Positions 1 through 64,000 of a stretch of 64,000 nt of DNA are shown here, piece by piece. This DNA is from Schmidtea polychroa (lineage: Eukaryota). The notes beneath the pieces were generated by a model. The model did not search any database, was not told the origin of the DNA, and saw nothing but the letters and a program-made list of their open reading frames with translations. Both the position numbers and the translations under genes were made by a program. Position 1 is the first letter of the stretch; every line of letters starts with the position of its first letter. Location of the stretch: positions 32,798,001 through 32,862,000 of the forward strand of contig CM097888.1 of NCBI GenBank assembly GCA_044892525.1. Direction: 5' to 3'.

Positions 1-776
1 AAATTTCATTGAAAATATTTTATGCCCGGCAGAAAAATGAGAGCTTTATCAATGAAAAAGAGAAAAAAATAAGTTTATAAATGTATTTTCTTAAATTAAT
101 ATTTTTTTCAGAAGAGAATTTTTTCAGTCAAGATTAATATACTTCTGTAATATAGTTTTGGTTTATATAAATTTCGTATAATAATGAAAAATAGAATAAA
201 AATCAAATGTGTCAATATAAATATTGCGAAATTTTAAATAAAATTTTAAAAATGAAAATAAAATAAATTAAATTAAATTACAGTATTAATTATTAAGTAG
301 AAGTAATTTATTTATTTTTGAGTAATTTAAAAAATATTGTAATAATCTAATTAAAATAAATTGCATTATACCCAAAAAAAATATTGTGAAAGAATATCAA
401 TTCTAAAAGTAAAAACATTAACATCAAATATACAAAACTTATTATTCGTTGTTGATATATTTTCTTAATATATTTACTTAATAACTATAAAACAAAGATG
501 GGATGACATTTTTTTGAAAATTGTGAATTTTCAAAGTTTTTATCCTAATTGAAAAAAACACTCATATGTACATGAATCTGTTACAATATTTTAATTTTTG
601 TGGTTATAGAGATTTATTTTTTATTAAGTTATGAAGTATCAAATTAAATTAAATGTAAAAAAATGTTTCTAATAAATCTTTTTTATAGGGTGACTGGGGG
701 ATATAAAATGATAGTTATTATTAGGGATGAGTAATACTAATGAATTACTAATATAACTATTAAAAAATATCTATTA

Positions 777-3103
777 CAGTGAAACCTCGCTTAACGAGCA
801 CCTCTTATAACGAGAAATTCGCATAACGAGTAAAATAAATTGTAAAAAAACGACTCGCTTAACGAACGATTTTTTTGTAAAACGAGTGAAAGTCCTGGAT
901 TGTAAAGAAATTAACGTAAACAAAAATTTAAAAACAAAAATATTTGCAGCATTCTTGTTATCATTATTTATGGATCCATCAGTATGTGTATACAATTGTT
1001 CCGCTAGCATCTTTTGCTTGTGATATAAATTTTTACAAACCTGTGTTTATACAATGTTTTTTGTGATTTGTTTAGTATAAAGTTTAATAATTATTTGTGA
1101 TTTTTATTGTAAAATCAATAAACCTTGCAAAATGTCGCCGAAAAAAAAGTCGCAAGAAGACAGCCATAAGAGAATAGAAATAACCATAGAAACGTAGCGT
1201 AAAATCATTGAAAATCGAGATCGGGTGTGAGTGTAGCGGATCTATCGCGCACATACGACTGGTCTACATCTACGATCTGTACTATCCTTAAAAACAAGGA
1301 CAATATTATGGAGATAGATGCGTCAAAAGGAGTTACAAGAATATCTACGCAACGGTTACGTGTTCTCGACGATGTTGAAAGGCTGCTTCTTATATGGATA
1401 AACGAGAAGCAATTACAAGGCGACACTATTAACGAGAACATCATTTGTAAGAGAAGGCAAAAATGATTTTCGACGACCTAGTAAAGAAGAAGCCAAGAAC
1501 ATCAACGGCCGAAGAATAAGTATTTAAGGGAAGTCATGGGTGGTTCGAAAAATTTAAGAAAATAACCGCCATCCACAGCGTTGTGAGGCAAGGTGAAGCA
1601 GCTAGCTGCGACAAGGGGGCAGCAGAGAACTTCATCGTCGACTTCAAGAGGCTCATAGATTCTAATGGCTATCTGCCGCAACAAACTTTTAATTGTGATG
1701 AGACGGGTCTTTTCTGGAAAAGATGCCGAAGCGAACTTATATTACTGCAGAGGAGGATGCAATGCCCGGGCACAAGCCAATGAAAGACCGCCTCTCGCTG
1801 CCTTTTTGTGCCAATGCAAACGGCGATTTGAAAGTTAAACCGCTACTTGTTTATCATTCTGAAACCCCACGGGCATTCAAGAAGTATAAAGTCCAAAAAA
1901 ACAGGCTAAATGTGATGTGGAGGTCAAACAAAAAGGCGTGGGTGACACGTGATCTTTTTAGTGATTGGCTCAATAATGTGTTTGGTCCTTCTGTGAAAAA
2001 ATATTTACTTCATATGAATCTGCCGTTACATGTCATGCTTGTTATGGATAACGCTCCTGCTCATTCTCCAGGCCTACAAAATGATCTCGTTGAAGAATTC
2101 AAATTCATCAAGATCCATTTCATGCCTCCCAATACCACTGCCTGACTCCAACCTATGGACCAGCAGGTTATTTCGAAATTTAAGAAGCTCTACACTAAGG
2201 CACTCTTCAAGCACTGTTTTAAAATAACTGAAAAGACCAATCTCACTCTCAGAGAGTTTTGGAAAGATCACTTCCACATAGTTGCCGGCTTCAAGATGAT
2301 CGAAACGGCATGGGAGACAGTTACCAAGAGAACTCTAATTTCTGTGTGGAAGAAACTTTGGCCAGATGGTGATGGCGAATGTAACTTTGAGGGGGTTGAA
2401 ACATTACCTGTGGAGTCTGTAGTTAACAAGATCGTGTCTTTGACCACGACCATGGGACTAAAGGTAAATGGCAATGATATCCACGAGCTTGTGAAAGAGC
2501 ACAGCCAAGAGCTGACCACTGAAGAGCTAATGGAGTTACATTATGTTTCTCAAGAAGAAGTTGTGGAGGAGAGTATGTCAGAGAAGGAGGAGGGAACAAT
2601 AAAACAGCAATCTTCTGGCGCAATAAGAGAAATGTTGAAATCATGGGAAACTGCTGCGTTGAGAAATATCACCCCAATAAAGCAGTAGCTATGCGCGCTA
2701 CAAATTTATTTAATGATAATGCTGTATTGCCTTTTCACCAAATTTAGAAGCGTCGCCAAGAACAAACGTCACTAGACAGCTTTTTAGTAAAAAAAAATTA
2801 GTTATGTATCATTACAACAAACTTATTATTTCGAATACTTTTTAATTTTTGTAAAATGAATTCGTATTACAGGTTGGTTTATTCCGCGACAGAAGGAAAG
2901 ATCAAGATGATTTACCATCCCTAATAACATGATCATGTATATAATTTTCATTCAATAAATGAATATGTACATAAAATCTTTTGAGAATTTTTTTCGGCAC
3001 GGAACGAATTATCGTATTTTATATTAATTTATATGGGAAGCGTTGTTTCGCTTTACGAGGAATATTCTGGAACGAATTATGCTCGTTATGCGAGGTTTCA
3101 CTG
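777..3103 (+). mobile_element. Tigger/pogo-family DNA transposon, full length, decayed
   Basis: 22-bp TIRs: CAGTGAAACCTCGCTTAACGAG (777-798) and CTCGTTATGCGAGGTTTCACTG (3082-3103), 1 mismatch. TA on both flanks (775-776, 3104-3105). Internal pogo transposase fragments. Confidence 0.95.
1132..2688 (+). pseudogene. pogo/Tigger transposase (CENP-B-type HTH plus DDD domain), broken by stops and frameshifts
   Basis: ATG at 1132 (MSPKKK). HTH fragment (STICTILKNKD ... VERLLLIWINEKQ). Catalytic motifs FNCDETGLFWK, MDNAPAH and QPMDQ are split over ORFs 1227, 1583, 1723 and 2155. Confidence 0.9.
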
Positions 3104-3796
3104 TATTAATAATATTATTAATATAATATAATAAAAAAATGAATATATATATATATCATTGTTTATTCATTTTTTTTTCAGTACACTTAATACTTGTCGA
3201 AATTAAATTTTTTTTCACTTGTTTCTACTGTTCCTAATGTACTATATGGAAGAAATGTCATATAATAACAATTTACCAACAATGTTGGGATAATTAGATA
3301 TATAATTGTACTTTTTAATGCATTTTGGTAATTAATTTACTTTTTCTTCAAATTATTTATCGGAATTATCCATCTCTATGATATAACTTGTTATTCTTTG
3401 TATTCATGTAAAAATTTTAATACTTCATTATTTTGAATTTCGGAAAGAAGNNNNNNNNNNNNNNNNNNNNNNNNNNNNNNNNNNNNNNNNNNNNNNNNNN
3501 NNNNNNNNNNNNNNNNNNNNNNNNNNNNNNNNNNNNNNNNNNNNNNNNNNNNNNNNNNNNNNNNNNNNNNNNNNNNNNNNNNNNNNNNNNNTATAATATG
3601 TTGTTATATCGAGTTTTGATTGGATTTTTCCAAAATCATATTTTTATTATATTTTAAATTTATAAAAAATTCACAGTGAAATTTTTTAAAAATTTATAAT
3701 TTTAATTTTGACATATTTTATTCGAGTACAAAATATTCTGAGATACAAACTGGTCAATTGGTGTATAAAAAATTCTTCCTAATATCTATTTAATAG

Positions 3797-3923
3797 AGTA
3801 ATCCAACAACAGGCAGATCGCGGGCGAGGAGGAGGAACAGCTTCAACCTTTGCAACTGGATGCTGTGGAGCACTTTGTGCTATGCTTCTGTGTTCCAGTT
3901 TATGTGATGATGATATTTTTTAA
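3797..3923 (+). CDS. Putative terminal exon of a small Cys-rich tail protein (CYSTM-like): VIQQQADRGRGGGTASTFATGCCGALCAMLLCSSLCDDDIF*
   Basis: Acceptor tttaatAG at 3795-3796, then a GC-richer open frame ending in TAA 3921-3923. The hydrophobic Cys-rich C-terminus resembles the CYSTM module. The upstream exon is unresolved (assembly gap nearby). Confidence 0.5.
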
Positions 3924-4074
3924 ATTAAATATTGAGTTATATCTTAAGCAACATTACAATGTAAAAATATTAAAAAAATATAATCTGTTTTCTTTATTCT
4001 AAAAAAATTGATATTTTTAGAAAATCATAATATTTTACTTCTAAAATGCGTTAGATATTAAAATTAATTTAAAT

Positions 4075-4327
4075 AATGTTCCATATTTACCAATGCACAG
4101 GTATTTTGCAACATCTTCATAAAAACTGGAATATTTCTGAATTTAAAAATATTTTCTAATAATCTATTTAATAGAATAATTCAACATACTACCCAGAGCG
4201 AAAGGAAGGAGGAGCAGCATCTTCGTTTGCAATTGGATGCTATGGAGCAATTTGTGTTCTAGTTTGTGTGACAATGGTAATTTTTAAAATAAATATTGAG
4301 TTCTATTATAAAAAGTCTCCAGTGTAA
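4075..4327 (+). pseudogene. Diverged tandem duplicate of the Cys-rich exon, with an upstream exon fragment and a 74-bp intron
   Basis: Aligns to 3781-3950 (GGAASSFAIGCYGAICVLVC). GT..AG intron 4101-4174 is phase 2, matching the exon entry phase of copy 1. A 1-nt deletion relative to copy 1 shifts the frame. Confidence 0.45.
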
Positions 4328-4621
4328 AACATTTGGCAAAAAATAATCTGTTTACGCTATTCTAACGAATTTAACGTGTCAGAGCTTTTATGCATTTTTT
4401 CATAATGTTAGAAGTCAGAAATTATACAAGCAATTATCTCTAAATGTTAGGTTAATATAATAACATTAAAAAGTATCAAATATTTTAATAAAATAATAAT
4501 AAATAAACGTTATGAAATAATATTTATTGTTATTAACACGTTCAATGTCAATATCAAATTAAAAATTGAATTGTTTATTTTTAATATATTCAGTTTTTAA
4601 CAGATTTTATTGTGTTTAAAC

Positions 4622-4958
4622 CAGGGGTCTCAAACACGCGGCCCGCAACGAAAAAACATAGATTTGTAATTTAACCAAACTTATTTAACAATTAAAATCA
4701 TAATTGGCTGTATAAATTAAAACTTATCTTTTTAATTATTTTTATTTATACATATGACGTTATACATATTATTATTATTATTATTCTTAATAATAAAAAA
4801 ATGTTTTTTTAGTTTTGTTGAGTTTTTAATTAAATAAATATTAACGTCGGAGTTTCAGACTCCACATGTTCTGAAAAACAATTATTTATGTTGCGGCCCG
4901 CCGGCTCATAATACTAGTCTAATGCGGCCCGCTGGCCAGTTTGAGTTTGAAACCCCTG
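4622..4958. mobile_element. hAT (Buster/Charlie-type) MITE
   Basis: TIRs CAGGGGTCTCAAAC / GTTTGAAACCCCTG. 8-bp TSD GTTTAAAC (4614-4621, 4959-4966) with central TA. Subterminal GCGGCCCG repeats. Confidence 0.92.
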
Positions 4959-5058
4959 GTTTAAACTATTCAAATAAAACTTCCCGAAAATTTATTATTG
5001 ATATTGCAATTCACAAAGTCGGATTATATGGAATTATAATTGCACGACAAGTTTTTAA

Positions 5059-5287
5059 CACATTGACTGCCAAAAGAATTTTTGTAAAATTTCCATAAAT
5101 ATTTTAACGTTTTTAGGTTTAATTTTATATTATAAGTCGAAATACAATTATTTTATTTGTTTTAAGACATTTTTGGGGTGAGTATACAGTATTTTTATGT
5201 GTTGGATACCAGCGGTCGACGTGGCCCTAGTAGTATAATATATGGCCTTGGTGTCGGACACCGGTGGCTGACATGGCAATCAACGTG
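5059..5287. mobile_element. piggyBac-like MITE
   Basis: TIRs CACATTGACTGCCA / TGGCAATCAACGTG (2 mismatches), TTAA on both sides (5055-5058, 5288-5291). Confidence 0.8.
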
Positions 5288-5827
5288 TTAAACCGCAATT
5301 TAAAGATTCTTTAAATTATGATAATGTTTTTAATCGGATTTCACCTGATTGGTTTTGATTCCATATAAATATTTACTTTTGATAGCAATAATTCCCCGAC
5401 ATGAAATGATCAATTAGAATCAAATGATTTCCCAACAAAATCATTTGACTTTTGCTTTTTTGCTTATTTTATTTTATGAATATCCCATCTCAATTTTGGC
5501 TTTTACAAATGTCATCAAAACACTTATAATATTTAAACAAATAATAATAATGGCACTAATTATTCAATAATAATATTCTTTACTTAAATCTAAATTTTCA
5601 TCAATAATGTTTTTGTGCATGGTATACTGCTTAATATTATAGATCATCGTGTATATAATTTAATATTGTGTAATTTTGTTTGTAATTTTAAGAAGTGCGA
5701 ATCTATCCAAATGTATTAATCCAATGAATATGACTGTATGCCACTAATAATTATGTGTGTATGCATCGGGTAGTGTACACATTTAAGGACTTATATCACA
5801 TTGAATTTGGAAATGATGTATCACAAG

Positions 5828-6840
5828 TGTAGGATTGTTAAATTTAAAATTATTATAATTTCCATGTAAATAAAAAGAGAATATTGTAAAATTCAAAATC
5901 AAGAGAATTAAAATTTGTAAAAAGGGTCAGAATCAAATGAGATGATGGGGAAGATCATGGTGAGAATGGATTTATCAGAATAGGTTCATAAAGGGTCGAA
6001 AAGCAAGGAAATGCGAAAAAAACAGAAAATCGTTAATTTATTTATTAAGAGAAAACCGAGCTAAGTTAACAGAAAGAGAAAAAAGCAAAGTCGATGTTGG
6101 AAAACCATTATCATGACAGAATTGGTAATAAGGAAACGGAAAAAATTATCACACGCGGTGAGACAATTTATTATTTCCTTCAACGACGAAAAAACGAAAA
6201 AGGCTGCGAGGTAAAGATTGTCAAATAAAGATGACTTGGTTAAAACAACATTAATTCAATGCAATTAGTTTTAACTAAAACTTAGGAACAATCGACATTG
6301 TGCCTCAGGTTGGGATGAACAAGATGAAAGTAGATGAAGGGAAAATTTTTAAAGTTAGAAGATAGAATTAACGGAAGAGAAAAGAAAAGGATCAAGTCAA
6401 AGGATTAAAGAAAAGAAGTGATTTTTATTATAGAACGTGCAGAACCAAAGCGGTCACAGCGAGACTTATCGAATACTTTTTTATTGCGATATTCGAAGTT
6501 TGGTAGATTGTATATTGTACGAATTCGAATAGAAGTATGCGTTGAGTATTGTTTGTCTACCGTATTTTTTGGAACATAAGGCGCACTTAAAATCCTTTCA
6601 TTATTGTGAAGAGTTATTGTGAAAGACTTGAATAGAGTTAAATAAAGTTTGACTTATCGGAGTTTGTGCCATTTAATGTGGCGCCTTATGTATGAAAAAA
6701 AAACGGTTAGTAGTCGATCAATGAGATTGCGTCTTATAACACGGTGCGCCTTATGGTTGGAAAAATAAGGTAATTGTTTTTATAGACCCCGTGGAATCAA
6801 AAACACCGACTGCATTATTTATTTAATTGAAAACTCAACA
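5828..6840 (+). mobile_element. Probable solo LTR carrying a nested MITE
   Basis: TG...CA ends and 4-bp TSD CAAG (5824-5827, 6841-6844). Purine-rich + strand like the other solo LTRs. No second copy in the window to confirm. Confidence 0.5.
6560..6770. mobile_element. Tc2/pogo-type MITE
   Basis: 27-bp imperfect TIRs CCGTATTTTTTGGAACATAAGGCGCAC / GTGCGCCTTATGGTTGGAAAAATAAGG, TA flanks (6558-6559, 6771-6772). Confidence 0.85.
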
Positions 6841-7320
6841 CAAGTGATACTCATGACATTTATTGTTTGAAAAATTATTTCACAAAAAAATGATAACCCC
6901 ATTAAATTATTCAAAACAACATTAATTACTAATCAATAAGTAGATGAAGAAAAAAAGTTGGCAAAAATTTGAAAATTGGTTATTATAAATTATAAATTGT
7001 ATAACAATTAGAAAAACTTCCTCTGTTGAAAATGGATGTATTATTTAATTTGACAAGATACAGCATGAAAATATTTTTAATAATTTTATTTGCAATTTAA
7101 AATGTCTTCAAAATGAATTTTATTATTTGAACTCTTTTTTTACTTTTCATTGTGTTTGATGTTTTAATTGTGGTTTTATGAAAGTTTGATATATATATTT
7201 TTGATATATAATTTTTTTGTGAAATTCACTTGAAAAAGACAGTGCCGAAAATTTGTGAGTATCAAAAAACATCGATATATTACTGATTTATAGTCTCCAA
7301 GCTCTCTTTTTAATAAATAA

Positions 7321-7373
<53 letters not shown>

Positions 7374-7374
<1 letters not shown>

Positions 7375-8327
7375 GTTGAGGATACCTAAATGAAAAATAA
7401 CATAATAAATAAATAAATTACCTGGGGTAAGATCGTCATGACAAATTGGATGATCCATGGGAACTCAGAAAAGAAAGCAGAAGTAAAAAGAAATTCAAAA
7501 TGAGAAAGGTAAATCAAATAAAAGGAAACAAACAAGAAATTAAAACAAAGGTCATTGTTAATTAAGAAGTACAAATAAAGGTAGAATTTCAAATTCCAGA
7601 AAAAAACAAAATAAGGGAAAAAGCCTTATCTTAACAGCCTGTCAAAGATAGCGAAATTGTCGGGAGAAGGCGGCTTAACAGAAAAGGAAAATGGAAAAAT
7701 ATCTCGACATCTGTCAGAGATAAGGCTGATGTAGAGAAAAAGAAAGATGATAAACAGAATCGGTCGCCAGTGCCACAAACAAAACAACTATATAAAGGAA
7801 AACTGGAGGATGAGAAATCAGAATAGATTGAGAACAAAGTGAGAGCAAATTTAGAAAAATTTGGAGCGAAACGTAGAACGGAAACCGAACAAAGTTGAGA
7901 GCAAAACGAAACGAAATTAGAAGCAAAAAGTAGAGTAAAATTAGAGACGACAGAGTAAAAAGGGGAATCAAAACAGAGTGGAAAGAGAAGTGACAAGAAT
8001 CTTTTATAAAATTCAATATAAAGTAAAAGTGGAGTAAATAAATTGTGTGGTCAAAGCAAATAGAACAATCGATCAACATATTCTGTAATTGAGTAGTTGA
8101 CGGCTAGTGATTATTGTTGTGGTTACAGAAAGGGCTATTCTTCACGTAGTGTCGAAATAAGCTCTGTGTCATAAATTGGTTTATAGTTAATTGATTGTAA
8201 TTGAAATTTGTACTATTACGTGTGGATATTAATAAAGCTTATTGTGTTCGAGAGTGTTGAATTGCGAATTAATAAACACGCTTTGGAGCCAGATTAAAGG
8301 TTTGAATTTGTCACCAACTCAATAACC

Positions 8328-8332
<5 letters not shown>
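7374..8332 (+). mobile_element. Solo LTR (family A, copy 1) inside a (TA)n microsatellite
   Basis: Colinear with 24308-25216. Ends (C)GTTGAGG...CCCAACA, AATAAA in the 3' part, (TA)n on both flanks, no gag/pol adjacent. Confidence 0.8.
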
Positions 8333-8372
<40 letters not shown>

Positions 8373-9266
8373 ATAATTATTATTTTTATTTTAAGTAATT
8401 AGAAAATATTATTTATATTTTTCTATCTATCTTATTACCGGAGCCGTACGATCATATGAATGTATATTTTGCTTTAATGCACAATTGGCACAATTGGGAC
8501 TTGGGGCCTACGATAACTTTAAAACGGTCTTGGTTCTTAGTATTTATACATGTGCCAAAAATGAATATTTTTTACTATTTTCAGATTTATTTCTATATTT
8601 GTTAATCTATAATGCTGATGATCTAAAAACAGTTCCAATCAGGCCCAATCCTTACAACCAAACAGCAAGAAAAACTCTTCGGATATTTGGAAATTAATAA
8701 GAAAATTAGCGTATAATTACTGATTTTTTGAAAAAATGTCATTTAGTAAAAAGTGGATTTATTTTCTTATCAATAATTTATTAAAGGAGTTGATAAATTA
8801 AGATCAACCAAAAATACATATGGTCAACTGTGAATGATTTTTAAAGGACATTGAGTTTGGTTGAAATTTGAAAGTTATGTTTATTTGAACAAGTTCCTGA
8901 AAGACAAAGTAATTTTGAGAAGAGTTCAAGGAGTTATAAAAGTAAATTCTTTTCACTCTCATAATAAAACTTTGATTTAAAAAAATTATTTTAGAAATCC
9001 CTATAAATGTTCCAAAATATATTTTTAAACTCTGCCACCTATTTTCGTCAATTTTTAGAAAGTTTATAAGTGAAGTCAAAATTAAAAATCCAGTAGAAGA
9101 AATTGTAAAAAGAAAGCCAATTACCTTACTAAACTCAATAAACTGATTTTTACAATTATTATAATAAAGCTTGATCTTGAGTTTATAAACAAATTAATTA
9201 AATAATTATAAATTTTCAATTTTATAAAAAAACACCGTGAAAAACTCCGAAGAATTAAATGAAAAA

Positions 9267-10781
9267 TTAAAGAACTGAAAATTTCCTTATGTGTTGGGTA
9301 GTTTTTTCGTGCGTTAATATTTCATTATCTTTGTAATCACTTGGAACCAAAGAAGAAGTTCTTTCTATCATTCGGTGATTACTTAGAATGTGCGTATCAG
9401 GCGTTTGGAGAGATTCTATCTCTCTATGATAAAAATAATTGAAGTTCGAAACAATAACAGGTACTGGAAGGGCAATAGTTAAAACACCAGCAATTGCACA
9501 TAAGCTTCCGACCATTTTGCCCCAAACTGTAACCGGGCGCATATCACCATAACCGACAGTCGTCATTGTTACAACAGCCCACCAAAAAGCATCAGGAATA
9601 CTTCGAAAATAGGAATTCGTTGAATCTGCTTCAGCAAAATACATTGCACTAGAAAATAGAATGACACTGATTAACAAGAAAAACATTAGCAATCCCAATT
9701 CGCGCACACTGGCTTTCAAAGTCTGTCCGAGAATTTGCAAACCCTTGAAATGCCGTGATAATTTAAATATTCGAAATACGCGCACCAATCGAATGACTCG
9801 AAGAATAGCCAATGACGTTGATTGGTTCTGTGTGGAATAAGAACTTGAAAGAAATGTAGCTAAAGAAAGAAAATATGGAAGAATCGACAAAAAGTCAATG
9901 ATGTTCATTATGTTTTTCATATACTCCAACTTTTTCGGACAAGTGACTATTCTCACAAACATTTCAAATGTAAACCAAGAAACACACAAGGTTTCGATGA
10001 TAAAAAACGGCTGGTTTACTTCCGGCAAATTATCTTCATGAATTATCCAAGCGGATCTCGAGGAGTTATTAGTGAAAGATTTTAAATTACTTTCCAATTT
10101 ATAAGTCTTAAAATGAGGTAGAGTTTCAGCACAAAAAATCAAAATAGAAATAATAATAACCAAAACGGAAATTAGAGCTATCAATCTAGCACATGTAGAG
10201 CTTTCTGGATATTCGAAAAGCAACCATAATTTTCTTTTCCATCTATTAACCGGTAAAGCTTTCACTTGGTCTTGCATCATGCCTTCATCGATTCGATATT
10301 TTTCCACAGCATCAGAATCGATTTGATAGAAAACAATTTCCTCAGAAAACGTATCGAAAGGAACATTAACCGGCCGTCTCAATTTTCCACCGCTTTGATA
10401 ATAATAAAGAATGCCATCAAAACTCGGTCGATTTCTGTCGAAAAAGAATTCATTTCTCAATGAATCGAAGTATTGGTTTCGTCGAACTGGATTTCCTAAC
10501 AGGGTTGCCGGAAACTTATTTAAAGTTTGAAGTTGCGTTTCGAATTTCAAACCGCTTACATTAATCACTACTCGATCTGCGTTGTAGTTTCCATTTGTTA
10601 AAATATTTGAAAGCTCATAAACCGGTTTGTAAAACCTGTTGCCATCAGCGGTTGAATGATTAAAACACCATGGAAACTGTTTGTAAATCGGTACATTTGA
10701 ATACAAGAAATGATAACTAGATGGCTGTGTACAAGTATTCACAGTTCCCCCACGATCAATCCCAGCCATAGCTACTTCCAT
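9267..10781 (-). CDS. Shaker (KCNA/Kv1): Shaker/Kv1-family voltage-gated potassium channel, intronless, 504 aa
   Basis: T1 domain ([24 protein letters not shown]), S1-S6, S4 [18 protein letters not shown], filter TTVGYGD, PVP hinge. First ATG at 10781 (MEVAMAG); the ORF track start at 10793 is a TTG. Confidence 0.97.
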
Positions 10782-11540
10782 TGGATTTTTCAAACAACGA
10801 TAGATGATAACAATTTTACAGACTCACTCGCAATTTTACATATATACAGAGAATAAAATAAATTTCAACTTTCCCAGTGAATCTGTTTTCAATAGTTTTG
10901 TTGAATAGACGCATGCTTACTTGTTCTTGAAACACTGAGACTATAAACTCCGTACCTCCATTTTTCTGTTTATATTCTTTTTGCCAAGGTAAATAATAAT
11001 AGAGATGGCTAGAGAAATTTCACTGAGAATCCGAAAATAAAAATCCAACTGAGATAACGAATGTTTTCTAATTAAGTTATCAATATTTAGAAGATTTGTA
11101 TATTTGCTTACTTCTTTGATAGTTAGCAGACATACTTTCATAACATAAATTAACATATAAAAAATCAATTCTCATTTCATTGGATAATAATTGTCCAATA
11201 AAAAGTTGTTATTTGTTATTTTTAATATGAAACTGAAAAATTATATTTATAGAAATATTCTATTGTTATTTATTTTGGAATGATGTTTGATCTGGTTTAT
11301 TAAAAAATAAATTTTCACCCCATTTTATTTTCACTAAAGATACTATTTGCATTGAAATGAAAACCCTAATGATAATTAATAAAAAAATCTCATTGTGTTG
11401 CTAAGAATTGGCTTTGGTTTCGATTAAAATGTTTCATTGGAAAAAATCGAATTATCATTTAAACATTTTAATTTCGCTTTTTTTCTGAAAAATTAATATT
11501 TTTAAAAAATTAAATATTTTCAGGAACACTTTTTTATTAA

Positions 11541-11622
11541 CACGTTGACGGACACTTGCGTCTATAGCCGTCATATAGTGTCAATTTTCAAATGTCACTT
11601 GTTTCTACTGTCCTTCAATGTG
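11541..11622. mobile_element. 82-bp piggyBac-like mini-MITE
   Basis: TIRs CACGTTGACGGACA / TGTCCTTCAATGTG, TTAA on both flanks (11537-11540, 11623-11626). TIR start resembles 5059-5287. Confidence 0.7.
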
Positions 11623-12721
11623 TTAATAATGCAATGCTGCGTGACACCTTTTGAAACTATTTGTGAGGCACATTTCTCAAACATAAAACTTTCAGTGGAA
11701 AGGAAAAACAGGCCTTTTTGAATTTGATGTTATCAGATACATTAAATCGACAAGCTATACTATTTTTAAAGAAAAGTCTTTGAAACCAACTATGTAAGAC
11801 AAATCTTAAATTATATATGTATTTTAAATATTGTTGTGTCATAGCAGCAAAGAACTGAGTGTTAAAATCATATAAATCACTGGTTTTACTAATTTTCAAT
11901 AAATGATAAAATTATTATATTAAATGGCTCGACTCAACGATTTGTTGTATAAAATGTATTTTTATGTTGCTGGAACTTTAAAATGTACTATAAAACATAT
12001 TTATACTTTCTTGAGGTTGGAAAGGTTAAAATATTCTTACAGTTTTATTTCAAAATAATACCAAAATTAAATATTTATTGTTAAAACGTTGACTAAACAT
12101 TGTGATAAATGATATGCACAGAACTTTAGCCTCGGACGCATATGCATCACTTGTGATGTATTTTGCATAAAATAGTACAAAACTCCTACAATGTGGACAT
12201 GCCAAATAAATACAAGGAGTAAGGACACGATTTTTTTTTCAAATATATTATTTGGTTCGATAATTTATAAAAAAAGTAGAACTCATTTCTTAAGAGGTGA
12301 GGACACAACTATTGTATGTGTGACAACATATTGGGTCTCAGAACAGCAACTAGTCTTTACCTCCCAAATACCTTTTTCACACTTAATTTTTATTTTATAG
12401 ATTTTTAAACAATTCTACAAGTGCAAAGATTTACATTAAAGATTTTTTATTTTATAAATAATTTTTATGAAAAATATGTTTTTATTAATGATAGAACATT
12501 GTGAAGGATTTGAAATGGGCCTAAAATTTTAACTAATTATAGTAATAATATTTGATAACAAAAATTACCATTTGAAGAAAAAAGTAAATCTAAAATAAAA
12601 GGTGATTTTATTTTTGTGTAAATAATTGTTATTATTTAATAAAGTTTTTTGAACCAGTGTTTGTGTTCTTATTTATATAGGAACCATCAGGTTGAGATTC
12701 TGAGAACCTCAACATAGTGAT

Positions 12722-12953
12722 TATGAGGAAGTTTTATGATGAAGAAATTTTTAAATTGAAAATTTTAAAAATTAAAGTTTAGATTAATTTTTAAAAAAAC
12801 AAAATAAGATATTTTAATTAAAAATATCTTCGTAGAAAATTTGTTTAAATAAGAAAGATTAAGGAAGATATAATTTGATTTTGATATTTATTGAAATAAA
12901 ATTTATGGAAACAAAAACTGATTTTAATGTTTTACAGGATGAACTTCCTAATA
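12722..12953 (+). repeat. 5' LTR (232 bp)
   Basis: Differs from 17060-17293 by one 1-nt indel, one 3-nt indel and one substitution. Ends TATGAGG...CCTAATA. Confidence 0.95.
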
Positions 12954-13996
12954 TGGTGGCAGCGGTAAACACGGACGCAATCACCGAAAGATTGCTACCA
13001 AATGTATTCTGCCAAGGGGACGATTTGGAAAAGTTCATTAAAAGATGCGAAATTTATTTCGACGCCAAGGGAATCACGCAGAAGAAAGACCAGGAAAGAT
13101 TAACATCTTGCATGATTGATGAGGATCTCCTGGAAGTGTACGCCAAAACACTGAAAAAAGCCGAAGGATTCCAGGCTAGGCGATTGGCATTCGATCGTGA
13201 AAGAGATGTTTTAAAGGATCTACAAAACTTGTTGAATTACAAGCGGAAGGGTGAAGAAATAGAAACGTATTTTTAAAAGGTGGAGGACCCTGTTGATAGG
13301 TTGTTCGAAAATAAAGAATTTACCAAAGAGAAATTAACAGCAAGGATGTTAATAGTATGTGCGGAGAATAAAGAAGTTGAGAAAGAAGTGATACTACGGA
13401 AGATAAAAAGCACAGAAGAAATAAAGGAAGCACTAACTCTGATGGACAAAGTAGACAAGCAAAGAGAGCAGATTAACAGTATGAAAAGTTACGCCAGAGT
13501 GGTCTATCAGGAACCACAGGGAAGAGTACAATACAAGAAGAAAGAACAGAGAGAAGAAAGTATCCGAAGAGAAATGCCAGAATGCTGGTTATGCCACAAA
13601 ATAGGACACACGAAAATTGATTGTCCAATAAAAGGTAAAATAAAATGCTGGACATGTCATAGAAGCGGACATATAAGTAGAAACTGTCCAGATAAAAAAG
13701 CTCCAAGATGTTTTGGGTGTGGGAAAGAAGGTCATATAAGAAGGTTGTGTCAGGAAATACGTTGTGAAAGATGTAGCAGAAATGGTCATAGATCCGAGGA
13801 GTGTTATACAAAGATGAGGTACGGGAGAGCGACGGAGAGACAAAGATTCACGGGAAACAGATACAGTCGGATAAATGGTATCGAGGAAGAAGAAGAAAGG
13901 GAATCGTGTGTAGAGACAAATGAAGATAATTTTAGGAAGACGTACCCAAACAACAGGGATCCACCAGTAGAGGATTTGGTTGGAGCCATATTCTAA
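12953..13996 (+). pseudogene. gag: gag with four CCHC zinc knuckles; in-frame premature TAA at 13274-13276
   Basis: ORFs 12875 and 13280 are in the same frame. Four Cx2Cx4Hx4C motifs at 13583-13804. An in-frame ATG inside the LTR (12906) is an alternative start. Confidence 0.9.
12954..12966 (+). promoter_or_regulatory. Primer-binding site, tRNA-Leu(AAG/UAG)-type
   Basis: TGGTGGCAGCGGT immediately after the LTR; complementary to the metazoan tRNA-Leu 3' end ...ACCGCUGCCACCA. Confidence 0.85.
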
Positions 13997-16900
13997 CAGA
14001 AAATTTGATGGGATATCCTCAAGGGGCAGAAAAGTGGGAGAATGTTGGAAGGGTAAGCGAGAAAGTATACAGGTTCCTAAAGAGAGAAATGTTTGAAGAG
14101 GAAGTGGAAAGAATTAGAACCATTGAAACGGAGCAGGTTGTTGAAATTTTGTATAACAGAATGCAAGGAAGGCCTAGTATAACAGTAAGGATGAATGTGG
14201 AAAATTTCGACTGTTTATTAGACACTGGGGCAAGAATCAATGTAATGAGTGTGAACTGTTTCAACAAGCTACGAGGACAACAATTGACAAAAAGTGACGA
14301 TAAGTTACGATGCGCAAACGAGAGTACGATCGAGACAATAGGAAAAACGAAGGTGCAAGTAACCATTGGAAATGTTTCGAAGGAAGTTATATTCATTGTG
14401 GCGGAGAAAGTGACACCAGACGTGATTGGAGGAATCGAATTACAAGAAACATTTGGATTTGGACTGTTAAAAATTAAAGATATCGAGGCTAGTGAAAAAG
14501 ACAAGAACTATATTTGTAACATTGAAGCAAAATTTGGCAGAAAAATAAAGGATGAAGAACGATTGATACGAGCGTTGGAGCAGTTAAAGATCAATGAAGA
14601 TAGCAAATTAAAGGAAATTATAACAAACAGTGGAAACGTGTTTATGGCAGATAAATGGGATGTGGGTCGCACACATTTGGTAAAACACAAGATAGTTACA
14701 AGAGGTGAGCCGATAAACATAAAACCATATCGCCAACCACTAAATTTGGAATCAAAGATTGAAGAAGCAATACAAAATTTGTACGAAAATGGAATTACAC
14801 GGAAATGTAACTCTCCATGGAATACACCGCTAATATGTGTATGGAAAAAAGAGAAAAAGGATATTAGACTATGCTTGGACTTTAGACAGCTGAACGCGGT
14901 AACAGAGAGGCAGGCATTTCCAATGCCAAACATAGACGAGATGTTGGATTTGTTAGGAGGATCCGTCTTTTTCAGCTCAATCGATCTAGGTAATGCATAT
15001 TACCAAGTGGAACTAGAAGAAGAATCACAGGAGAAAACAGCTTTCTCAACAAAGAACGGACAATATTGTTTCAACAGAATGCCGTTTGGAATTGCAGCAG
15101 CACCAGGTACGTTCCAAGAAATGATGACAAAAGTATTAGGCAAAATAAAGGGAGCAATGGTGTATTTGGACGACATCTTGATTTATTCAAGCAGTAAAGA
15201 GAAACACTATACAATACTCGGAGAAGTGTTAAAGGCGATTGAGGAAGCAGGCCTAAGGATTAATCCAGAAAAATGCCAAATAATAAAGGAAGAAATCAGA
15301 TTCTTAGGAAACATAATCAGCAATGAAGGAGTACAGACAGATCCATCTAAAATTCAGGCCATACAGAACTTTGGGAAGCCTAATTGCGTAAAGAAACTCC
15401 GAAGCTTTTTAGGTATTTGCAATTATTATAGAAGATTCATCAGTGATTATGCAAAGAAGGCAAGGATTTTAGAACAATTATGTAGCGGACCAAGTAACAA
15501 AAAATTAGAATGGAGTGAAGGAACGAATAGCGTGTTTGAGGGATTGAAATTAGCACTCACGACGGCGCCAATCTTATGTTTTCCGGATCTGAAAAAGGAG
15601 TTCATTTTAGATACCGACGCTAGTTTCGATACCATTGAAGCAGTACTTTCACAAAGAGATAAAGATGGAAAGGAAAGAGTAATTGCGTATGGATCACACT
15701 CGATGACGAGTCACGAGAAAAGATATTGTATTACAAGAAAGGAACTATTGGCGGTATATTATTTTTGCATTCATTTTAAGCACTATCTCTACGGAAGAAG
15801 ATTCACGCTCAGGACAGACCACAAGGCAATCACGTTTATGATGACAACCAAGAAGCCGATTACTTCACAATTCCAAACATGGATCAATTATTTGAGCAGT
15901 TTAGATATAAGAGTAGAATACAGAAAGGGTATTAATCACCAAAATGCAGACATGGTCTCGAGAACTAAATGTGTCACGTGTGTTCAATGTCAAATGGCCC
16001 ACGAAGAAGCTAAGAAAGGAAAGATAAAAACAAGATTACTAGACTCGATCAGAGAAGAGGGAAGAAGCAACATCCAACATGGAATTGTAGAAGAAGTACG
16101 AAAGAAAACGATGATACCTGAAAATGAGTTACAAGAAACAATAAAGGAAATACATAGACTATTGTGTCATGCTGGAGTCGAGAAGATAGCCGATTATATG
16201 AAAGATAGATATGTTGGAAAACACCTGTGGAGTAAGATTCAGGAGATTGTTCGAAGTTGTGAGATTTGTCAAAAAACCAAGGCTTTAACAATAACAACGA
16301 AAGAACCAGTAAAAAGACAAGATTCGAAGGAAATGTTCGAAATTATATTCGTGGATATATGTGGACCGTTGGCAGAAACAAAAGGACGTAAGAAGTATAT
16401 ATTGGGCATAATAGATCAGTATAGTAAGTATCAAGTCTTGACAGCGATAACAAAACAAGACGAAGAAACAATAAAGAAAACGATTTTAGAAAAGTGGATT
16501 TTAAGATTTGGATGCCCAAAGGAGATAAGAGTTGATTGCGGAAAGGCGTTTGAATCAGGAATGATGAGAGAATTCACAAAGATGCTAGATATTAAATTAT
16601 GTTTTTCGAGTCCATACCATCACCAAACAAACGGTCAGATAGAAAGACAATTCAGGACAATACGGGATTTGATAAATGCTACTTTACAGGATAAAAAGAA
16701 GACGGATTGGGCAGAGATATTACCAGAAGTCGAATTCACTTTAAATGCAACCAAACAAAAAAGGACAGGGAAAAGCCCGGCAGAGATAGTTTTTGGAAAA
16801 AAGATTAGCAGGGAAAAATAGTACGGGTCCAAAGAAATACCGATAAAGGAAGAACTAAAAGAACAAACAAGGAGAAAATTCAATGTAGGAGAAGAAGTAT

Positions 16901-17064
16901 TAGTAAAAGTAGAAACACGCCACAAAGGCCAGGACAGGTATGAAGGTCCGTACAAAGTGATAGAGAAAGTGCATGACAGACGATACATCTTAAGAAATGA
17001 AGATGGAAAAAGGATCGAAAGAAATGTGGAAAAACTTAAAAATTTCTTAAGAAGGGGGATATGA
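13936..17064 (+). pseudogene. pol: pol (protease, RT, RNase H, integrase with GPY/F module); premature TAG at 16819-16821
   Basis: LLDTGA, YLDD, DAS, HHCC, DDE (VDICGP / VDCG / NGQIER). The frame continues past the TAG through YEGPYKV to TGA 17062-17064, and is -1 relative to gag. Confidence 0.93.
17049..17059 (+). promoter_or_regulatory. Polypurine tract
   Basis: AAGAAGGGGGA directly abutting the 3' LTR. Confidence 0.85.
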
Positions 17065-17293
17065 GGAAGTTTTATGATGAAGAAATTTTTAAATTGAAAA
17101 TTTAAAAATTAAAGTTTAGATTAATTTTTAAAAAAACAAAATAAGAAGATATTTTAATTAAAAATATCTTCGTAGAAAATTTGTTTAAATAAGAAAGATT
17201 AAGGAAGATATAATTTGATTTTGATATTTATTGAAATAAAATTTATGGAAACAAAAACTGATTTTAATGTTTTACAGGATGAACCTCCTAATA
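17060..17293 (+). repeat. 3' LTR (234 bp)
   Basis: Near-identical to the 5' LTR, followed by TSD GTGAT. Confidence 0.95.
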
Positions 17294-20200
17294 GTGATCA
17301 AATTCTCTCCTTATTTCTAGATAATGGAATTACATTTAGTATTTGAGAAATAATTCAACTTATGCAGTACATCAAAATTCTTTTTTTTACTTTCTAATAA
17401 TTTCTTGATAAATAATTCTTGAGGCAAAAACTCTTCTAACAATCATTTTTTCATAGATTTATAAAATTTAGATTTTAAAGCAAATTTACACGATGAAACT
17501 CTATAAAGTCAAAATTATGGAAGTTTAATTTTCTTTATTATGTAAACTTTTATTTGCCGGAAAGCTATTAGATAACCAAAGTACTCAGGCATTTTACATT
17601 GAGTGACACTTTATCAAATATTAGGCTTTAATGGAAAATAAATTACCGGAGACAAATAATGTAACGCTAACGCTAAAAATATTAATGGAATTGGGAATAT
17701 CACATTTTATTTTTAATATATTTCGATCATATTGACATTATGGGAAACCATTTTCATAATAAAGGATACAGTCTGATTTTCAATTATTAAAGAGTTCGTG
17801 CCATTTGTTTCTTTTTTGGGAAGAATTTGAGAAAATTTTACCAACAGTAAATTTAAAAGTTATATTGAGGCCACATAGTTAAACAAAACAATTTCAAATT
17901 GGTCTTTTTCAAGGAATTTAGTTAGTTTCAAAGTAGGGGGAATCTCGTTCCAGAGAGAGGTGATATTCAAATCTAACTTATTGAAAAATGAACAAACATG
18001 CCCTATTATTTTATTAAAATGTGTCTTGCTTTACTTTGGTTTTAATTAAAGTGTTCTCGTGAATTATGTTTTTACAATACATTAAAACAAATCTGATGCT
18101 CCTATATCAACACAAAAATCCTATAATAAAAAGAAGTACCAAATAAGCGATAATATTCGTAATACTTGNNNNNNNNNNNNNNNNNNNNNNNNNNNNNNNN
18201 NNNNNNNNNNNNNNNNNNNNNNNNNNNNNNNNNNNNNNNNNNNNNNNNNNNNNNNNNNNNNNNNNNNNNNNNNNNNNNNNNNNNNNNNNNNNNNNNNNNN
18301 NNNNNNNNNNNNNNNTTTAAGTCTTTCTTGGCTTACTTAATTGTTCAAACTGTAAAAGAGAATAAATGAATAACTGAATCTTTGATACAGTATCTAAATT
18401 TAAAAGAAATATTATAAAAATATGTGATAATCATTTCTTTTCTGTTAATAAAAAAGGCATGAATGACTTATGTACAGTGTTGAATAATTCCAGAATTTCC
18501 CGAGATTGGTAAAACAAAAACGATAATGATAATACTGATGACTGAAAATATTGAATAGAAATAGTCAAAGAAAACTAGTTTTAAATTCACAAAAGAAATC
18601 ATGATGACAAATTAATAACATAATTTGGATTCTATATGATAAGCAGTTCTAAATTCATTATAGAATATCATAGAAAACTTTGACATAATTGCTAAGAGAG
18701 TTAAACGTATATATTAAACCAAATTAATATGAAAGATTAAGAGCAATATGTTTTTTAATTTGTGCAAACTTGTAAAAACAGTCAGAAGTAAAAAAAATAA
18801 AACGTACATATTATTTGAAATAATTTATGTACATTTTGTGGTCAGTTGTTATCATTAATGATGTAAATGATACATATCATAAATATATAAAAATAAATAT
18901 AAAAAAGATGGGAAAAAGAATAAATAGGGATGCATTCAAACTTAGTAGATGTAAGAGTATCTAGAATGTGTTTCGCGGGAAAAGTCACACTGAATCAGCA
19001 TGAAGCATATACGTGAAATTATACAAAAATTTTCAGTTAAAAATGATGCACATAACATAAACAGTTAATAGTTTAATAAAAATAAGCTATATTTTCCTAT
19101 ACATACATTTACTAATTAATCGTTTTCTGAGCCGGCTCCTAGTATAGGCGATATATGCAGCCGCCTATGACACCATATTGCTGGGGTCGACTCTGGACAT
19201 ATTAATTAATTATGTTAACAGGTTACATTTGCAATGATAATATTACATAAGAATTATTTTTAAAATTATTTTATACTTCAGTTAAAATGTAAAATTCACG
19301 ACACAAAAAAGTAATGAAGTTCCAAGGAAAACATTTTATACTTTCGATTCATCTTTTATTAGGTAATTAAGCGATTACAAGGATAAAGATAAGAATAAAA
19401 ATAAAAATAATGAAAAGCCGGAAATTTTTCTTTACCCAACTGCTTGTCATAATCAGAATGTAATCAGAGCTTTAGGCTGTTTCTTGATAATCGAATACGC
19501 CGTCCGCACGTCTAGATAATTATATTTGCATTAGCAAGGCTTTATTTATTCATGATTAAACGTAGAATAAGAGAGAGAATTATGTCAACCTTTAAAGACT
19601 GGTAATAAAATTTAAATAATTAGTTTCTCTTATGAAATATTTTTGAAAATGTTAAAATTAATTTTTTTAAAATTTTATTACTTAAACAAATAAATGTTAT
19701 TTTATAATAATTATTTATCAATAGAATCAATATTGACATTAGTTTGTCTACCATATTTTTTCGGCAAATATTTGTTGTTAATATATAGATTTTTGAAAAA
19801 AAATGTAATAATGAAAATCTTGCAAGTATTTTTATTCTATGATCTTACTCTCCGTAACACTATTACTGAAATATAAATAATTATTAAATACTACTCTTTA
19901 TAGAAAGTATTACATCTAAAATAGCTAATCTTTTATATCTGACTTCATCTGAAAAACTATCACTATAAAAACTATTACAACTGAGGACCGGTAGTAAATA
20001 TTGCACCTGTGCTAGGTGTGTGTCGTCAAAAATTGAAAATATGTAATTTGTTTTTTTAAAAGCAAATTTAAAGTGGAAAGCAGTTCAACGAGTAAGAGTA
20101 GCCAATTTTATTCTAAATGTGTGCTGTCTTAATTTGTGGAACCAAGGAAATGCTAGTCACAGCAATATCAATACAAATAAAGTGTATATTTCAACGATTA

Positions 20201-20689
20201 ACAATAATGCATTCATGCCTATTTTATACTAACACACAAGTGTATAACATACCCGTTAAAAGAACCCAAAGCTAAAACTTAACTACTGCACTATAATATT
20301 TATTTAAAATTTATGTATCTAAATTGTTTTATATTAAATATTTCTATAAAATAAATAAAATTTTGTGCTAAAAACGCTGATTTCAATTAAAGATAAAATA
20401 TTTTCTTCAGGCTGGAGGACTTCACATTCCTTTCGCGTTCTTGCTACAAACTCCCTTTATAATTTGATAGCACACACAATTATAAAGCTCACGTGAGGCC
20501 ACTGATCGGGAGTTCTCATACTTATTATTCTTTTATATTATTAATTTTAGATATTTTACACTTGTTATTGACCCCAATCAAGTTATCAGTAATTAGAAAT
20601 AGTGTTATAAATATGCTCTCTTTCTGCAATATATAATGGAAGGCGTTAAATTAATTATCAAAATAATAAACTTTTTAATTCTAATATTT

Positions 20690-21180
20690 AAAATCGGACG
20701 AATAAGCAATTTAAGTAAAATTAGTACAAACTTTAATCGAAAGACTTTTGATATTTAATGCGAATAGGTCGGCATTATTGATAAGAACTTTTAATCCTAA
20801 AATCAATGTGCAGAATGCAGTGAATACGTGTGTGTTGAATGTTTTTAATTAAATTTTTGTATGTTGATGTATATTGAATAATAGTTATGCTAAATAATTA
20901 AAAAAATAGTTAAAATAATATTTTTTAAATAATTTTAAAAGTTTAAATATAATTGATTATTGAAAATTATTTTTAAAAAAAATAATTGTTTAAAATTTTT
21001 ATTTATAATTTAAAATTTATAGATTTTATAATTTGTTTATATATTATAAATATAGTATAGTTATTCATCCGTCGTGAATGTAGGTAATCTGATGATGATA
21101 GTGATGTTATCGAAATATATAGTGAAAAAGATGTATGAATGGCGATTTTTATTAATAGTACATACTGTTTAGTTTTTTTT
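20690..21180 (+). mobile_element. Penelope-like element 3'/pLTR remnant
   Basis: Shares AATCC(T/G)AAAAT(C/T)AATGTGCAGAATGCAGTGAATAC and the downstream hammerhead region with 32200-32600. Boundaries approximate. Confidence 0.7.
21086..21124 (+). ncRNA. Degenerate minimal type I hammerhead ribozyme (PLE-type)
   Basis: CTGATGA (21089), stem II GATAG/TTATC, GAAA, palindromic TATAT, AUA site. Stem I is eroded. Confidence 0.55.
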
Positions 21181-21422
21181 ATAAAGGTATCATTCAAAAA
21201 ATATTTTCAACTCAAGTTAGTTATTTATTTAATCCATTAAGTGATAAAATATGCATCATATTCAAATTGAATCTGTATAATTAGACAAAAAGTACTTCAC
21301 ACACGCGATATTTTTTCCCAAATGTATAAAAAGTTCATCAATTCGTCATTAAATCAAAATTATATGCTCATTTGTTATTTTGATGAATGGAGATAAAACT
21401 GGATATATTTTGTATTTACTAT

Positions 21423-21479
<57 letters not shown>

Positions 21480-24307
21480 AACTAAGGATTTGTTTGTCAA
21501 TATATGTTCTTCGAAATCAAATATATTTCTTATTTTGCATAAAAATACAGTGACATGACTGAATATAGCTTCAATCACATAAAAACACGGAGCATTGGAA
21601 TATAATAATTTATTATAATAAATTAAATGTGAAAACACCAAAAATTCATTTTTCAAATCTCAAAACCCTTCTAATATCTTAAATAATTTGGAAAATAGTT
21701 AGATGATTTTATTAATATTGCAATAAAGTAAAAAAATTTAAATATAATTAAATTTTGTTTTAGTAATAAATAAAATTTCTCAAATTTAACAAATACAGTG
21801 GAGACAGTGAACTTTTTTAAATTAACGTCATTTGAATTATTTTTCTTTAATTTCTTTTTCAATGATCAAACCTAAACCATTTTTTGTTTTGGCTTTTATT
21901 TTGTGATCCGAATTTATTTCTTAAAAATATAATAATCTTCAATTACATTATTTCCCTTTGTCAAATCAGTCAACCTAATATGGGTCCATTTCACTGTGAT
22001 TGTGGGTAGGAATAATATTTTATTATTTGACATTAAATATTGCCTATCTAAGTATATTGATCAAAGTGGCATGAAATGAATTATTTTATAATTATTATAA
22101 ATAATATTTTCTTATAAATAGACAATCCATATGTTTATCAACCTTGCGCGGAATTAAATGTTTTTGATGACGAAAAAGAAAGTATGAATTATAAAAAATC
22201 GCTGATTTATATTTTTAGTGAATTAAAGTGACCGGGCGATTCGAAGCAAAATGGAAAATATATCTAAATTTTTTATAAATATATTTTCTTAAAACAAGTA
22301 TGTAATGTATCACAATAAAAGATCTTTTGGGTTTATTTTTAATTCATTTATCGTGTATTAAAATTTAACAATTACAGTTACAATACTCCAAAGCGCACTA
22401 AGTGCCTAAATGACTAAAAATAAAAAATTCATTATTATCAAAAAACTAACCAACAATATATTTGTTTGTGTCAATAACATATATGATAATAAATAAAGAC
22501 AGTCAATATAGAAAGAACAATTGAGACGAAAAGAAAATCCATATATATGTACGGTGCACAAAATGTATATAATAAAAAATGCACGCAGTTGAACAATGAA
22601 TAAGAGTTCTAGACAATAAGCAAAGGCCTCTTCTTAAATATAAAAAAAGAATTATGAATTACAATTGTTCAACACATACAAATATGTAAGTTTTTTTAGT
22701 TAATTTGCTTTTGGGTAGAATTGTTGTAAAAAATGTTTAAAAATAAAATATCAAGTTAACTTTGACGAATGCTCTATTTTATTATTCAAGTAGCAGCCGA
22801 AAAAACCGCAACGTAATATGTTTTGCACTGCGAAATGTCGATTACATAATAATCTCGCAGTTGCCTACTATTGTGTAATACTGTCAAACTCTTTAAACTT
22901 TGTCCTCAAATTCTTCAATTTAACATTAAACTTATAAATTCCATATATTTTAAAGGGTTGCCAAATTTTTCTCTATCATTTTCTAAAAAATTTTAAAAAG
23001 TAAATTTATAAAATTTTAATTATAAGGATTCAAATAATTATATTCATTCCAACTGCTAAATAAATATTATTAAAATTAATTGCCTGCTGAAATTATATGT
23101 TCCGACATTATTAGAAGACAAAGTAAGACAAAAAAATTTCAATAGAAATTTTATAATAAATATCATAAAATTTGCAGCTGTATAAATAAAGTGAAATTGG
23201 AAAAGAATTTAAAGCACTTTTATTTATTTCAGAACGCCTGATAATTTATATTTGCACTTTTTGGTTGTTTCTTTTCTTTTTGCTTTATTTGAGTAAATAA
23301 AAGTAGGCTTCAGAAATAAATTAAGAATAGTTAGATGTAAAATAATTAATTTGTTGAAATCTTTATTTAATTTTTATACTAAATGAATTTTAGCTTTTCA
23401 ATCATCCAACTCATTACAAAATGTTTTTGCATTCTTTTATAAAAACTTTTTTGCAGTTGTCTTGTGATTCTGATTGCAAATCATTAATAAGTATATTTAT
23501 ATAAATCGAGTAGTGTATATATTTTTCTGCTTACAGTAAATTGAATTTAGAAATAGTGTGTGTTAATAACATCTTCATATTAAAATCAAAATAATTTTGA
23601 AACAGTAATAATATTTATTAAATCTGTCAAATCCGTGTATTAGCAATAAGTTTACTAGTAAAATTTATCATATATCAAGTTTGAGTACAATATCAATAAA
23701 CACAAAAAGTGTTTGCCTAAAAGCATACCCATATTAATAGGACGTGCTTAATAGCAAGAACTTCTCAATCGCCAATATGAAATTGATTCGCTTATTAGCA
23801 AGATAAGACGGCGTGTAAGTATACAATATGTGCAGGAACGCAGCCTCTGGTGTTTCTACTTGCCATTTCCTTTCACGGCCTTACACAAACATAATACATT
23901 ATGAATCCACACGTTTGTAACTCGTATCTTTTTATTAGATGGCATTAACAGGGCATATTTAGAACTATTAACTAGGCTGTATTAATACTGCAAGATTGTA
24001 ATATTGTGTGTGTGTGTGTTTGAGTGTAGAAGCCTATCTTGTTTGTAAACTTCCCAAACATTTCTGGAAGCACAAGAGAAAGGTTTACCTACTTTTCAAA
24101 ATCTATAGTCAGTAGAAGAATTGCTAACTCAACTTCCTATTATGAATAAACAACAAACTACAATCGCTGATTTTTAAAACAACAATAAAATTAAATTTAT
24201 GACCGTAATTCCTTAAACTTGTTAATTTTTTGTTAAAATTTTATTTATTTTTTGATTGTATATTATTGATTATTATTTAATTTTTATTCTTTTTATTATC
24301 AGATCTC

Positions 24308-25216
24308 TGTTGAGGATACCTAAATGATAAATAACATAATAAATAAATAAATTACTTGGGGGAAGATCTCCATGACAAACGGGACGATCTATGGGAACTC
24401 AGAAAAGAAAACGGAAATAAAAAGAAATTAAAAATGAGAAAGATAAATCAAAGAAGAGGAAACAAACAAGAAATTAAAACAAAGGTCATTGTTAATTAAG
24501 AGGTACAAATGAAGGTGGAATTTCAAATTCCAGAAAAACAAAATAAGTGAAAAAGCCGTATCTTGACAGCCTGTCAAAGATATCGAAATTGTCGGGAAAA
24601 GGCGGCTTAACAGAAAAGGAAAATGGAAAAATATCTTGATATCTGTCAGAGATAAGGCTGACGTAGGGAAAAAGGAAAATGGAAAACTGAATCTTTCGCC
24701 AGTGACACAAATGAAACAGACTATATAAAGCAGAACAGTTAACCGAGAAATCAGAACAAAAAGGAGAACGAAAAGTAGAGCAAACATAGAACAAAACTAG
24801 AGACAAAGTAGAGTAAAATTAGAGACGAAAAGACTTAAAAGGAGAATCAAATATAGAGTGAAACGAGAAGTGACGAGAATCTTTTATAAAATTAATTATA
24901 AATTGGAAGTGGAGTAAATAAATTTTGTGGTCAAAGCAAATAGAACAATCGATCAACGTACCCTGTAATTGTTGGCGGCTAGTGAGTATTATTGTGATTA
25001 AAGTAAGGGCTATTCTTCACGTAGTGTCGAAATAAGCTCTGTGTGATAGATTGGTTTATAGTTAATTGGTTGAAATCGAAATTTGTACAATCCTGTGTGG
25101 ATATTAATAAAGCTTATTGTGTTTGAGAGTGTTGAATTGTGAATTAATAAACACGCTTTGGAGTCAAAGTAAAAGTTTGAATTTAAAAATATTGTCACCG
25201 ACTCAATAACCCAACA
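24308..25216 (+). mobile_element. Solo LTR (family A, copy 2)
   Basis: TGTTGAGG...CCCAACA, colinear with 7374-8332 with indels. Possible 4-bp TSD TCTC/TTTC (1 mismatch). Confidence 0.8.
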
Positions 25217-25819
25217 TTTCTATGAATCATTTGATTCATAAAACATCATATCTCCTATTTAATCTCTAAACTCTCGCTAATCTTATGCAAAGTATCTTCA
25301 TGTGCACAAATTTTACGGTCCATTTAGTCTTTGTTTTTTTATATTTCTGAAATATTCATCTTGAAATATTTTTATTTTAAAGTTTATTGATAATTTATTA
25401 TTAATCCATTTGGTGCAACTTCCTTTAGTTCTTAGATATCAAATCATAGCAAATGACAAAAAGTTTATAAACAAAGTACTAAATCTCTAAGCGAAAGTAT
25501 GAAATCTGTGAAATACAAATTAAACTAAAATAAAAAGTATAAAATTTATCATTTGTTCACATTTTTGGCTCCCATTTGACAATAATATGTAATATATACA
25601 ATTATTTCTTATTGTTCTCATTTGCAAATGCTGGTTATAAATGGGTTAATATTCCTATTCTCTGAGCTAAAAAACATTGAAGCAAATGTTATGAACACTA
25701 ATGACCGTTAGAAAAAAAATATTATAAATAAATTATCTGATTCTTTGAGAATGCAAACTTCTAAGTGTAGGTTAGTATTAGGGTATTTAATTATTAAATT
25801 AAAGAAATGGTATTATTTT

Positions 25820-26600
25820 AAAAATTAAATAAGAAAAGCTTTAAAGTTAAAATTTATAAAAATAAAATAATATTTAATCCAATAAATTACCCAGTGCGAA
25901 AAAATTTATTTTTTGTTTTAAGAAATTATGACCCATTTAAGACGGTACCCAAGATAGAATTATATGTATCCCAGCAAAAAAGTTCGTCCTCAACCAAGTG
26001 CAGAATTTACAACTACGCCAACAAGGCCGGTCTAGGACAATAAAACGAAAAATAAAAATTTAAGTAAAATTAAATAAGAAAAGTTTTAGGTTAAAATTTA
26101 TAAAAATAAAATAATATTTAATTCAGTTATTTTTATTTGTTTTTCATATAACGTGAATCATACTGTCAAAATCTATTATTTTTGACTTAGGTTGATTTAG
26201 TAAATAAGAATTGCTTTTCCAAATGTCTTTGAGAAATTACATATTTCTAGGAAATATTATTTATCAATGAACTTTAAATTTTATAATATATTAATTAGAT
26301 TGTCCAAATCGTTAACAAAAATATATTTTTTACCCAGGGCGAATAAATTAATTTTTTTGTTTTAAAGAAATGATGGCTCATTTAAAGCGGTCATCGAGTC
26401 AGAATTATGTTTGTCCCTGCAATAAAGTCATATCTTGGGGATAATATTTAATGGGAAATCTAATTAAATTTTATTTGCCAATGAACTTTAAATTTGAAAG
26501 TATTAATTAGATTGGCCAAATTGTTAACAAAAATATATTTTTTACCCAGAGCGAATAAATTTATTTTTTGTTTTAAAGAATTGATGGACCATTTATTACA
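25820..26600. repeat. Degenerate local tandem duplications (~210-240 bp period)
   Basis: AATTAAATAAGAAAAG...TTAAAATTTATAAAAATAAAATAATATTTAAT occurs twice. TTACCCAG(T/G/A)GCGAA...TTTTTTGTTTT occurs three times (~25890, 26330, 26540). Confidence 0.7.
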
Positions 26601-28399
26601 ACTTGAAATTTATGACCACCAGTTTACTATTTCTGCGTTCGACAATCCTCCGAGTCAATTAGTTGCTTTCTTTTCCTCACTCCCGATAAATAACTTTAAT
26701 AAGTGGTTTTAAATTGCTTTTCAATCTGGCAATGTTTTCTTCAAAAACTTCGTAATTCAATTTCTCTTCGTCTCTTTGTTTTAATTCTGAGTTTCTATAT
26801 CCGCTTTCTTCTTTTCAAAATTGTGTCTTTTAATCCAAGTTGTGTTTCACTTTTATAGTCTGCCATCTAATGGCACTTACAGATAATTACACATTATTGG
26901 TAAACTATTATTACATAATTCACATCATAAATGTCAACATGTAATATGTCAATGCAAGGCACATGCTTGACACTGTATATTACTCCAGTCATGAGGACTG
27001 AGAGATCTCGCTTTCGTGTCTCAGTGTTTGTTATATTTCGAAAAAACAGGATAGCATAGATTTAAAAAAAATTACAGCTGCTTTGGCGCGATTTTTAGCC
27101 TGCCTCAATTCAATGTTCGTCGTTCTTGAAAACCATGCAATTCATGTATTTTAACTTAATGTAAAGTTAACGTTTTAAAACGAGTTTAGATATGTAGACA
27201 ATGTTTAATAAGTGCATAGTATGTAAATACCATACAACCAAGCACCGTATAAAATATGAAAAATTATCTTCCATTATTGATATCTGAGCAAGATGGAATC
27301 CTAACCTATATGTGCTAAGAATGTTCTTATCCATAATAAATGATCTCAGAAAGCAGCAATTGACATCAAAGATACCCACATAAGAATGTTCAACAATGAA
27401 GAAATTGCAAAAATTATAATCACACAAATCTTGACTCCTTTTGACGAAGCTACATAAACCTTAGTAAGCAATAAACAAATTGCTTATAGAAGATATTAAT
27501 TTACCTTTAAAAATAAATTACTTTACTGTAAAAAGTTGACAATGAAAAAAATAAAAGAAACAAGAAATGTGTGGTCTGATATTATTCTTTTACAAAATGA
27601 TCATTATTCAATAAGCTTCAAGTGAAATTCTGACAGAGAAATTAATGATTCATATCTCTAAGCTGAAAATTCAAATAAAATACTTTTTGCAAATAGAAAA
27701 TAAAAAAAAATAATAAATTGCTCAATTTCATAATTATTTAATTTTTTTTTACTTAGGTATCTTTTAGATATTTTTAAGATATCTTAAGCAAATTTAAAAT
27801 ATTTTAATTTTTTTATCACTTTATATACTCGTTAAAACAAAAATATTATCCTAAGGATAAGATGTAATAAGTTCAATTAACTTGGAATTTTGCAGTCTTT
27901 GTATGAATACAAATTTGATAACAAGTTAAAATTAATAATTATGTAAAAGCACTTTCATATAAATAATAAATATACAAAACATAAATGAAATGATATCAAA
28001 TATAATAGGAAAAAACTGAAGTTATCAATTTCAAAATAATTTTCAAAAATAATGAAATTGAATTACCTACTTATTAAATTATTTATGTCCATAGGGACAA
28101 ATGAATTTTTATGCTTCTCAAACAACGTGTAAAGTCAATAAAATTAATTTATCATAAAATATATTTATTCAAACTTTGCTAAATTTATATTTTATTTCAC
28201 TTAAGATTTTTTGGAAGAAAATTTTGATATTACCTTATACGGTATAAATTAATGTGCTGAATATATTCCATCGTAAAAATTTAGAATTCGATTTTCTTTT
28301 GAAAGGTAAAAATATAATGATATAATAAAATTTCCATGTAAATATTATTTCATCGGGCGTTTAATAAATGGAGAAACAATCTCCATCAACTGGAACAGT

Positions 28400-29380
28400 A
28401 AACGAATTTTTAACATCAATTTATAACTGGGTTTAAAGATTGGGAAAATACAATTTCTCGGATAATATCACATGAAAAATTAAAAATCATCTTTGTGCAT
28501 TATCAGAAAACAGTAAAATTGATATAGAATTACAGAAAGAGAAAGAAAAATATGTAATTACTGGATTGAAGTTTTGATAAGAATATTTGCTGTAATTAAA
28601 TTTATGTCTGAAAGAGGGGTAGTATTTCGTGGAGATATTGAAATACATAATTATTTTGATAATGGAAATTTTCTTAGTTGCTTCGATCTTTTGATTGAAT
28701 TCGATCCATTTTTGAAGGAGCATATTTGAAGACATAGAAATCTAGGAAGAGGAAAGATTTCGTGTTTATCCAACGTTATATTTGAAGAATTTATTGGTAT
28801 GTTACTGGGGCGTTACTTAAAAGCAGTAAAAATCTTTGGAACTAAGCAATTTATATATACATTTTTTTCCTCTTAACCGCAAAGGTGACCCAAATTTAAA
28901 AACAATATGAAAAAAGATAAAAAAGAGAAGAAGAAGCGGTCATTATTAGATATGACACAATGTGAACGTCAACCGGCAAAGGCTGTTCATCAAGTAAACT
29001 CTAATAAAAAAGATTAATAAATTTAAAACAGCATTGATGTATCTTACTTAGAATTATTTACTAGAAAATATGGATATTGTCAAAAAAGCTCCACAGAAGG
29101 CTGTCATAGAATTATGCACCAAATTATTTGATACACTCATAGAATACCTTAATGAAATTTGCACAAATTTTGACGAATTTGAGACCATGGCATAAAAACC
29201 AACAAAACCAGAATACAAAGAATGCACACAACATAAGCGAGCCAGAACTCTATTTTTTAATGAAGGTTTAGATAAACTCTTTCTTAGTTTAAACTTGAGT
29301 GTTAGACAAGTTTCGTATTCAAACTTTTTATGTAATAGCAGATAAACTTATAATTAAAATTCATAAACGACGAGAAGCAT
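28400..29380 (+). pseudogene. hAT (Tip100/ZMYM1-like, DUF4371) transposase remnant
   Basis: Fragments GFKDWENTISRIISHEK, YWIEVLIRIFAVIKFMSERGVVFRG and GNFLSCFDLLIEFDPFLKEH, with many stops and frameshifts. Confidence 0.75.
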
Positions 29381-29718
29381 TTTACATTTTTTAACCTTTT
29401 TTGCTAAATTATTTATTATATAAATCATAAATCAATGTAAATGAATGATTAAATAGTTTTTATCTATTTAAAATACTTACAATTATAAAATAATTTGGAT
29501 AAATGTTATGGTTAAAATTTCTTACAGCTTGTTTTAATAAATTGACTTACTTATAAAGTTTTATCATTAAATTTCAAAATATTTAATTTATTGATGATTA
29601 TTTTGTAATGTAATATATTTTGTTGGAAACTTATTATAAAACATTTGAATGTCTTTTAATAATTTTGAATATTAAATTAAATGAATTATGTTTTAATATT
29701 GATAATTCTATATTTCAG

Positions 29719-30922
29719 TATCAAATCCAAGAAAAATGAACAAAGAAAATCCTTCTTTACAAAGAGATCAAATCAAGCGTCCGAATTTTCACAAATTAGT
29801 CAACTCACATTCAAATGGGCTTTCATCTCCTTTTCCATTTATGGAATTCGGTTTGAGCAATCAGTCTAGTCTTAATTATGTTTTCAATAATTTTTCTCGC
29901 GAGTTTGTAAATTCAGTTAAATCTTCATCAAGCATATCCGATACGCAAAATCCAAAAAAATCAACCTTAATAGATCCATATTTAAAACCTTTAAGTTTAG
30001 ATCGTTTAAAATCAGCCAATGTATTAAACAGAGAGCCCATTAATAATTCTCATAATTCAAGTCATGATTTTATCAAATCATCAAACAATAATTTGAAAAA
30101 TAACGATTTTTCTGCCAATTTCTTTCTGCGAATTCAGTCAACTAAAACTGATAATAATGCAGAAAATTTCCAAAGAAAATCGAACGAAATATTTAGAAAT
30201 GGTGAAATGAAAAGCACTCAAAATCCATCAAACGGAGTTAGACCTTTCTACCGAGAAAACTATCCAGGTGCTACCTTGTTAACACCAAAAGTTCCAGTAG
30301 TTTTCAAAGAAATGAAGAAAGAATCGTCACTGCCATCAAACCAATTAGAACTCTCAAAGTATTCCATCCGACCAAATACGGCAGGTCCTGCTATCAAGTC
30401 ATTAAAAGATTCAATTCCAGTCTCTTTGGCACCCCCGACGCCTAAATTTTATGTCAAGTCTTTCAAAACCGAAGAATTAATTTACAATCCAACCGTAAAA
30501 TCATCTGAAACGATTCCAACAGAAACCAGTTTAGAATCGAATTTTAACTCAAATCGAAAAATTTCAAGTCCTCAAAATCTTTATCTGCAAGTCAAACAAG
30601 AAGTCGAAGAATATCGAAAACAGCGAAGAAAAGAAACACTGTTGGATGTTAATATTATTCCCGAAATCAAAACAGTTGCGTCTGAAGATCTATTTCCCAT
30701 AACTTCATCTGGAGATACTCAGTCTAATATTTATCAAAATAAAGCTACTATAATTACAAAATCCGATAAAAAGAATTTACAAGAAACCATTTCAACAAAT
30801 GCTGAGAAAAGTTTCATTAAAACAGAAATGAAAGACAATTCTAACGAGAAAATAACATCAAGACCAAAAAGTGTGACTTTTAATGACAAAATCGAAACAA
30901 GAGATTTTTGTGACGAATCCAG
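29719..30922 (+). CDS. TTLL4: Large low-complexity N-terminal exon, probably of TTLL4 (ATG 29736)
   Basis: Acceptor tttcAG at 29717-29718, open S/N-rich frame, donor AG|GTAAAT at 30923. Phase 2 end fits exon 35245. The link to TTLL4 is by splice phase only. Confidence 0.65.
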
Positions 30923-31397
30923 GTAAATATTAAATTTGTCGAATCTGTTTTAATAAACTTGTTTTATGAGGTAATCATCAGCTATAAATGGTTTTTATAA
31001 CACTTATTACACCGACTGCCAGTTATTAATAATTTAACCAATAGCAAGGCGCGCACACACACACACACTTACAAAGATCTTACATACGTAAGTATACATA
31101 AGTTATTCTTAACGAGTGTGCGAGCGGACCACCGTGCAAGGTTCTATTCAAGGGGGGGTAATAATTGCCATTCTGGTTGCTAATAATATTAATTAGTTTT
31201 AATGTCCGGCTTAGCTCAGAATATTATTTAAAGCGAATTATGTGAGAAAACAATTTTGTTTCAAGTGGTTTTTGACATCTTTAACTGTTAAAAATAAATT
31301 TACGGTTTATTAGTAGAATGATAACAAAATCGATATTTTATAACAAGAAATATAAATAATGAAGGAATAAGGCTCATAAAACAATGGGACGTAAGTC

Positions 31398-32640
31398 TAC
31401 ATAAAAACATTGTATTCACATGTGAAACGGAGAAAAAATCATCACTTGCTTTCTTGGATCTGTTATTAAAACGCAAAGAGAAACACTATGAGACAGAGAT
31501 TTATAGAAAACAACTGATACTGGTCTCTATACTTCATCCGAAAGTTTTTGTGAATTCAAGTATAAAAGAAATATGGTGAAGGGGTTGATTTATCGTGCAT
31601 GGTCTTTGTCTTCTACTTTTGAAAATTCAGTAAAAAGTGTTGACAAATTGGTTGAATTGTTAATGAAGAACGGTTATTCAAAATCCTTTTTATTAATTAT
31701 GGTAAAAGATATTGTTGACAAATTTATTAAGGATCCATGTTTGAGAAAATCTGGGTGTGATGTTGTTGAGGTGTGTGAGTTTGATGAGTTAAATAAATTA
31801 AATAGTGTGAGCGAGGATGATGTGCTAAATTTGTGTCAGTATTACCGTACTCAGAAGGTTTTAAGGATTATAAAGTGAAGATAAGAAAGCAGTTAGGAAA
31901 TTTAAACTATAGGATAGTGTCAACTTCATGGAAAGTACGCAATATGTTTATTAATAGGTCTAAAACTCCGGTCGAATTAGGTTCCGATCTCATTTATCAG
32001 TTTACATGTAATGGGTGTAATGCCACATACATTGGAGAGACTTCCCGTCATCTCTGTATTCGAGCTCGAGAACATTGTATACCGAGGGCTTTGATCCATA
32101 TTGGTGAACACAATAAGGGCTGTAAGATTAAAATAGGTGTCTGATTAAAAATTTTATTAAAAAATTTCGATAATTATTGGGAGCGTGTAATTTGTGAGGC
32201 GTTGTTGATAAAGTCATTGAATCCGAAAATTAATGTGCAGAATGCAGTGAATACTTGTGTTTTAAATGTTTTAGATAATTTTTTGTATATTGTATGTATT
32301 GATTGTTGTTTGTTAAATTAATTAATTAATAAAAATTTTTTAAATTATTAAATTAAATTATAAATGTTAAAAATTTTTTTTTAAATAATATAGTATTATG
32401 TAATTTTAATTATGATTTTTAAAAAATGAAATGTTTTTATTAAATAATAAAATATTTTTATATAATTAATAAAATTTATAAATTTGTTTAAAATCCTTAA
32501 TTTAATTAGTTATTATATCCCACCTGATGATGTCAGGAAAACTGTCGAAATATATCGTGAAAAGAATGTTTGATTGGCGTTTTCTTATAATTAATTTTCT
32601 TATAATTGGCATTTTCATATAATTCTTATAATACTTTAAA
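31398..32640 (+). mobile_element. 5'-truncated Penelope-like element (RT C-terminus, GIY-YIG endonuclease, pLTR)
   Basis: HKNIVFTCETE..LAFLDL..IYRK (RT), KGLIYRA linker, LIYQFTCNGCNATYIGETSRHLCIRAREH (GIY-YIG with CCHH). Several frameshifts. Confidence 0.9.
32521..32559 (+). ncRNA. Minimal type I hammerhead ribozyme in the PLE pLTR
   Basis: CAC-CTGATGA-T-GTCAG(GAAAA)CTGTC-GAAA-TATA-TC-GTG: complete core, AUC site, palindromic stem III, 3-bp stem I, one mismatch in stem II. Confidence 0.7.
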
Positions 32641-35244
32641 TTGATAAAATAAAAAATGAGTCGAACGGATAAATATATGAAAAAATAGATTATATTTATT
32701 AATATACAACTAATTAAATATTTATAAACATTTGTAAAGCTTTCTGACAATTAAAACACCCTTTTCAAAAATTTTCTATTTTTATTATATGAAATTAATG
32801 AACCATTATCATACTTGTATTTGATATTGTACACTTGTTATCGGTAACATAATCGGGTTATTGCAATTTTACTACATTAATAGCAAAACTAATTGTTTTT
32901 AAATAGAATCTATAATAATAGAATATAATTGTCGGCAGCGAAAAAAACATTAAGATGTGCTTTGTTGCAGCACATATTTTGTCAGTTCTTATTCGTAAAG
33001 TGTATGCTTATTGAATATGCATATACTAATAAAAATTAATTATGCGAGTCTTATTGTACCTACTTCAATTATAATTTTTTATTCATTATCTCAATTATTA
33101 AATAAAATAATAAATATTCACCCACATATTGAAATAACAAAAAGTTTATTATCGATTTTTTTAATTATTATTATTAATATTAAGCTATTTATAAAATACT
33201 CAGAAAATGCAATTTCCTGTTTTAATCTTTGATAGAAGAATAAGTAATTGTTTAACCACTAAGAACATTTTTTTCAGATTATTTTAGAGTAAAATAATTA
33301 TATAATTTTAATGAAAATATTTTTGTAAATTATACATCTTTATGTTAATTTGTTATTAATGTCACCCAATTGAATTCAACAAAACGAACATAAATTTGAT
33401 AAATAAAATATTGTAATTTTTATAAACAAAACATTAAATGAACCTGGAATTCAAAATAAATTTTTATTCAATATTTTACACTTGTTAAATTTTCAATTTA
33501 TATTAAAAAAGAATAATTATTTAATCAGTTTAAAATTTTCAAAAATAAGTTGAATTCTTAGATGAAATTTAAATATTAAATTGTACAATTAGACCTATCT
33601 ATAATATTTATAAACTTTGTAATGAATATTTTCGTTTTCTAAAATTTTCGAATACCATTTATTATTAATTCATAAATTTTAGATGAATTAAATAATTATT
33701 TAATGAATATGAAAATATTCATTTTTGAGAAAAAAATTATATTTACTAGAGCTAATGGTGTGGTATAATTTAAAAATTGAATAAAATATACTTCCTATTT
33801 GAAATGCTACAGAGACAAATGAGTAAAATTTAAAATTGTTTTGAAATTAGATTTAATTAATGGATGCAATATTTTTTCAAGATAAAAACAAATTACTATT
33901 AATAAAAAACTCAAAATGTATAAATTTGCTATTTGAATTATACGAAAATATAAAATAAGTGAAAAATATGTGTAGATACTTATAGGAAATTTGTACAGAA
34001 AAGCAGCATCAATGTTACAAATTCAATTTGATTGGTTAACATTTATTCTGTTTCTTTAGTACATTCATACACATCATTTTCAAATTGAATTTCCTATATG
34101 TAGACAACTTGCATATAATACCATAATTACATTCATGTAGTTCTCAAAATACCAATACATTATTAACTCAAAATTGTTTATTGTCTTGTAATTCTGATCA
34201 ATAGATACGAGTTTATTTGTTCCGTGTTTCTGACTACATGTCACTAATAAGTATTTTGTATGCATCGGTCAGTGTACATATTTTCAGCTACTAACAAATA
34301 GAATTTAGAAATAATGTAAATGATATATTAATCCAATAATAAATTGTAAGAAAATTAAGTATGAAATTTTAATAAATGCACTTTTATTGTTGTTAAATAC
34401 TGATACAGACAAAAATACATTCGATTAATTATTTACAAATAAAACACAAACAAATGAAACACTTGGATCAAAAGCATGAAACACACAATTGACATTTGTG
34501 AAGTCAAAAATGAAAGCACATAATAAACACATTCAATTCATATTTGACGTAAATTTTTTTGACAGAATATCGGATGCTCAAAGTTACAAGTCGATTGAAC
34601 ATCCGGAATCAAACTAAAAATTAATTTCAAGATTTGAATGTGACTTAAAAAGCAAGCTAAATAAAAATTTGTGAAAGATCGTGAAAAAACAATGATTTGT
34701 ATTAAAAAATAAATATATATATTTTTGTGTATTATGACTGAGTAAACTAAACTGATATTGCAATTAACCTATTGTAAATACATATATATTGGTTTCGCAG
34801 GAAAAACCCAAATTTAGAGTTTTTATACAAATGCATTAACAGTAATTTGATAAAATAAATTGACATTAAATCGCACTTCAATAAATGTTCATTGTATAAT
34901 AGCGTTTGTTATAAGTAATCAAAAATGGTTATATAAACGTTATTAAAAAAAATAGACAAAAAATCCTATTGGTGGAGTAAGTAAGCTCATAAATGTTTTT
35001 TCGACAATATTTATTTATTACATAAATTTTTGTTTGACGAAAAATAATTTCGATACCTTCGTCCATTAAATTTAACAATAATATTTTCCATGATATATTT
35101 TGCATAATATTTTTTAATAAAATTAGAAAGTAAAATACTTGTCTATAACAAGTAATATTTTTACATGGTTCTTAATTAAAATGTAATTTCAATTAAATGA
35201 AATTCATTCTTTTTATGAAAAATATAAGAAAGTTTATTTTGCAG

Positions 35245-35437
35245 TTCAGAAAGTGAAGATGAAAGCTCAAATGAAGCATCAAGTTCTGATAATGAAAGTC
35301 GTGGCTCAATTGTCTCGACAGAATCAGAATCAGAAGAAAATTATTCAAAATCTCCAAGAATTGAAAGTAGAAATATTGACACTCAAGAAGCATTTGTAGA
35401 AAATAAGATATCAGCACAACAAAAAAAAAATTACTCA
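35245..35437 (+). CDS. TTLL4: Acidic/Ser-rich internal exon, probably TTLL4
   Basis: ttttgcAG acceptor, SESEDESSNEASSSDNES..., donor TCA|GTAAAT. Phase 2 in and phase 0 out match the neighbouring exons. Confidence 0.65.
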
Positions 35438-36600
35438 GTAAATATTTTTAAATTAAAATGTTCAAATTTTTAATATTCTCAGTTATTTAAGATACTTTTA
35501 AAATTATTAAGTTTACCATTGACTACGTATTGTAGTAATTTTAATACCGTTGATTCTAATATAAAATGTACTTTAACTGATATTTTGCATCACGTATATA
35601 ACATTTTTAAAAGTAAAAGGTCAAGATTACATCAGTTTTTAATATTAGGATTTCTATTTCGGATTGTTTTGTTTCTCGGGAGACGAAGAAAATCTTTTAA
35701 CATTTGATGATTATCGTATTCGGGATTTAAAAATTTAACAAATGAAAGTATTTTTAAAGCAGCAACTGTTTCTATTACTATTCATTGAAGACTTTTATTA
35801 GAAATTTTCTCATTTGCTTACACTGACAAGAAAACTGTACAAACGTAATCTAAACGTAATTAAATATAATAATTAAGATGCTGGAAATAAGTACCTAATA
35901 TATTTATTTAAATAACAAGTTTGTTGAATAATAATAAAAAAGCAGCAGATCTTTCAGATATTCTTGGCAACAAAATAACGAAGGATCAATATTAGATGGA
36001 AAAAAACAAAAAAAATCGTGTCAGGAGTAAACGAAACAAGTTAAATTCTTTTTTCAGCATTGTATGAATTTAACTTTAAATCATATTTTTGGTAAAGTTT
36101 CCGGTACATTTTTACATCTGCTTTCATGATAAACTCAATGCCTCTTTCAAACCCATCTTACTTTTGTCATGCCTCCTGAAAGTTTTTCGTAAATTAGTGG
36201 TTGACTTTCGATATTCTGATAATAAATCTTCTAATAAATCGCCAATAATATTTTCCCAAATTCAGTAATTCAGTTTTTTCGACGATTGAGAAGAGGCTCA
36301 GATTCAAATACATCATTCACAAACGCTCTATCTCTACCACAAGCCATAATTCCATATTTTTTGGACGCATTAGGTCTTCCAAATTTCTGGTTCGCAATCT
36401 TCTAATCTCGCTTCACAGACTTCTACATTTCACGGCTTAGTACTTGCATTACCACCAAAGTAGATGGTTAGGAGCCCGCTAACTCACATACACCCCCACC
36501 CATCCCCGAAAAAATTTTTTTTTTAATTGTGTAGGTCAACTCAAAATTTATGTAAGTCAACTCAAGAAACTTAGAAAAATATTTAATAATTAGTCTAACT

Positions 36601-39439
36601 CAGGCATGAGCAACTTGTTTTTGTTAGGGGCCAGTTCAGTCTTTGAAAATGTTTCGGGGGCCGGATGTATTTAGCACGAATTTATTAATATATATTCCAA
36701 TAATATATCTTTTTAATAGCAAAGATCATTTAAATTTACAATATTAAGCATATATTATATATTATAGATTATATATTATATACTATATACTAGTTGTTAT
36801 TGGAAGGCAAAATATACAAACTATGAAAATACCCAAATTTAACTTTAATAATCCCATATTTATAGTTTATTTACTCGCACAAACTCTGGATTGTTCGAAT
36901 TTATATTTTTTATGCTTCTCAAATTTGCATATACTACTCAAATATACCCAACATATCAATATCAATCTTGTTCTGGTTTTGGTCTGTGTGACATTTGACA
37001 CTTTTTATCACGACATAAATCTGAAATATTTGCCTTGATAGTTGATGTTGCTACTCGTAATTCGTTTGACAAGTTATCATCAGTGAGCCGACATCTTTTT
37101 TTGCACTTTGTTTGTTTCATCTTAGAAAAGAATTGTTCACAGATGTAAGTGCTGGGGAAAAGTGAGACCATTTTCAGCGCATGATATCGGATTGATGGAA
37201 ACGCTTTCTGAGAAATGTAGAGTTTGTAGAATTGAATCAAAGAGACGTCACGAAACTTTCTTTCCAGATCGCCATTACACTGCAATTCAATGAGCTCCAT
37301 TTGCATTGATTCTGGTGCTATCTCAACATTAACACTGAATGGTTCAGAAAATAGTTTGAAATCATTTTCATGTTCGGCAAAATCAGCAAATCTTGAAGAA
37401 AACTGTGTTTTCAATGCAATTATGTGTTCATTAAATTTCTTCGTGTTAGCTAAATTTGCAACATTTTTGCAATCAGTTAGATTTGGAAAATGCACCGTAA
37501 TGTCCTTTGATAATTGATTCTCCCATAGTTTTAGCTTTGTCTGAAATCCTTTGATATGATCATAAAGATTATTTATCAGTTGATCCCGGCCTTGTAACTT
37601 CGTGTTTAGATCATTCAGATGCGTTGTGATGTCAACCAAAAAGGCCAAGTCAAGTAGCCAATTTGCATCGGATAACTCCGGAATTGGTTTCGACTTCATC
37701 TCCATAAAAAGTTTAATTTCTTCACGAAGTCAATAAAAGCGATGCAATACTTTTCCTCTGCTCAGCCAGCGAACTTCGCTAAAGTAAATTACATCCGAGT
37801 ATTCTGTCTCAATGCTAGTGAGAAACTCTTTGAATTGTCGATGATTCAATCCACGTGATCTTATGAAATTCACGGTTTTCACAACAACTGTCATCACATG
37901 GTCCATCTTTAGTTCTTTTACACATAAATTCTCTTGGTGGATTATGCAATGTGATGCAATTAATTGCTCACTTCCTTTCATTTTAACTAGCTCCGCCTTC
38001 AATAAACCAACTACTCCATTTTTTATTCCAACCATTGCCGGAGCTCCGTCTGTCGTTATTCCTGTTAGTTTTGGAAGAAAAAGCCCGTTTTCTGCCAATG
38101 CAGTTTTGATTTCATCAAAAACATCTTCTCCAGTTGTAGTCCCTTTCATGCTCGCTAATTTCAACAGTTCTTCCGTAACGTGGAAGTCCTGATCAACCCC
38201 ACGCACAAAAATTGCTAACTGCGCGGTGTCTGTCATATCCGTGCTTTCATCAAGGCATATTGAATATGCTTGAAATAGTTCAGCTTTTTCTTTCAAGATT
38301 GTTTCAATGTTTTTTGCAATATCATCAATTCGTCTTACGATTGTAAATCGAGAAAGGTTGATATTCGAGAAAAGTTGATTTTTTTCGGGACAGATACAAT
38401 CCACAGCCGCATCAATGCATTCTTTGACAAACTCCCCATCAGAAAACGGTTTCAGTTTCTTGGCAATTATCTCACTTATCATGAAACTCGCCTTCACAAC
38501 ACACTCAACCTCTTTATTAACTTTGATAAAGAATGTCTGTTGCCCTAGAAGTGCTTTTCGGAGAGATTCGATCCTATCTTTCCTTAATTGTCCCTGTATC
38601 TGATCGAACTTTTCTGCATGCTGAGTCTGGTAATGCCGTCTTACATTAAATTCCTTTTTAACGGAAATTGATTGCGAGCAAACAAGACAAACGAGCATAT
38701 TGTTTGATTCTACAAACAGATAATCCGATGTCCACTTATGATTAAATACTCGGTGTTCACTGTCAACTTTTCGTTTTTTTGTAATAGTGCTCATCCTCAA
38801 CTGTGGTTCATCAGAATTATTGGAAATATCAGTGGAATGTTGCCCATGCCTGATTTATATGGACACAATGAAAAATAAATAAATATTCAACTTACATTTT
38901 TATTTAAAAATTGTAAATTTCAAATGAAAATAATTTGATAAAATAAACAAATCTTTTAAAAGTAATTATTAAAACGAGAAGGAATAATATTAAATTAGAT
39001 AAACCAAAAACAAATACTGAAATCCTTAATTAGCTTATTTCATCTATTACTACATTTATAAACCTATATCATTTTTGATAAATGATGAGAATTACAAACT
39101 TTATCGATAGAAAATTTCTTTTACGATTTATAGTTTAAGATTTATAAATATTTTGCAATAAAATTCGGTCTTCGCTTATGAGATTTTATATTACTGAATC
39201 TTGTTCATAGACAAAAGATGTTTTCATGTTTATGCTACTATAATGAAAATGTCATAATTAAAAAGTTTACTGCTGCACCACCACGCTTATATTAAATGCG
39301 TATTTGTACTAATGGTGTAGCTCTAACGTCAACTGCATACATTCCTGAAAGCTTATCAAGGGCCTGGTTATATGGTGTGGATCAATGAACACTGGGGCCG
39401 GTCAAAAGAGGCTCGCGGGCCGTATGTTGCTCATGCCTG
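36601..39439 (-). mobile_element. Buster-family hAT transposon (SPIN/GTF2IRD2-like), full length
   Basis: Perfect 14-bp TIRs CAGGCATGAGCAAC (36601-36614, 39426-39439). Left flank GTCTAACT has the Buster-type central TA. The right TSD is lost in the gap. Confidence 0.95.
36962..38794 (-). pseudogene. SPIN-like hAT transposase (~610 aa) with a single in-frame TGA at 37730-37732
   Basis: KKRKVD..CLVC..RRHYQTQH zinc finger, LDESTD, TDGAPAM, HCIIHQE, EVRWLS, TYICEQFFS. The two ORF-track pieces are in the same frame. Confidence 0.92.
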
Positions 39440-39757
39440 NNNNNNNNNNNNNNNNNNNNNNNNNNNNNNNNNNNNNNNNNNNNNNNNNNNNNNNNNNNNN
39501 NNNNNNNNNNNNNNNNNNNNNNNNNNNNNNNNNNNNNNNNNNNNNNNNNNNNNNNNNNNNNNNNNNNNNNNNNNNNNNNNNNNNNNNNNNNNNNNNNNNN
39601 NNNNNNNNNNNNNNNNNNNNNNNNNNNNNNNNNNNNNNNNNNNNNNNNNNNNNNNNNNNNNNNNNNNNNNNNNNNNNNNNNNNNNNNNNNNNNNNNNATG
39701 TCTAACAATAAAATAAGATAAACATTACAAGCTTTGTGATACCCAGTGCAAGTCCCA

Positions 39758-39799
39758 ATAGTAGCCTAGTTTCGAGCTTTTGGCTCTCATCAGTACTAT
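39758..39799 (-). ncRNA. Minimal type I hammerhead ribozyme, copy 1 (cleavage triplet mutated to GGC)
   Basis: Minus strand: ATAGTA-CTGATGA-GAGC(CAAAA)GCTC-GAAA-CTAG-GC-TACTAT. Confidence 0.8.
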
Positions 39800-40128
39800 G
39801 CAGGAGACGCGAAGATTTCTATTCGCGCCAGGTAAGTATACAATATTGCTGATTCAACTCTATTGCATACTTTGCCTGTTACACTAGACATCACATCACT
39901 TGCAAATTCGCTACATCACAGAATAAAAATATCTGCAAACTTGTAAACATGGCGTATGAAAAATCATACTCGCCCCTTGAGACACCGTCATACACAGAAA
40001 CTGTTTACAAGTGCATCCGTAAACCTTTAGCATTTTTAACTTGTAATGGATTAAAATACTTTTTACGAATGTCTAACAATAAAATAAGATAAACATTACA
40101 AGCTTTGTGATACCCAGTGCAAATCCCA

Positions 40129-40170
40129 ATAGTAGACTAGTTTCGAACTTTTGGCTCTCATCAGTACTAT
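40129..40170 (-). ncRNA. Minimal type I hammerhead ribozyme, copy 2 (intact)
   Basis: Minus strand: ATAGTA-CTGATGA-GAGC(CAAAA)GTTC-GAAA-CTAG-TC/TACTAT. 6-bp stem I, 4-bp stem II, palindromic stem III (ACTAGT), canonical GUC site. Confidence 0.9.
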
Positions 40171-41947
40171 ACAGGAGACGCGAAGATTTCTCTTCGCGCC
40201 AGGTAAGTATACAATATTGCCGATGCAACTTTCGCAACTAGTTCGAAACTAGTCGACTATTGGGATTTGCACTGGGTATCACAAAGCTTGTAATGTTTAT
40301 CTTATATATATATATATATATATATATGAAAGCAATATAAGAGAATGAAATAATTCTAATAACGAAAATATTTTTTCTATTTTGTGAACATGATAAATTT
40401 CATAAATCCAATAAAATTCTTTTTTGAATGATGGATTTTTATTTGTTTTAAAACAAGCATACATTGAAAATAAATTGTGAATATTTATATTTTTGTATCG
40501 AATTTCAAATACCTTTACTCATAACCAACAAATGCTATGGAAATAATATCAACAATATTTCTATGACACTTGAGAATGCATAACCTTTTGAATTATTGGA
40601 ATTTTAACACAACTCAAGTTTCATTTAGTGAAATTTATTTGCACAATATATTCTTGACGTCAATATTTTTTATAAAATCTTATTTTTTTAATTTTAAGAG
40701 TAATATTTAACTCTTAGTTGGCCAAGAAAAAATAAAATGAATTTAATGACCGAATGTACTTTCCAGTATAATCATATTTGGTATCTTCAGTGTTTTGACA
40801 AATATCATTGTTTTGTGATCATCAAGGTTAGAGGTACGTGCAAATTTTGTTAAATTGTCATAATGTGGGTTGATATAATATATTTCGTATGAAGTACCTA
40901 GAAGTACCGACGGTCAACTAAGGGTTAGAATGGAAAATAAATTTGATTTTTGTCGTATTATGTTGTGATCCCTGTGTTGTGGGTGAACTATTAAAAGGAA
41001 ACTAATAATTGAAACTAATAATTAAAAGTTGAAAATGTATTACCTTGAAAATAACAAAGTATGGTGATAAAATTGCAAGAAAACAGTATAGTCTCCTGCT
41101 GAAACAATTGATAATCAGAAAATCAGTTATATCATATATTTGCATGTTATATATGGCTCCTAATTAAATGCAAACTAAATAATCCCATTTTGCACACTAA
41201 AAAATTAACATTTGCTAACTATTTTTTGAAAACTAAAAAAATGATTTTTGCACACTATTAAATACTTATTTGCTAACTATATTTTGCAAATTAAAAAAAT
41301 GATTTTTGCACACTATAAAATCGATATTTGCTAACTATGTTCTGCAAACTAAAAAATAAATATTTGCACATTATTTTCAAAAATATTTGTACATTATAAA
41401 ATAAAAATTTCAGATATATTTCAATGAATAAAAAAGCATAGAGATTACAATTTATTGTGAATGCTTAAATACAACAATTTATAGACATTTAAAAAATGGT
41501 TTAACAAAATGTTTTGTATGATGGCTGCATTTTATTTGCACTAGATATAATAAATTTTTAGTTCTACTGCAACAGCAATGCTTTTCTCGCTTTTGCAGGG
41601 CGACCTCTCCTTCTTTTGGTTCCAATTGGAACATTTTTCGCTTCGGTTGGAGGGGCTACAAGCTTTAGTCGAATAGCTAATCCAACAATGTGTTTGCAAA
41701 ACATTTTTTTAAAAAAAGAAGGGCAGTTACAGTCTCCGTTAATCCAGTCATTTTGATCTTTTGGTAAAATAGTAGTCCATGAAAGAAATGCATTAATTTT
41801 AAACTCATCAAACGTTTCCCAGTTGTCAATTCCATCGTAGGTTTCTGTCAAATCTTTTGCAGCAATTTTGTAAACAACACCACTCTCTGTTGACTCTGGA
41901 GAAATGGTTTTCTTCAACTTTGTCCACTGGTATGAGCTAGTCCAAAG

Positions 41948-44383
41948 TAGGGTTTCTGGATACTGTTTAACAGTAACAGTAAAACAGTTGTTTTTTCGTA
42001 AAAAAATCAAAAACAGCAAACAGCTGTTTTTTCATAACTGTTTTTAACTGTTTTTCAGTAAAACTTAAAGTTCACTGTTAAAAAAATGACGGGTTTTCCA
42101 GTCATTAAGAACCAGAAAACACGTCATTCAGCGTTCTTTTCTCAATTTTTTCTGAATTGACCTGTCTCGCGTCATTTAATCGTCTTAACCCGTCATTTAC
42201 GCATCATATGCTAGGCAAATCAATGGACAGCCTTTGCTCAACATGCCACACAACGCGACCGCTTTCCATTCAAGGTCAACAGTCAATGCATTGTTTAGAC
42301 GTCTAGACATAGCACCACTTATATATAAATGAACAGCACTGGTTTGTGTTTATTTTCACATTATAAAATAAGCATTGCAACTTTTACTGAAATAAATATT
42401 TTTACCGATTTAATTATTTTCAGTAATAAATCAACGATTTTAATTTGTTTTAATTGTTTTAAATGATTAATTTTCTATTAGTAATGGCTTCTGTTTGGGA
42501 ATTTGCCACAAAACGACGGAATCCGCACACAAAAGAGCTTGAAGGTCAATGCAATCGATGCAATAGCATAATTAAGTGCTCTGGATATTCAACGACAACT
42601 TTAAAGAGACATCTACAGCAGCATGGCATCAAGTTTGATCAGGCTGGGGAACCAAGCACATCCAAGAATGGAATTCAGACCGAAAAGAGACAAAAAACTG
42701 TTGCTGACTTTTTTGAACGAGAATCTCTCAAAGAAATTGTGTCAGACATGGCAACGGATGGAGTAACTATTCGAGCAATAACAAGAAATAAGTTCATTAG
42801 AAAATCCTTAACACGCGATGGTCACAAATTGCCTGCGAATGAAACTGATGTCATGAAACTATTGCACGATGATTTTGAAGAAAAACAGAAGAAAATGGTT
42901 GATGAGATTCAAGCGAAGGTTGCGAAAGGTATCAAGTTCAGCATGACCGTCGATGAGGCTACAACTTTACGTGGTCGTCGATATTTCGGAATTAATATTC
43001 ATGACTATGAGAGAGATTCCAATAAAACTTATAAGACAGGCCTCGTGCGGATTCTCGGTTCTTGCAACACTCTTAGCATGATTGAAATTCTTCGAGATCA
43101 TCTCAAATCGTTTGGCATTTCAATGGAAAAAGATTTGGTTGGATCCACACAGGATGGAGCTGCAGTTAATCAAAGATTTATCAGCCTCATTGATGTTATC
43201 GGTCAGTTCTGTCTCAATCACGGTTTACACCTTGGAGTATATGACACTTTGTACAAAAAGAAATCAGAAATTGAAGAACCCATCATCATTGATGAAGATT
43301 CAAATGAGGAAGATAATTTTGATGAACCAACCGATTTTGAATTAATCAATGAAAACCATAATGAGATCGATTATCATGAAATACTCAAAAAGTCTCGCAA
43401 GATTGTCAAATTCTTCAAACATTCACCTGTTCGAAATCATGTGCTTCAATCAAATATCAAACAAATTCACTCTCGAGAAATTGAACTGCATCTGGATGTG
43501 AAAACACGCTGGAATTCAATCCCAACCATGCTTGAACCGTTAATTAAAACCGAAGCATCAATTCATGAGACTCTTCAGGATTTCAAAGCACTCGATCTGC
43601 TAGCAGCAATGGAGCCAGTTAAGCTAGCAGTAGAGAATCTTAGCAGAGAGGACTCAACTTTAATGAGCGCGGATACAATTTTAAATTTTATGTTCACAAA
43701 ACTATCGAACATTAAAAATGAAATTGCAGAGAAATTACTGGAAAATCTAAAGCAGCGAGTTGGTGAAAGACTCAATCCCGACCTAATGAATCTCTTACGC
43801 AGCCTGAAAGATCCATCGATTGTGCCTTCGAGAAACACGATTAATTTTGCAGGAAGTCTTGCAAAACGACTATTTGAAGTTGCTGACGAAGATACTGGCG
43901 ATCAATTACCTCACGAAGAAATATCTGTAAATTTATCAATGCAGGAGGAACTAAATGCTTTGCTTCAAAAAAGTGAAACTACAGTCACGCCAGCTAATGA
44001 TGCTGTCAAGTGGCTAAAGTCGGAATTTACACTTTTCAAGAACACTGGACAGCGAACTGAAAACCTACAAAAACTCTTTAATGCCATTTTGACCATCAAA
44101 CCCACTTCCACGGACGTAGAACGCGTTTTTTCGGTCACCTCAAGTTTTTGCACCTAAATTCGATCTCGTCTATCAGATAAATCACTGCAAGCATTGGTCT
44201 TTTTGAAATATTATTATAATAAATCAAATAAATAATTAAAAGGCTTTAATTTCATATTAAAAAGTTTTTTTCCTTACATTATTTACAGTAAAAACATTTA
44301 AAAACAGTAAAACAGCTGTTTTTTAAAGAATCAGAAACAGTTAAACAGCTGTTTTTTGAAACCACTGTTTTTCAGAGTCCCTA
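41948..44383 (+). mobile_element. Ac-type hAT transposon nested in the MULE
   Basis: TAGGG...CCCTA imperfect TIRs, 8-bp TSD GTCCAAAG (41940-41947, 44384-44391), many subterminal AAACAG/CTGTTT repeats. Confidence 0.93.
42484..44235 (+). pseudogene. hAT transposase (BED finger, DDE, dimerisation domain) with a premature TAA at 44155-44157
   Basis: CNRC..TLKRHLQQH, TVDEAT, QDGAAVN, CLNHGLHL, TRWNS, TSTDVERVFS. The frame continues IRSRLSDKSLQALVFLK to TAA 44233-44235. Confidence 0.9.
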
Positions 44384-46581
44384 GTCCAAAGTTCCAAGTC
44401 AATTTCTGGTTCGGTTTTGATGACTTTAATTCCAGATTCGTAATTGTTGGACCACCTTTCAATCCAATCAACCAATCCAACAGTAAATCTTGATAGTGAG
44501 ACTCGCTCTCTCATAGAATCTTCATCTTTCATGACTCGGTTGTATGCCTCAAGGGCATTGTTTGTGCTAGGTGTTAGTTTTTTGGCACCTTCAAACCAAT
44601 TTTTATTTGATTTCAGCCATTCAGCTGTGAAGTATTCGACAAACTCCTTGTTTGCCTTCCACTTTTTCAAGAATAAAATTGATACTTTTTCAAAAACTTC
44701 TCTGGATTGACTGAGTTGCAAAGAATCAATGTCAGACAAAATTTCCTGTCTTGCATCTTTTGGAATCAAAGAATCCACTTTTTTCTGAACATTTTTTTTC
44801 ATATGAGCCCAGCACATAATCACCAATACGTCTTTGCCAAACACTGCTATGAAAGAGTTTTGGATGCTTTTTGATGCATCAGAAATAAATGTGCTTGGAT
44901 TGAAGGGAGCATTGAAGATTTTAGGAACTTCATTCTTCAATGCAGTAAACAAAAATTTGAAGTCCTCAGTTTTTTCATCGGTGCATACTCCAATACCAAA
45001 ACAATGAAACTGGCGATTGCGATCTGTTGTACCAATAACAAGAACAGGGAAGCCTTGCCATACAAGTTTGTATGTAGCATCTGCATGAATGTTGTCAGCG
45101 TTTAAAGCCATTTTCAACATTGTTTTGGATGAAATGAAGTACCGGAAATATCCAGTGTCCTCATATTTAATTTCATATGCAACAACAAATGCTTTGTTAT
45201 CTGCTTCTGGAGCAGCTGAATGAATTTGCAACCACTGATTTAATTTTCCAAGGCTAATGATGTTGGCACCATATTTGGACTTTCTCAAGGATGCCAGATG
45301 ATTATTCAGTTGTGTTCTAACATTGCTTTTGGTTTCAATTTTAAAGCAAACAATTTGTCAATTTCAGCTTTGACGGTATCTGTCATTGTTGTTCTTGTTT
45401 TGATGTTGTCACAATCATGTGCATGTCCTGATCTGTATAGAACAACATCACTAGTGCTGGACTCGTACCACAAGTAAACTGAGGGTGAACATTGTTCCCC
45501 ACGAAATTTAACACGATTACAGCGGAAAAACCTCTTTTTCCCCTCTTCAGTTTTATTTGTCCGAAAACAAGACCACACTTTTTCGTTTTTTACAAAATCC
45601 TCAGCTTCATTTGAACTTGCAAATGCATTTGCTCTTTTCCAGTCTTTGCAAATTTTTTTCCTTCGAGTTTCAAGTTTTAAAACGTGTTCTTCATCTTCAT
45701 TTCCTGAAGAACAGTATTCTGGAACAAAGTCAAACTCTGAATTTTTTTTAAATTCCACCATTGCTATAACGACAAAGAAGTATTTATTATGAATAAAACA
45801 AACATAGTTAGAAAATAATTTATTTAGCTTTTATTTATTATAGTTTGCATTATTTATAGTTATTATTTATAGTTAGCATTTATTATTTATAGTTAGCATT
45901 TATAGTGTGCAAATACATTAAAATAGTGTGCATTTAAATTGTAGCGGTTATATATTAGCACCAGGTTTCTTACAACATCCTAATTGAGGACGACACAATT
46001 TTCAACTTATCAATTTTCTTCACTAGTTTAAGATCTAAAGAGTGGAAAAGCTGCTAAATATGCTTAGGGACTTAAGATATCAATTATGTTATGTTGAATA
46101 TTTTTTTGAGATTCCAAACAAGTATTAAAAGTCGATTTAATCAAAGGCAATATAAACTCGTATTACTACATTGATGTTATCAATGAAATCATGAGTATTA
46201 TGACATAAGCCAGGAACCCAAAATTTTATTTGCTCTATATGAATAGTCCTTTCTACATATTCCACTGAACAAAAATAGTTGTAAAAAATGTTATTAAGCT
46301 TGTAGCAAAAAGAAAATGCGTCCAGCATCATACAAAGATGCTTCTAGGGTATTAAATATACAATTTATAAACCTAATCTTTTATTAGCATGTAATTATTA
46401 TAATAATAATGCCAATGTTAATTATTAATAATTCTAGGAATGATAACAATAATTTTAAGGAGTTGTTCATCTTTTTTGTTGTTGTAAAATAATTAATTAG
46501 CATAAATTACTAATTTTATAGCCGATTATTTTGTATTTATATATAAATTATAAAAGTATTTAATAAGAAACTATTTTTTAG

Positions 46582-46903
46582 GATATAAATAATGCAGGTA
46601 CAAAAATCGAAAATCATAAAGATGAAAATGTAAAAGAAACAAATTTTAAAAATAGTTCAAGTGAGTCAACCGACAATGAAGTTGAAAGTGAAGAAAGTTC
46701 ATCTGCTGATGTTAGTACTCATAAATGTGATTCATCTTTTGAGGCTGAGAAAACAAATGAAAATTCACAAGGTAAGATAAACAATGAGGTTAGGTCTAGA
46801 TCAACTTCTGCTACTCTATCACAATCTGTAAGTTCTGCTAAACCTTCTCGGATCAGCTCAGTTACTTCTAAGTCATTGGTGCATTCAGAAAAACATCACA
46901 AAA
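46582..46903 (+). CDS. TTLL4: Ser/Glu-rich internal exon, probably TTLL4 (alternative donor possible at 46771)
   Basis: tttttAG acceptor, open frame DINNAGTKIENH...HSEKHHK, phase 0 in and phase 1 out, matching exon 52949. Confidence 0.6.
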
Positions 46904-48607
46904 GTAATTTTAATATATTCTTTTAAATTAAATTCTTATTTTACAATAAGTGTGAAAATTTCTTACAAATATTACATAAATTAATAATCCATCCAAGACT
47001 TTCAAGTAAGATTATTTATTTTTGGATATTTGACAGCCATATATTGGTTAAGAAAACATTTTTAAAATTTTAACTGAGTGTATTTCGAAATATTGGTAAA
47101 TAAAGTTGAAATGTTTTTAATATAGATTGTTTTATTCAATCTAAAAAATTTAGAAAGTGGAAAAAATACTCATGAAAAATTGGCGTTGGCTATCAAAACT
47201 TTTTATTTAAGTTTTTTATTTAAGATTATATTTTGTACGTTGTATCTATATTATTTTAACAATAAATATTTAAATTTACTGTACATAGCAATTGTTTATT
47301 TACATATCAACAAAAGAAAAACGTTTTAGAAATTACATATAAAAGTAGCAATTAAAAACCTCTAAGAAAATACAATGTGGATTTTCTGTTCAAATTTTAA
47401 ATCTAATTTTAAACGTATTCTGGAGTTTTTTTTTTGAATTAGTGATTGTTATTTTTAATTTCTTTCAATGTTACTATGATATTCTTTCTAGAAATTTTAT
47501 TCCCATTATTTGAAAACAAGATCTGCAGATTAAGATAGAAGTTCTTATCTTTATTTCAAATTCTTTAATTGTTTTTATTTATTTTCATTTCAAAACTATT
47601 ATTTAAGGTTTTAAAATTCCTTTGTAATTGTTCATTTTATTTTCCAAAAACATCAATTTTAACAATAACATTTTCAGAAATGAAATTGTATTTAAACCCA
47701 CAAACTTAATTAATGTTAAATACTAATTAAATATAAATGTCAGATTTATATTGTAATTTTCTCTTTAGTTTTCTATTAAGTTTTAATTAAAAATTTAAAA
47801 AATATTCTTTGCTTATTAATTATATTAATTTTGTTATTTCATAATGTCCTAGAAGTCATTTTTAAAAGTTCATAAAATTTTAAATGTCTTCTAATTACAG
47901 TATTTATAATTATTTAATACAGATTTGCGTCGATTTGTTCTGCATTTTTCAAATTTGCGTTTTGTGGTTACAATTTTTTATGTTATTTATACTTATTTAT
48001 TATATTAACCCTACCAATACCGTGACATGTCCAGAAAAATCTTTCACAAGATGGAAAATAATAAAATATTACTTGAGATACAGCAAAACTAAATTTGATG
48101 ATCTTTTAAATGGGTTTTCTATAAAACCAATTTACCAATCTCTGCAATTTAATAAATAACAAAGCATAATAAATTATTATTTCGTTGTATGGAATTTGTT
48201 TTAAGGTCTCGCAAGTTAACTTTGCTCCGAACCTTGCTTATGTCCGAGCCTGCCTTGTGTACAGGTATCATTTTACAAAACTAAAATATTAATCTCATAA
48301 TTTAATAAATTCAAGTTGACTTATTTTGTTAAAAGTTAAAAAAATTTTCTTCATCGGGATTTTCTGTGAATTTATCAACTGTCTACAGTGCGGCATTTTC
48401 TAATGACAAATTCGCGAATTTATTTACAAAATTTCTTTTAAATATTTCATACAAAATATAGTTCAAATAAATATTTAATTGAGAAAATAACAAATCGAAT
48501 AACTATATTAAGAAATTATTTCGTAATAAAAATATATTTACAAATATATTAAATTATAAGAACTTTTTTTTCAAATTTCACCACTGATTTCTTTTCCATT
48601 GACATTA

Positions 48608-48744
48608 TATTTATTAAAAGCTTCACTATGAATCAGTAAATATATCGATTGATCCAAATTCACTTGAAAAAGAGTACCGAAAATTCGTGAATATCAAAAA
48701 CATCGATATATTTACTGATTCATAGTCAAGCTTTTTAATAAATA
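48608..48744. mobile_element. Fold-back MITE with TA ends; related partial copy at ~7228-7320
   Basis: AAAAGCTTCACTATGAATCAGTAAATATATCGAT and its inverse (1 mismatch in 34 bp) flank a short spacer. Spacer and right arm recur at 7228-7320. Confidence 0.75.
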
Positions 48745-49524
48745 CAAAACATATTAAAAATTGTATTTAGAAATATATTAAGAAAACTAACCTTTGATGA
48801 AAGAATACGCCTTTCTTTATTAATACATTAAATGATTAAGATATATGCAAGTTAAAGTTTATTTTTATTAAAAAAAATTGTACGGTTACTATTTTCGAGA
48901 ATTGCTTATTAAAGACCACTCGGGAAATATTTCGTGAACTTAATCACACGAAGAATCCCAAGTATTTTTATTTTATTCTTTGGCCCATGACTGAAATGTT
49001 TCCTCATACTTTCCTCATCAAAATTCAGTCTTTTGCCCTTTCTCCGCTGACCACATACAAAGAGTACAAATGTACAAAATCGATAAATTTTTCTATTAAT
49101 GATTTATTGATTTTGGAAATATTAATAGAAATATAAAAATACTTTAAGTGTTTTGTTTTAAAATTTAAAAATTTTATTTTTGCGACTTGAATTCTTTTAT
49201 CAATTAATGTAATTCAAATAAGTAACATTCAATTGAAGCAATAAAACTTGCAATTTTAATTTGTAATTCATTCGAATTAATAATGGGAGATGTTTTAAAA
49301 GATTAATTTAAAGCACTGAATATTTAGCACTGCCACCTATCGATTATATGTGAGTAAATCAATTAAAATTCATAATTATTCACAGCATATCAATCAATTG
49401 TTAAGATCGTCTATAATTGTGTATATTGCACAAATATATGGTGCCAGCAATGATGCGTCATTTTAAGTAGTTCTTTACGAAACAACTTATGTAACACTTC
49501 ATGAAGTAATACATCATTCTAAGG

Positions 49525-50042
49525 CAGAGCTTTCCAACCGGTGTGTCGCGACCCTTTAGTGTGTCGGCAGCGCTGCATAGGTGTGTCGCGTGAACATAAT
49601 GAAAAGCCACAGAGTCCCTTAATTTTATAAACTTTTTAACGATTAAAGCTTAAAAATGCTTGATGACGAAATGCGAGTCTCATTATCTAATATTCCACCA
49701 AATATACAAAGGTTGTGTTCTTCCCATCCAGCTCAAATATCTCATTAAAATTTTAAATTTATATTAGCGTTATTCAAATTTTTTAATTCTTAATTAATTA
49801 CATGTTGTTACTTATAAACGATACTATTTACATTAAATCTTGTTTTCAGTCATGAACTATCCTTTTCTGCCATTTATTTCGATATTTATATTTAAATATG
49901 TTTCATTGTCTCTTGTATAACGGTTTACCATATGGCGTAAGTTGTATGACGTCTGGTTTTCTGGTAAAACTGATTTGCTGTGTCGCGAAATGATGGAAGT
50001 CTAAAAAGTGTGTCACAAGCATGAAAAGGTTGGAAAGCAATG
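49525..50042 (+). mobile_element. Non-autonomous Buster/Charlie hAT deletion derivative
   Basis: TIRs CAGAGCTTTCCAACC / GGTTGGAAAGCAATG, 8-bp TSD TTCTAAGG (49517-49524, 50043-50050). Retains the transposase C-terminus LDDEMRVSLSNIPPNIQRLCSSHPAQISH*. Confidence 0.9.
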
Positions 50043-50187
50043 TTCTAAGGGTAGCAATTATATCTGACTACTATTAGTATTAGATAGAAGAAATGTGAAG
50101 TGCAAAATTTAGCATACTAAAACTAAATCAAGATATTGTTTTAACTGTCAGAGCCATTTACAATTTTTCAGTAGACTGCTTTTATAA

Positions 50188-50416
50188 CCCACCGTTGGTC
50201 GCGCGAGTATTGCTCACGCGGTTGGTCGCACGAGTATTGCTCACGCGGTTGGTCGCACTTGAGCGAATAGGCGCCTCTCAGTTCTTTACGTTTTTAAGTT
50301 GAAATATGGAATATTTATTTACTTTTTTATTTCAAGTTAATATGTTTCATACGAAAAAAACGGTATCAATAAAACCGATAGGGTGAGCGCTGCGCCGCCG
50401 TGCGACCAATGGCTGG
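50188..50416. mobile_element. piggyBac-like MITE with an internal 27-bp tandem repeat
   Basis: Ends CCCACCGTTGGTCGC / GCGACCAATGGCTGG, flanks ATAA and TTAA. TTGGTCGC(G/A)CGAGTATTGCTCACGCGG repeated about 2.4 times. Confidence 0.65.
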
Positions 50417-50719
50417 TTAAGAACTATGTTTAACATCAGTTTACAAATATTTCAATAATTAAAATCTGAAAAATATATGTTATTAATTGCCATGTTTATC
50501 ATTAAAATTCAAAACTCCCACGTGTGTTTTAATTTGCACTTGTTTGAATAAATATTGCTTTCCGATTTGTAAAATTTTTGTTTTGTCTTGAATTTATCAT
50601 AATCATTTGCTAAATTTTATACAATTTTACGAAATAAATTTAATTTATTTTGAAATTTAAAATTTAGATGATTAAACTTTAGAATTGCAAAAATATTATT
50701 TAAAGACTTTTCATAATTT

Positions 50720-51715
50720 ACAATATGCCTTATGGGGTTGTTCATTTTTCTAAAAAGGTTTTCGTAATAAATCATGTATTCAGTTATTTTTTGAAATCAA
50801 GTCCCTATGACACGGATAACATTAGAAAACCGTAGGTACCCCGGATGGATGCGATGCACTTAGGATGGCAAATGAATATTCTAATCGTATATGTAGAATC
50901 TAGATGTGTTTGGAAGCTTTCCGCATGAGATGATCGGATATAGAAAATAGGAATTTCTATATTATTCTTTTATAGACATCTATCAGAATGTAGAAGCATA
51001 TTATGAATGTGAGAAGTTACCAGAAAAATTAAAAATCATGAAAGTAGTAAAACAAGGTTGTTCAATTTTATGACACTTCAGTAATAAATCTAGCAAATCT
51101 TCGGTGGATATTATCAGTTACATCAAAAGAAAATAAAAAATGTTATAAAGCTATATTGAAAGCAAGTACCACTCATAATCCAAGACAAAATATATTGAGG
51201 TTGATGTCGAGGTACCGTATGAAGGAATTGAAACAATTCTCAGGCCTGATTTAATAGTAAAACCAAAAAGAAATTACCCATAATACATCCTTGATCTAAA
51301 ATTACTATGCAATGATAGGGAAAACTTTATGAAAGTCAGAGACAGAAGCTTCCTGGAATACAAGGATTTTGGAAACTACATAGAAAAGATTTATAAATGT
51401 AAAACAAACATATTTGTACTATTTATTTGAATACTAGGCACGTGGGATAAAACAAATTATTCAATAATGAAAAGATAAACCTTAATCAAACTGAAAACAA
51501 ACCTTAGCTACAATAGAGACGAAGGCAGTAGTAATATCTAGCTATCATATGCACTGTGAACATGTTGTTGTACCAAAATGAACTTATACTTACAAGCATA
51601 ATACATAAATATCTTTGTTATATCTAACAATTTGCTGCAAGATTCATAAAGTTGAAAAATTAAGCATCAAGCTCTATGTGCCCGCTAGATAATGGAGTCT
51701 TTGTATTAAAATTAA
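50720..51715 (+). mobile_element. 3' remnant of an R2-superfamily (restriction-like endonuclease) non-LTR retrotransposon
   Basis: Degenerate frame from 51194: ETILRPDLIVK..YILDLK..EYK..ILGTW, matching the PD-(D/E)xK RLE signature. Boundaries approximate. Confidence 0.65.
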
Positions 51716-51749
51716 CTATTTATTTATTTTTGAGTGCTTTATACCCATT

Positions 51750-52272
51750 TTTTCATCGACGCGTGTCATCGAACGCAAGAACCAATTGCAAATTAAGCGT
51801 TTGTGTAATTGGAAATCGATAAATTTAATCTCTCACCGATCTCACGAGTTGTTATTCGTCGGTTTTCACCAATTAATGCCTTTATTGTGTCTTTTTCAGC
51901 TTCAACTGGCCTTCCAGATCTGTGGCGCATTTTCAACATCAAAATTGCAGGTCGAAATTTTGCAAACCAGCTTTGGCACTAGCGTTCTCTCAATACATCT
52001 TCTCCATACATATCAGATTTTTTTTCTTGCTTGAACAGCATTTTTACCTTTACGATAATAATAGTAAAATATGCCGAAAATGCTACTTTTTAATTTCCAT
52101 ATTTGATATTTACACATCAACATTATAGAACCAAACGTAGAATCAAACGAACTATTTCACAAGCAAGCCTTGCTATATCAGCTGCTAAAATATATAAAAT
52201 ATATAAGTGTGTATTTGACTTTGAAAAAAATACAATTAAGTAAAAAACGAAATTACTTTCCGAACAACCTAA
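51750..52272 (-). mobile_element. Mariner transposon 5' remnant
   Basis: Hsmar1-like TIR TTAGGTTGTTCGGAAAGTAATTTCG next to TA. Decayed ORF from ATG 52100: HFRHILL..GKNAVQARKKI..YGEDVLRER*CQSWFAKFR..SGRP. Confidence 0.85.
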
Positions 52273-52948
52273 TACAATATATTATTCATTCAATATAATA
52301 AAAATAATTTAATTTTTAGATAAAATTAGAAAGTCTTTAATTTTTTAAATTTATATATTCAATTCACTCAAAATAATTCAAACTAGTGGTTCTTAAATTA
52401 AAAATTTTCATTTGAAAAAATTATATAATAAATTTATTTAGTAAATTCAATTTGAAGCAACATTCCAAACTCCGTATACCGTTAAAATCAAACATACTTA
52501 TTTTACTCATACAATCTCTGTTGTGCTCATTAATATTGTGAATCCTTTCAGTCAGTAGTTATTAAGAACTCATGTACTTAGATAAAACATTTAAAACACC
52601 CTCAATTTGATGTCCATTATTAATTGATAGATAATTTCCATTTTCATATTTTGAATGATATACCAATTCCATATTCACTATATATATTATAAAAACTTTT
52701 TCCAATTTCACCACTGATTTCTTTTCCATTGTAGTTATTAACCTGACCTTCAAAATAAATTTAAAAATACAGTAAATGTACTTCAAAATTATCATCGCTA
52801 ACACTGTTTGTGCCCATTAATTTCATTATTTTAATTTAATCAAAAAAATATGGAAATTACCAGCAACTTTCTAATTCTTTGATTCATTATTTCAAGTTTT
52901 TAATATATTAATTTTATTATTAATTGATTTATATAGTTTAACTTTTAG

Positions 52949-53110
52949 AACAACATTCAGAATCGAAATCCAAAAGCAGTGAATTCCTAACCAAGCATGA
53001 CCTTCTTGAGATGGTGGCGTTCAAAGAAACTAAACATCATTTACCATTGATATTTTCAAAATTTTCCAATGTTCCGCCTGTTATTAATTTTGTCGGAGAA
53101 GGCGAAAAAA
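52949..53110 (+). CDS. TTLL4: TTLL4 exon (start of the conserved region, LIFSKFSNVPPVINF)
   Basis: ttttAG acceptor, A|GTAAC donor, phase 1-1. Similar to vertebrate TTLL4 LIYSLFPNVPPTIYF. Confidence 0.85.
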
Positions 53111-55167
53111 GTAACATTTAATAATTTACTTGCATTAAATTATAAAAATAAAATTGTAATGCATCGCATCATAATTAAGATTGATCATTATTTGCTCATG
53201 ATTTAGGCGAAAAACTGCCTGAAAATAAACATAAATCAATCATTTTAATAATAATGTCTAAAATAGCTTGTAAATATCAGTTGCAGTTATTTCATATTAT
53301 ACTGAAATTCTATATGAAATTATCTAGCTCTTATTAAATGGTAGTGATCTCATAAAAGTCCACTCATAAAAGCTTGTAGTAACATTATGTTTATGACTTG
53401 ATGTACATTTCAATACTGAAATCGGTGATTAATGGAGAAATCACTCTAAATGATTTTTTGTGCAATGAACACAATTTCAATGCGATTCACACTGTGAGTC
53501 CTTTCAATATTTTTTACCTGGATTTAGGATATAACATTATAATTTATCATTTTCACTATAGATTCATTTTTTATTTTCCCATTTAAATATAAAAGAAATA
53601 AGCATTGGGTTTAGTTGAAAAGAAAAAAATGATATTCTAAATAAAGGAAACAAATAAAAGATAAAACGATAAGATGATCTTAGTATATTTGTATTTATGA
53701 TAAAAATTAAGGGGATATCTTTAAAATGAAATGAACTTAAAGAGTTAATAAAATATTTAAAAAATGTTTTTTTAATATCTTTTATAGTCATTCACTGCAG
53801 AAAGTATTTATACAATTTTATGATCAGGTAGGTTTCCGAATATTTAAAATTAATAACTATTTTGATTTTAAGCCAAAATAAGAGACAAGTTTGGCAAATA
53901 ACACTTGATAAACATCAAATTTCAATACAGTATATGTAAATAACAATTGATATTTAATGAAAAACTTTAGTTATCCTTAATAATTTTATTAATATATTGT
54001 CATCTAATAACAAAAAAGCTTTCTGAGTATTATCGATAATTTGTGAAAATGAAAATGAACATTTTACTGATAGCCGTTGTTTTAATATTAATAAATATTA
54101 TGCTTAAATTATTCAAAGTGTTGCACAATTAAAGAAAGATCATTAATTTCAATTGTTATTAAAAACAATAATTACAACAAAACATTTTTAATTTGTTGGA
54201 TATTTTTTTAATTTCCACCGTACTGAATTATAATCTTTAAATGTCACAAAATTGCAACAAAAATGTTGTAAAGGTTCTCAAAATTTTTTGAATACTACTC
54301 AAAATTGACATTGTTAAAATTTTTTAAACCCTATTTATTATTGGAATTAAATCTCTTAAAAATGAATTCATAAAATGTTTAAATGTGTCATAATTTTTCA
54401 ATGTTTTAAATACACTAAAACTATATTAAAAATATTGCTTTGTTTGTATTACTAGTCTGTAATTAATGAAACACAATTGAAAAATTATTATTTGAAAGTT
54501 ATTCATTTAATTTTGAAGCACGTTCAATTTCATTAATTTTTTTCAATGCACTGTAAAAATCTTTCAATTTTGAAAAATAGTTTCTTTTCTCTGCTTTCGT
54601 ATAGAACTTAGTCGAGGTTTTATTTTAAGTATTTTTCAAAACATTAATTGAACGTTTATCGCCAAGTAATTTACTCGATTTTGTACAGGTATTTTCAAAA
54701 ACATGAATTTTCCTAACACTACTCTCCAATGATTTTCACGGTTAATATAAAAAAAACTGGATTGGAGAAAAAATGAGAGGCATGGACTTTTTAAAAGTCA
54801 TTTCCTTAATGCAGATCTTGCATTTTTCAGCGTTCATAGTAACAGTAATTTTATTATTTGCACGATAAGTAGGTAAAGGCAATCGACGGCTATTAGCCTT
54901 CTTATTTCTGCTGCTATCTTTGCCGATTATTTTTAGCAAATTATTGTGATAATAAAATTGGTTCCGAGAAACTGTCCTGAGTAATATTGTTCAAAATTCT
55001 GAATTTAATACATTCACTGACACATACCATTTTAAACTTTGATTCAGACAGTTCAATTCAATTCGTTTAATTAAGTTACTGTTAAAAAGACTCAAATAGT
55101 CAAAGCTATCTTAAAATGATATATTTTAATCTTAGTAAATTTGTTTAATATCTAAATGAAATTATAG

Positions 55168-55278
55168 TCGAACCTCTGCCATTTCAACTTCGCAAGTTTT
55201 TAAGATGGCGAACAAGTCTTCTAACTCCCGTTATTGTCAAACAGACAATCGGTAGATCAGGATTCAAACCATCAAGAT
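55168..55278 (+). CDS. TTLL4: TTLL4 exon (EPLPFQLRKFLRWRTSLLTPVIVKQTIGRSGFK)
   Basis: Matches TTLL4 LPWEQRKLLRWKMSTVTPNIVKQTIGRSHFK. AG/GT boundaries, phase 1-1. Confidence 0.92.
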
Positions 55279-55326
55279 GTAAAACAATTTGATGATTATT
55301 ATTTAATTACAAATTTATTTTTAAAG

Positions 55327-55359
55327 ACACTGGATCAGGTGACGATTTAGACGAAACGG
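55327..55359 (+). CDS. TTLL4: 33-nt TTLL4 microexon (YTGSGDDLDET)
   Basis: tttttaaAG acceptor and G|GTATGT donor, flanked by 48- and 65-bp introns, phase 1-1. Confidence 0.7.
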
Positions 55360-55424
55360 GTATGTCTAAATGCATTCTTAGATTAATTGATATTATTATT
55401 ATATTTTTATCATCGTACTTATAG

Positions 55425-55501
55425 AAACTAATGACTGGATTCTATATTTTGGAAAGCACATGAAAGGTCCAGTATTTAAAACAATAAGAGATTATCAAAA
55501 A
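55425..55501 (+). CDS. TTLL4: TTLL4 exon (TNDWILYFGKHMKGPVFKTIRDYQK)
   Basis: Matches TTLL4 NDDWLGCWGHHMKSPSFRSIREHQK. AG/GT boundaries. Confidence 0.9.
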
Positions 55502-55651
55502 GTAAAATATTATTCATTATATTTTTTCGAATTTTTTTCTATTTAAATAAATTAATATAAATTTCTAATCCTTTTACGTAAATTTTTAATTGGATAAGCA
55601 TTTATAACTATAAGATAATACAAAAACACATTCATTTCATTATTTCAATTA

Positions 55652-55657
<6 letters not shown>

Positions 55658-55716
<59 letters not shown>
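55658..55716. repeat. (AAT)n microsatellite
   Basis: Pure AAT run. Other microsatellites: (TA)n at ~7325-7373, 8333-8368 and 21428-21475; (ATT)n at ~61835-61888. Confidence 0.95.
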
Positions 55717-56278
55717 TTCTTGGTAGCAGAATTAATTAAATGTGAAACAAGTAAATATAAATGATAATAATGCAAATAAAAATTCATATCCAAATTTTTG
55801 CGTTATAATTATAATTTTAATTATAAGGTATATAAATTTATAATTTACTAATTTTGTTTGTTTTTAAATAAAATAAATAGATTACAGTTAAAAGCACTCT
55901 TGATATTTAAAATAATTTCTATGGTGGACAATTTCTCGTAGTCAAAAGTCGCCTACAAGACTTGTAAGTTTTTTCATCTCAAATAAAAACCTTTTTCTGC
56001 AAAGTATATATTCAATAAAATTAATTAATCAAAAATTTAAGTAAAAACGCCAATTTTGGCCTTTTTTTTCAAAACATTTTCCCTGTGCTTTCAGTAGATG
56101 AACATTTGTATAAATCATTCATTTTTGAGGTTTTTAATTTAAAAATTATAAAAAAGGACGCACACTCACTTGTTTCTATTATACAGACCAGGACATAAAT
56201 GTAGCATTAATATTTATTATTTTTTTATAATAAATTTTTTTATATATATTCTGTTTTTATTTAATTTAATAATTGAAG

Positions 56279-56473
56279 GTAAACCATTTTCCTGGATCAT
56301 TTCAACTTGGTCGCAAAGACAGGTTGTGGCGTAATATTTATCGAATGCAACAAGAAATTGGATCTCATGAATTTGATTTTATTCCTCAAACATTTTGTTT
56401 ACCTACAGATTTGGAGTTATTCAAACAATGCTGGGAGTCTGGAGGCAGTAAACATAAATGGATAATTAAACCA
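56279..56473 (+). CDS. TTLL4: TTLL4 exon, TTL catalytic domain (VNHFPGSFQLGRKDRLWRN...KWIIKP)
   Basis: Diagnostic TTLL4 motif NHFPGSFQxGRKDRLWRN, phase 0-0. Confidence 0.95.
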
Positions 56474-59400
56474 GTATTTTTATAATTTTAATTAATAACT
56501 TTCAACCCAGATATCCCTACAGTCTTTTTTATAGAGGCATATATTCAACGTATTTAGGGTTAATTTCCATACTTTTTAAAAATGACGCTAAAACTTTTTA
56601 TTTGGGTTTTTCAATTTTAGTAGCTAGCTGTGTGGACTCCAGCCCAGGAGAAATCCTCGATTCTCATAGAGTGGAGTATTTATTTTGGGGACTCCTACTT
56701 TTTTAGAACCCTATAAACTTTTTTAATCAATGATTACGTAACATTTATTAATTTTCATTTTAATCAATGATTGTTTAATTTTTAAAATTTTGTTTCAATC
56801 GATGATTATGTCATTAATTTTAATTTTTTATAATAACTTCAAAGACTATTGCTTGAAATTAAATTCTATGGTATAATCAAAATTTTGAAATTTCATTTTT
56901 AGTACACCATCTTTGAATTTATACATTCATATATACTTAAGAAAATCCATTCTACTATTAAAAAATCATATTAAAAGACATTAAAAAACTAAACGCATTT
57001 CTCTCTGGTTTTTATAAATATTTAGTTTTTATAATGTCTTTTAATAGTGGAATGAGTTTTCTGAAGTATAGCTAAATAATTTGTATTTTTTAAATATTGG
57101 AAATTTGGTATATGTAAAAGTTGGGTGAAAAAGCGCTGTTTAAGTTGTTATGACTGCAAATTTGAAATAAGTAATAAATCAACTAATAATAAAATTAATA
57201 CAAAACATTTGAAATAATTGAAGAATTAGAAAATGAATATTCAATGAACAAAATGAATTCTACCATTTGTAAACTTTATAATGTTCATTAAGTGACATAT
57301 AAAATTTATGGACATAAAAAAGGCATTAGAGATGAAAAATATTCTTATTTTAATTTTCTAAAAAATTTCCGATTAGTAGAATTTTTAAAATATTAGTTTA
57401 TTCTACTATACGAGTTTTTTGTGACAATAACGGAATTAAACAATCATTTATCTGGCGTTATTAATTGTTATCTATTACTTATTATTACCATGAAAAATAC
57501 ACCTAAGTGAAATCTTTTGTTCTAATCACTACAAATTAAAGCCAATAGAAATCTCTGATTGTTATCAAAATAATTTTTTGTTTTTATTCAAACAAGTGGT
57601 TGTCATACCAAAACTTTTGACAGTCAGGTGTGTAACTGTTTAATTGTTTTAATAAAACATTGTTCAATTTTGTATAAATAATGAATTTAATTTGTTTTTT
57701 CGAGAATTAAACAATTTTTAACTTATTATTGTTTGTTTTAATTGGAAAATCAATCATTATAATTAGTGTTATGATTATATGTAAATTATTAATTAAAATT
57801 ATTAATAATAATTGAAAAGATTCGATGCGTGTATGTTATTTCATGGATGGACAACGAATGGATAATAATGGTTTGTAATTAGATCATAGTTTTCTGATTA
57901 TTCTAGATTATTCAAGAATTGAAAATGTGTTTAAAGTGTTTTTCGCTGATTTGTCATTATATAAATCATTAATTTAAATTAGAAATAGAAATTGAAAGAA
58001 TCTCTCATCAGAAATTGACAGTTATCATATAGTCATTACCATGTCTAGGTGAGGGTAAATAAAGCACACCCAGATCTTTGATAAAGAGAGCTTTAAATTC
58101 CGTCTACATAATATGAAATAATACGTTCTACGAATATAACTTTGCAAAAATATTAATTATGACGACATTATTAATGAATTTGGTGAAATGAAATCAAAAG
58201 TCATTAATTTTTAAAACTAAATATTCTTCCATAAATAAAATGGTCCATAATATATAAATTTCACAAAGTAAAATGAAAACGAAACTGTCATAAATTTAAT
58301 GAACCAAAGCTATTAATTATATTACATGAGTACAACAACCTCAAAATCATTGTCAATTATTTTTCGGTGAATTACTATTATTTTATCTATGCTGATATCT
58401 AACGGAATCTTCTGCATATAAATCTCTTAAATGGATTCTTCTGTTAACCTTTTAGTCGCGTCTGTAAAATTATTAGCCAATAATCATGGGCTTAAATTGC
58501 CTTTAAATAAAAATTCAAACATTCTTAACCCTCAATTTTAACCCTTAAAAGACACGAAACAACTGTGATATAGGATTAAAAAGTTGATTATGTATAGCGG
58601 CGTTATTTGCGATGAAAGGGCTAATATTGAAAGACTGATTTGCGGACTATTGGCCATAAGGCGAGCGCCTCTTGCTTGAAATATTTATTCTCAACTCCGA
58701 TGCTGCACCAGATATAATTTTGATTGACTGAATTTGCAGCGATGGGCGCCTTTGCCTTTCGTTTTCCAAAAGCAAGAATTATAGGAAGCTGCTTCCATCT
58801 TACCCAAAGCGTTATTCGTAAAGCAAGTGATGTATCTTCGAGTCATAGCATTTTTGAAATATGCTTGAATTAATAGATACTACTTTAATTTTAACTCGTT
58901 AAATTAAATTTTTGTGTAATTTCGTTTTTTCTTAGAAATAGGATCAAGTTTCCTATGACCAATGATCTCTATGGTCAACCGACCTATAATTAAAAATCTT
59001 GTGGTCAACATACAGTCTACAAAAAGACTGTTTTAAATGTTTGACTTTGTATATATTGGTACTGATTAGCAGTTTGGGTTGTCAATTTATTATCTACATG
59101 TACTCTTTATATTCTAAACATTTAATTAAAGCGAACATAATCTGTGAGTTGCATTATATATATTCTGTGATTTATAATAAAGATATTGAATGTATTATTA
59201 AAATAATGAATTTTATTAATCTTCTGTGTTAATAGTTGAATTTTATTTTTCCTAATTCAAATTATTAGTTATATTTTGACATATAATCATTACCTTTTCC
59301 TATGTACAATGTTCAACGAAAAATATCTCTTAATTCAATATATAAAGAAAATTGAAAATAAACTAGGCATATAATCTTAACTCAAAAGGATACAAGGGTA

Positions 59401-59558
59401 CTTGCTTTACTGTGGTATAAATCCAGTGTCATTTGTAGAGATTTTGATGAATAATACATAAATTTTGAAGACCCTGGAGAAATTAAACAAAATTGAATTT
59501 TTGAAAATTGTAATTATCACTTAATGGATATTTATTGTTACACTATATTTTTTACTAG

Positions 59559-59641
59559 CCAGCATCAGCTAGAGGAATCGGAGTGAAGGTTGTATATAAA
59601 TGGAATCAAATACCAAAAAGACGTCCTATTGTTGTTCAAAA
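59559..59641 (+). CDS. TTLL4: TTLL4 exon (PASARGIGVKVVYKWNQIPKRRPIVVQK); no further exon found in the window
   Basis: tttactAG acceptor, AA|GTATTT donor. Matches TTLL4 PASARGIGIQVIHKW..PKRRP. Confidence 0.93.
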
Positions 59642-59944
59642 GTATTTCTTATTTTTTTTTGTATTTTAAAATATTTTCTAAAAAGCATTTGTTCTATTTA
59701 TGAAAATATTAATCCAGTCTAAAAAATTTGTCATCTTACTTATACATTTCACTTTTAAATCTCTTTTCGTGATTTCCAGATTTTCATTAATCTTTTATAA
59801 ATTTCTGATTCAAACTTCGTAAATCCTCTTCTATGCTACTTATAGAAATGTAACAAAATTGGCTTTCCAAAGTCAACTTTATGAGGTTAATCGTCTGTAG
59901 TTTTAGAATTTGTTTATGTATTTCATATAACGAGAGTAGTATGA

Positions 59945-61832
59945 TGTGAGCTCCCCAGGCCATGAGCTCCCCCGGCCACATATACCCCCTCCCCCCCCGG
60001 GAAAAATTTTTTTTTTTAAATAAAAGGTCAAGGTCATTTATTTTTTTTTTAAATTTTTTGTTTTAATTAATTGGCCGGGCGGGCTCACACTTTTTTTCAT
60101 CCCAAAAATTAATGTTCCCACCAACAGATTTTATTGGACGATACCTCATCTTAAAGCTCAGTCCAAGACCTTTCGAATGAGCTATAGGTATCATATATAT
60201 CTTTAATAGTTTTAATGTTATTAACAATTGATGACCACCTTTTCAACGTTAAATTATTATTATTTTCCAAAATATTATTAATTGGCCGGGAGGGCTCACA
60301 CTTTTTTTCGTCCCAAAAATTAATGTTCCCGCCAACGGATTTTCTTGGACGATAGCTCATCTTAAAGCCCAATGCAAGACCTTTCGAATGAGATATTGAA
60401 GGTATCATCATCATTAACATCGGCAAAGTTATTAACGTTTTCCCGAGACCATTTTTCAAGGTCATTTATTATTTTCAAGGTCAAATTTTTAAATAAAAGG
60501 TCAAGGTCATTTATTTTCTCAAGGTCATTTATTATTTCCAAGGTCATTTATTTTTTCAAGGTCATTTAATTTTTCAAGGTCATTTATTTTTTCAAGGTCA
60601 TTTAATTTTAATTATGTGGCCGGGAGGGCTCACACTTTTTTCATCCCAAAAATTAATGTTCCCACCAACAGATTTTATTGGACGATACCTTATTTTAAAG
60701 CTCTGTGCAAGACCTTTCTAATGAGATATAGATTTCTATCATACAATGACTCATCATATTTTTAGAACGATGACTCATCAAGGTCAAGGTCATTTATTAT
60801 TTTCAAGGTCATTTATTATTTTCAAGGTCATTTAATTTTTAATAAAAGGTCAAGGTCATTTATTTTTTCAAGGTCATTTATTATTTTCAAGGTCATTTAA
60901 TTTTTAATAAAAGGTCAAGGTCATTTATTATTTTCAAGGTCATTTATTTTTTCAAGGTCATTTATTTTTTAAATAAAAGGTCAAGGTCAAATTTTTAAAT
61001 AAAAGGTCAAGGTCAAGGTCAAATTTTAAACAAAGACATATGACTCATCAAGGCCATTTAAACAAAGACCATGACTCATCAAGGCCATTTCAAGGTCGCA
61101 TGACTCGTCCAAGGTCATATGACTCATCGTGATGACTCATCAAGGTCATTTATTTTTTCAAGGTCATTTATTATTATTATTATTATCATATATAGTCAGA
61201 GTCTATCCGACAAGATATTCTGTCCCCCTATGGGTACTGCACACAAGGGTACTACTCACACTCAACAAGTCACATGGGTACTGTTCACAAAGCTACTGGT
61301 AAAAATATTCAAGACAAAACTTTAACAACGAAATTCTAAATATTATACTTTAAATATACACTCAAACTAAAATTTATTAACACATTCAAATTCATCATCT
61401 CCACAGTTCATAACATTTTCAAATACAATTTCAAAGTATTATTATTATTATTATTATTATTACGCGCGCAGGGAATATTATTATCATATATACACCTAGT
61501 CTATCCGACAAGATATTCTGTCCCCCTCTATGGGTATTGCTCATATGGGTAATGGTCAAAGGTGTACTACTCACATTCAACATGTCTCAAAGGGTATAAT
61601 ATAATTATTATTAAATTCTGACCAACTTAAATCAATGAAGGGGTAGAACAAAAATATATTAAGTTGCGGTATTTTAAATTTAAAAATATTTTAAAAACTT
61701 ATTTTGACACTAAAGTTTACTTAATTAACAAAGACATAATTATTGCACATGCTTTGCATAAATATTATTATTTTTTAAATTTTCAATATTTTCTTTTAAA
61801 GTATTATTTCAAAGTAACACGCGCGGGTGTTA

Positions 61833-61888
<56 letters not shown>

Positions 61889-62960
61889 GTTAATGAAAAA
61901 TCTAAAATATGGTTTACACACACAACCCCTCAACCATTATTATTATTATCAATATTAGTGAAAACCTAAAATATTTTCTACACACACACACACACACAAC
62001 ACATTAACCATTATTATTATTGCAAATATTAGTCAAAAACATAAAAACACTCATAAACCATTATTATTATTGCAAATATTAGTCAAAAACATAAAAACAC
62101 TCATAAACCATTATTATTATCAATATTAGTAAAAACCTTAAATATTTTTACACACACACAACCCATTAACAATTATTATTATCACTATTAGTGAAAACCT
62201 AAAATATTTTTACACACTAAGTTATGGGGTAGAGAATTATTATATGTTTGCAGTATTCTGTGTTTGCCTTTACAGGAAGTTGTCAATATGGAGCGATAAT
62301 TTTATACATACATTCTATATACACATACCTTGTTTAACATGGGTGTATATACTCCTAGCCTATCCGACAAGATATTCTGTCCCCCTATGGGTATTGCTCA
62401 TATGGGTAATGGTCACAAAGGTACTACTCACACTCAACATGTCGCAAGGGTTTATTAATTAGGGTTAGTAAATAAAACTTATAACACCTACTATTTTTAA
62501 TAATATTTAAACTATAAAAATCAAGACAAGAGAGGACAAGGCAAAGTTTATGCAATTATTATTGCCAGGCCTAATGAGCAGTGACCAAATATCTGTGCCT
62601 GAAAGACACGGTGGATATTTGTTCGCGTCCACAAGGGTCGTCTGTGCCTCCCCAAGTGGGGTCAAAAGAACCTGGGCATTATAGTTTTCCGTACGGAACA
62701 TTACGCCTAACATGGGTAGTCAACTACCAGTACATTCGAAACGTATAATTTCAAAATACATGCGTCATTGGCACTATAACCAAATTAATTAATGTTTTCA
62801 CTAACACAAATATATATTTACAGAGGCCTCCCACTAGTTGGATTACAACCGCCCACCACGACGATCAGCTTGTAAATATATATTAATTAAGGGATAAAGA
62901 GGACCCACCCAACCCTATTATATTTAATTTACAAATTTTTCTCGCTCTTCTGCTGGTAAT
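59945..62960. repeat. Complex repeat of unknown class in a TTLL4 intron: three ~110-bp GC-rich modules, TCAAGGTCA and TGACTCA arrays, three ~90-bp repeats, a 50-70-bp minisatellite and (ATT)n
   Basis: Modules start at 60072, 60283 and 60617. CTATCCGACAAGATATTCTGTCCCC at 61203, 61501 and 62360. Exact 50-bp tandem at 62006-62105. Outer boundaries approximate. Confidence 0.8.
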
Positions 62961-64000
62961 CTATCTCAAAATTATCATCTCCATCGGGCCATTTGGAATA
63001 CATCTTGCAAATTGGACGTATTTCTTAGACTCTGATGCGGCGTTAACTATCATTGCTAAAATTTATATTGATTTAAAAGCAATTAACTTACATTATCTAG
63101 CATTTTATCGTCACAGGCTTGATAAATTAGGCAACTGGTATTTGTGGTATACTTTTTCAATGTCATTTCCCACCATAAAACACAGATACCTAAATATAAT
63201 ATATATATATTTTAAAGAATTAATTCATGTCTTACATTAATAATAATATTCTTCAGGTAGTACTTTACTTAATTGATAAAACATCGGTTTTTCCCATTTT
63301 TCTTGACATTCGTTGAAAGTTTACATAATTTAAGTCTGATAATTCATGTTGAAGGACACCCACAATCAGCTAATTCATTTAAGAAACCCAGAACATAGCA
63401 ATGTTTCACCATTTTGTCTGGTTCATTTTCTTCTATAATTCATGTTTTAATAAGAAATTTCTAAATCCAGAACATAAGTCATTTAGTGTTTCACCATTTT
63501 ATCTGGTTCATCTTCTTCATAATTATATAATTCATTTTCTTCATTACTAAGTAAAATAATTAAAATATTGTAGTAAATTCTTTATTTACTTACTTTATGG
63601 ATACTAAAACGAAAGAAATAAAGTTATATCAAAAGTATATTTAAATAATTTAAATTTAAATAATTTAAATTTAGTTATTTAAAAATATTTAAACAATTTA
63701 GTTATTTAAGCATATTTAAACATTAACATTATTATATAGTATAATTTTATATAATATTATAATTTTATGTACACTTATATATCCTTCATTTAATTTTTTA
63801 AATTCAAATATTTATAATGAAGAATCTTTGAATTAAAAAAAATATTCTGTTAGTATTTCCAGGCAGAAAACAACGAATTCAATAATTAAAATCTTAATTT
63901 TCATGTTGTTAGGGTTGTGGCCAGAATTTAATCGCCATCTAATCGTTTGTTCTCAATTTCGCTCAGTTTTGTTAAAACACTCACGGTATTTTTGAGGGAC

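What the first reader, a model, noticed from the sequence alone, without database searches (positions are those of the whole stretch)
39698..40230. 371-nt tandem unit carrying a minimal hammerhead ribozyme: candidate retrozyme / circular RNA
Seen: two head-to-tail copies at an exact 371-nt offset, the first starting at an assembly gap that may hide more copies. Each has a type I hammerhead on the minus strand. Copy 2 is intact (CUGAUGA, GAAA, GUC site, self-complementary ACUAGU stem III); copy 1 has GGC at the cleavage site. The unit has no ORF but has further helices: TGCA(A)ACTTGTAAACA pairs with TGTTTACAAGTGCA, enclosing the GGCG-TATGA-AAAA-TCATA-CT-CGCC hairpin. Known: minimal hammerheads with palindromic stem III cleave as dimers and occur in Penelope pLTRs and in non-autonomous metazoan retrozymes that make small circRNAs. 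Inference: this is such a family, sitting antisense in a TTLL4 intron and plausibly mobilised by the Penelope-like elements seen nearby.
Basis: partly seen in the sequence, partly recalled or inferred. Interest (0 to 1): 0.8.

Follow-up and report, generated by a model that had tools for sequence, protein, structure and literature searches.

The report
Decayed hammerhead retrozyme-type retroelement insertion
This is a worn-out copy of a very abundant, gene-less 371-base mobile element that carries a self-cutting hammerhead RNA motif and was inserted in the tangled way typical of Penelope-like retrotransposons; it is a good example of a known kind, and this copy probably no longer works.

Summary
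A 162-nt stretch recurs at an exact 371-nt offset (96% identity), starting at an N gap. Each copy carries a minus-strand type I hammerhead: copy 2 has GUC, copy 1 has GGC.

- A 66-nt inverted, 5'-truncated copy (40240-40305) abuts a (TA)n tract.
- A hAT DNA transposon ends exactly at the other side of the gap.
- Read depth puts the family at roughly 10^3-10^4 copies per genome.

The layout is (TA)n, inverted truncated copy, 5'-truncated unit, full 371-nt unit, then the start of a third unit. This is the published insertion signature of Penelope-like elements, and no ORF lies between the ribozymes. So this is a non-autonomous, retrozyme-type element, not a pLTR pair around a hidden ORF.

This locus is probably inert. 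Copy 1's cleavage triplet is broken. Copy 2's ribozyme can be buried in a 66-bp hairpin with the inverted arm.

Family-level RNA evidence is suggestive only. One probable RNA run holds a closed assembly cycle of about 379 nt made of rare variants.

No Penelope ORF was found in the window. A TTL-family exon lies 16 kb downstream on the + strand, but intron status is unproven.

The scan noted this family before on other DNA of this genome. Verdict: new member of a known kind, modest interest.

The parts
39440..39697 (.). Assembly gap (258 N), left untouched. It separates the element from a hAT transposon end.
   Evidence: N runs
39698..39712 (-). First 15 nt of a third unit (minus-strand reading UUUAUUGUUAGACAU). 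It follows the 3' end of the full unit and runs into the gap.
   Evidence: Identical to 40069-40083. The unit terminus at 40084 is inferred from the inverted-arm boundary and from contig loose ends (table 7).
39713..40083 (-). Full-length 371-nt non-coding unit, read 40083->39713. It contains a 5' variable part, a hairpin carrying the U1-like 13-mer, a GAAA-loop hairpin, the hammerhead and a 51-nt tail.
   Evidence: No Pfam match and no long ORF. GC 36.7% against 28.4% for the window.
39758..39799 (-). Hammerhead copy 1. The core and helices I and II are intact, but the cleavage triplet is GGC (39766-39764) instead of GUC. Nearly all family contigs carry the GUC letter at 39765.
   Evidence: table 3 (39765: 239,277 of 239,605 depth units in X5 read the other letter)
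39822..39885 (-). 64-nt hairpin whose 3' arm is the 13-mer identical to the 5' end of U1 snRNA (39827-39839). On the + strand the same bases read as a consensus 5' splice site, CAG|GTAAGTAT.
   Evidence: -24.6 kcal/mol, z -6.1; exact 12-mer twice, 0.13 expected with up to 1 mismatch
39809..39826 (-). GAAA-tetraloop hairpin, copy 1, with one mismatch in the stem. The family-majority letter at 39821 gives a 7-bp stem, as in copy 2 (40180-40197).
   Evidence: table 3 (39821)
40084..40232 (-). 5'-truncated upstream unit: the 3' 149 nt only. Together with the full unit it forms the pseudo-LTR-like partial tandem.
   Evidence: similarity to copy 1 ends near 40230-40232
40129..40170 (-). Hammerhead copy 2. 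The motif is complete: CUGAUGA, GAAA, GUC, with cleavage predicted between 40135 and 40134. Helix II has a G.U pair caused by a rare letter at 40147.
   Evidence: Hammerhead_1, 25.2 bits; table 3 (40147: 98% of family depth reads the other letter)
40231..40241 (.). Short stutter linker at the turn between the truncated unit and the inverted arm. It is a near-duplicate of the next 11 nt.
   Evidence: period 11, 2.1 copies, 40231-40253
40240..40305 (+). Inverted 5'-truncated copy: the last 66 nt of the unit, from helix II of the hammerhead to the 3' terminus. It has 1 mismatch to copy 2 and 4 to copy 1, and shares copy 2's rare letters.
40303..40327 (.). (TA)12.5 microsatellite abutting the 3' terminus of the inverted copy. 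Probable insertion target.
   Evidence: PMC8557442 reports (TA)n as a preferred target of several PLE clades
36601..39439 (-). Context: hAT-type DNA transposon with perfect 14-nt terminal inverted repeats. Its right end is the last base before the gap.
   Evidence: I17: CAGGCATGAGCAAC / GTTGCTCATGCCTG; zf-C2H2_12 and DUF4371 in its ORFs
56273..56482 (+). Context: exon encoding the start of a tubulin-tyrosine-ligase (TTL) domain. It shows that the TTLL gene runs on the + strand.
   Evidence: NHFPGSFQLGRKDRLWRN motif; PF03133 TTL, E 5e-14, profile positions 10-73 of 292

Best explanation
The locus is one old, complex insertion of a roughly 371-nt, ORF-less, hammerhead-bearing non-autonomous retroelement. 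It is of the metazoan non-LTR retrozyme type and most likely depends on Penelope-like elements (PLEs).

Read on the minus (sense) strand it consists of:
1. a (TA)n target;
2. an inverted 5'-truncated copy (66 nt);
3. a 5'-truncated unit (149 nt, hammerhead with GUC);
4. a full unit (371 nt, hammerhead with GGC);
5. the first 15 nt of a third unit, which runs into an assembly gap.

Proposed life cycle of the family:
1. More-than-unit transcripts are made.
2. Two hammerheads pair through the palindrome ACUAGU and cut after GUC. (Inferred from the motif and from published behaviour of such ribozymes.)
3. Unit-length RNA with 5'-OH and cyclic-phosphate ends is closed by a host tRNA ligase. (Inferred from published coral, mussel and axolotl retrozymes.)
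4. A PLE reverse transcriptase copies the RNA at a nick in (TA)n. It jumps templates to give head-to-tail units, then snaps back to give the inverted arm. (Inferred from the layout and shared variants here.)

Shown here: the anatomy, the intact motif, the very high copy number, the excess of 3' parts over 5' parts, and a (TA)n / AT-rich terminus. Not shown: cleavage, circles, and the autonomous partner.

This particular locus is probably dead. Its downstream cleavage triplet is mutated, and its upstream ribozyme can be locked in a 66-bp hairpin.
For: **Anatomy**
- Direct repeat at offset 371, and a 66-nt inverted arm 98% complementary to copy 2.
- (TA)12.5 lies at the arm's terminus.
- The similarity between the two copies starts at about 40232.
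- This equals the PLE insertion layout in PMC8557442: partial tandem forming a pLTR, an adjacent inverted 5'-truncated copy, (TA)n targets, and assembly problems.

**Ribozyme**
- The full Hammerhead_1 model is matched.
- The pattern is expected 0.02 times per window by chance.
- Family-majority letters give GUC at 39765, a perfect helix II at 40147 and a 7-bp GAAA hairpin at 39821 (table 3). The family's commonest form therefore has all motif elements intact, and each local copy carries private damage.

**Non-autonomous**
- A complete ribozyme-to-ribozyme period has no ORF and no Pfam match.
- The far side of the gap is a hAT end.

**Abundance and dispersal**
- DNA run X5 shows flank depth of about 48 against 180,000-855,000 summed over the unit, with 5,882 contigs laid.
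- Run X1 shows flank depth of about 298 against 0.85-3.2 million, with 14,775 contigs laid.
- Dozens of contigs end at 40083-40089 and continue into unrelated AT-rich DNA (tables 1, 2, 7).
- The 3' 150 nt is several-fold more abundant than the 5' part, as expected from 5' truncation.

**Shared variants**
- The inverted arm and copy 2 share two letters that copy 1 lacks. One of them is seen in only about 2% of family depth. This fits a snap-back copy from the same template and a template jump to a different RNA for the next unit.

**RNA**
- The minus-strand monomer folds to -112.1 kcal/mol as a circle (z -5.5), against -71 for the + strand.
- In probable RNA run X11, a 322-nt contig is permuted across the unit junction. 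Its ends (39873 and 39937) are bridged by two 117/118-nt contigs with overlaps of about 30 nt.
- That is a closed cycle of about 379 nt at depth 82-95. Contigs that carry flanks have depth 4-5.
- The cycle's letters are rare or absent in the DNA runs (tables 3, 4, 8).

**Literature**
- Units of 150-450 bp, low GC, type I hammerheads, tandem copies and coexistence with PLEs define metazoan retrozymes (PMC7229834).
- Retrozymes group with PLE pLTRs in a phylogeny (bioRxiv 10.64898/2026.07.22.740005).
Against: - No cleavage, circle or strand-specific transcript was demonstrated.
- In RNA run X7 the depth profile tracks the DNA profile at a ratio of about 0.01. For a 10^3-10^4-copy repeat this could be genomic DNA carry-over or intronic read-through. 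The silent flank is uninformative at that ratio.
- The X11 cycle would also arise from a transcribed tandem array. The run type is only guessed ('RNA?') and contigs have no direction.
- The hammerhead scores below Rfam's gathering threshold.
- No PLE ORF is in the window, and I could not retrieve an autonomous element sharing this 3' end.
- No other copy could be fetched for covariation analysis.
- Family-majority letters break 11 of the 15 varied positions that are paired in this copy's global fold. The long-range 'rod' is therefore not supported; only the local hairpins are.
- The left junction and any target-site duplication are hidden by the gap.
Confidence: 0.78

Rival explanations
1. The repeat is only the pseudo-LTR of an autonomous Penelope-like element whose RT/GIY-YIG ORF is hidden in the assembly gap.
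For: - Copy 1 runs into a gap of nominal size.
- PLE insertions are known to break assemblies (PMC8557442).
- Other first-reader notes in this genome mention GIY-YIG remnants next to hammerheads (untested).
Against: - A whole 371-nt period from one hammerhead to the next is visible and has no ORF. After it the unit simply restarts (39712->39698).
- The 5' non-coding part of the unit is itself present at 180,000-570,000 summed depth in X5. The short form is therefore the common form.
- The sequence on the other side of the gap is a hAT terminal repeat, not PLE coding sequence.
Confidence: 0.05
2. It is a piece of non-mobile hammerhead-bearing satellite DNA, like newt satellite 2. On this view it expands by unequal crossing-over and not by retrotransposition.
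For: - Head-to-tail units with one type I hammerhead each.
- The gap may hide more units.
- A closed assembly cycle is seen in the reads.
Against: - The inverted 5'-truncated arm, the truncated first unit and the defined terminus at (TA)n are insertion footprints.
- Thousands of contigs have distinct AT-rich flanks at one terminus, and 3' parts exceed 5' parts.
- Other notes from this scan report about 370-bp single insertions with 12-14-bp duplications (not tested here).
Confidence: 0.07
3. The element is, or encodes, a U1 snRNA mimic: a self-processed small RNA that uses its AUACUUACCUGGC stretch to bind 5' splice sites.
For: - An exact 13-nt match to the U1 5' end occurs in both copies.
- No family variant of 10% or more was listed inside it.
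- The same module was noted many times in this genome.
Against: - There is no Rfam U1 match.
- The 13-mer is internal, about 65 nt upstream of the cleavage site, so hammerhead cutting does not expose it as a 5' end.
- It is the 3' arm of a stable hairpin, so it is not free to pair.
- No Sm site or U1 stem-loops were recognised.
- A recently amplified family conserves everything, so conservation here says little.
Confidence: 0.03

Closest known systems
Metazoan non-LTR retrozymes (coral, mussel, axolotl; Cervera & de la Pena 2020, PMC7229834)
   Same: - ORF-less unit of 150-450 bp (here 371).
- Low GC (36.7%).
- One type I hammerhead per unit, in head-to-tail copies, with thousands of copies per genome.
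- The hammerhead has a short palindromic helix III that needs a second copy, as in axolotl.
- The genome also reportedly holds PLEs.
   Different: - The sequence is unrelated to the published mussel Mg353, coral and axolotl units.
- Most family members appear to be 5'-truncated or hairpin-type fragments, not long arrays.
- Circles are not demonstrated.
- It carries a hairpin with a U1-5'-end-identical arm next to the ribozyme. None of the papers searched mentions this.
Penelope-like element pseudo-LTRs with hammerheads (Cervera & de la Pena 2014, PMC4209133; Craig et al. 2021, PMC8557442)
   Same: - Ribozyme near the 3' end of the unit.
- Partial tandem plus an inverted 5'-truncated copy, a (TA)n target, and assembly breakage.
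- Opposite-strand hammerhead pairs 100-700 bp apart are described for Schistosoma PLE remnants.
   Different: - No RT/GIY-YIG ORF lies between the repeats.
- The ribozyme has the canonical 6-bp/4-bp helices and a 2-bp helix III. The helix-III-less min-HHR typical of many animal PLEs has a long helix II instead.
- No 30-40-bp tail was recognised, only a 9-11-nt stutter.
Newt satellite 2 and Schistosoma Sm-alpha hammerhead repeats (from general knowledge; both contribute to Rfam Hammerhead_1)
   Same: - Repeats of about 330 bp with a type I hammerhead.
- Thousands of copies.
- Transcripts that self-cleave as dimers or monomers.
   Different: - Different sequence. The match to the Rfam model built on them is sub-threshold (25.2 against 34 bits).
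- Insertion footprints here point to retrotransposition, not satellite expansion.
Plant LTR retrozymes (PMC4918200)
   Same: A non-autonomous retroelement whose RNA is excised by flanking hammerheads and circularised.
   Different: Plant elements have type III hammerheads, true LTRs, PBS/PPT, 4-bp target duplications, high GC and Gypsy-type mobilisation. None of these is present here.

Membership tests
Hammerhead ribozyme, type I | Conserved core: CUGANGA, GAAA, and an A15.1-U16.1 pair | tested here: met
   Copy 2 has CUGAUGA ... GAAA ... with A15.1/U16.1. In copy 1 the core boxes are present but position 16.1 is G.
Hammerhead ribozyme, type I | Cleavage triplet NUH | tested here: met
   Copy 2 has GUC (40137-40135). 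Copy 1 has GGC (39766-39764), so the feature is not met for that copy.
Hammerhead ribozyme, type I | Open helix I and closed helix II | tested here: met
   Helix I is AUAGUA/UACUAU (6 bp), with a UCCU/GGGA extension. Helix II is GAGC/GUUC (copy 2) or GAGC/GCUC (copy 1), with loop CAAAA.
Hammerhead ribozyme, type I | Score at or above Rfam's gathering threshold | tested here: not met
   25.2 bits against 34 for RF00163. There was no hit in the whole-window gathering scan.
Hammerhead ribozyme, type I | Self-cleavage activity | not testable with these tools
   Needs in vitro transcription of natural monomer and dimer.
Metazoan non-LTR retrozyme | Head-to-tail repeats of 150-450 bp, each with a type I hammerhead, low GC, and no ORF, LTR, PBS or PPT | tested here: met
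   Period 371. One full unit plus a 149-nt truncated unit and the first 15 nt of a third are visible. GC is 36.7%. The longest stop-free stretch is 79 aa with no Pfam match.
Metazoan non-LTR retrozyme | Many genomic copies | tested here: met
   Summed contig depth is 10^3-10^4 times that of the single-copy flank in two runs. This is not a calibrated copy number.
Metazoan non-LTR retrozyme | Unit-length linear and circular RNA in vivo | tested here: inconclusive
   The family is present in two probable RNA runs. X11 shows a closed cycle of about 379 nt at depth 82-95, made of rare variants. X7 tracks the DNA profile. There is no strand, end or RNase R information.
PLE-type insertion (non-autonomous PLE derivative) | Partial tandem (pLTR) with an adjacent inverted 5'-truncated copy | tested here: met
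   compared with PMC8557442
PLE-type insertion (non-autonomous PLE derivative) | Insertion into (TA)n or another microsatellite | tested here: met
   (TA)12.5 lies at the arm's terminus. Family loose ends at the same terminus are AT-rich (table 7). The other junction is hidden by the gap.
PLE-type insertion (non-autonomous PLE derivative) | Sequence shared with the 3' end of an autonomous RT + GIY-YIG element in the same genome | not tested
Only untested notes from other windows exist.
U1 snRNA | U1 stem-loops and Sm site in addition to the 5' end | tested here: not met
   No Rfam U1 match at E up to 10. Only the 13-mer matches, and it is paired within a hairpin.

The most novel reading that the evidence does not exclude
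The hairpin conserved next to the ribozyme may not be incidental. On the element's sense RNA it presents the exact 5' end of U1 snRNA. On the antisense strand the same bases form a consensus 5' splice site, CAG|GUAAGUAU. That site lies 38 nt downstream of a pyrimidine-rich ...CUCAUCAG, which is the antisense of the hammerhead core. Thousands of antisense intronic copies such as this one could then act as U1-recruiting sites or as poison-exon modules that shape host splicing. Alternatively, the sense RNA could titrate 5' splice sites or U1-binding factors. A mobile ribozyme family wired into the splicing machinery has not been described in the papers searched.
Probability: 0.06. Interest if true: 0.7.

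Novelty: new member of a known kind. Interest (0 to 1): 0.3.

Why it matters
This is a clean, annotated example of how hammerhead-bearing short retroelements insert: a partial tandem, a snap-back inverted arm and a (TA)n target. It adds sequence-level support for the recent proposal that animal retrozymes are non-autonomous riders of Penelope-like elements.

The family makes up a noticeable fraction of this AT-rich genome. Recognising it will explain many 'hammerhead', 'U1-like' and 'long hairpin' observations elsewhere in the scan.

The shared rare variants between the inverted arm and the adjacent truncated unit give a small mechanistic clue about template use during integration.

The locus itself has no evident present function.

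Tried and rejected
- **External copies.** I looked for other copies to test covariation. Exact-pattern scans were run with the hammerhead, the U1-like-plus-hammerhead spacing and the invariant tail. The collections were metagenome contigs, viral contigs and bacterial/archaeal genomes. The only hits were 16 chance matches without a ribozyme.
- **Other copies in the window.** None was found. The second loose hammerhead pattern, at 18535, is a chance match.
- **Published sequences.** Text searches for the ribozyme sequence found nothing relevant. The mussel, coral and axolotl retrozyme sequences in the PMC7229834 supplement are different. No supplement text is held for PMC8557442.
- **Penelope ORFs nearby.** All stop-free segments of 85 aa or more outside already-identified elements gave no RVT or GIY-YIG domain.
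- **Global rod-like fold.** The fold is significant for this copy (z -5.5), but family-majority letters disrupt most of the varied pairs. I keep only the local hairpins.
- **Energy-model co-folding of two ribozymes.** It gave domain-swapped duplexes and did not resolve the helix III dimer. The dimer argument therefore rests on the ACUAGU palindrome and on the literature.
- **Sense-strand intron.** I considered an intron next to helix I, as in Drosophila virilis Penelope. The 5' arm of the hairpin is only a poor 5' splice site, and it is not one at all in the family majority. No GT..AG joint appeared in the RNA runs (table 5). Rejected.
- **Earlier findings by sequence.** The search returned nothing.
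Full report
**1. What is in the sequence**

The stretch 39698-40230 holds a 162-nt segment twice, at an exact 371-nt offset and 96% identity (differences listed). The first copy starts right after a 258-N gap at 39440-39697.

On the minus strand each copy carries a type I hammerhead:
- Copy 2 (40170->40129) reads AUAGUA-CUGAUGA-GAGC-CAAAA-GUUC-GAAA-CUAG-UC, followed by UACUAU.
- It matches the whole Rfam Hammerhead_1 model at 25.2 bits, local E 8.8e-4. The gathering score is 34, and nothing was reported in the whole-window gathering scan.
- Copy 1 (39799->39758) has a perfect helix II but GGC at the cleavage triplet.

A loose hammerhead pattern is expected 0.02 times per shuffled window. The only other hit, at 18535, has no helices and no Rfam support.

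The unit has no ORF: the longest stop-free stretch is 79 aa with no Pfam match.

**2.

- Just beyond copy 2 lies a 66-nt inverted copy (40240-40305). It is 98% complementary to 40084-40149 and ends in a (TA)12.5 tract at 40303-40327.
- Similarity between the two direct copies begins only at about 40232, so copy 2 is a 5'-truncated unit.
- Left of the gap, the last 14 bases (39426-39439) are the perfect terminal inverted repeat of a 2.8-kb hAT-type transposon (36601-39439). Its ORFs carry zf-C2H2_12 and DUF4371. The gap is therefore bounded by a DNA transposon end, not by Penelope coding sequence.

Read on the minus strand, the locus is:
1. (TA)n;
2. the inverted 5'-truncated copy;
3. a 9-11-nt stutter;
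4. a 5'-truncated unit, 40232->40084;
5. a full unit, 40083->39713;
6. the first 15 nt of a third unit, 39712->39698;
7. the gap.

The unit terminus at 40084 is fixed in two ways. It is the boundary of the inverted arm. Dozens of contigs in two runs also end at 40083-40089 and continue into unrelated AT-rich DNA (table 7).

**3. The family behind the locus**

Contigs of four public runs were laid on 39698-40897 at 85% likeness or more.

| Run | Type | Single-copy flank depth | Summed depth over the unit | Contigs laid |
|---|---|---|---|---|
| X5 | DNA? | about 48 | 180,000-855,000 | 5,882 |
| X1 | type not on record | about 298 | 0.85-3.2 million | 14,775 |

Summed contig depth is not a calibrated copy number. 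The order of magnitude is 10^3-10^4 copies.

The 3' ~150 nt (U1-like hairpin, GAAA hairpin, hammerhead, tail) occurs two or three times in the reference yet still has the highest depth. It is therefore several-fold more abundant than the 5' ~200 nt. This is what frequent 5' truncation would give.

The per-position table shows what nearly all family contigs carry:
- the GUC letter at 39765;
- the letter giving a perfect helix II at 40147;
- the letter completing the GAAA-hairpin stem at 39821.

So the commonest family form has every ribozyme element intact, and each local copy carries private damage. I report these as observations and did not assemble a consensus.

**4. What kind of element it is**

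The layout matches point for point the insertion architecture described for Penelope-like elements. That architecture comprises partial tandems forming pseudo-LTRs, an inverted 5'-truncated copy at the upstream side, (TA)n targets in several clades, and resulting assembly trouble (PMC8557442).

A complete period from one cleavage site to the next is visible, non-coding, and simply restarts. The unit itself is therefore the mobile entity. It is not the flank of a hidden ORF.

Its properties fit the published definition of metazoan non-LTR retrozymes (PMC7229834):
- size of 371 nt;
- 36.7% GC;
- one type I hammerhead per unit;
- head-to-tail copies;
- thousands of copies per genome.

A 2026 preprint places such retrozymes next to PLE pLTRs phylogenetically (10.64898/2026.07.22.740005).

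The ribozyme has a 6-bp helix I, a 4-bp helix II and a 2-bp helix III closed by only UA. It cannot close as a hairpin, and the whole ACUAGU is palindromic. PMC4209133 describes exactly this as the canonical metazoan type I that works as a dimer. The helix-III-less 'min-HHR' of many animal PLEs is a different form. The sequence differs from the published coral, mussel and axolotl units.

**5. A clue to the integration event**

The inverted arm differs from copy 2 at 1 of 66 positions and from copy 1 at 4 of 66.

The arm and copy 2 share two letters that copy 1 lacks. One of them, at 40147, is seen in only about 2% of family depth. Copy 1 has the majority letter at both places.

A single RNA template for all three pieces would require two back-mutations in copy 1. 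A simpler inference is this:
- The reverse transcriptase jumped from one RNA (the full unit) to the 3' end of a second RNA (the truncated unit).
- It then snapped back on its own product to make the inverted arm.

This is an inference from few sites.

**6. Can this locus make a circular RNA?**

Probably not.
- The downstream site is GGC.
- A minus-strand transcript starting upstream would contain the inverted arm. The arm pairs with the 3' half of copy 2's ribozyme in a 66-bp duplex (-136.6 kcal/mol, z -22).
- No depth was seen on the flank in the RNA runs.

**7. RNA evidence for the family**

- **Fold.** The minus-strand monomer (40134->39764) folds as a circle to -112.1 kcal/mol (z -5.5, 68% paired), against -71 for the + strand. 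This favours the ribozyme strand as the structured RNA. However, family-majority letters break 11 of the 15 varied positions that are paired in this fold. A fold derived from one copy is biased towards that copy.
- **Run X7.** This probable RNA run holds 445 family contigs, but its profile follows the DNA profile at a ratio of about 0.01. For a repeat this abundant, slight DNA carry-over or intronic read-through would explain it. At that ratio the silent flank would not assemble anyway.
- **Run X11.** This run is more telling.
  - Only five contigs are laid.
  - A 322-nt contig (depth 81.7) is permuted across the unit junction. It reads 39873->39712, then 43 nt, then 40042->39937.
  - Its two ends are bridged by two alternative contigs of 117 and 118 nt (depths 64.5 and 30) with overlaps of 27-30 nt. 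This is the overlap expected between neighbouring contigs built from 31-letter words.
  - The result is a closed cycle of about 379 nt with one two-variant bubble, at depth 82-95. The two contigs that carry foreign flanks have depth 4-5.
  - Several of the cycle's letters, and a 6-nt insertion, are rare or absent in both DNA runs (tables 3, 4).
  - This is what an abundant unit-length circle, or a highly transcribed tandem array of one rare variant, would give.
  - It does not distinguish between these two. The run type is only guessed, and contigs have no direction.

**8. The U1-like stretch**

The 13-mer AUACUUACCUGGC is identical to the 5' end of U1 snRNA. It occurs in both copies (39827-39839 and 40198-40210).
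- There is no other U1 similarity.
- It is internal to the RNA that ribozyme cutting would release.
- In the full unit it is the 3' arm of a 64-nt hairpin (-24.6 kcal/mol, z -6.1).
- On the + strand it reads as a consensus 5' splice site.

Many notes from this scan record the same module elsewhere in the genome. One follow-up judged it a retroelement fragment. I reach the same view, and leave a small probability for a splicing-related role (see novel case). No paper holding 'hammerhead ribozyme', 'Penelope-like' and 'U1 snRNA' together was found.

**9. Context claims**

A TTL-domain exon lies at 56273-56482 on the + strand. The ribozyme strand is therefore antisense to that gene.

I found no upstream TTLL exon. 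'Intronic' is plausible but unproven, and the paralogue (TTLL4 or another) was not tested.

No Penelope RT or GIY-YIG was found in the window. The mobile elements identified are:
- a Ty3/gypsy element (12.9-16.8 kb);
- the hAT transposon;
- a MULE (41.5-45.8 kb);
- a DDE_1 transposase fragment (1.7-2.7 kb);
- a probable mariner fragment, recognised by eye from its translation and not scanned (about 51.8-52.0 kb).

**10. Verdict**

It is a decayed, complex insertion of a very abundant retrozyme-type, PLE-style non-autonomous retroelement. That makes it a new member of a known kind.

The scan has already met this family on other DNA of the same genome. Those notes report a 370-bp insertion with a 12-bp duplication, a 362-nt tandem monomer and a 225-250-bp hairpin form. 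They agree with what I see here, but I could not test them.

Noticed in passing
window 9267-10793 (-), with 9444-9557 (-): An apparently intronless Shaker-type Kv channel ORF of 508 aa, with BTB_2 and Ion_trans domains. Its pore/S6 region matches Rfam K_chan_RES (potassium-channel RNA editing signal) at 87.1 bits. Many model pairs are non-canonical, so the score may reflect coding conservation and not the editing hairpin.
   Followed up: partly
window 36601-39439: A 2.8-kb hAT-type DNA transposon with perfect 14-nt terminal inverted repeats (CAGGCATGAGCAAC). It has two adjacent minus-strand ORFs (zf-C2H2_12 and DUF4371), which suggests a frameshifted transposase. Its right end coincides exactly with the start of the assembly gap.
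   Followed up: partly
window 39793-39839 and 40164-40210 (+ strand): Antisense to the hammerhead module, the + strand reads as a pyrimidine-rich tract ending in AG (the antisense of CUGAUGAGAGCCAAAAG). A 38-nt stretch follows, then a consensus 5' splice site CAG|GTAAGTAT. This gives an exon-like layout in the orientation of the TTLL gene. No spliced joints were seen in the contigs laid.
   Followed up: partly
window 40084-40305: The inverted arm plus the truncated unit form a 222-nt near-perfect hairpin (-136.6 kcal/mol, z -22). It resembles the 225-250-bp 'hairpin element' that another report of this scan calls the commonest repeat elsewhere in the genome. If transcribed, it would be a long dsRNA.
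   Followed up: partly
window 12863-16818 (+): A Ty3/gypsy-type LTR retrotransposon with a gag zinc knuckle, protease, RT, RNase H and integrase in long open frames. It is the only reverse transcriptase found in the window.
   Followed up: no
window 41567-45830: A MULE-type transposon region: MULE transposase domain, SWIM finger, and a 564-aa + strand ORF with a weak BED finger. In addition, a 406-aa ORF at 29706-30923 (+) has no Pfam match.
   Followed up: no
window 56273-56482 (+): An exon encoding the start of a tubulin-tyrosine-ligase domain (NHFPGSFQLGRKDRLWRN). The paralogue was not determined, and no upstream exons were located in the 16 kb between it and the element.
   Followed up: partly
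run X11: The RNA-run variant of the family carries letters and a 6-nt insertion (behind 39986) that are absent from the contigs of both DNA runs. This echoes the published remark that cloned mussel retrozyme circles match no genomic entry exactly. It may also simply reflect strain differences or variant loss in contigs.
   Followed up: no

Follow-up and report, generated by a model that had tools for sequence, protein, structure and literature searches.

A probable U1 snRNA fragment in the conserved ribozyme module of a high-copy, PLE-related retrozyme-type repeat of Schmidtea polychroa

Why should the splice-site-recognition end of U1 snRNA stand next to a self-cleaving ribozyme? The question is raised by a repeat in the genome of Schmidtea polychroa (assembly GCA_044892525.1, contig CM097888.1), where we analysed a stretch of 64,000 nucleotides (positions 32,798,001 to 32,862,000 of the forward strand), hereafter called the window and numbered from its first letter. 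An earlier note on this DNA had reported that the U1 5' end, a hairpin with a GAAA loop, and a hammerhead 14 nt further on follow each other on the minus strand in two copies. It had proposed that the unit either captured a U1 promoter or presents a single-stranded sequence that binds splice sites. The arrangement was confirmed by direct reading in both copies, and the likeness to U1 is greater than had been claimed. The neighbourhood of the repeat in the window is rich in transposons.

Copy 2 is a complete repeat unit of 371 nt (39840-40210, minus strand), which we number from the first A of its U1-like stretch. It opens with the 16-mer ATACTTACCTGGCGCG (40195-40210, read from 40210 to 40195) and runs into the hairpin CGCGAAGA-GAAA-TCTTCGCG (40179-40198, read from 40198 to 40179), whose 8 bp contain no mismatch and which is present in all folds. 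The 5' arm CGCGAAGA overlaps nt 13-16 of the U1-like stretch, or nt 13-19 when the comparison is made with the tandem-array U1 described below. The earlier note was correct in calling the hairpin of this copy perfect (it had not claimed so for copy 1) and in stating that the loop reads GAAA on the ribozyme strand alone. The type-I hammerhead of copy 2 (40119-40178, minus strand) was located by alignment to the Rfam model HH9 and by reading its core letters. Fourteen nt after the hairpin, CTGATGA is found at 40164 to 40158, followed by helix II (GAGC/GTTC) and GAAA, so that the overall order is helix I 5' strand, CUGAUGA, helix II, GAAA, an ACUAGU palindrome, and helix I 3' strand. The last letter of the cleavage triplet GTC lies at 40135, and cleavage is predicted after this C.

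Copy 1 lies 371 nt away, which is the period of the direct repeat, and is 96% identical to copy 2. It is a partial downstream unit (39698-39839, minus strand, from reading and repeat analysis) that ends at a run of N (39440-39697). Its U1-like 16-mer has the same letters as that of copy 2 (39824-39839, read from 39839 to 39824, minus strand), and its GAAA hairpin (39808-39827, minus strand, by reading and fold) carries a single mismatch, G19>T. The core of its hammerhead (39748-39807, minus strand, by direct reading and HH9) is intact; the cleavage triplet at 39766 to 39764, however, is GGC and not GTC (U16.1>G), and because of this replacement the copy 1 ribozyme is probably inactive. On the other side, copy 2 is preceded by the final 10 nt of another unit, GCAATATTGT (40211-40220, minus strand), which form the 5' end of the direct part of the insertion. 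Beyond them, an inverted and truncated fragment on the plus strand (40240-40305) covers unit positions 62-127 with 98% complementarity, and a (TA)12 tract (40303-40327) stands at its end. Such head-to-head arrangements are typical of insertions of the Penelope-like element (PLE) type.

HH9 (RF02275) aligns to copy 2 with 22.8 bits (E 0.0085) and to copy 1 with 19.3 bits. Both scores fall short of the Rfam gathering score of 52, which is no surprise for a helix III that consists of ACUAGU alone. Copy 2 nevertheless contains all letters of the CUGAUGA ... GAAA core together with GUC. In the HH9 alignment and the minimum free energy folds, helix I comprises about 10-12 bp with a bulge, helix II is GAGC/GYUC, and helix I is the open one, as in type-I hammerheads. 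Hammerheads with a minimal helix III act as dimers (PMC4209133).

The unit belongs to a large family. At least 2,109 candidate matches to the unit were found in the 781-Mb genome, and the exact 25-nt ribozyme core occurs 1,055 times, its reversed control not once. The exact U1-like 16-mer is present in 1,081 copies (543 forward, 538 reverse) against none for its reversed control, and is therefore a fixed part of the repeat family and not a local coincidence. The unit has no open reading frame. All 30 of the best loci show a variably 5'-truncated unit, a full unit, and then unit positions 1 to about 90-177, with the exception of one locus that ends with a full unit; some of them carry an additional inverted truncated piece upstream, as the window does at 40240-40305. 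The 3' ends of the insertions often adjoin (TTA)n or (TA)n. Their 5' ends are scattered, with a cluster at unit positions 335-362, within a long predicted hairpin, and without a pile-up at the first A of the U1-like stretch. This layout has been described as the signature of PLEs and their non-autonomous derivatives, the non-LTR retrozymes (PMC7229834; PMC11167929; preprint 10.64898/2026.07.22.740005). Non-coding units in partial tandem, of a length within about 150-400 nt and each with a type-I hammerhead, are thus dispersed in many copies, and the earlier impression of an undescribed architecture gives way to a retrozyme-type hammerhead repeat related to PLEs. Judged by its letters, the stretch in the window is the conserved ribozyme module of this high-copy, non-coding repeat.

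The genome also contains more than 2,500 candidates for the GIY-YIG (PLE) endonuclease, some of them inside open frames of about 800 aa, and the unit is probably mobilised by these abundant PLEs. An autonomous PLE was looked for between paired modules that lie 3-8 kb apart; none was found there, and the modules are independent insertions. An ancestral subfamily without the U1 module was considered as well and rejected: the sole variant seen (L056/L057) consists of three copies of one local duplication, and the other family copies without the module are deletions or 5' truncations. A metagenome scan for the U1-like plus hammerhead architecture returned one chance match inside a bacterial coding region.

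How closely does the 16-mer resemble U1? Several types of U1 gene exist in the genome, and six of them were compared. The element carries the U1 5' end AUACUUACCUG, and the match to the U1a genes, which begin ATACTTACCTGGCGCGGTTT, is complete over nt 1-16 (16/16). On chromosome 4, a 1,771-bp tandem array encodes a U1 that starts with ATACTTACCTGGCGTGAAGT and agrees with the family majority ATACTTACCTGGCGCGAAG at 18 of 19 positions. Supposing that nt 1-11 are explained by selection for complementarity to the 5' splice site, the 8 nt that follow this complement of the splice-site consensus would agree so well with nt 12-19 in at least one of the six U1 types with a probability of about 0.004. 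Because both matches exceed the consensus complement in this way, the stretch most likely derives from the species' own U1 snRNA, of which it would cover nt 1 to nt 16-19. A U1 gene or pseudogene, on the other hand, was rejected: a search of 39300-40800 with the U1 model RF00003 stayed empty up to an E of 10, the unit lacks both an Sm-like site and a U1A loop, the similarity stops at nt 16-19, and local alignment against U1 genes and their flanks revealed nothing else in common with the element.

The exact 16-mer recurs 1,081 times in the genome, but it is intact in only 21% of the sampled copies, the median for 16-nt windows being 44%. The CpG-rich GGCGCG is the fastest-decaying part of the inserted copies. 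This decay of the 16-mer, quicker than that of most windows of 16 nt, means that the inserted copies are free of selection and decay neutrally, which is what dead copies should do.

The letters directly upstream of the fragment have a counterpart in another repeat. A separate hammerhead family with at least 220 copies is located 3' of a PLE endonuclease open reading frame (L092). In this PLE repeat family, a conserved CAATATTGTATAGTTATTCATCC starts 41 nt before CUGAUGA, and in the retrozyme CAATATTGTATACTTACCTGGCG starts 43 nt before it; upstream, CAATATTGTATA is common to both and stands at the same distance from the ribozyme. The sequence immediately before the U1-like A is by this comparison PLE-derived and not the flank of a U1 gene, although the compared PLE family is a distant cousin of the retrozyme and not its parent. 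The PLE counterpart of the beginning of the U1-like stretch, ATAGTTA, matches nt 1-7 of U1 at six of seven positions. We infer that a reverse transcriptase may have copied U1 all the way to the 5' terminus before returning to the near-identical AUAGUUA that related PLE repeats carry there. Re-annealing at this microhomology would produce exactly the junction that is observed. Template switching has also been proposed as the origin of the U1 and U2 heads of SINEU elements (PMC4494074).

A role for the fragment is suggested by the predicted fold. The sense module (39740-39885, minus strand) is predicted to fold at -50.5 kcal/mol (z = -4.16), with none of 200 shuffled sequences as stable; the z value of the antisense strand is -1.34. 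The fold, which recurs in other natural copies, is a four-way junction of a closing stem, a hairpin of about 21 bp, the GAAA hairpin, and hammerhead helix I with helix II. In the long hairpin, U1-like nt 1-11 are predicted to pair with CAGG(G/T/C)AAAGUAU 22 nt upstream, and nt 13-20 would serve as the 5' strand of the GAAA hairpin. In this model the U1-like strand is paired on both sides and does not act as a free mimic. The upstream arm, CAGGCAAAGTAT in the window (39867-39878, minus strand, identified from the folds), looks like a 5' splice site because it is the complement of the U1-like strand. Its family majority is CAGG(G/T)AAAGTAT, and unit position 337 is polymorphic: about 60% of copies have G and about 37% T, and the letter in the window (39874) is C. 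One pair of the stem is therefore often mismatched, and the pairing is imperfectly kept. The proposal that the unit presents a single-stranded splice-site-binding sequence finds no support in these models, in which the 11-mer is sequestered by the arm 22 nt upstream in both multimeric and unit-length RNA.

The module also occurs outside S. polychroa. Among the indexed sequencing runs it was found only in organisms A and B, and the contigs of organism B match, at any depth, window positions 40083-40221 only, apart from a few low-depth contigs that also reach 39840-39909. The matching segment comprises the U1-like stretch, the hairpin, the hammerhead, and the 3' side of helix I. U1-like nt 3-16 are kept, and no difference is listed in 40190-40208; differences are found in the 3' arm of the hairpin and in loop II, and many contigs leave the reference at 40208. 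The hairpin variant of organism B was not found in the S. polychroa genome, and organism B is therefore a different genome. As far as these contigs indicate, the module is conserved as a block, with the U1-like stretch at its 5' edge. The whole module shows only 5-6 differences in about 128 positions in organism B, so the 14 unchanged U1-like letters are not beyond expectation.

Could the U1-like A instead mark a transcription start? Capture of a U1 promoter by descent, as the earlier note had suggested, was rejected, since the upstream sequence is PLE-like and not a U1 flank: the similarity to U1 genes stops at nt 1, the flanks of eight U1 genes resemble the upstream sequence only in AT-rich noise, and the upstream CAATATTGTATA is shared with the PLE repeat. 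An snRNA-style box may still have arisen in the unit, with transcription starting at the U1-like A and the hammerhead releasing a capped RNA of about 76 nt. The U1-like end would be free in such an RNA because its upstream pairing partner is absent from it, and nt 1-11 are indeed largely unpaired in the predicted fold of the 76-nt fragment. The octamer-like ATTTGCAA that the earlier note had pointed out upstream of copy 1 (39900-39907, minus strand, read from 39907 to 39900) lies at -68 to -61 from the first A of that copy. The U1a2/a3, U1c, U2, and U4 genes of the genome carry ATGCAAAW at about -69 to -61, and the U5 genes have ATGTAA a few nt farther upstream; a box of this kind in either orientation would fall within 4 nt of the snRNA-gene position with a probability of about 0.014. 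While the position of the box is shared with the snRNA genes, its orientation is inverted relative to all real snRNA genes examined, no forward ATGCAAAW box is present in the unit, several real U1 genes lack the box altogether, and the region upstream of the U1-like A bears no likeness to U1 flanks and is PLE-like instead. Nor do the insertion 5' ends pile up at the first A. An snRNA-type promoter drives the newt satellite 2 hammerhead repeat (Coats et al. 1994, as cited in PMC2220036), and because this example demonstrates that hammerhead repeats can use such promoters, a start at the U1-like A stays alive as a minority reading; we nevertheless regard it as unlikely. That the product would be abundant, capped, and self-processed, with its first 11 nt free to act on host 5' splice sites or to compete for U1-associated factors, appears very improbable. 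Both the start site and the free mimic are less likely than a structural part in the ribozyme module; if they were true, the retroelement would be producing a mimic of U1 that might influence splicing.

Effects in trans were considered too. The sense RNA could open and compete with U1 at 5' splice sites of the host, or the antisense sequence CGCGCCAG/GTAAGTAT could offer a very strong U1 snRNP site in host transcripts that read through the element and so alter their processing; the antisense strand is complementary to U1 over 16 nt without mismatch, and the thousands of copies are dispersed in both orientations, as the strand counts of the 16-mer illustrate. Against this, a fold significantly more stable than that of shuffled sequences is predicted for the sense strand alone, and the sense 11-mer is predicted to be sequestered. 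In addition, U1 nt 12-16 normally lie within a U1 helix, and for this reason binding would not select complementarity to them. We consider a role in trans highly unlikely. A role in cis, in which the donor CAG/GUAAAGUAU and a short intron ending in CAUAG before the ribozyme core reproduce a Penelope-type layout and the U1-like stretch masks the donor, is somewhat easier to accept, though still rather improbable. The Penelope element of Drosophila virilis has a 75-nt intron located 46 nt downstream of the transcription start, whose 3' end abuts helix I (PMC2377424; PMC4209133), and the donor-like and acceptor-like sites of the unit stand 80 nt apart. Moreover, PLEs keep introns in their genomic copies, and the absence of spliced copies is therefore weak evidence. 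What speaks against splicing is the donor itself, which is GU in only about 37% of copies and GG in most. Furthermore, no clean exon-exon junction occurs among the genomic copies, and no GT..AG joint is found among the contig joints listed. Four copies have short deletions but retain the donor bases, which are GT in three of them and GG in the fourth; in three copies the joint lies at an AGTA microhomology. An intron on the antisense strand (GTAAGT ... CACTAG) was also considered and discarded, its acceptor being private to the window copy (the family majority reads CACTGG). Finally, the hairpin arm might not derive from U1 at all and resemble the complement of a 5' splice site by chance or selection, the additional GGCGCG being a coincidence. 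The related PLE repeat already reads ATAGTTA, so that fewer changes would be needed to arrive at a U1-like sequence. A purely structural hairpin, however, would have no reason to match U1, and the agreement with U1a and the array U1, of which the extension alone has a probability of about 0.004, makes this explanation doubtful to about the same degree as splicing in cis.

We thus favour, at about even confidence, a PLE-mobilised retrozyme module that carries a captured U1 fragment as a structural part and not as promoter, start site, or splicing RNA. On the model of the metazoan retrozymes that have been described, the hammerheads would cut multimeric transcripts after GUC. They would have to pair up for cleavage, because helix III is only the palindrome ACUAGU. 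The unit-length RNA freed in this way may then be circularised and reverse-transcribed. In the folded RNA, the U1 fragment would be the shared strand of two helices in the four-way junction that also holds hammerhead helix I, and its role in the ribozyme module may accordingly be read as structural. Both retrozymes and the hammerheads of PLEs have been described before, and what appears to be new is the U1 fragment inside a conserved ribozyme module: the papers searched hold no description of a retrozyme with the splice-site-recognition end of U1 in its ribozyme module, kept in a second species. The element would also provide a dated, high-copy case in which a fragment of a small RNA was captured by a PLE-type reverse transcriptase, with the junction microhomology still visible. 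Furthermore, the module offers a concrete construct with which to examine whether dimeric self-cleavage is tuned by helices that lie outside the core of the hammerhead. Apart from the element, the ATGCAAAW box shared at about -65 by snRNA genes of this genome may aid the annotation of small-RNA genes in the lineage.

How does the element compare with known systems? The closest likeness is to the metazoan non-LTR retrozymes (Cervera and de la Pena 2020, PMC7229834), which are small, non-coding tandem units of about 150-400 nt with a type-I hammerhead each, exist in many dispersed copies, give a predicted RNA that is highly self-paired, and have a short palindromic helix III that implies dimeric cleavage. 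Retrozyme-like repeats in platyhelminths are mentioned in the same work. Unlike the described retrozymes, the present unit contains a U1-derived segment, and its circular RNA is proposed by analogy; among the papers searched, none links PLE or hammerhead elements to U1 snRNA. The terminal repeats of PLEs (Cervera and de la Pena 2014, PMC4209133; preprint 10.64898/2026.07.22.740005) resemble the unit in that a minimal hammerhead is embedded in a PLE-flanking or PLE-derived repeat, with partial tandem copies, inverted truncated copies, and a 3' 'tail' by AT-rich targets. The PLE repeat family of the same genome shares CAATATTGTATA.TTA with the retrozyme at equal distance from the ribozyme, yet it has ATAGTTATTCATCC where the retrozyme carries the U1 sequence, and the two are unlike in helix II and in the hairpin that precedes helix I.

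Two further systems combine repeats with snRNA features. Newt satellite 2 (Coats et al. 1994), as far as it is described in PMC2220036, is likewise a hammerhead repeat with features of snRNA genes in its unit. There a functional snRNA-type promoter has been demonstrated, whereas the S. polychroa unit offers, from its letters alone, an inverted octamer-like box at the right distance and nt 1-16 of U1. SINEU elements with U1 or U2 heads (Kojima 2015, PMC4494074) are, like the present element, non-autonomous retroelements that acquired snRNA sequence, probably via template switching. In these crocodilian SINEs, which have a poly(A) tail and depend on LINEs, a long segment of snRNA forms the head at the 5' end. 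In the present element, by contrast, the U1-derived segment comprises 16-19 nt only, is internal to the tandem unit and does not coincide with the 5' ends of insertions, and lies adjacent to the ribozyme of a PLE-type element.

Among the genomic copies of the retrozyme, the hammerhead-bearing repeat (loci L001-L060), about 40% of the insertion 5' ends fall within the long hairpin, the predicted stem at unit positions 335-362 that accounts for 13% of the unit. On the 3' side, the insertion ends form clusters at unit positions 122-137 and at 159-177, and the sequence that comes next is very often a (TTA)n or (TA)n microsatellite. Across the family, as represented by 28 sampled monomers, the fastest-decaying window of the retrozyme module is the GGCGCG part of the U1-like stretch, where the decay consists for the most part of CpG transitions.

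In the window, the retrozyme copy is surrounded by DNA-transposon-derived ORFs (36962-38800 on the minus strand and 41564-45761), namely a Spin-doc zinc finger with DUF4371 (37730-38800), a MULE transposase domain (44341-45288), and a 564-aa ORF without a Pfam match (42463-44157). At a distance of 1 kb from the element, 41188-41374 is occupied by a 58-nt tandem repeat of 3.2 copies, whose subunits are TTTGCA(A/C)ACTA-like. Elsewhere in the window, the potassium-channel RNA editing signal of Rfam (K_chan_RES) is matched over its full length at 9444-9557 on the minus strand (87.1 bits vs a gathering score of 51), which suggests an editing-site hairpin in an exon of a Shaker-type channel in this AT-rich invertebrate genome.

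The genome's snRNA genes (loci L031-L040, L061-L081, and L082) have an octamer-like box, ATGCAAAW, at approximately -69 to -61 in common among U1, U2, and U4; the U5 genes carry ATGTAA at approximately -77 to -70. A subset of the U1 genes, among them the chromosome-4 array, carries TTGAAA(A)T farther upstream in place of the octamer-like box. These boxes are candidate proximal promoter elements of this lineage. Several high-scoring U1 genes, namely those of types U1b (L034, L036, and L038) and U1c (L035 and L040) as well as L083, start with AAACTTACTTGG and AAACTAACCTGG in place of ATACTTACCTGG; they represent variant U1 snRNAs, with two positions changed in the splice-site-recognition sequence.

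A second hammerhead-bearing family, with at least 220 copies genome-wide, is present in the window as fragments at 21024-21157 (plus strand), 7222-7318, and 48650-48743, and corresponds to the terminal repeat of a Penelope-like element (core CTGATGATGATAGTGATG.TATCGAAA). In the repeat at L092, which lies 3' of a PLE endonuclease ORF, and in its relatives (L091, L094, L095, and L098), GTGAGTAT is conserved approximately 118 nt upstream of the hammerhead core, and TGTAG immediately precedes helix I. The repeat's ATAGTTAT could pair imperfectly with the putative donor GTGAGTAT, and the combination of GTGAGTAT and TGTAG would fit a Penelope-style intron adjoining the ribozyme.
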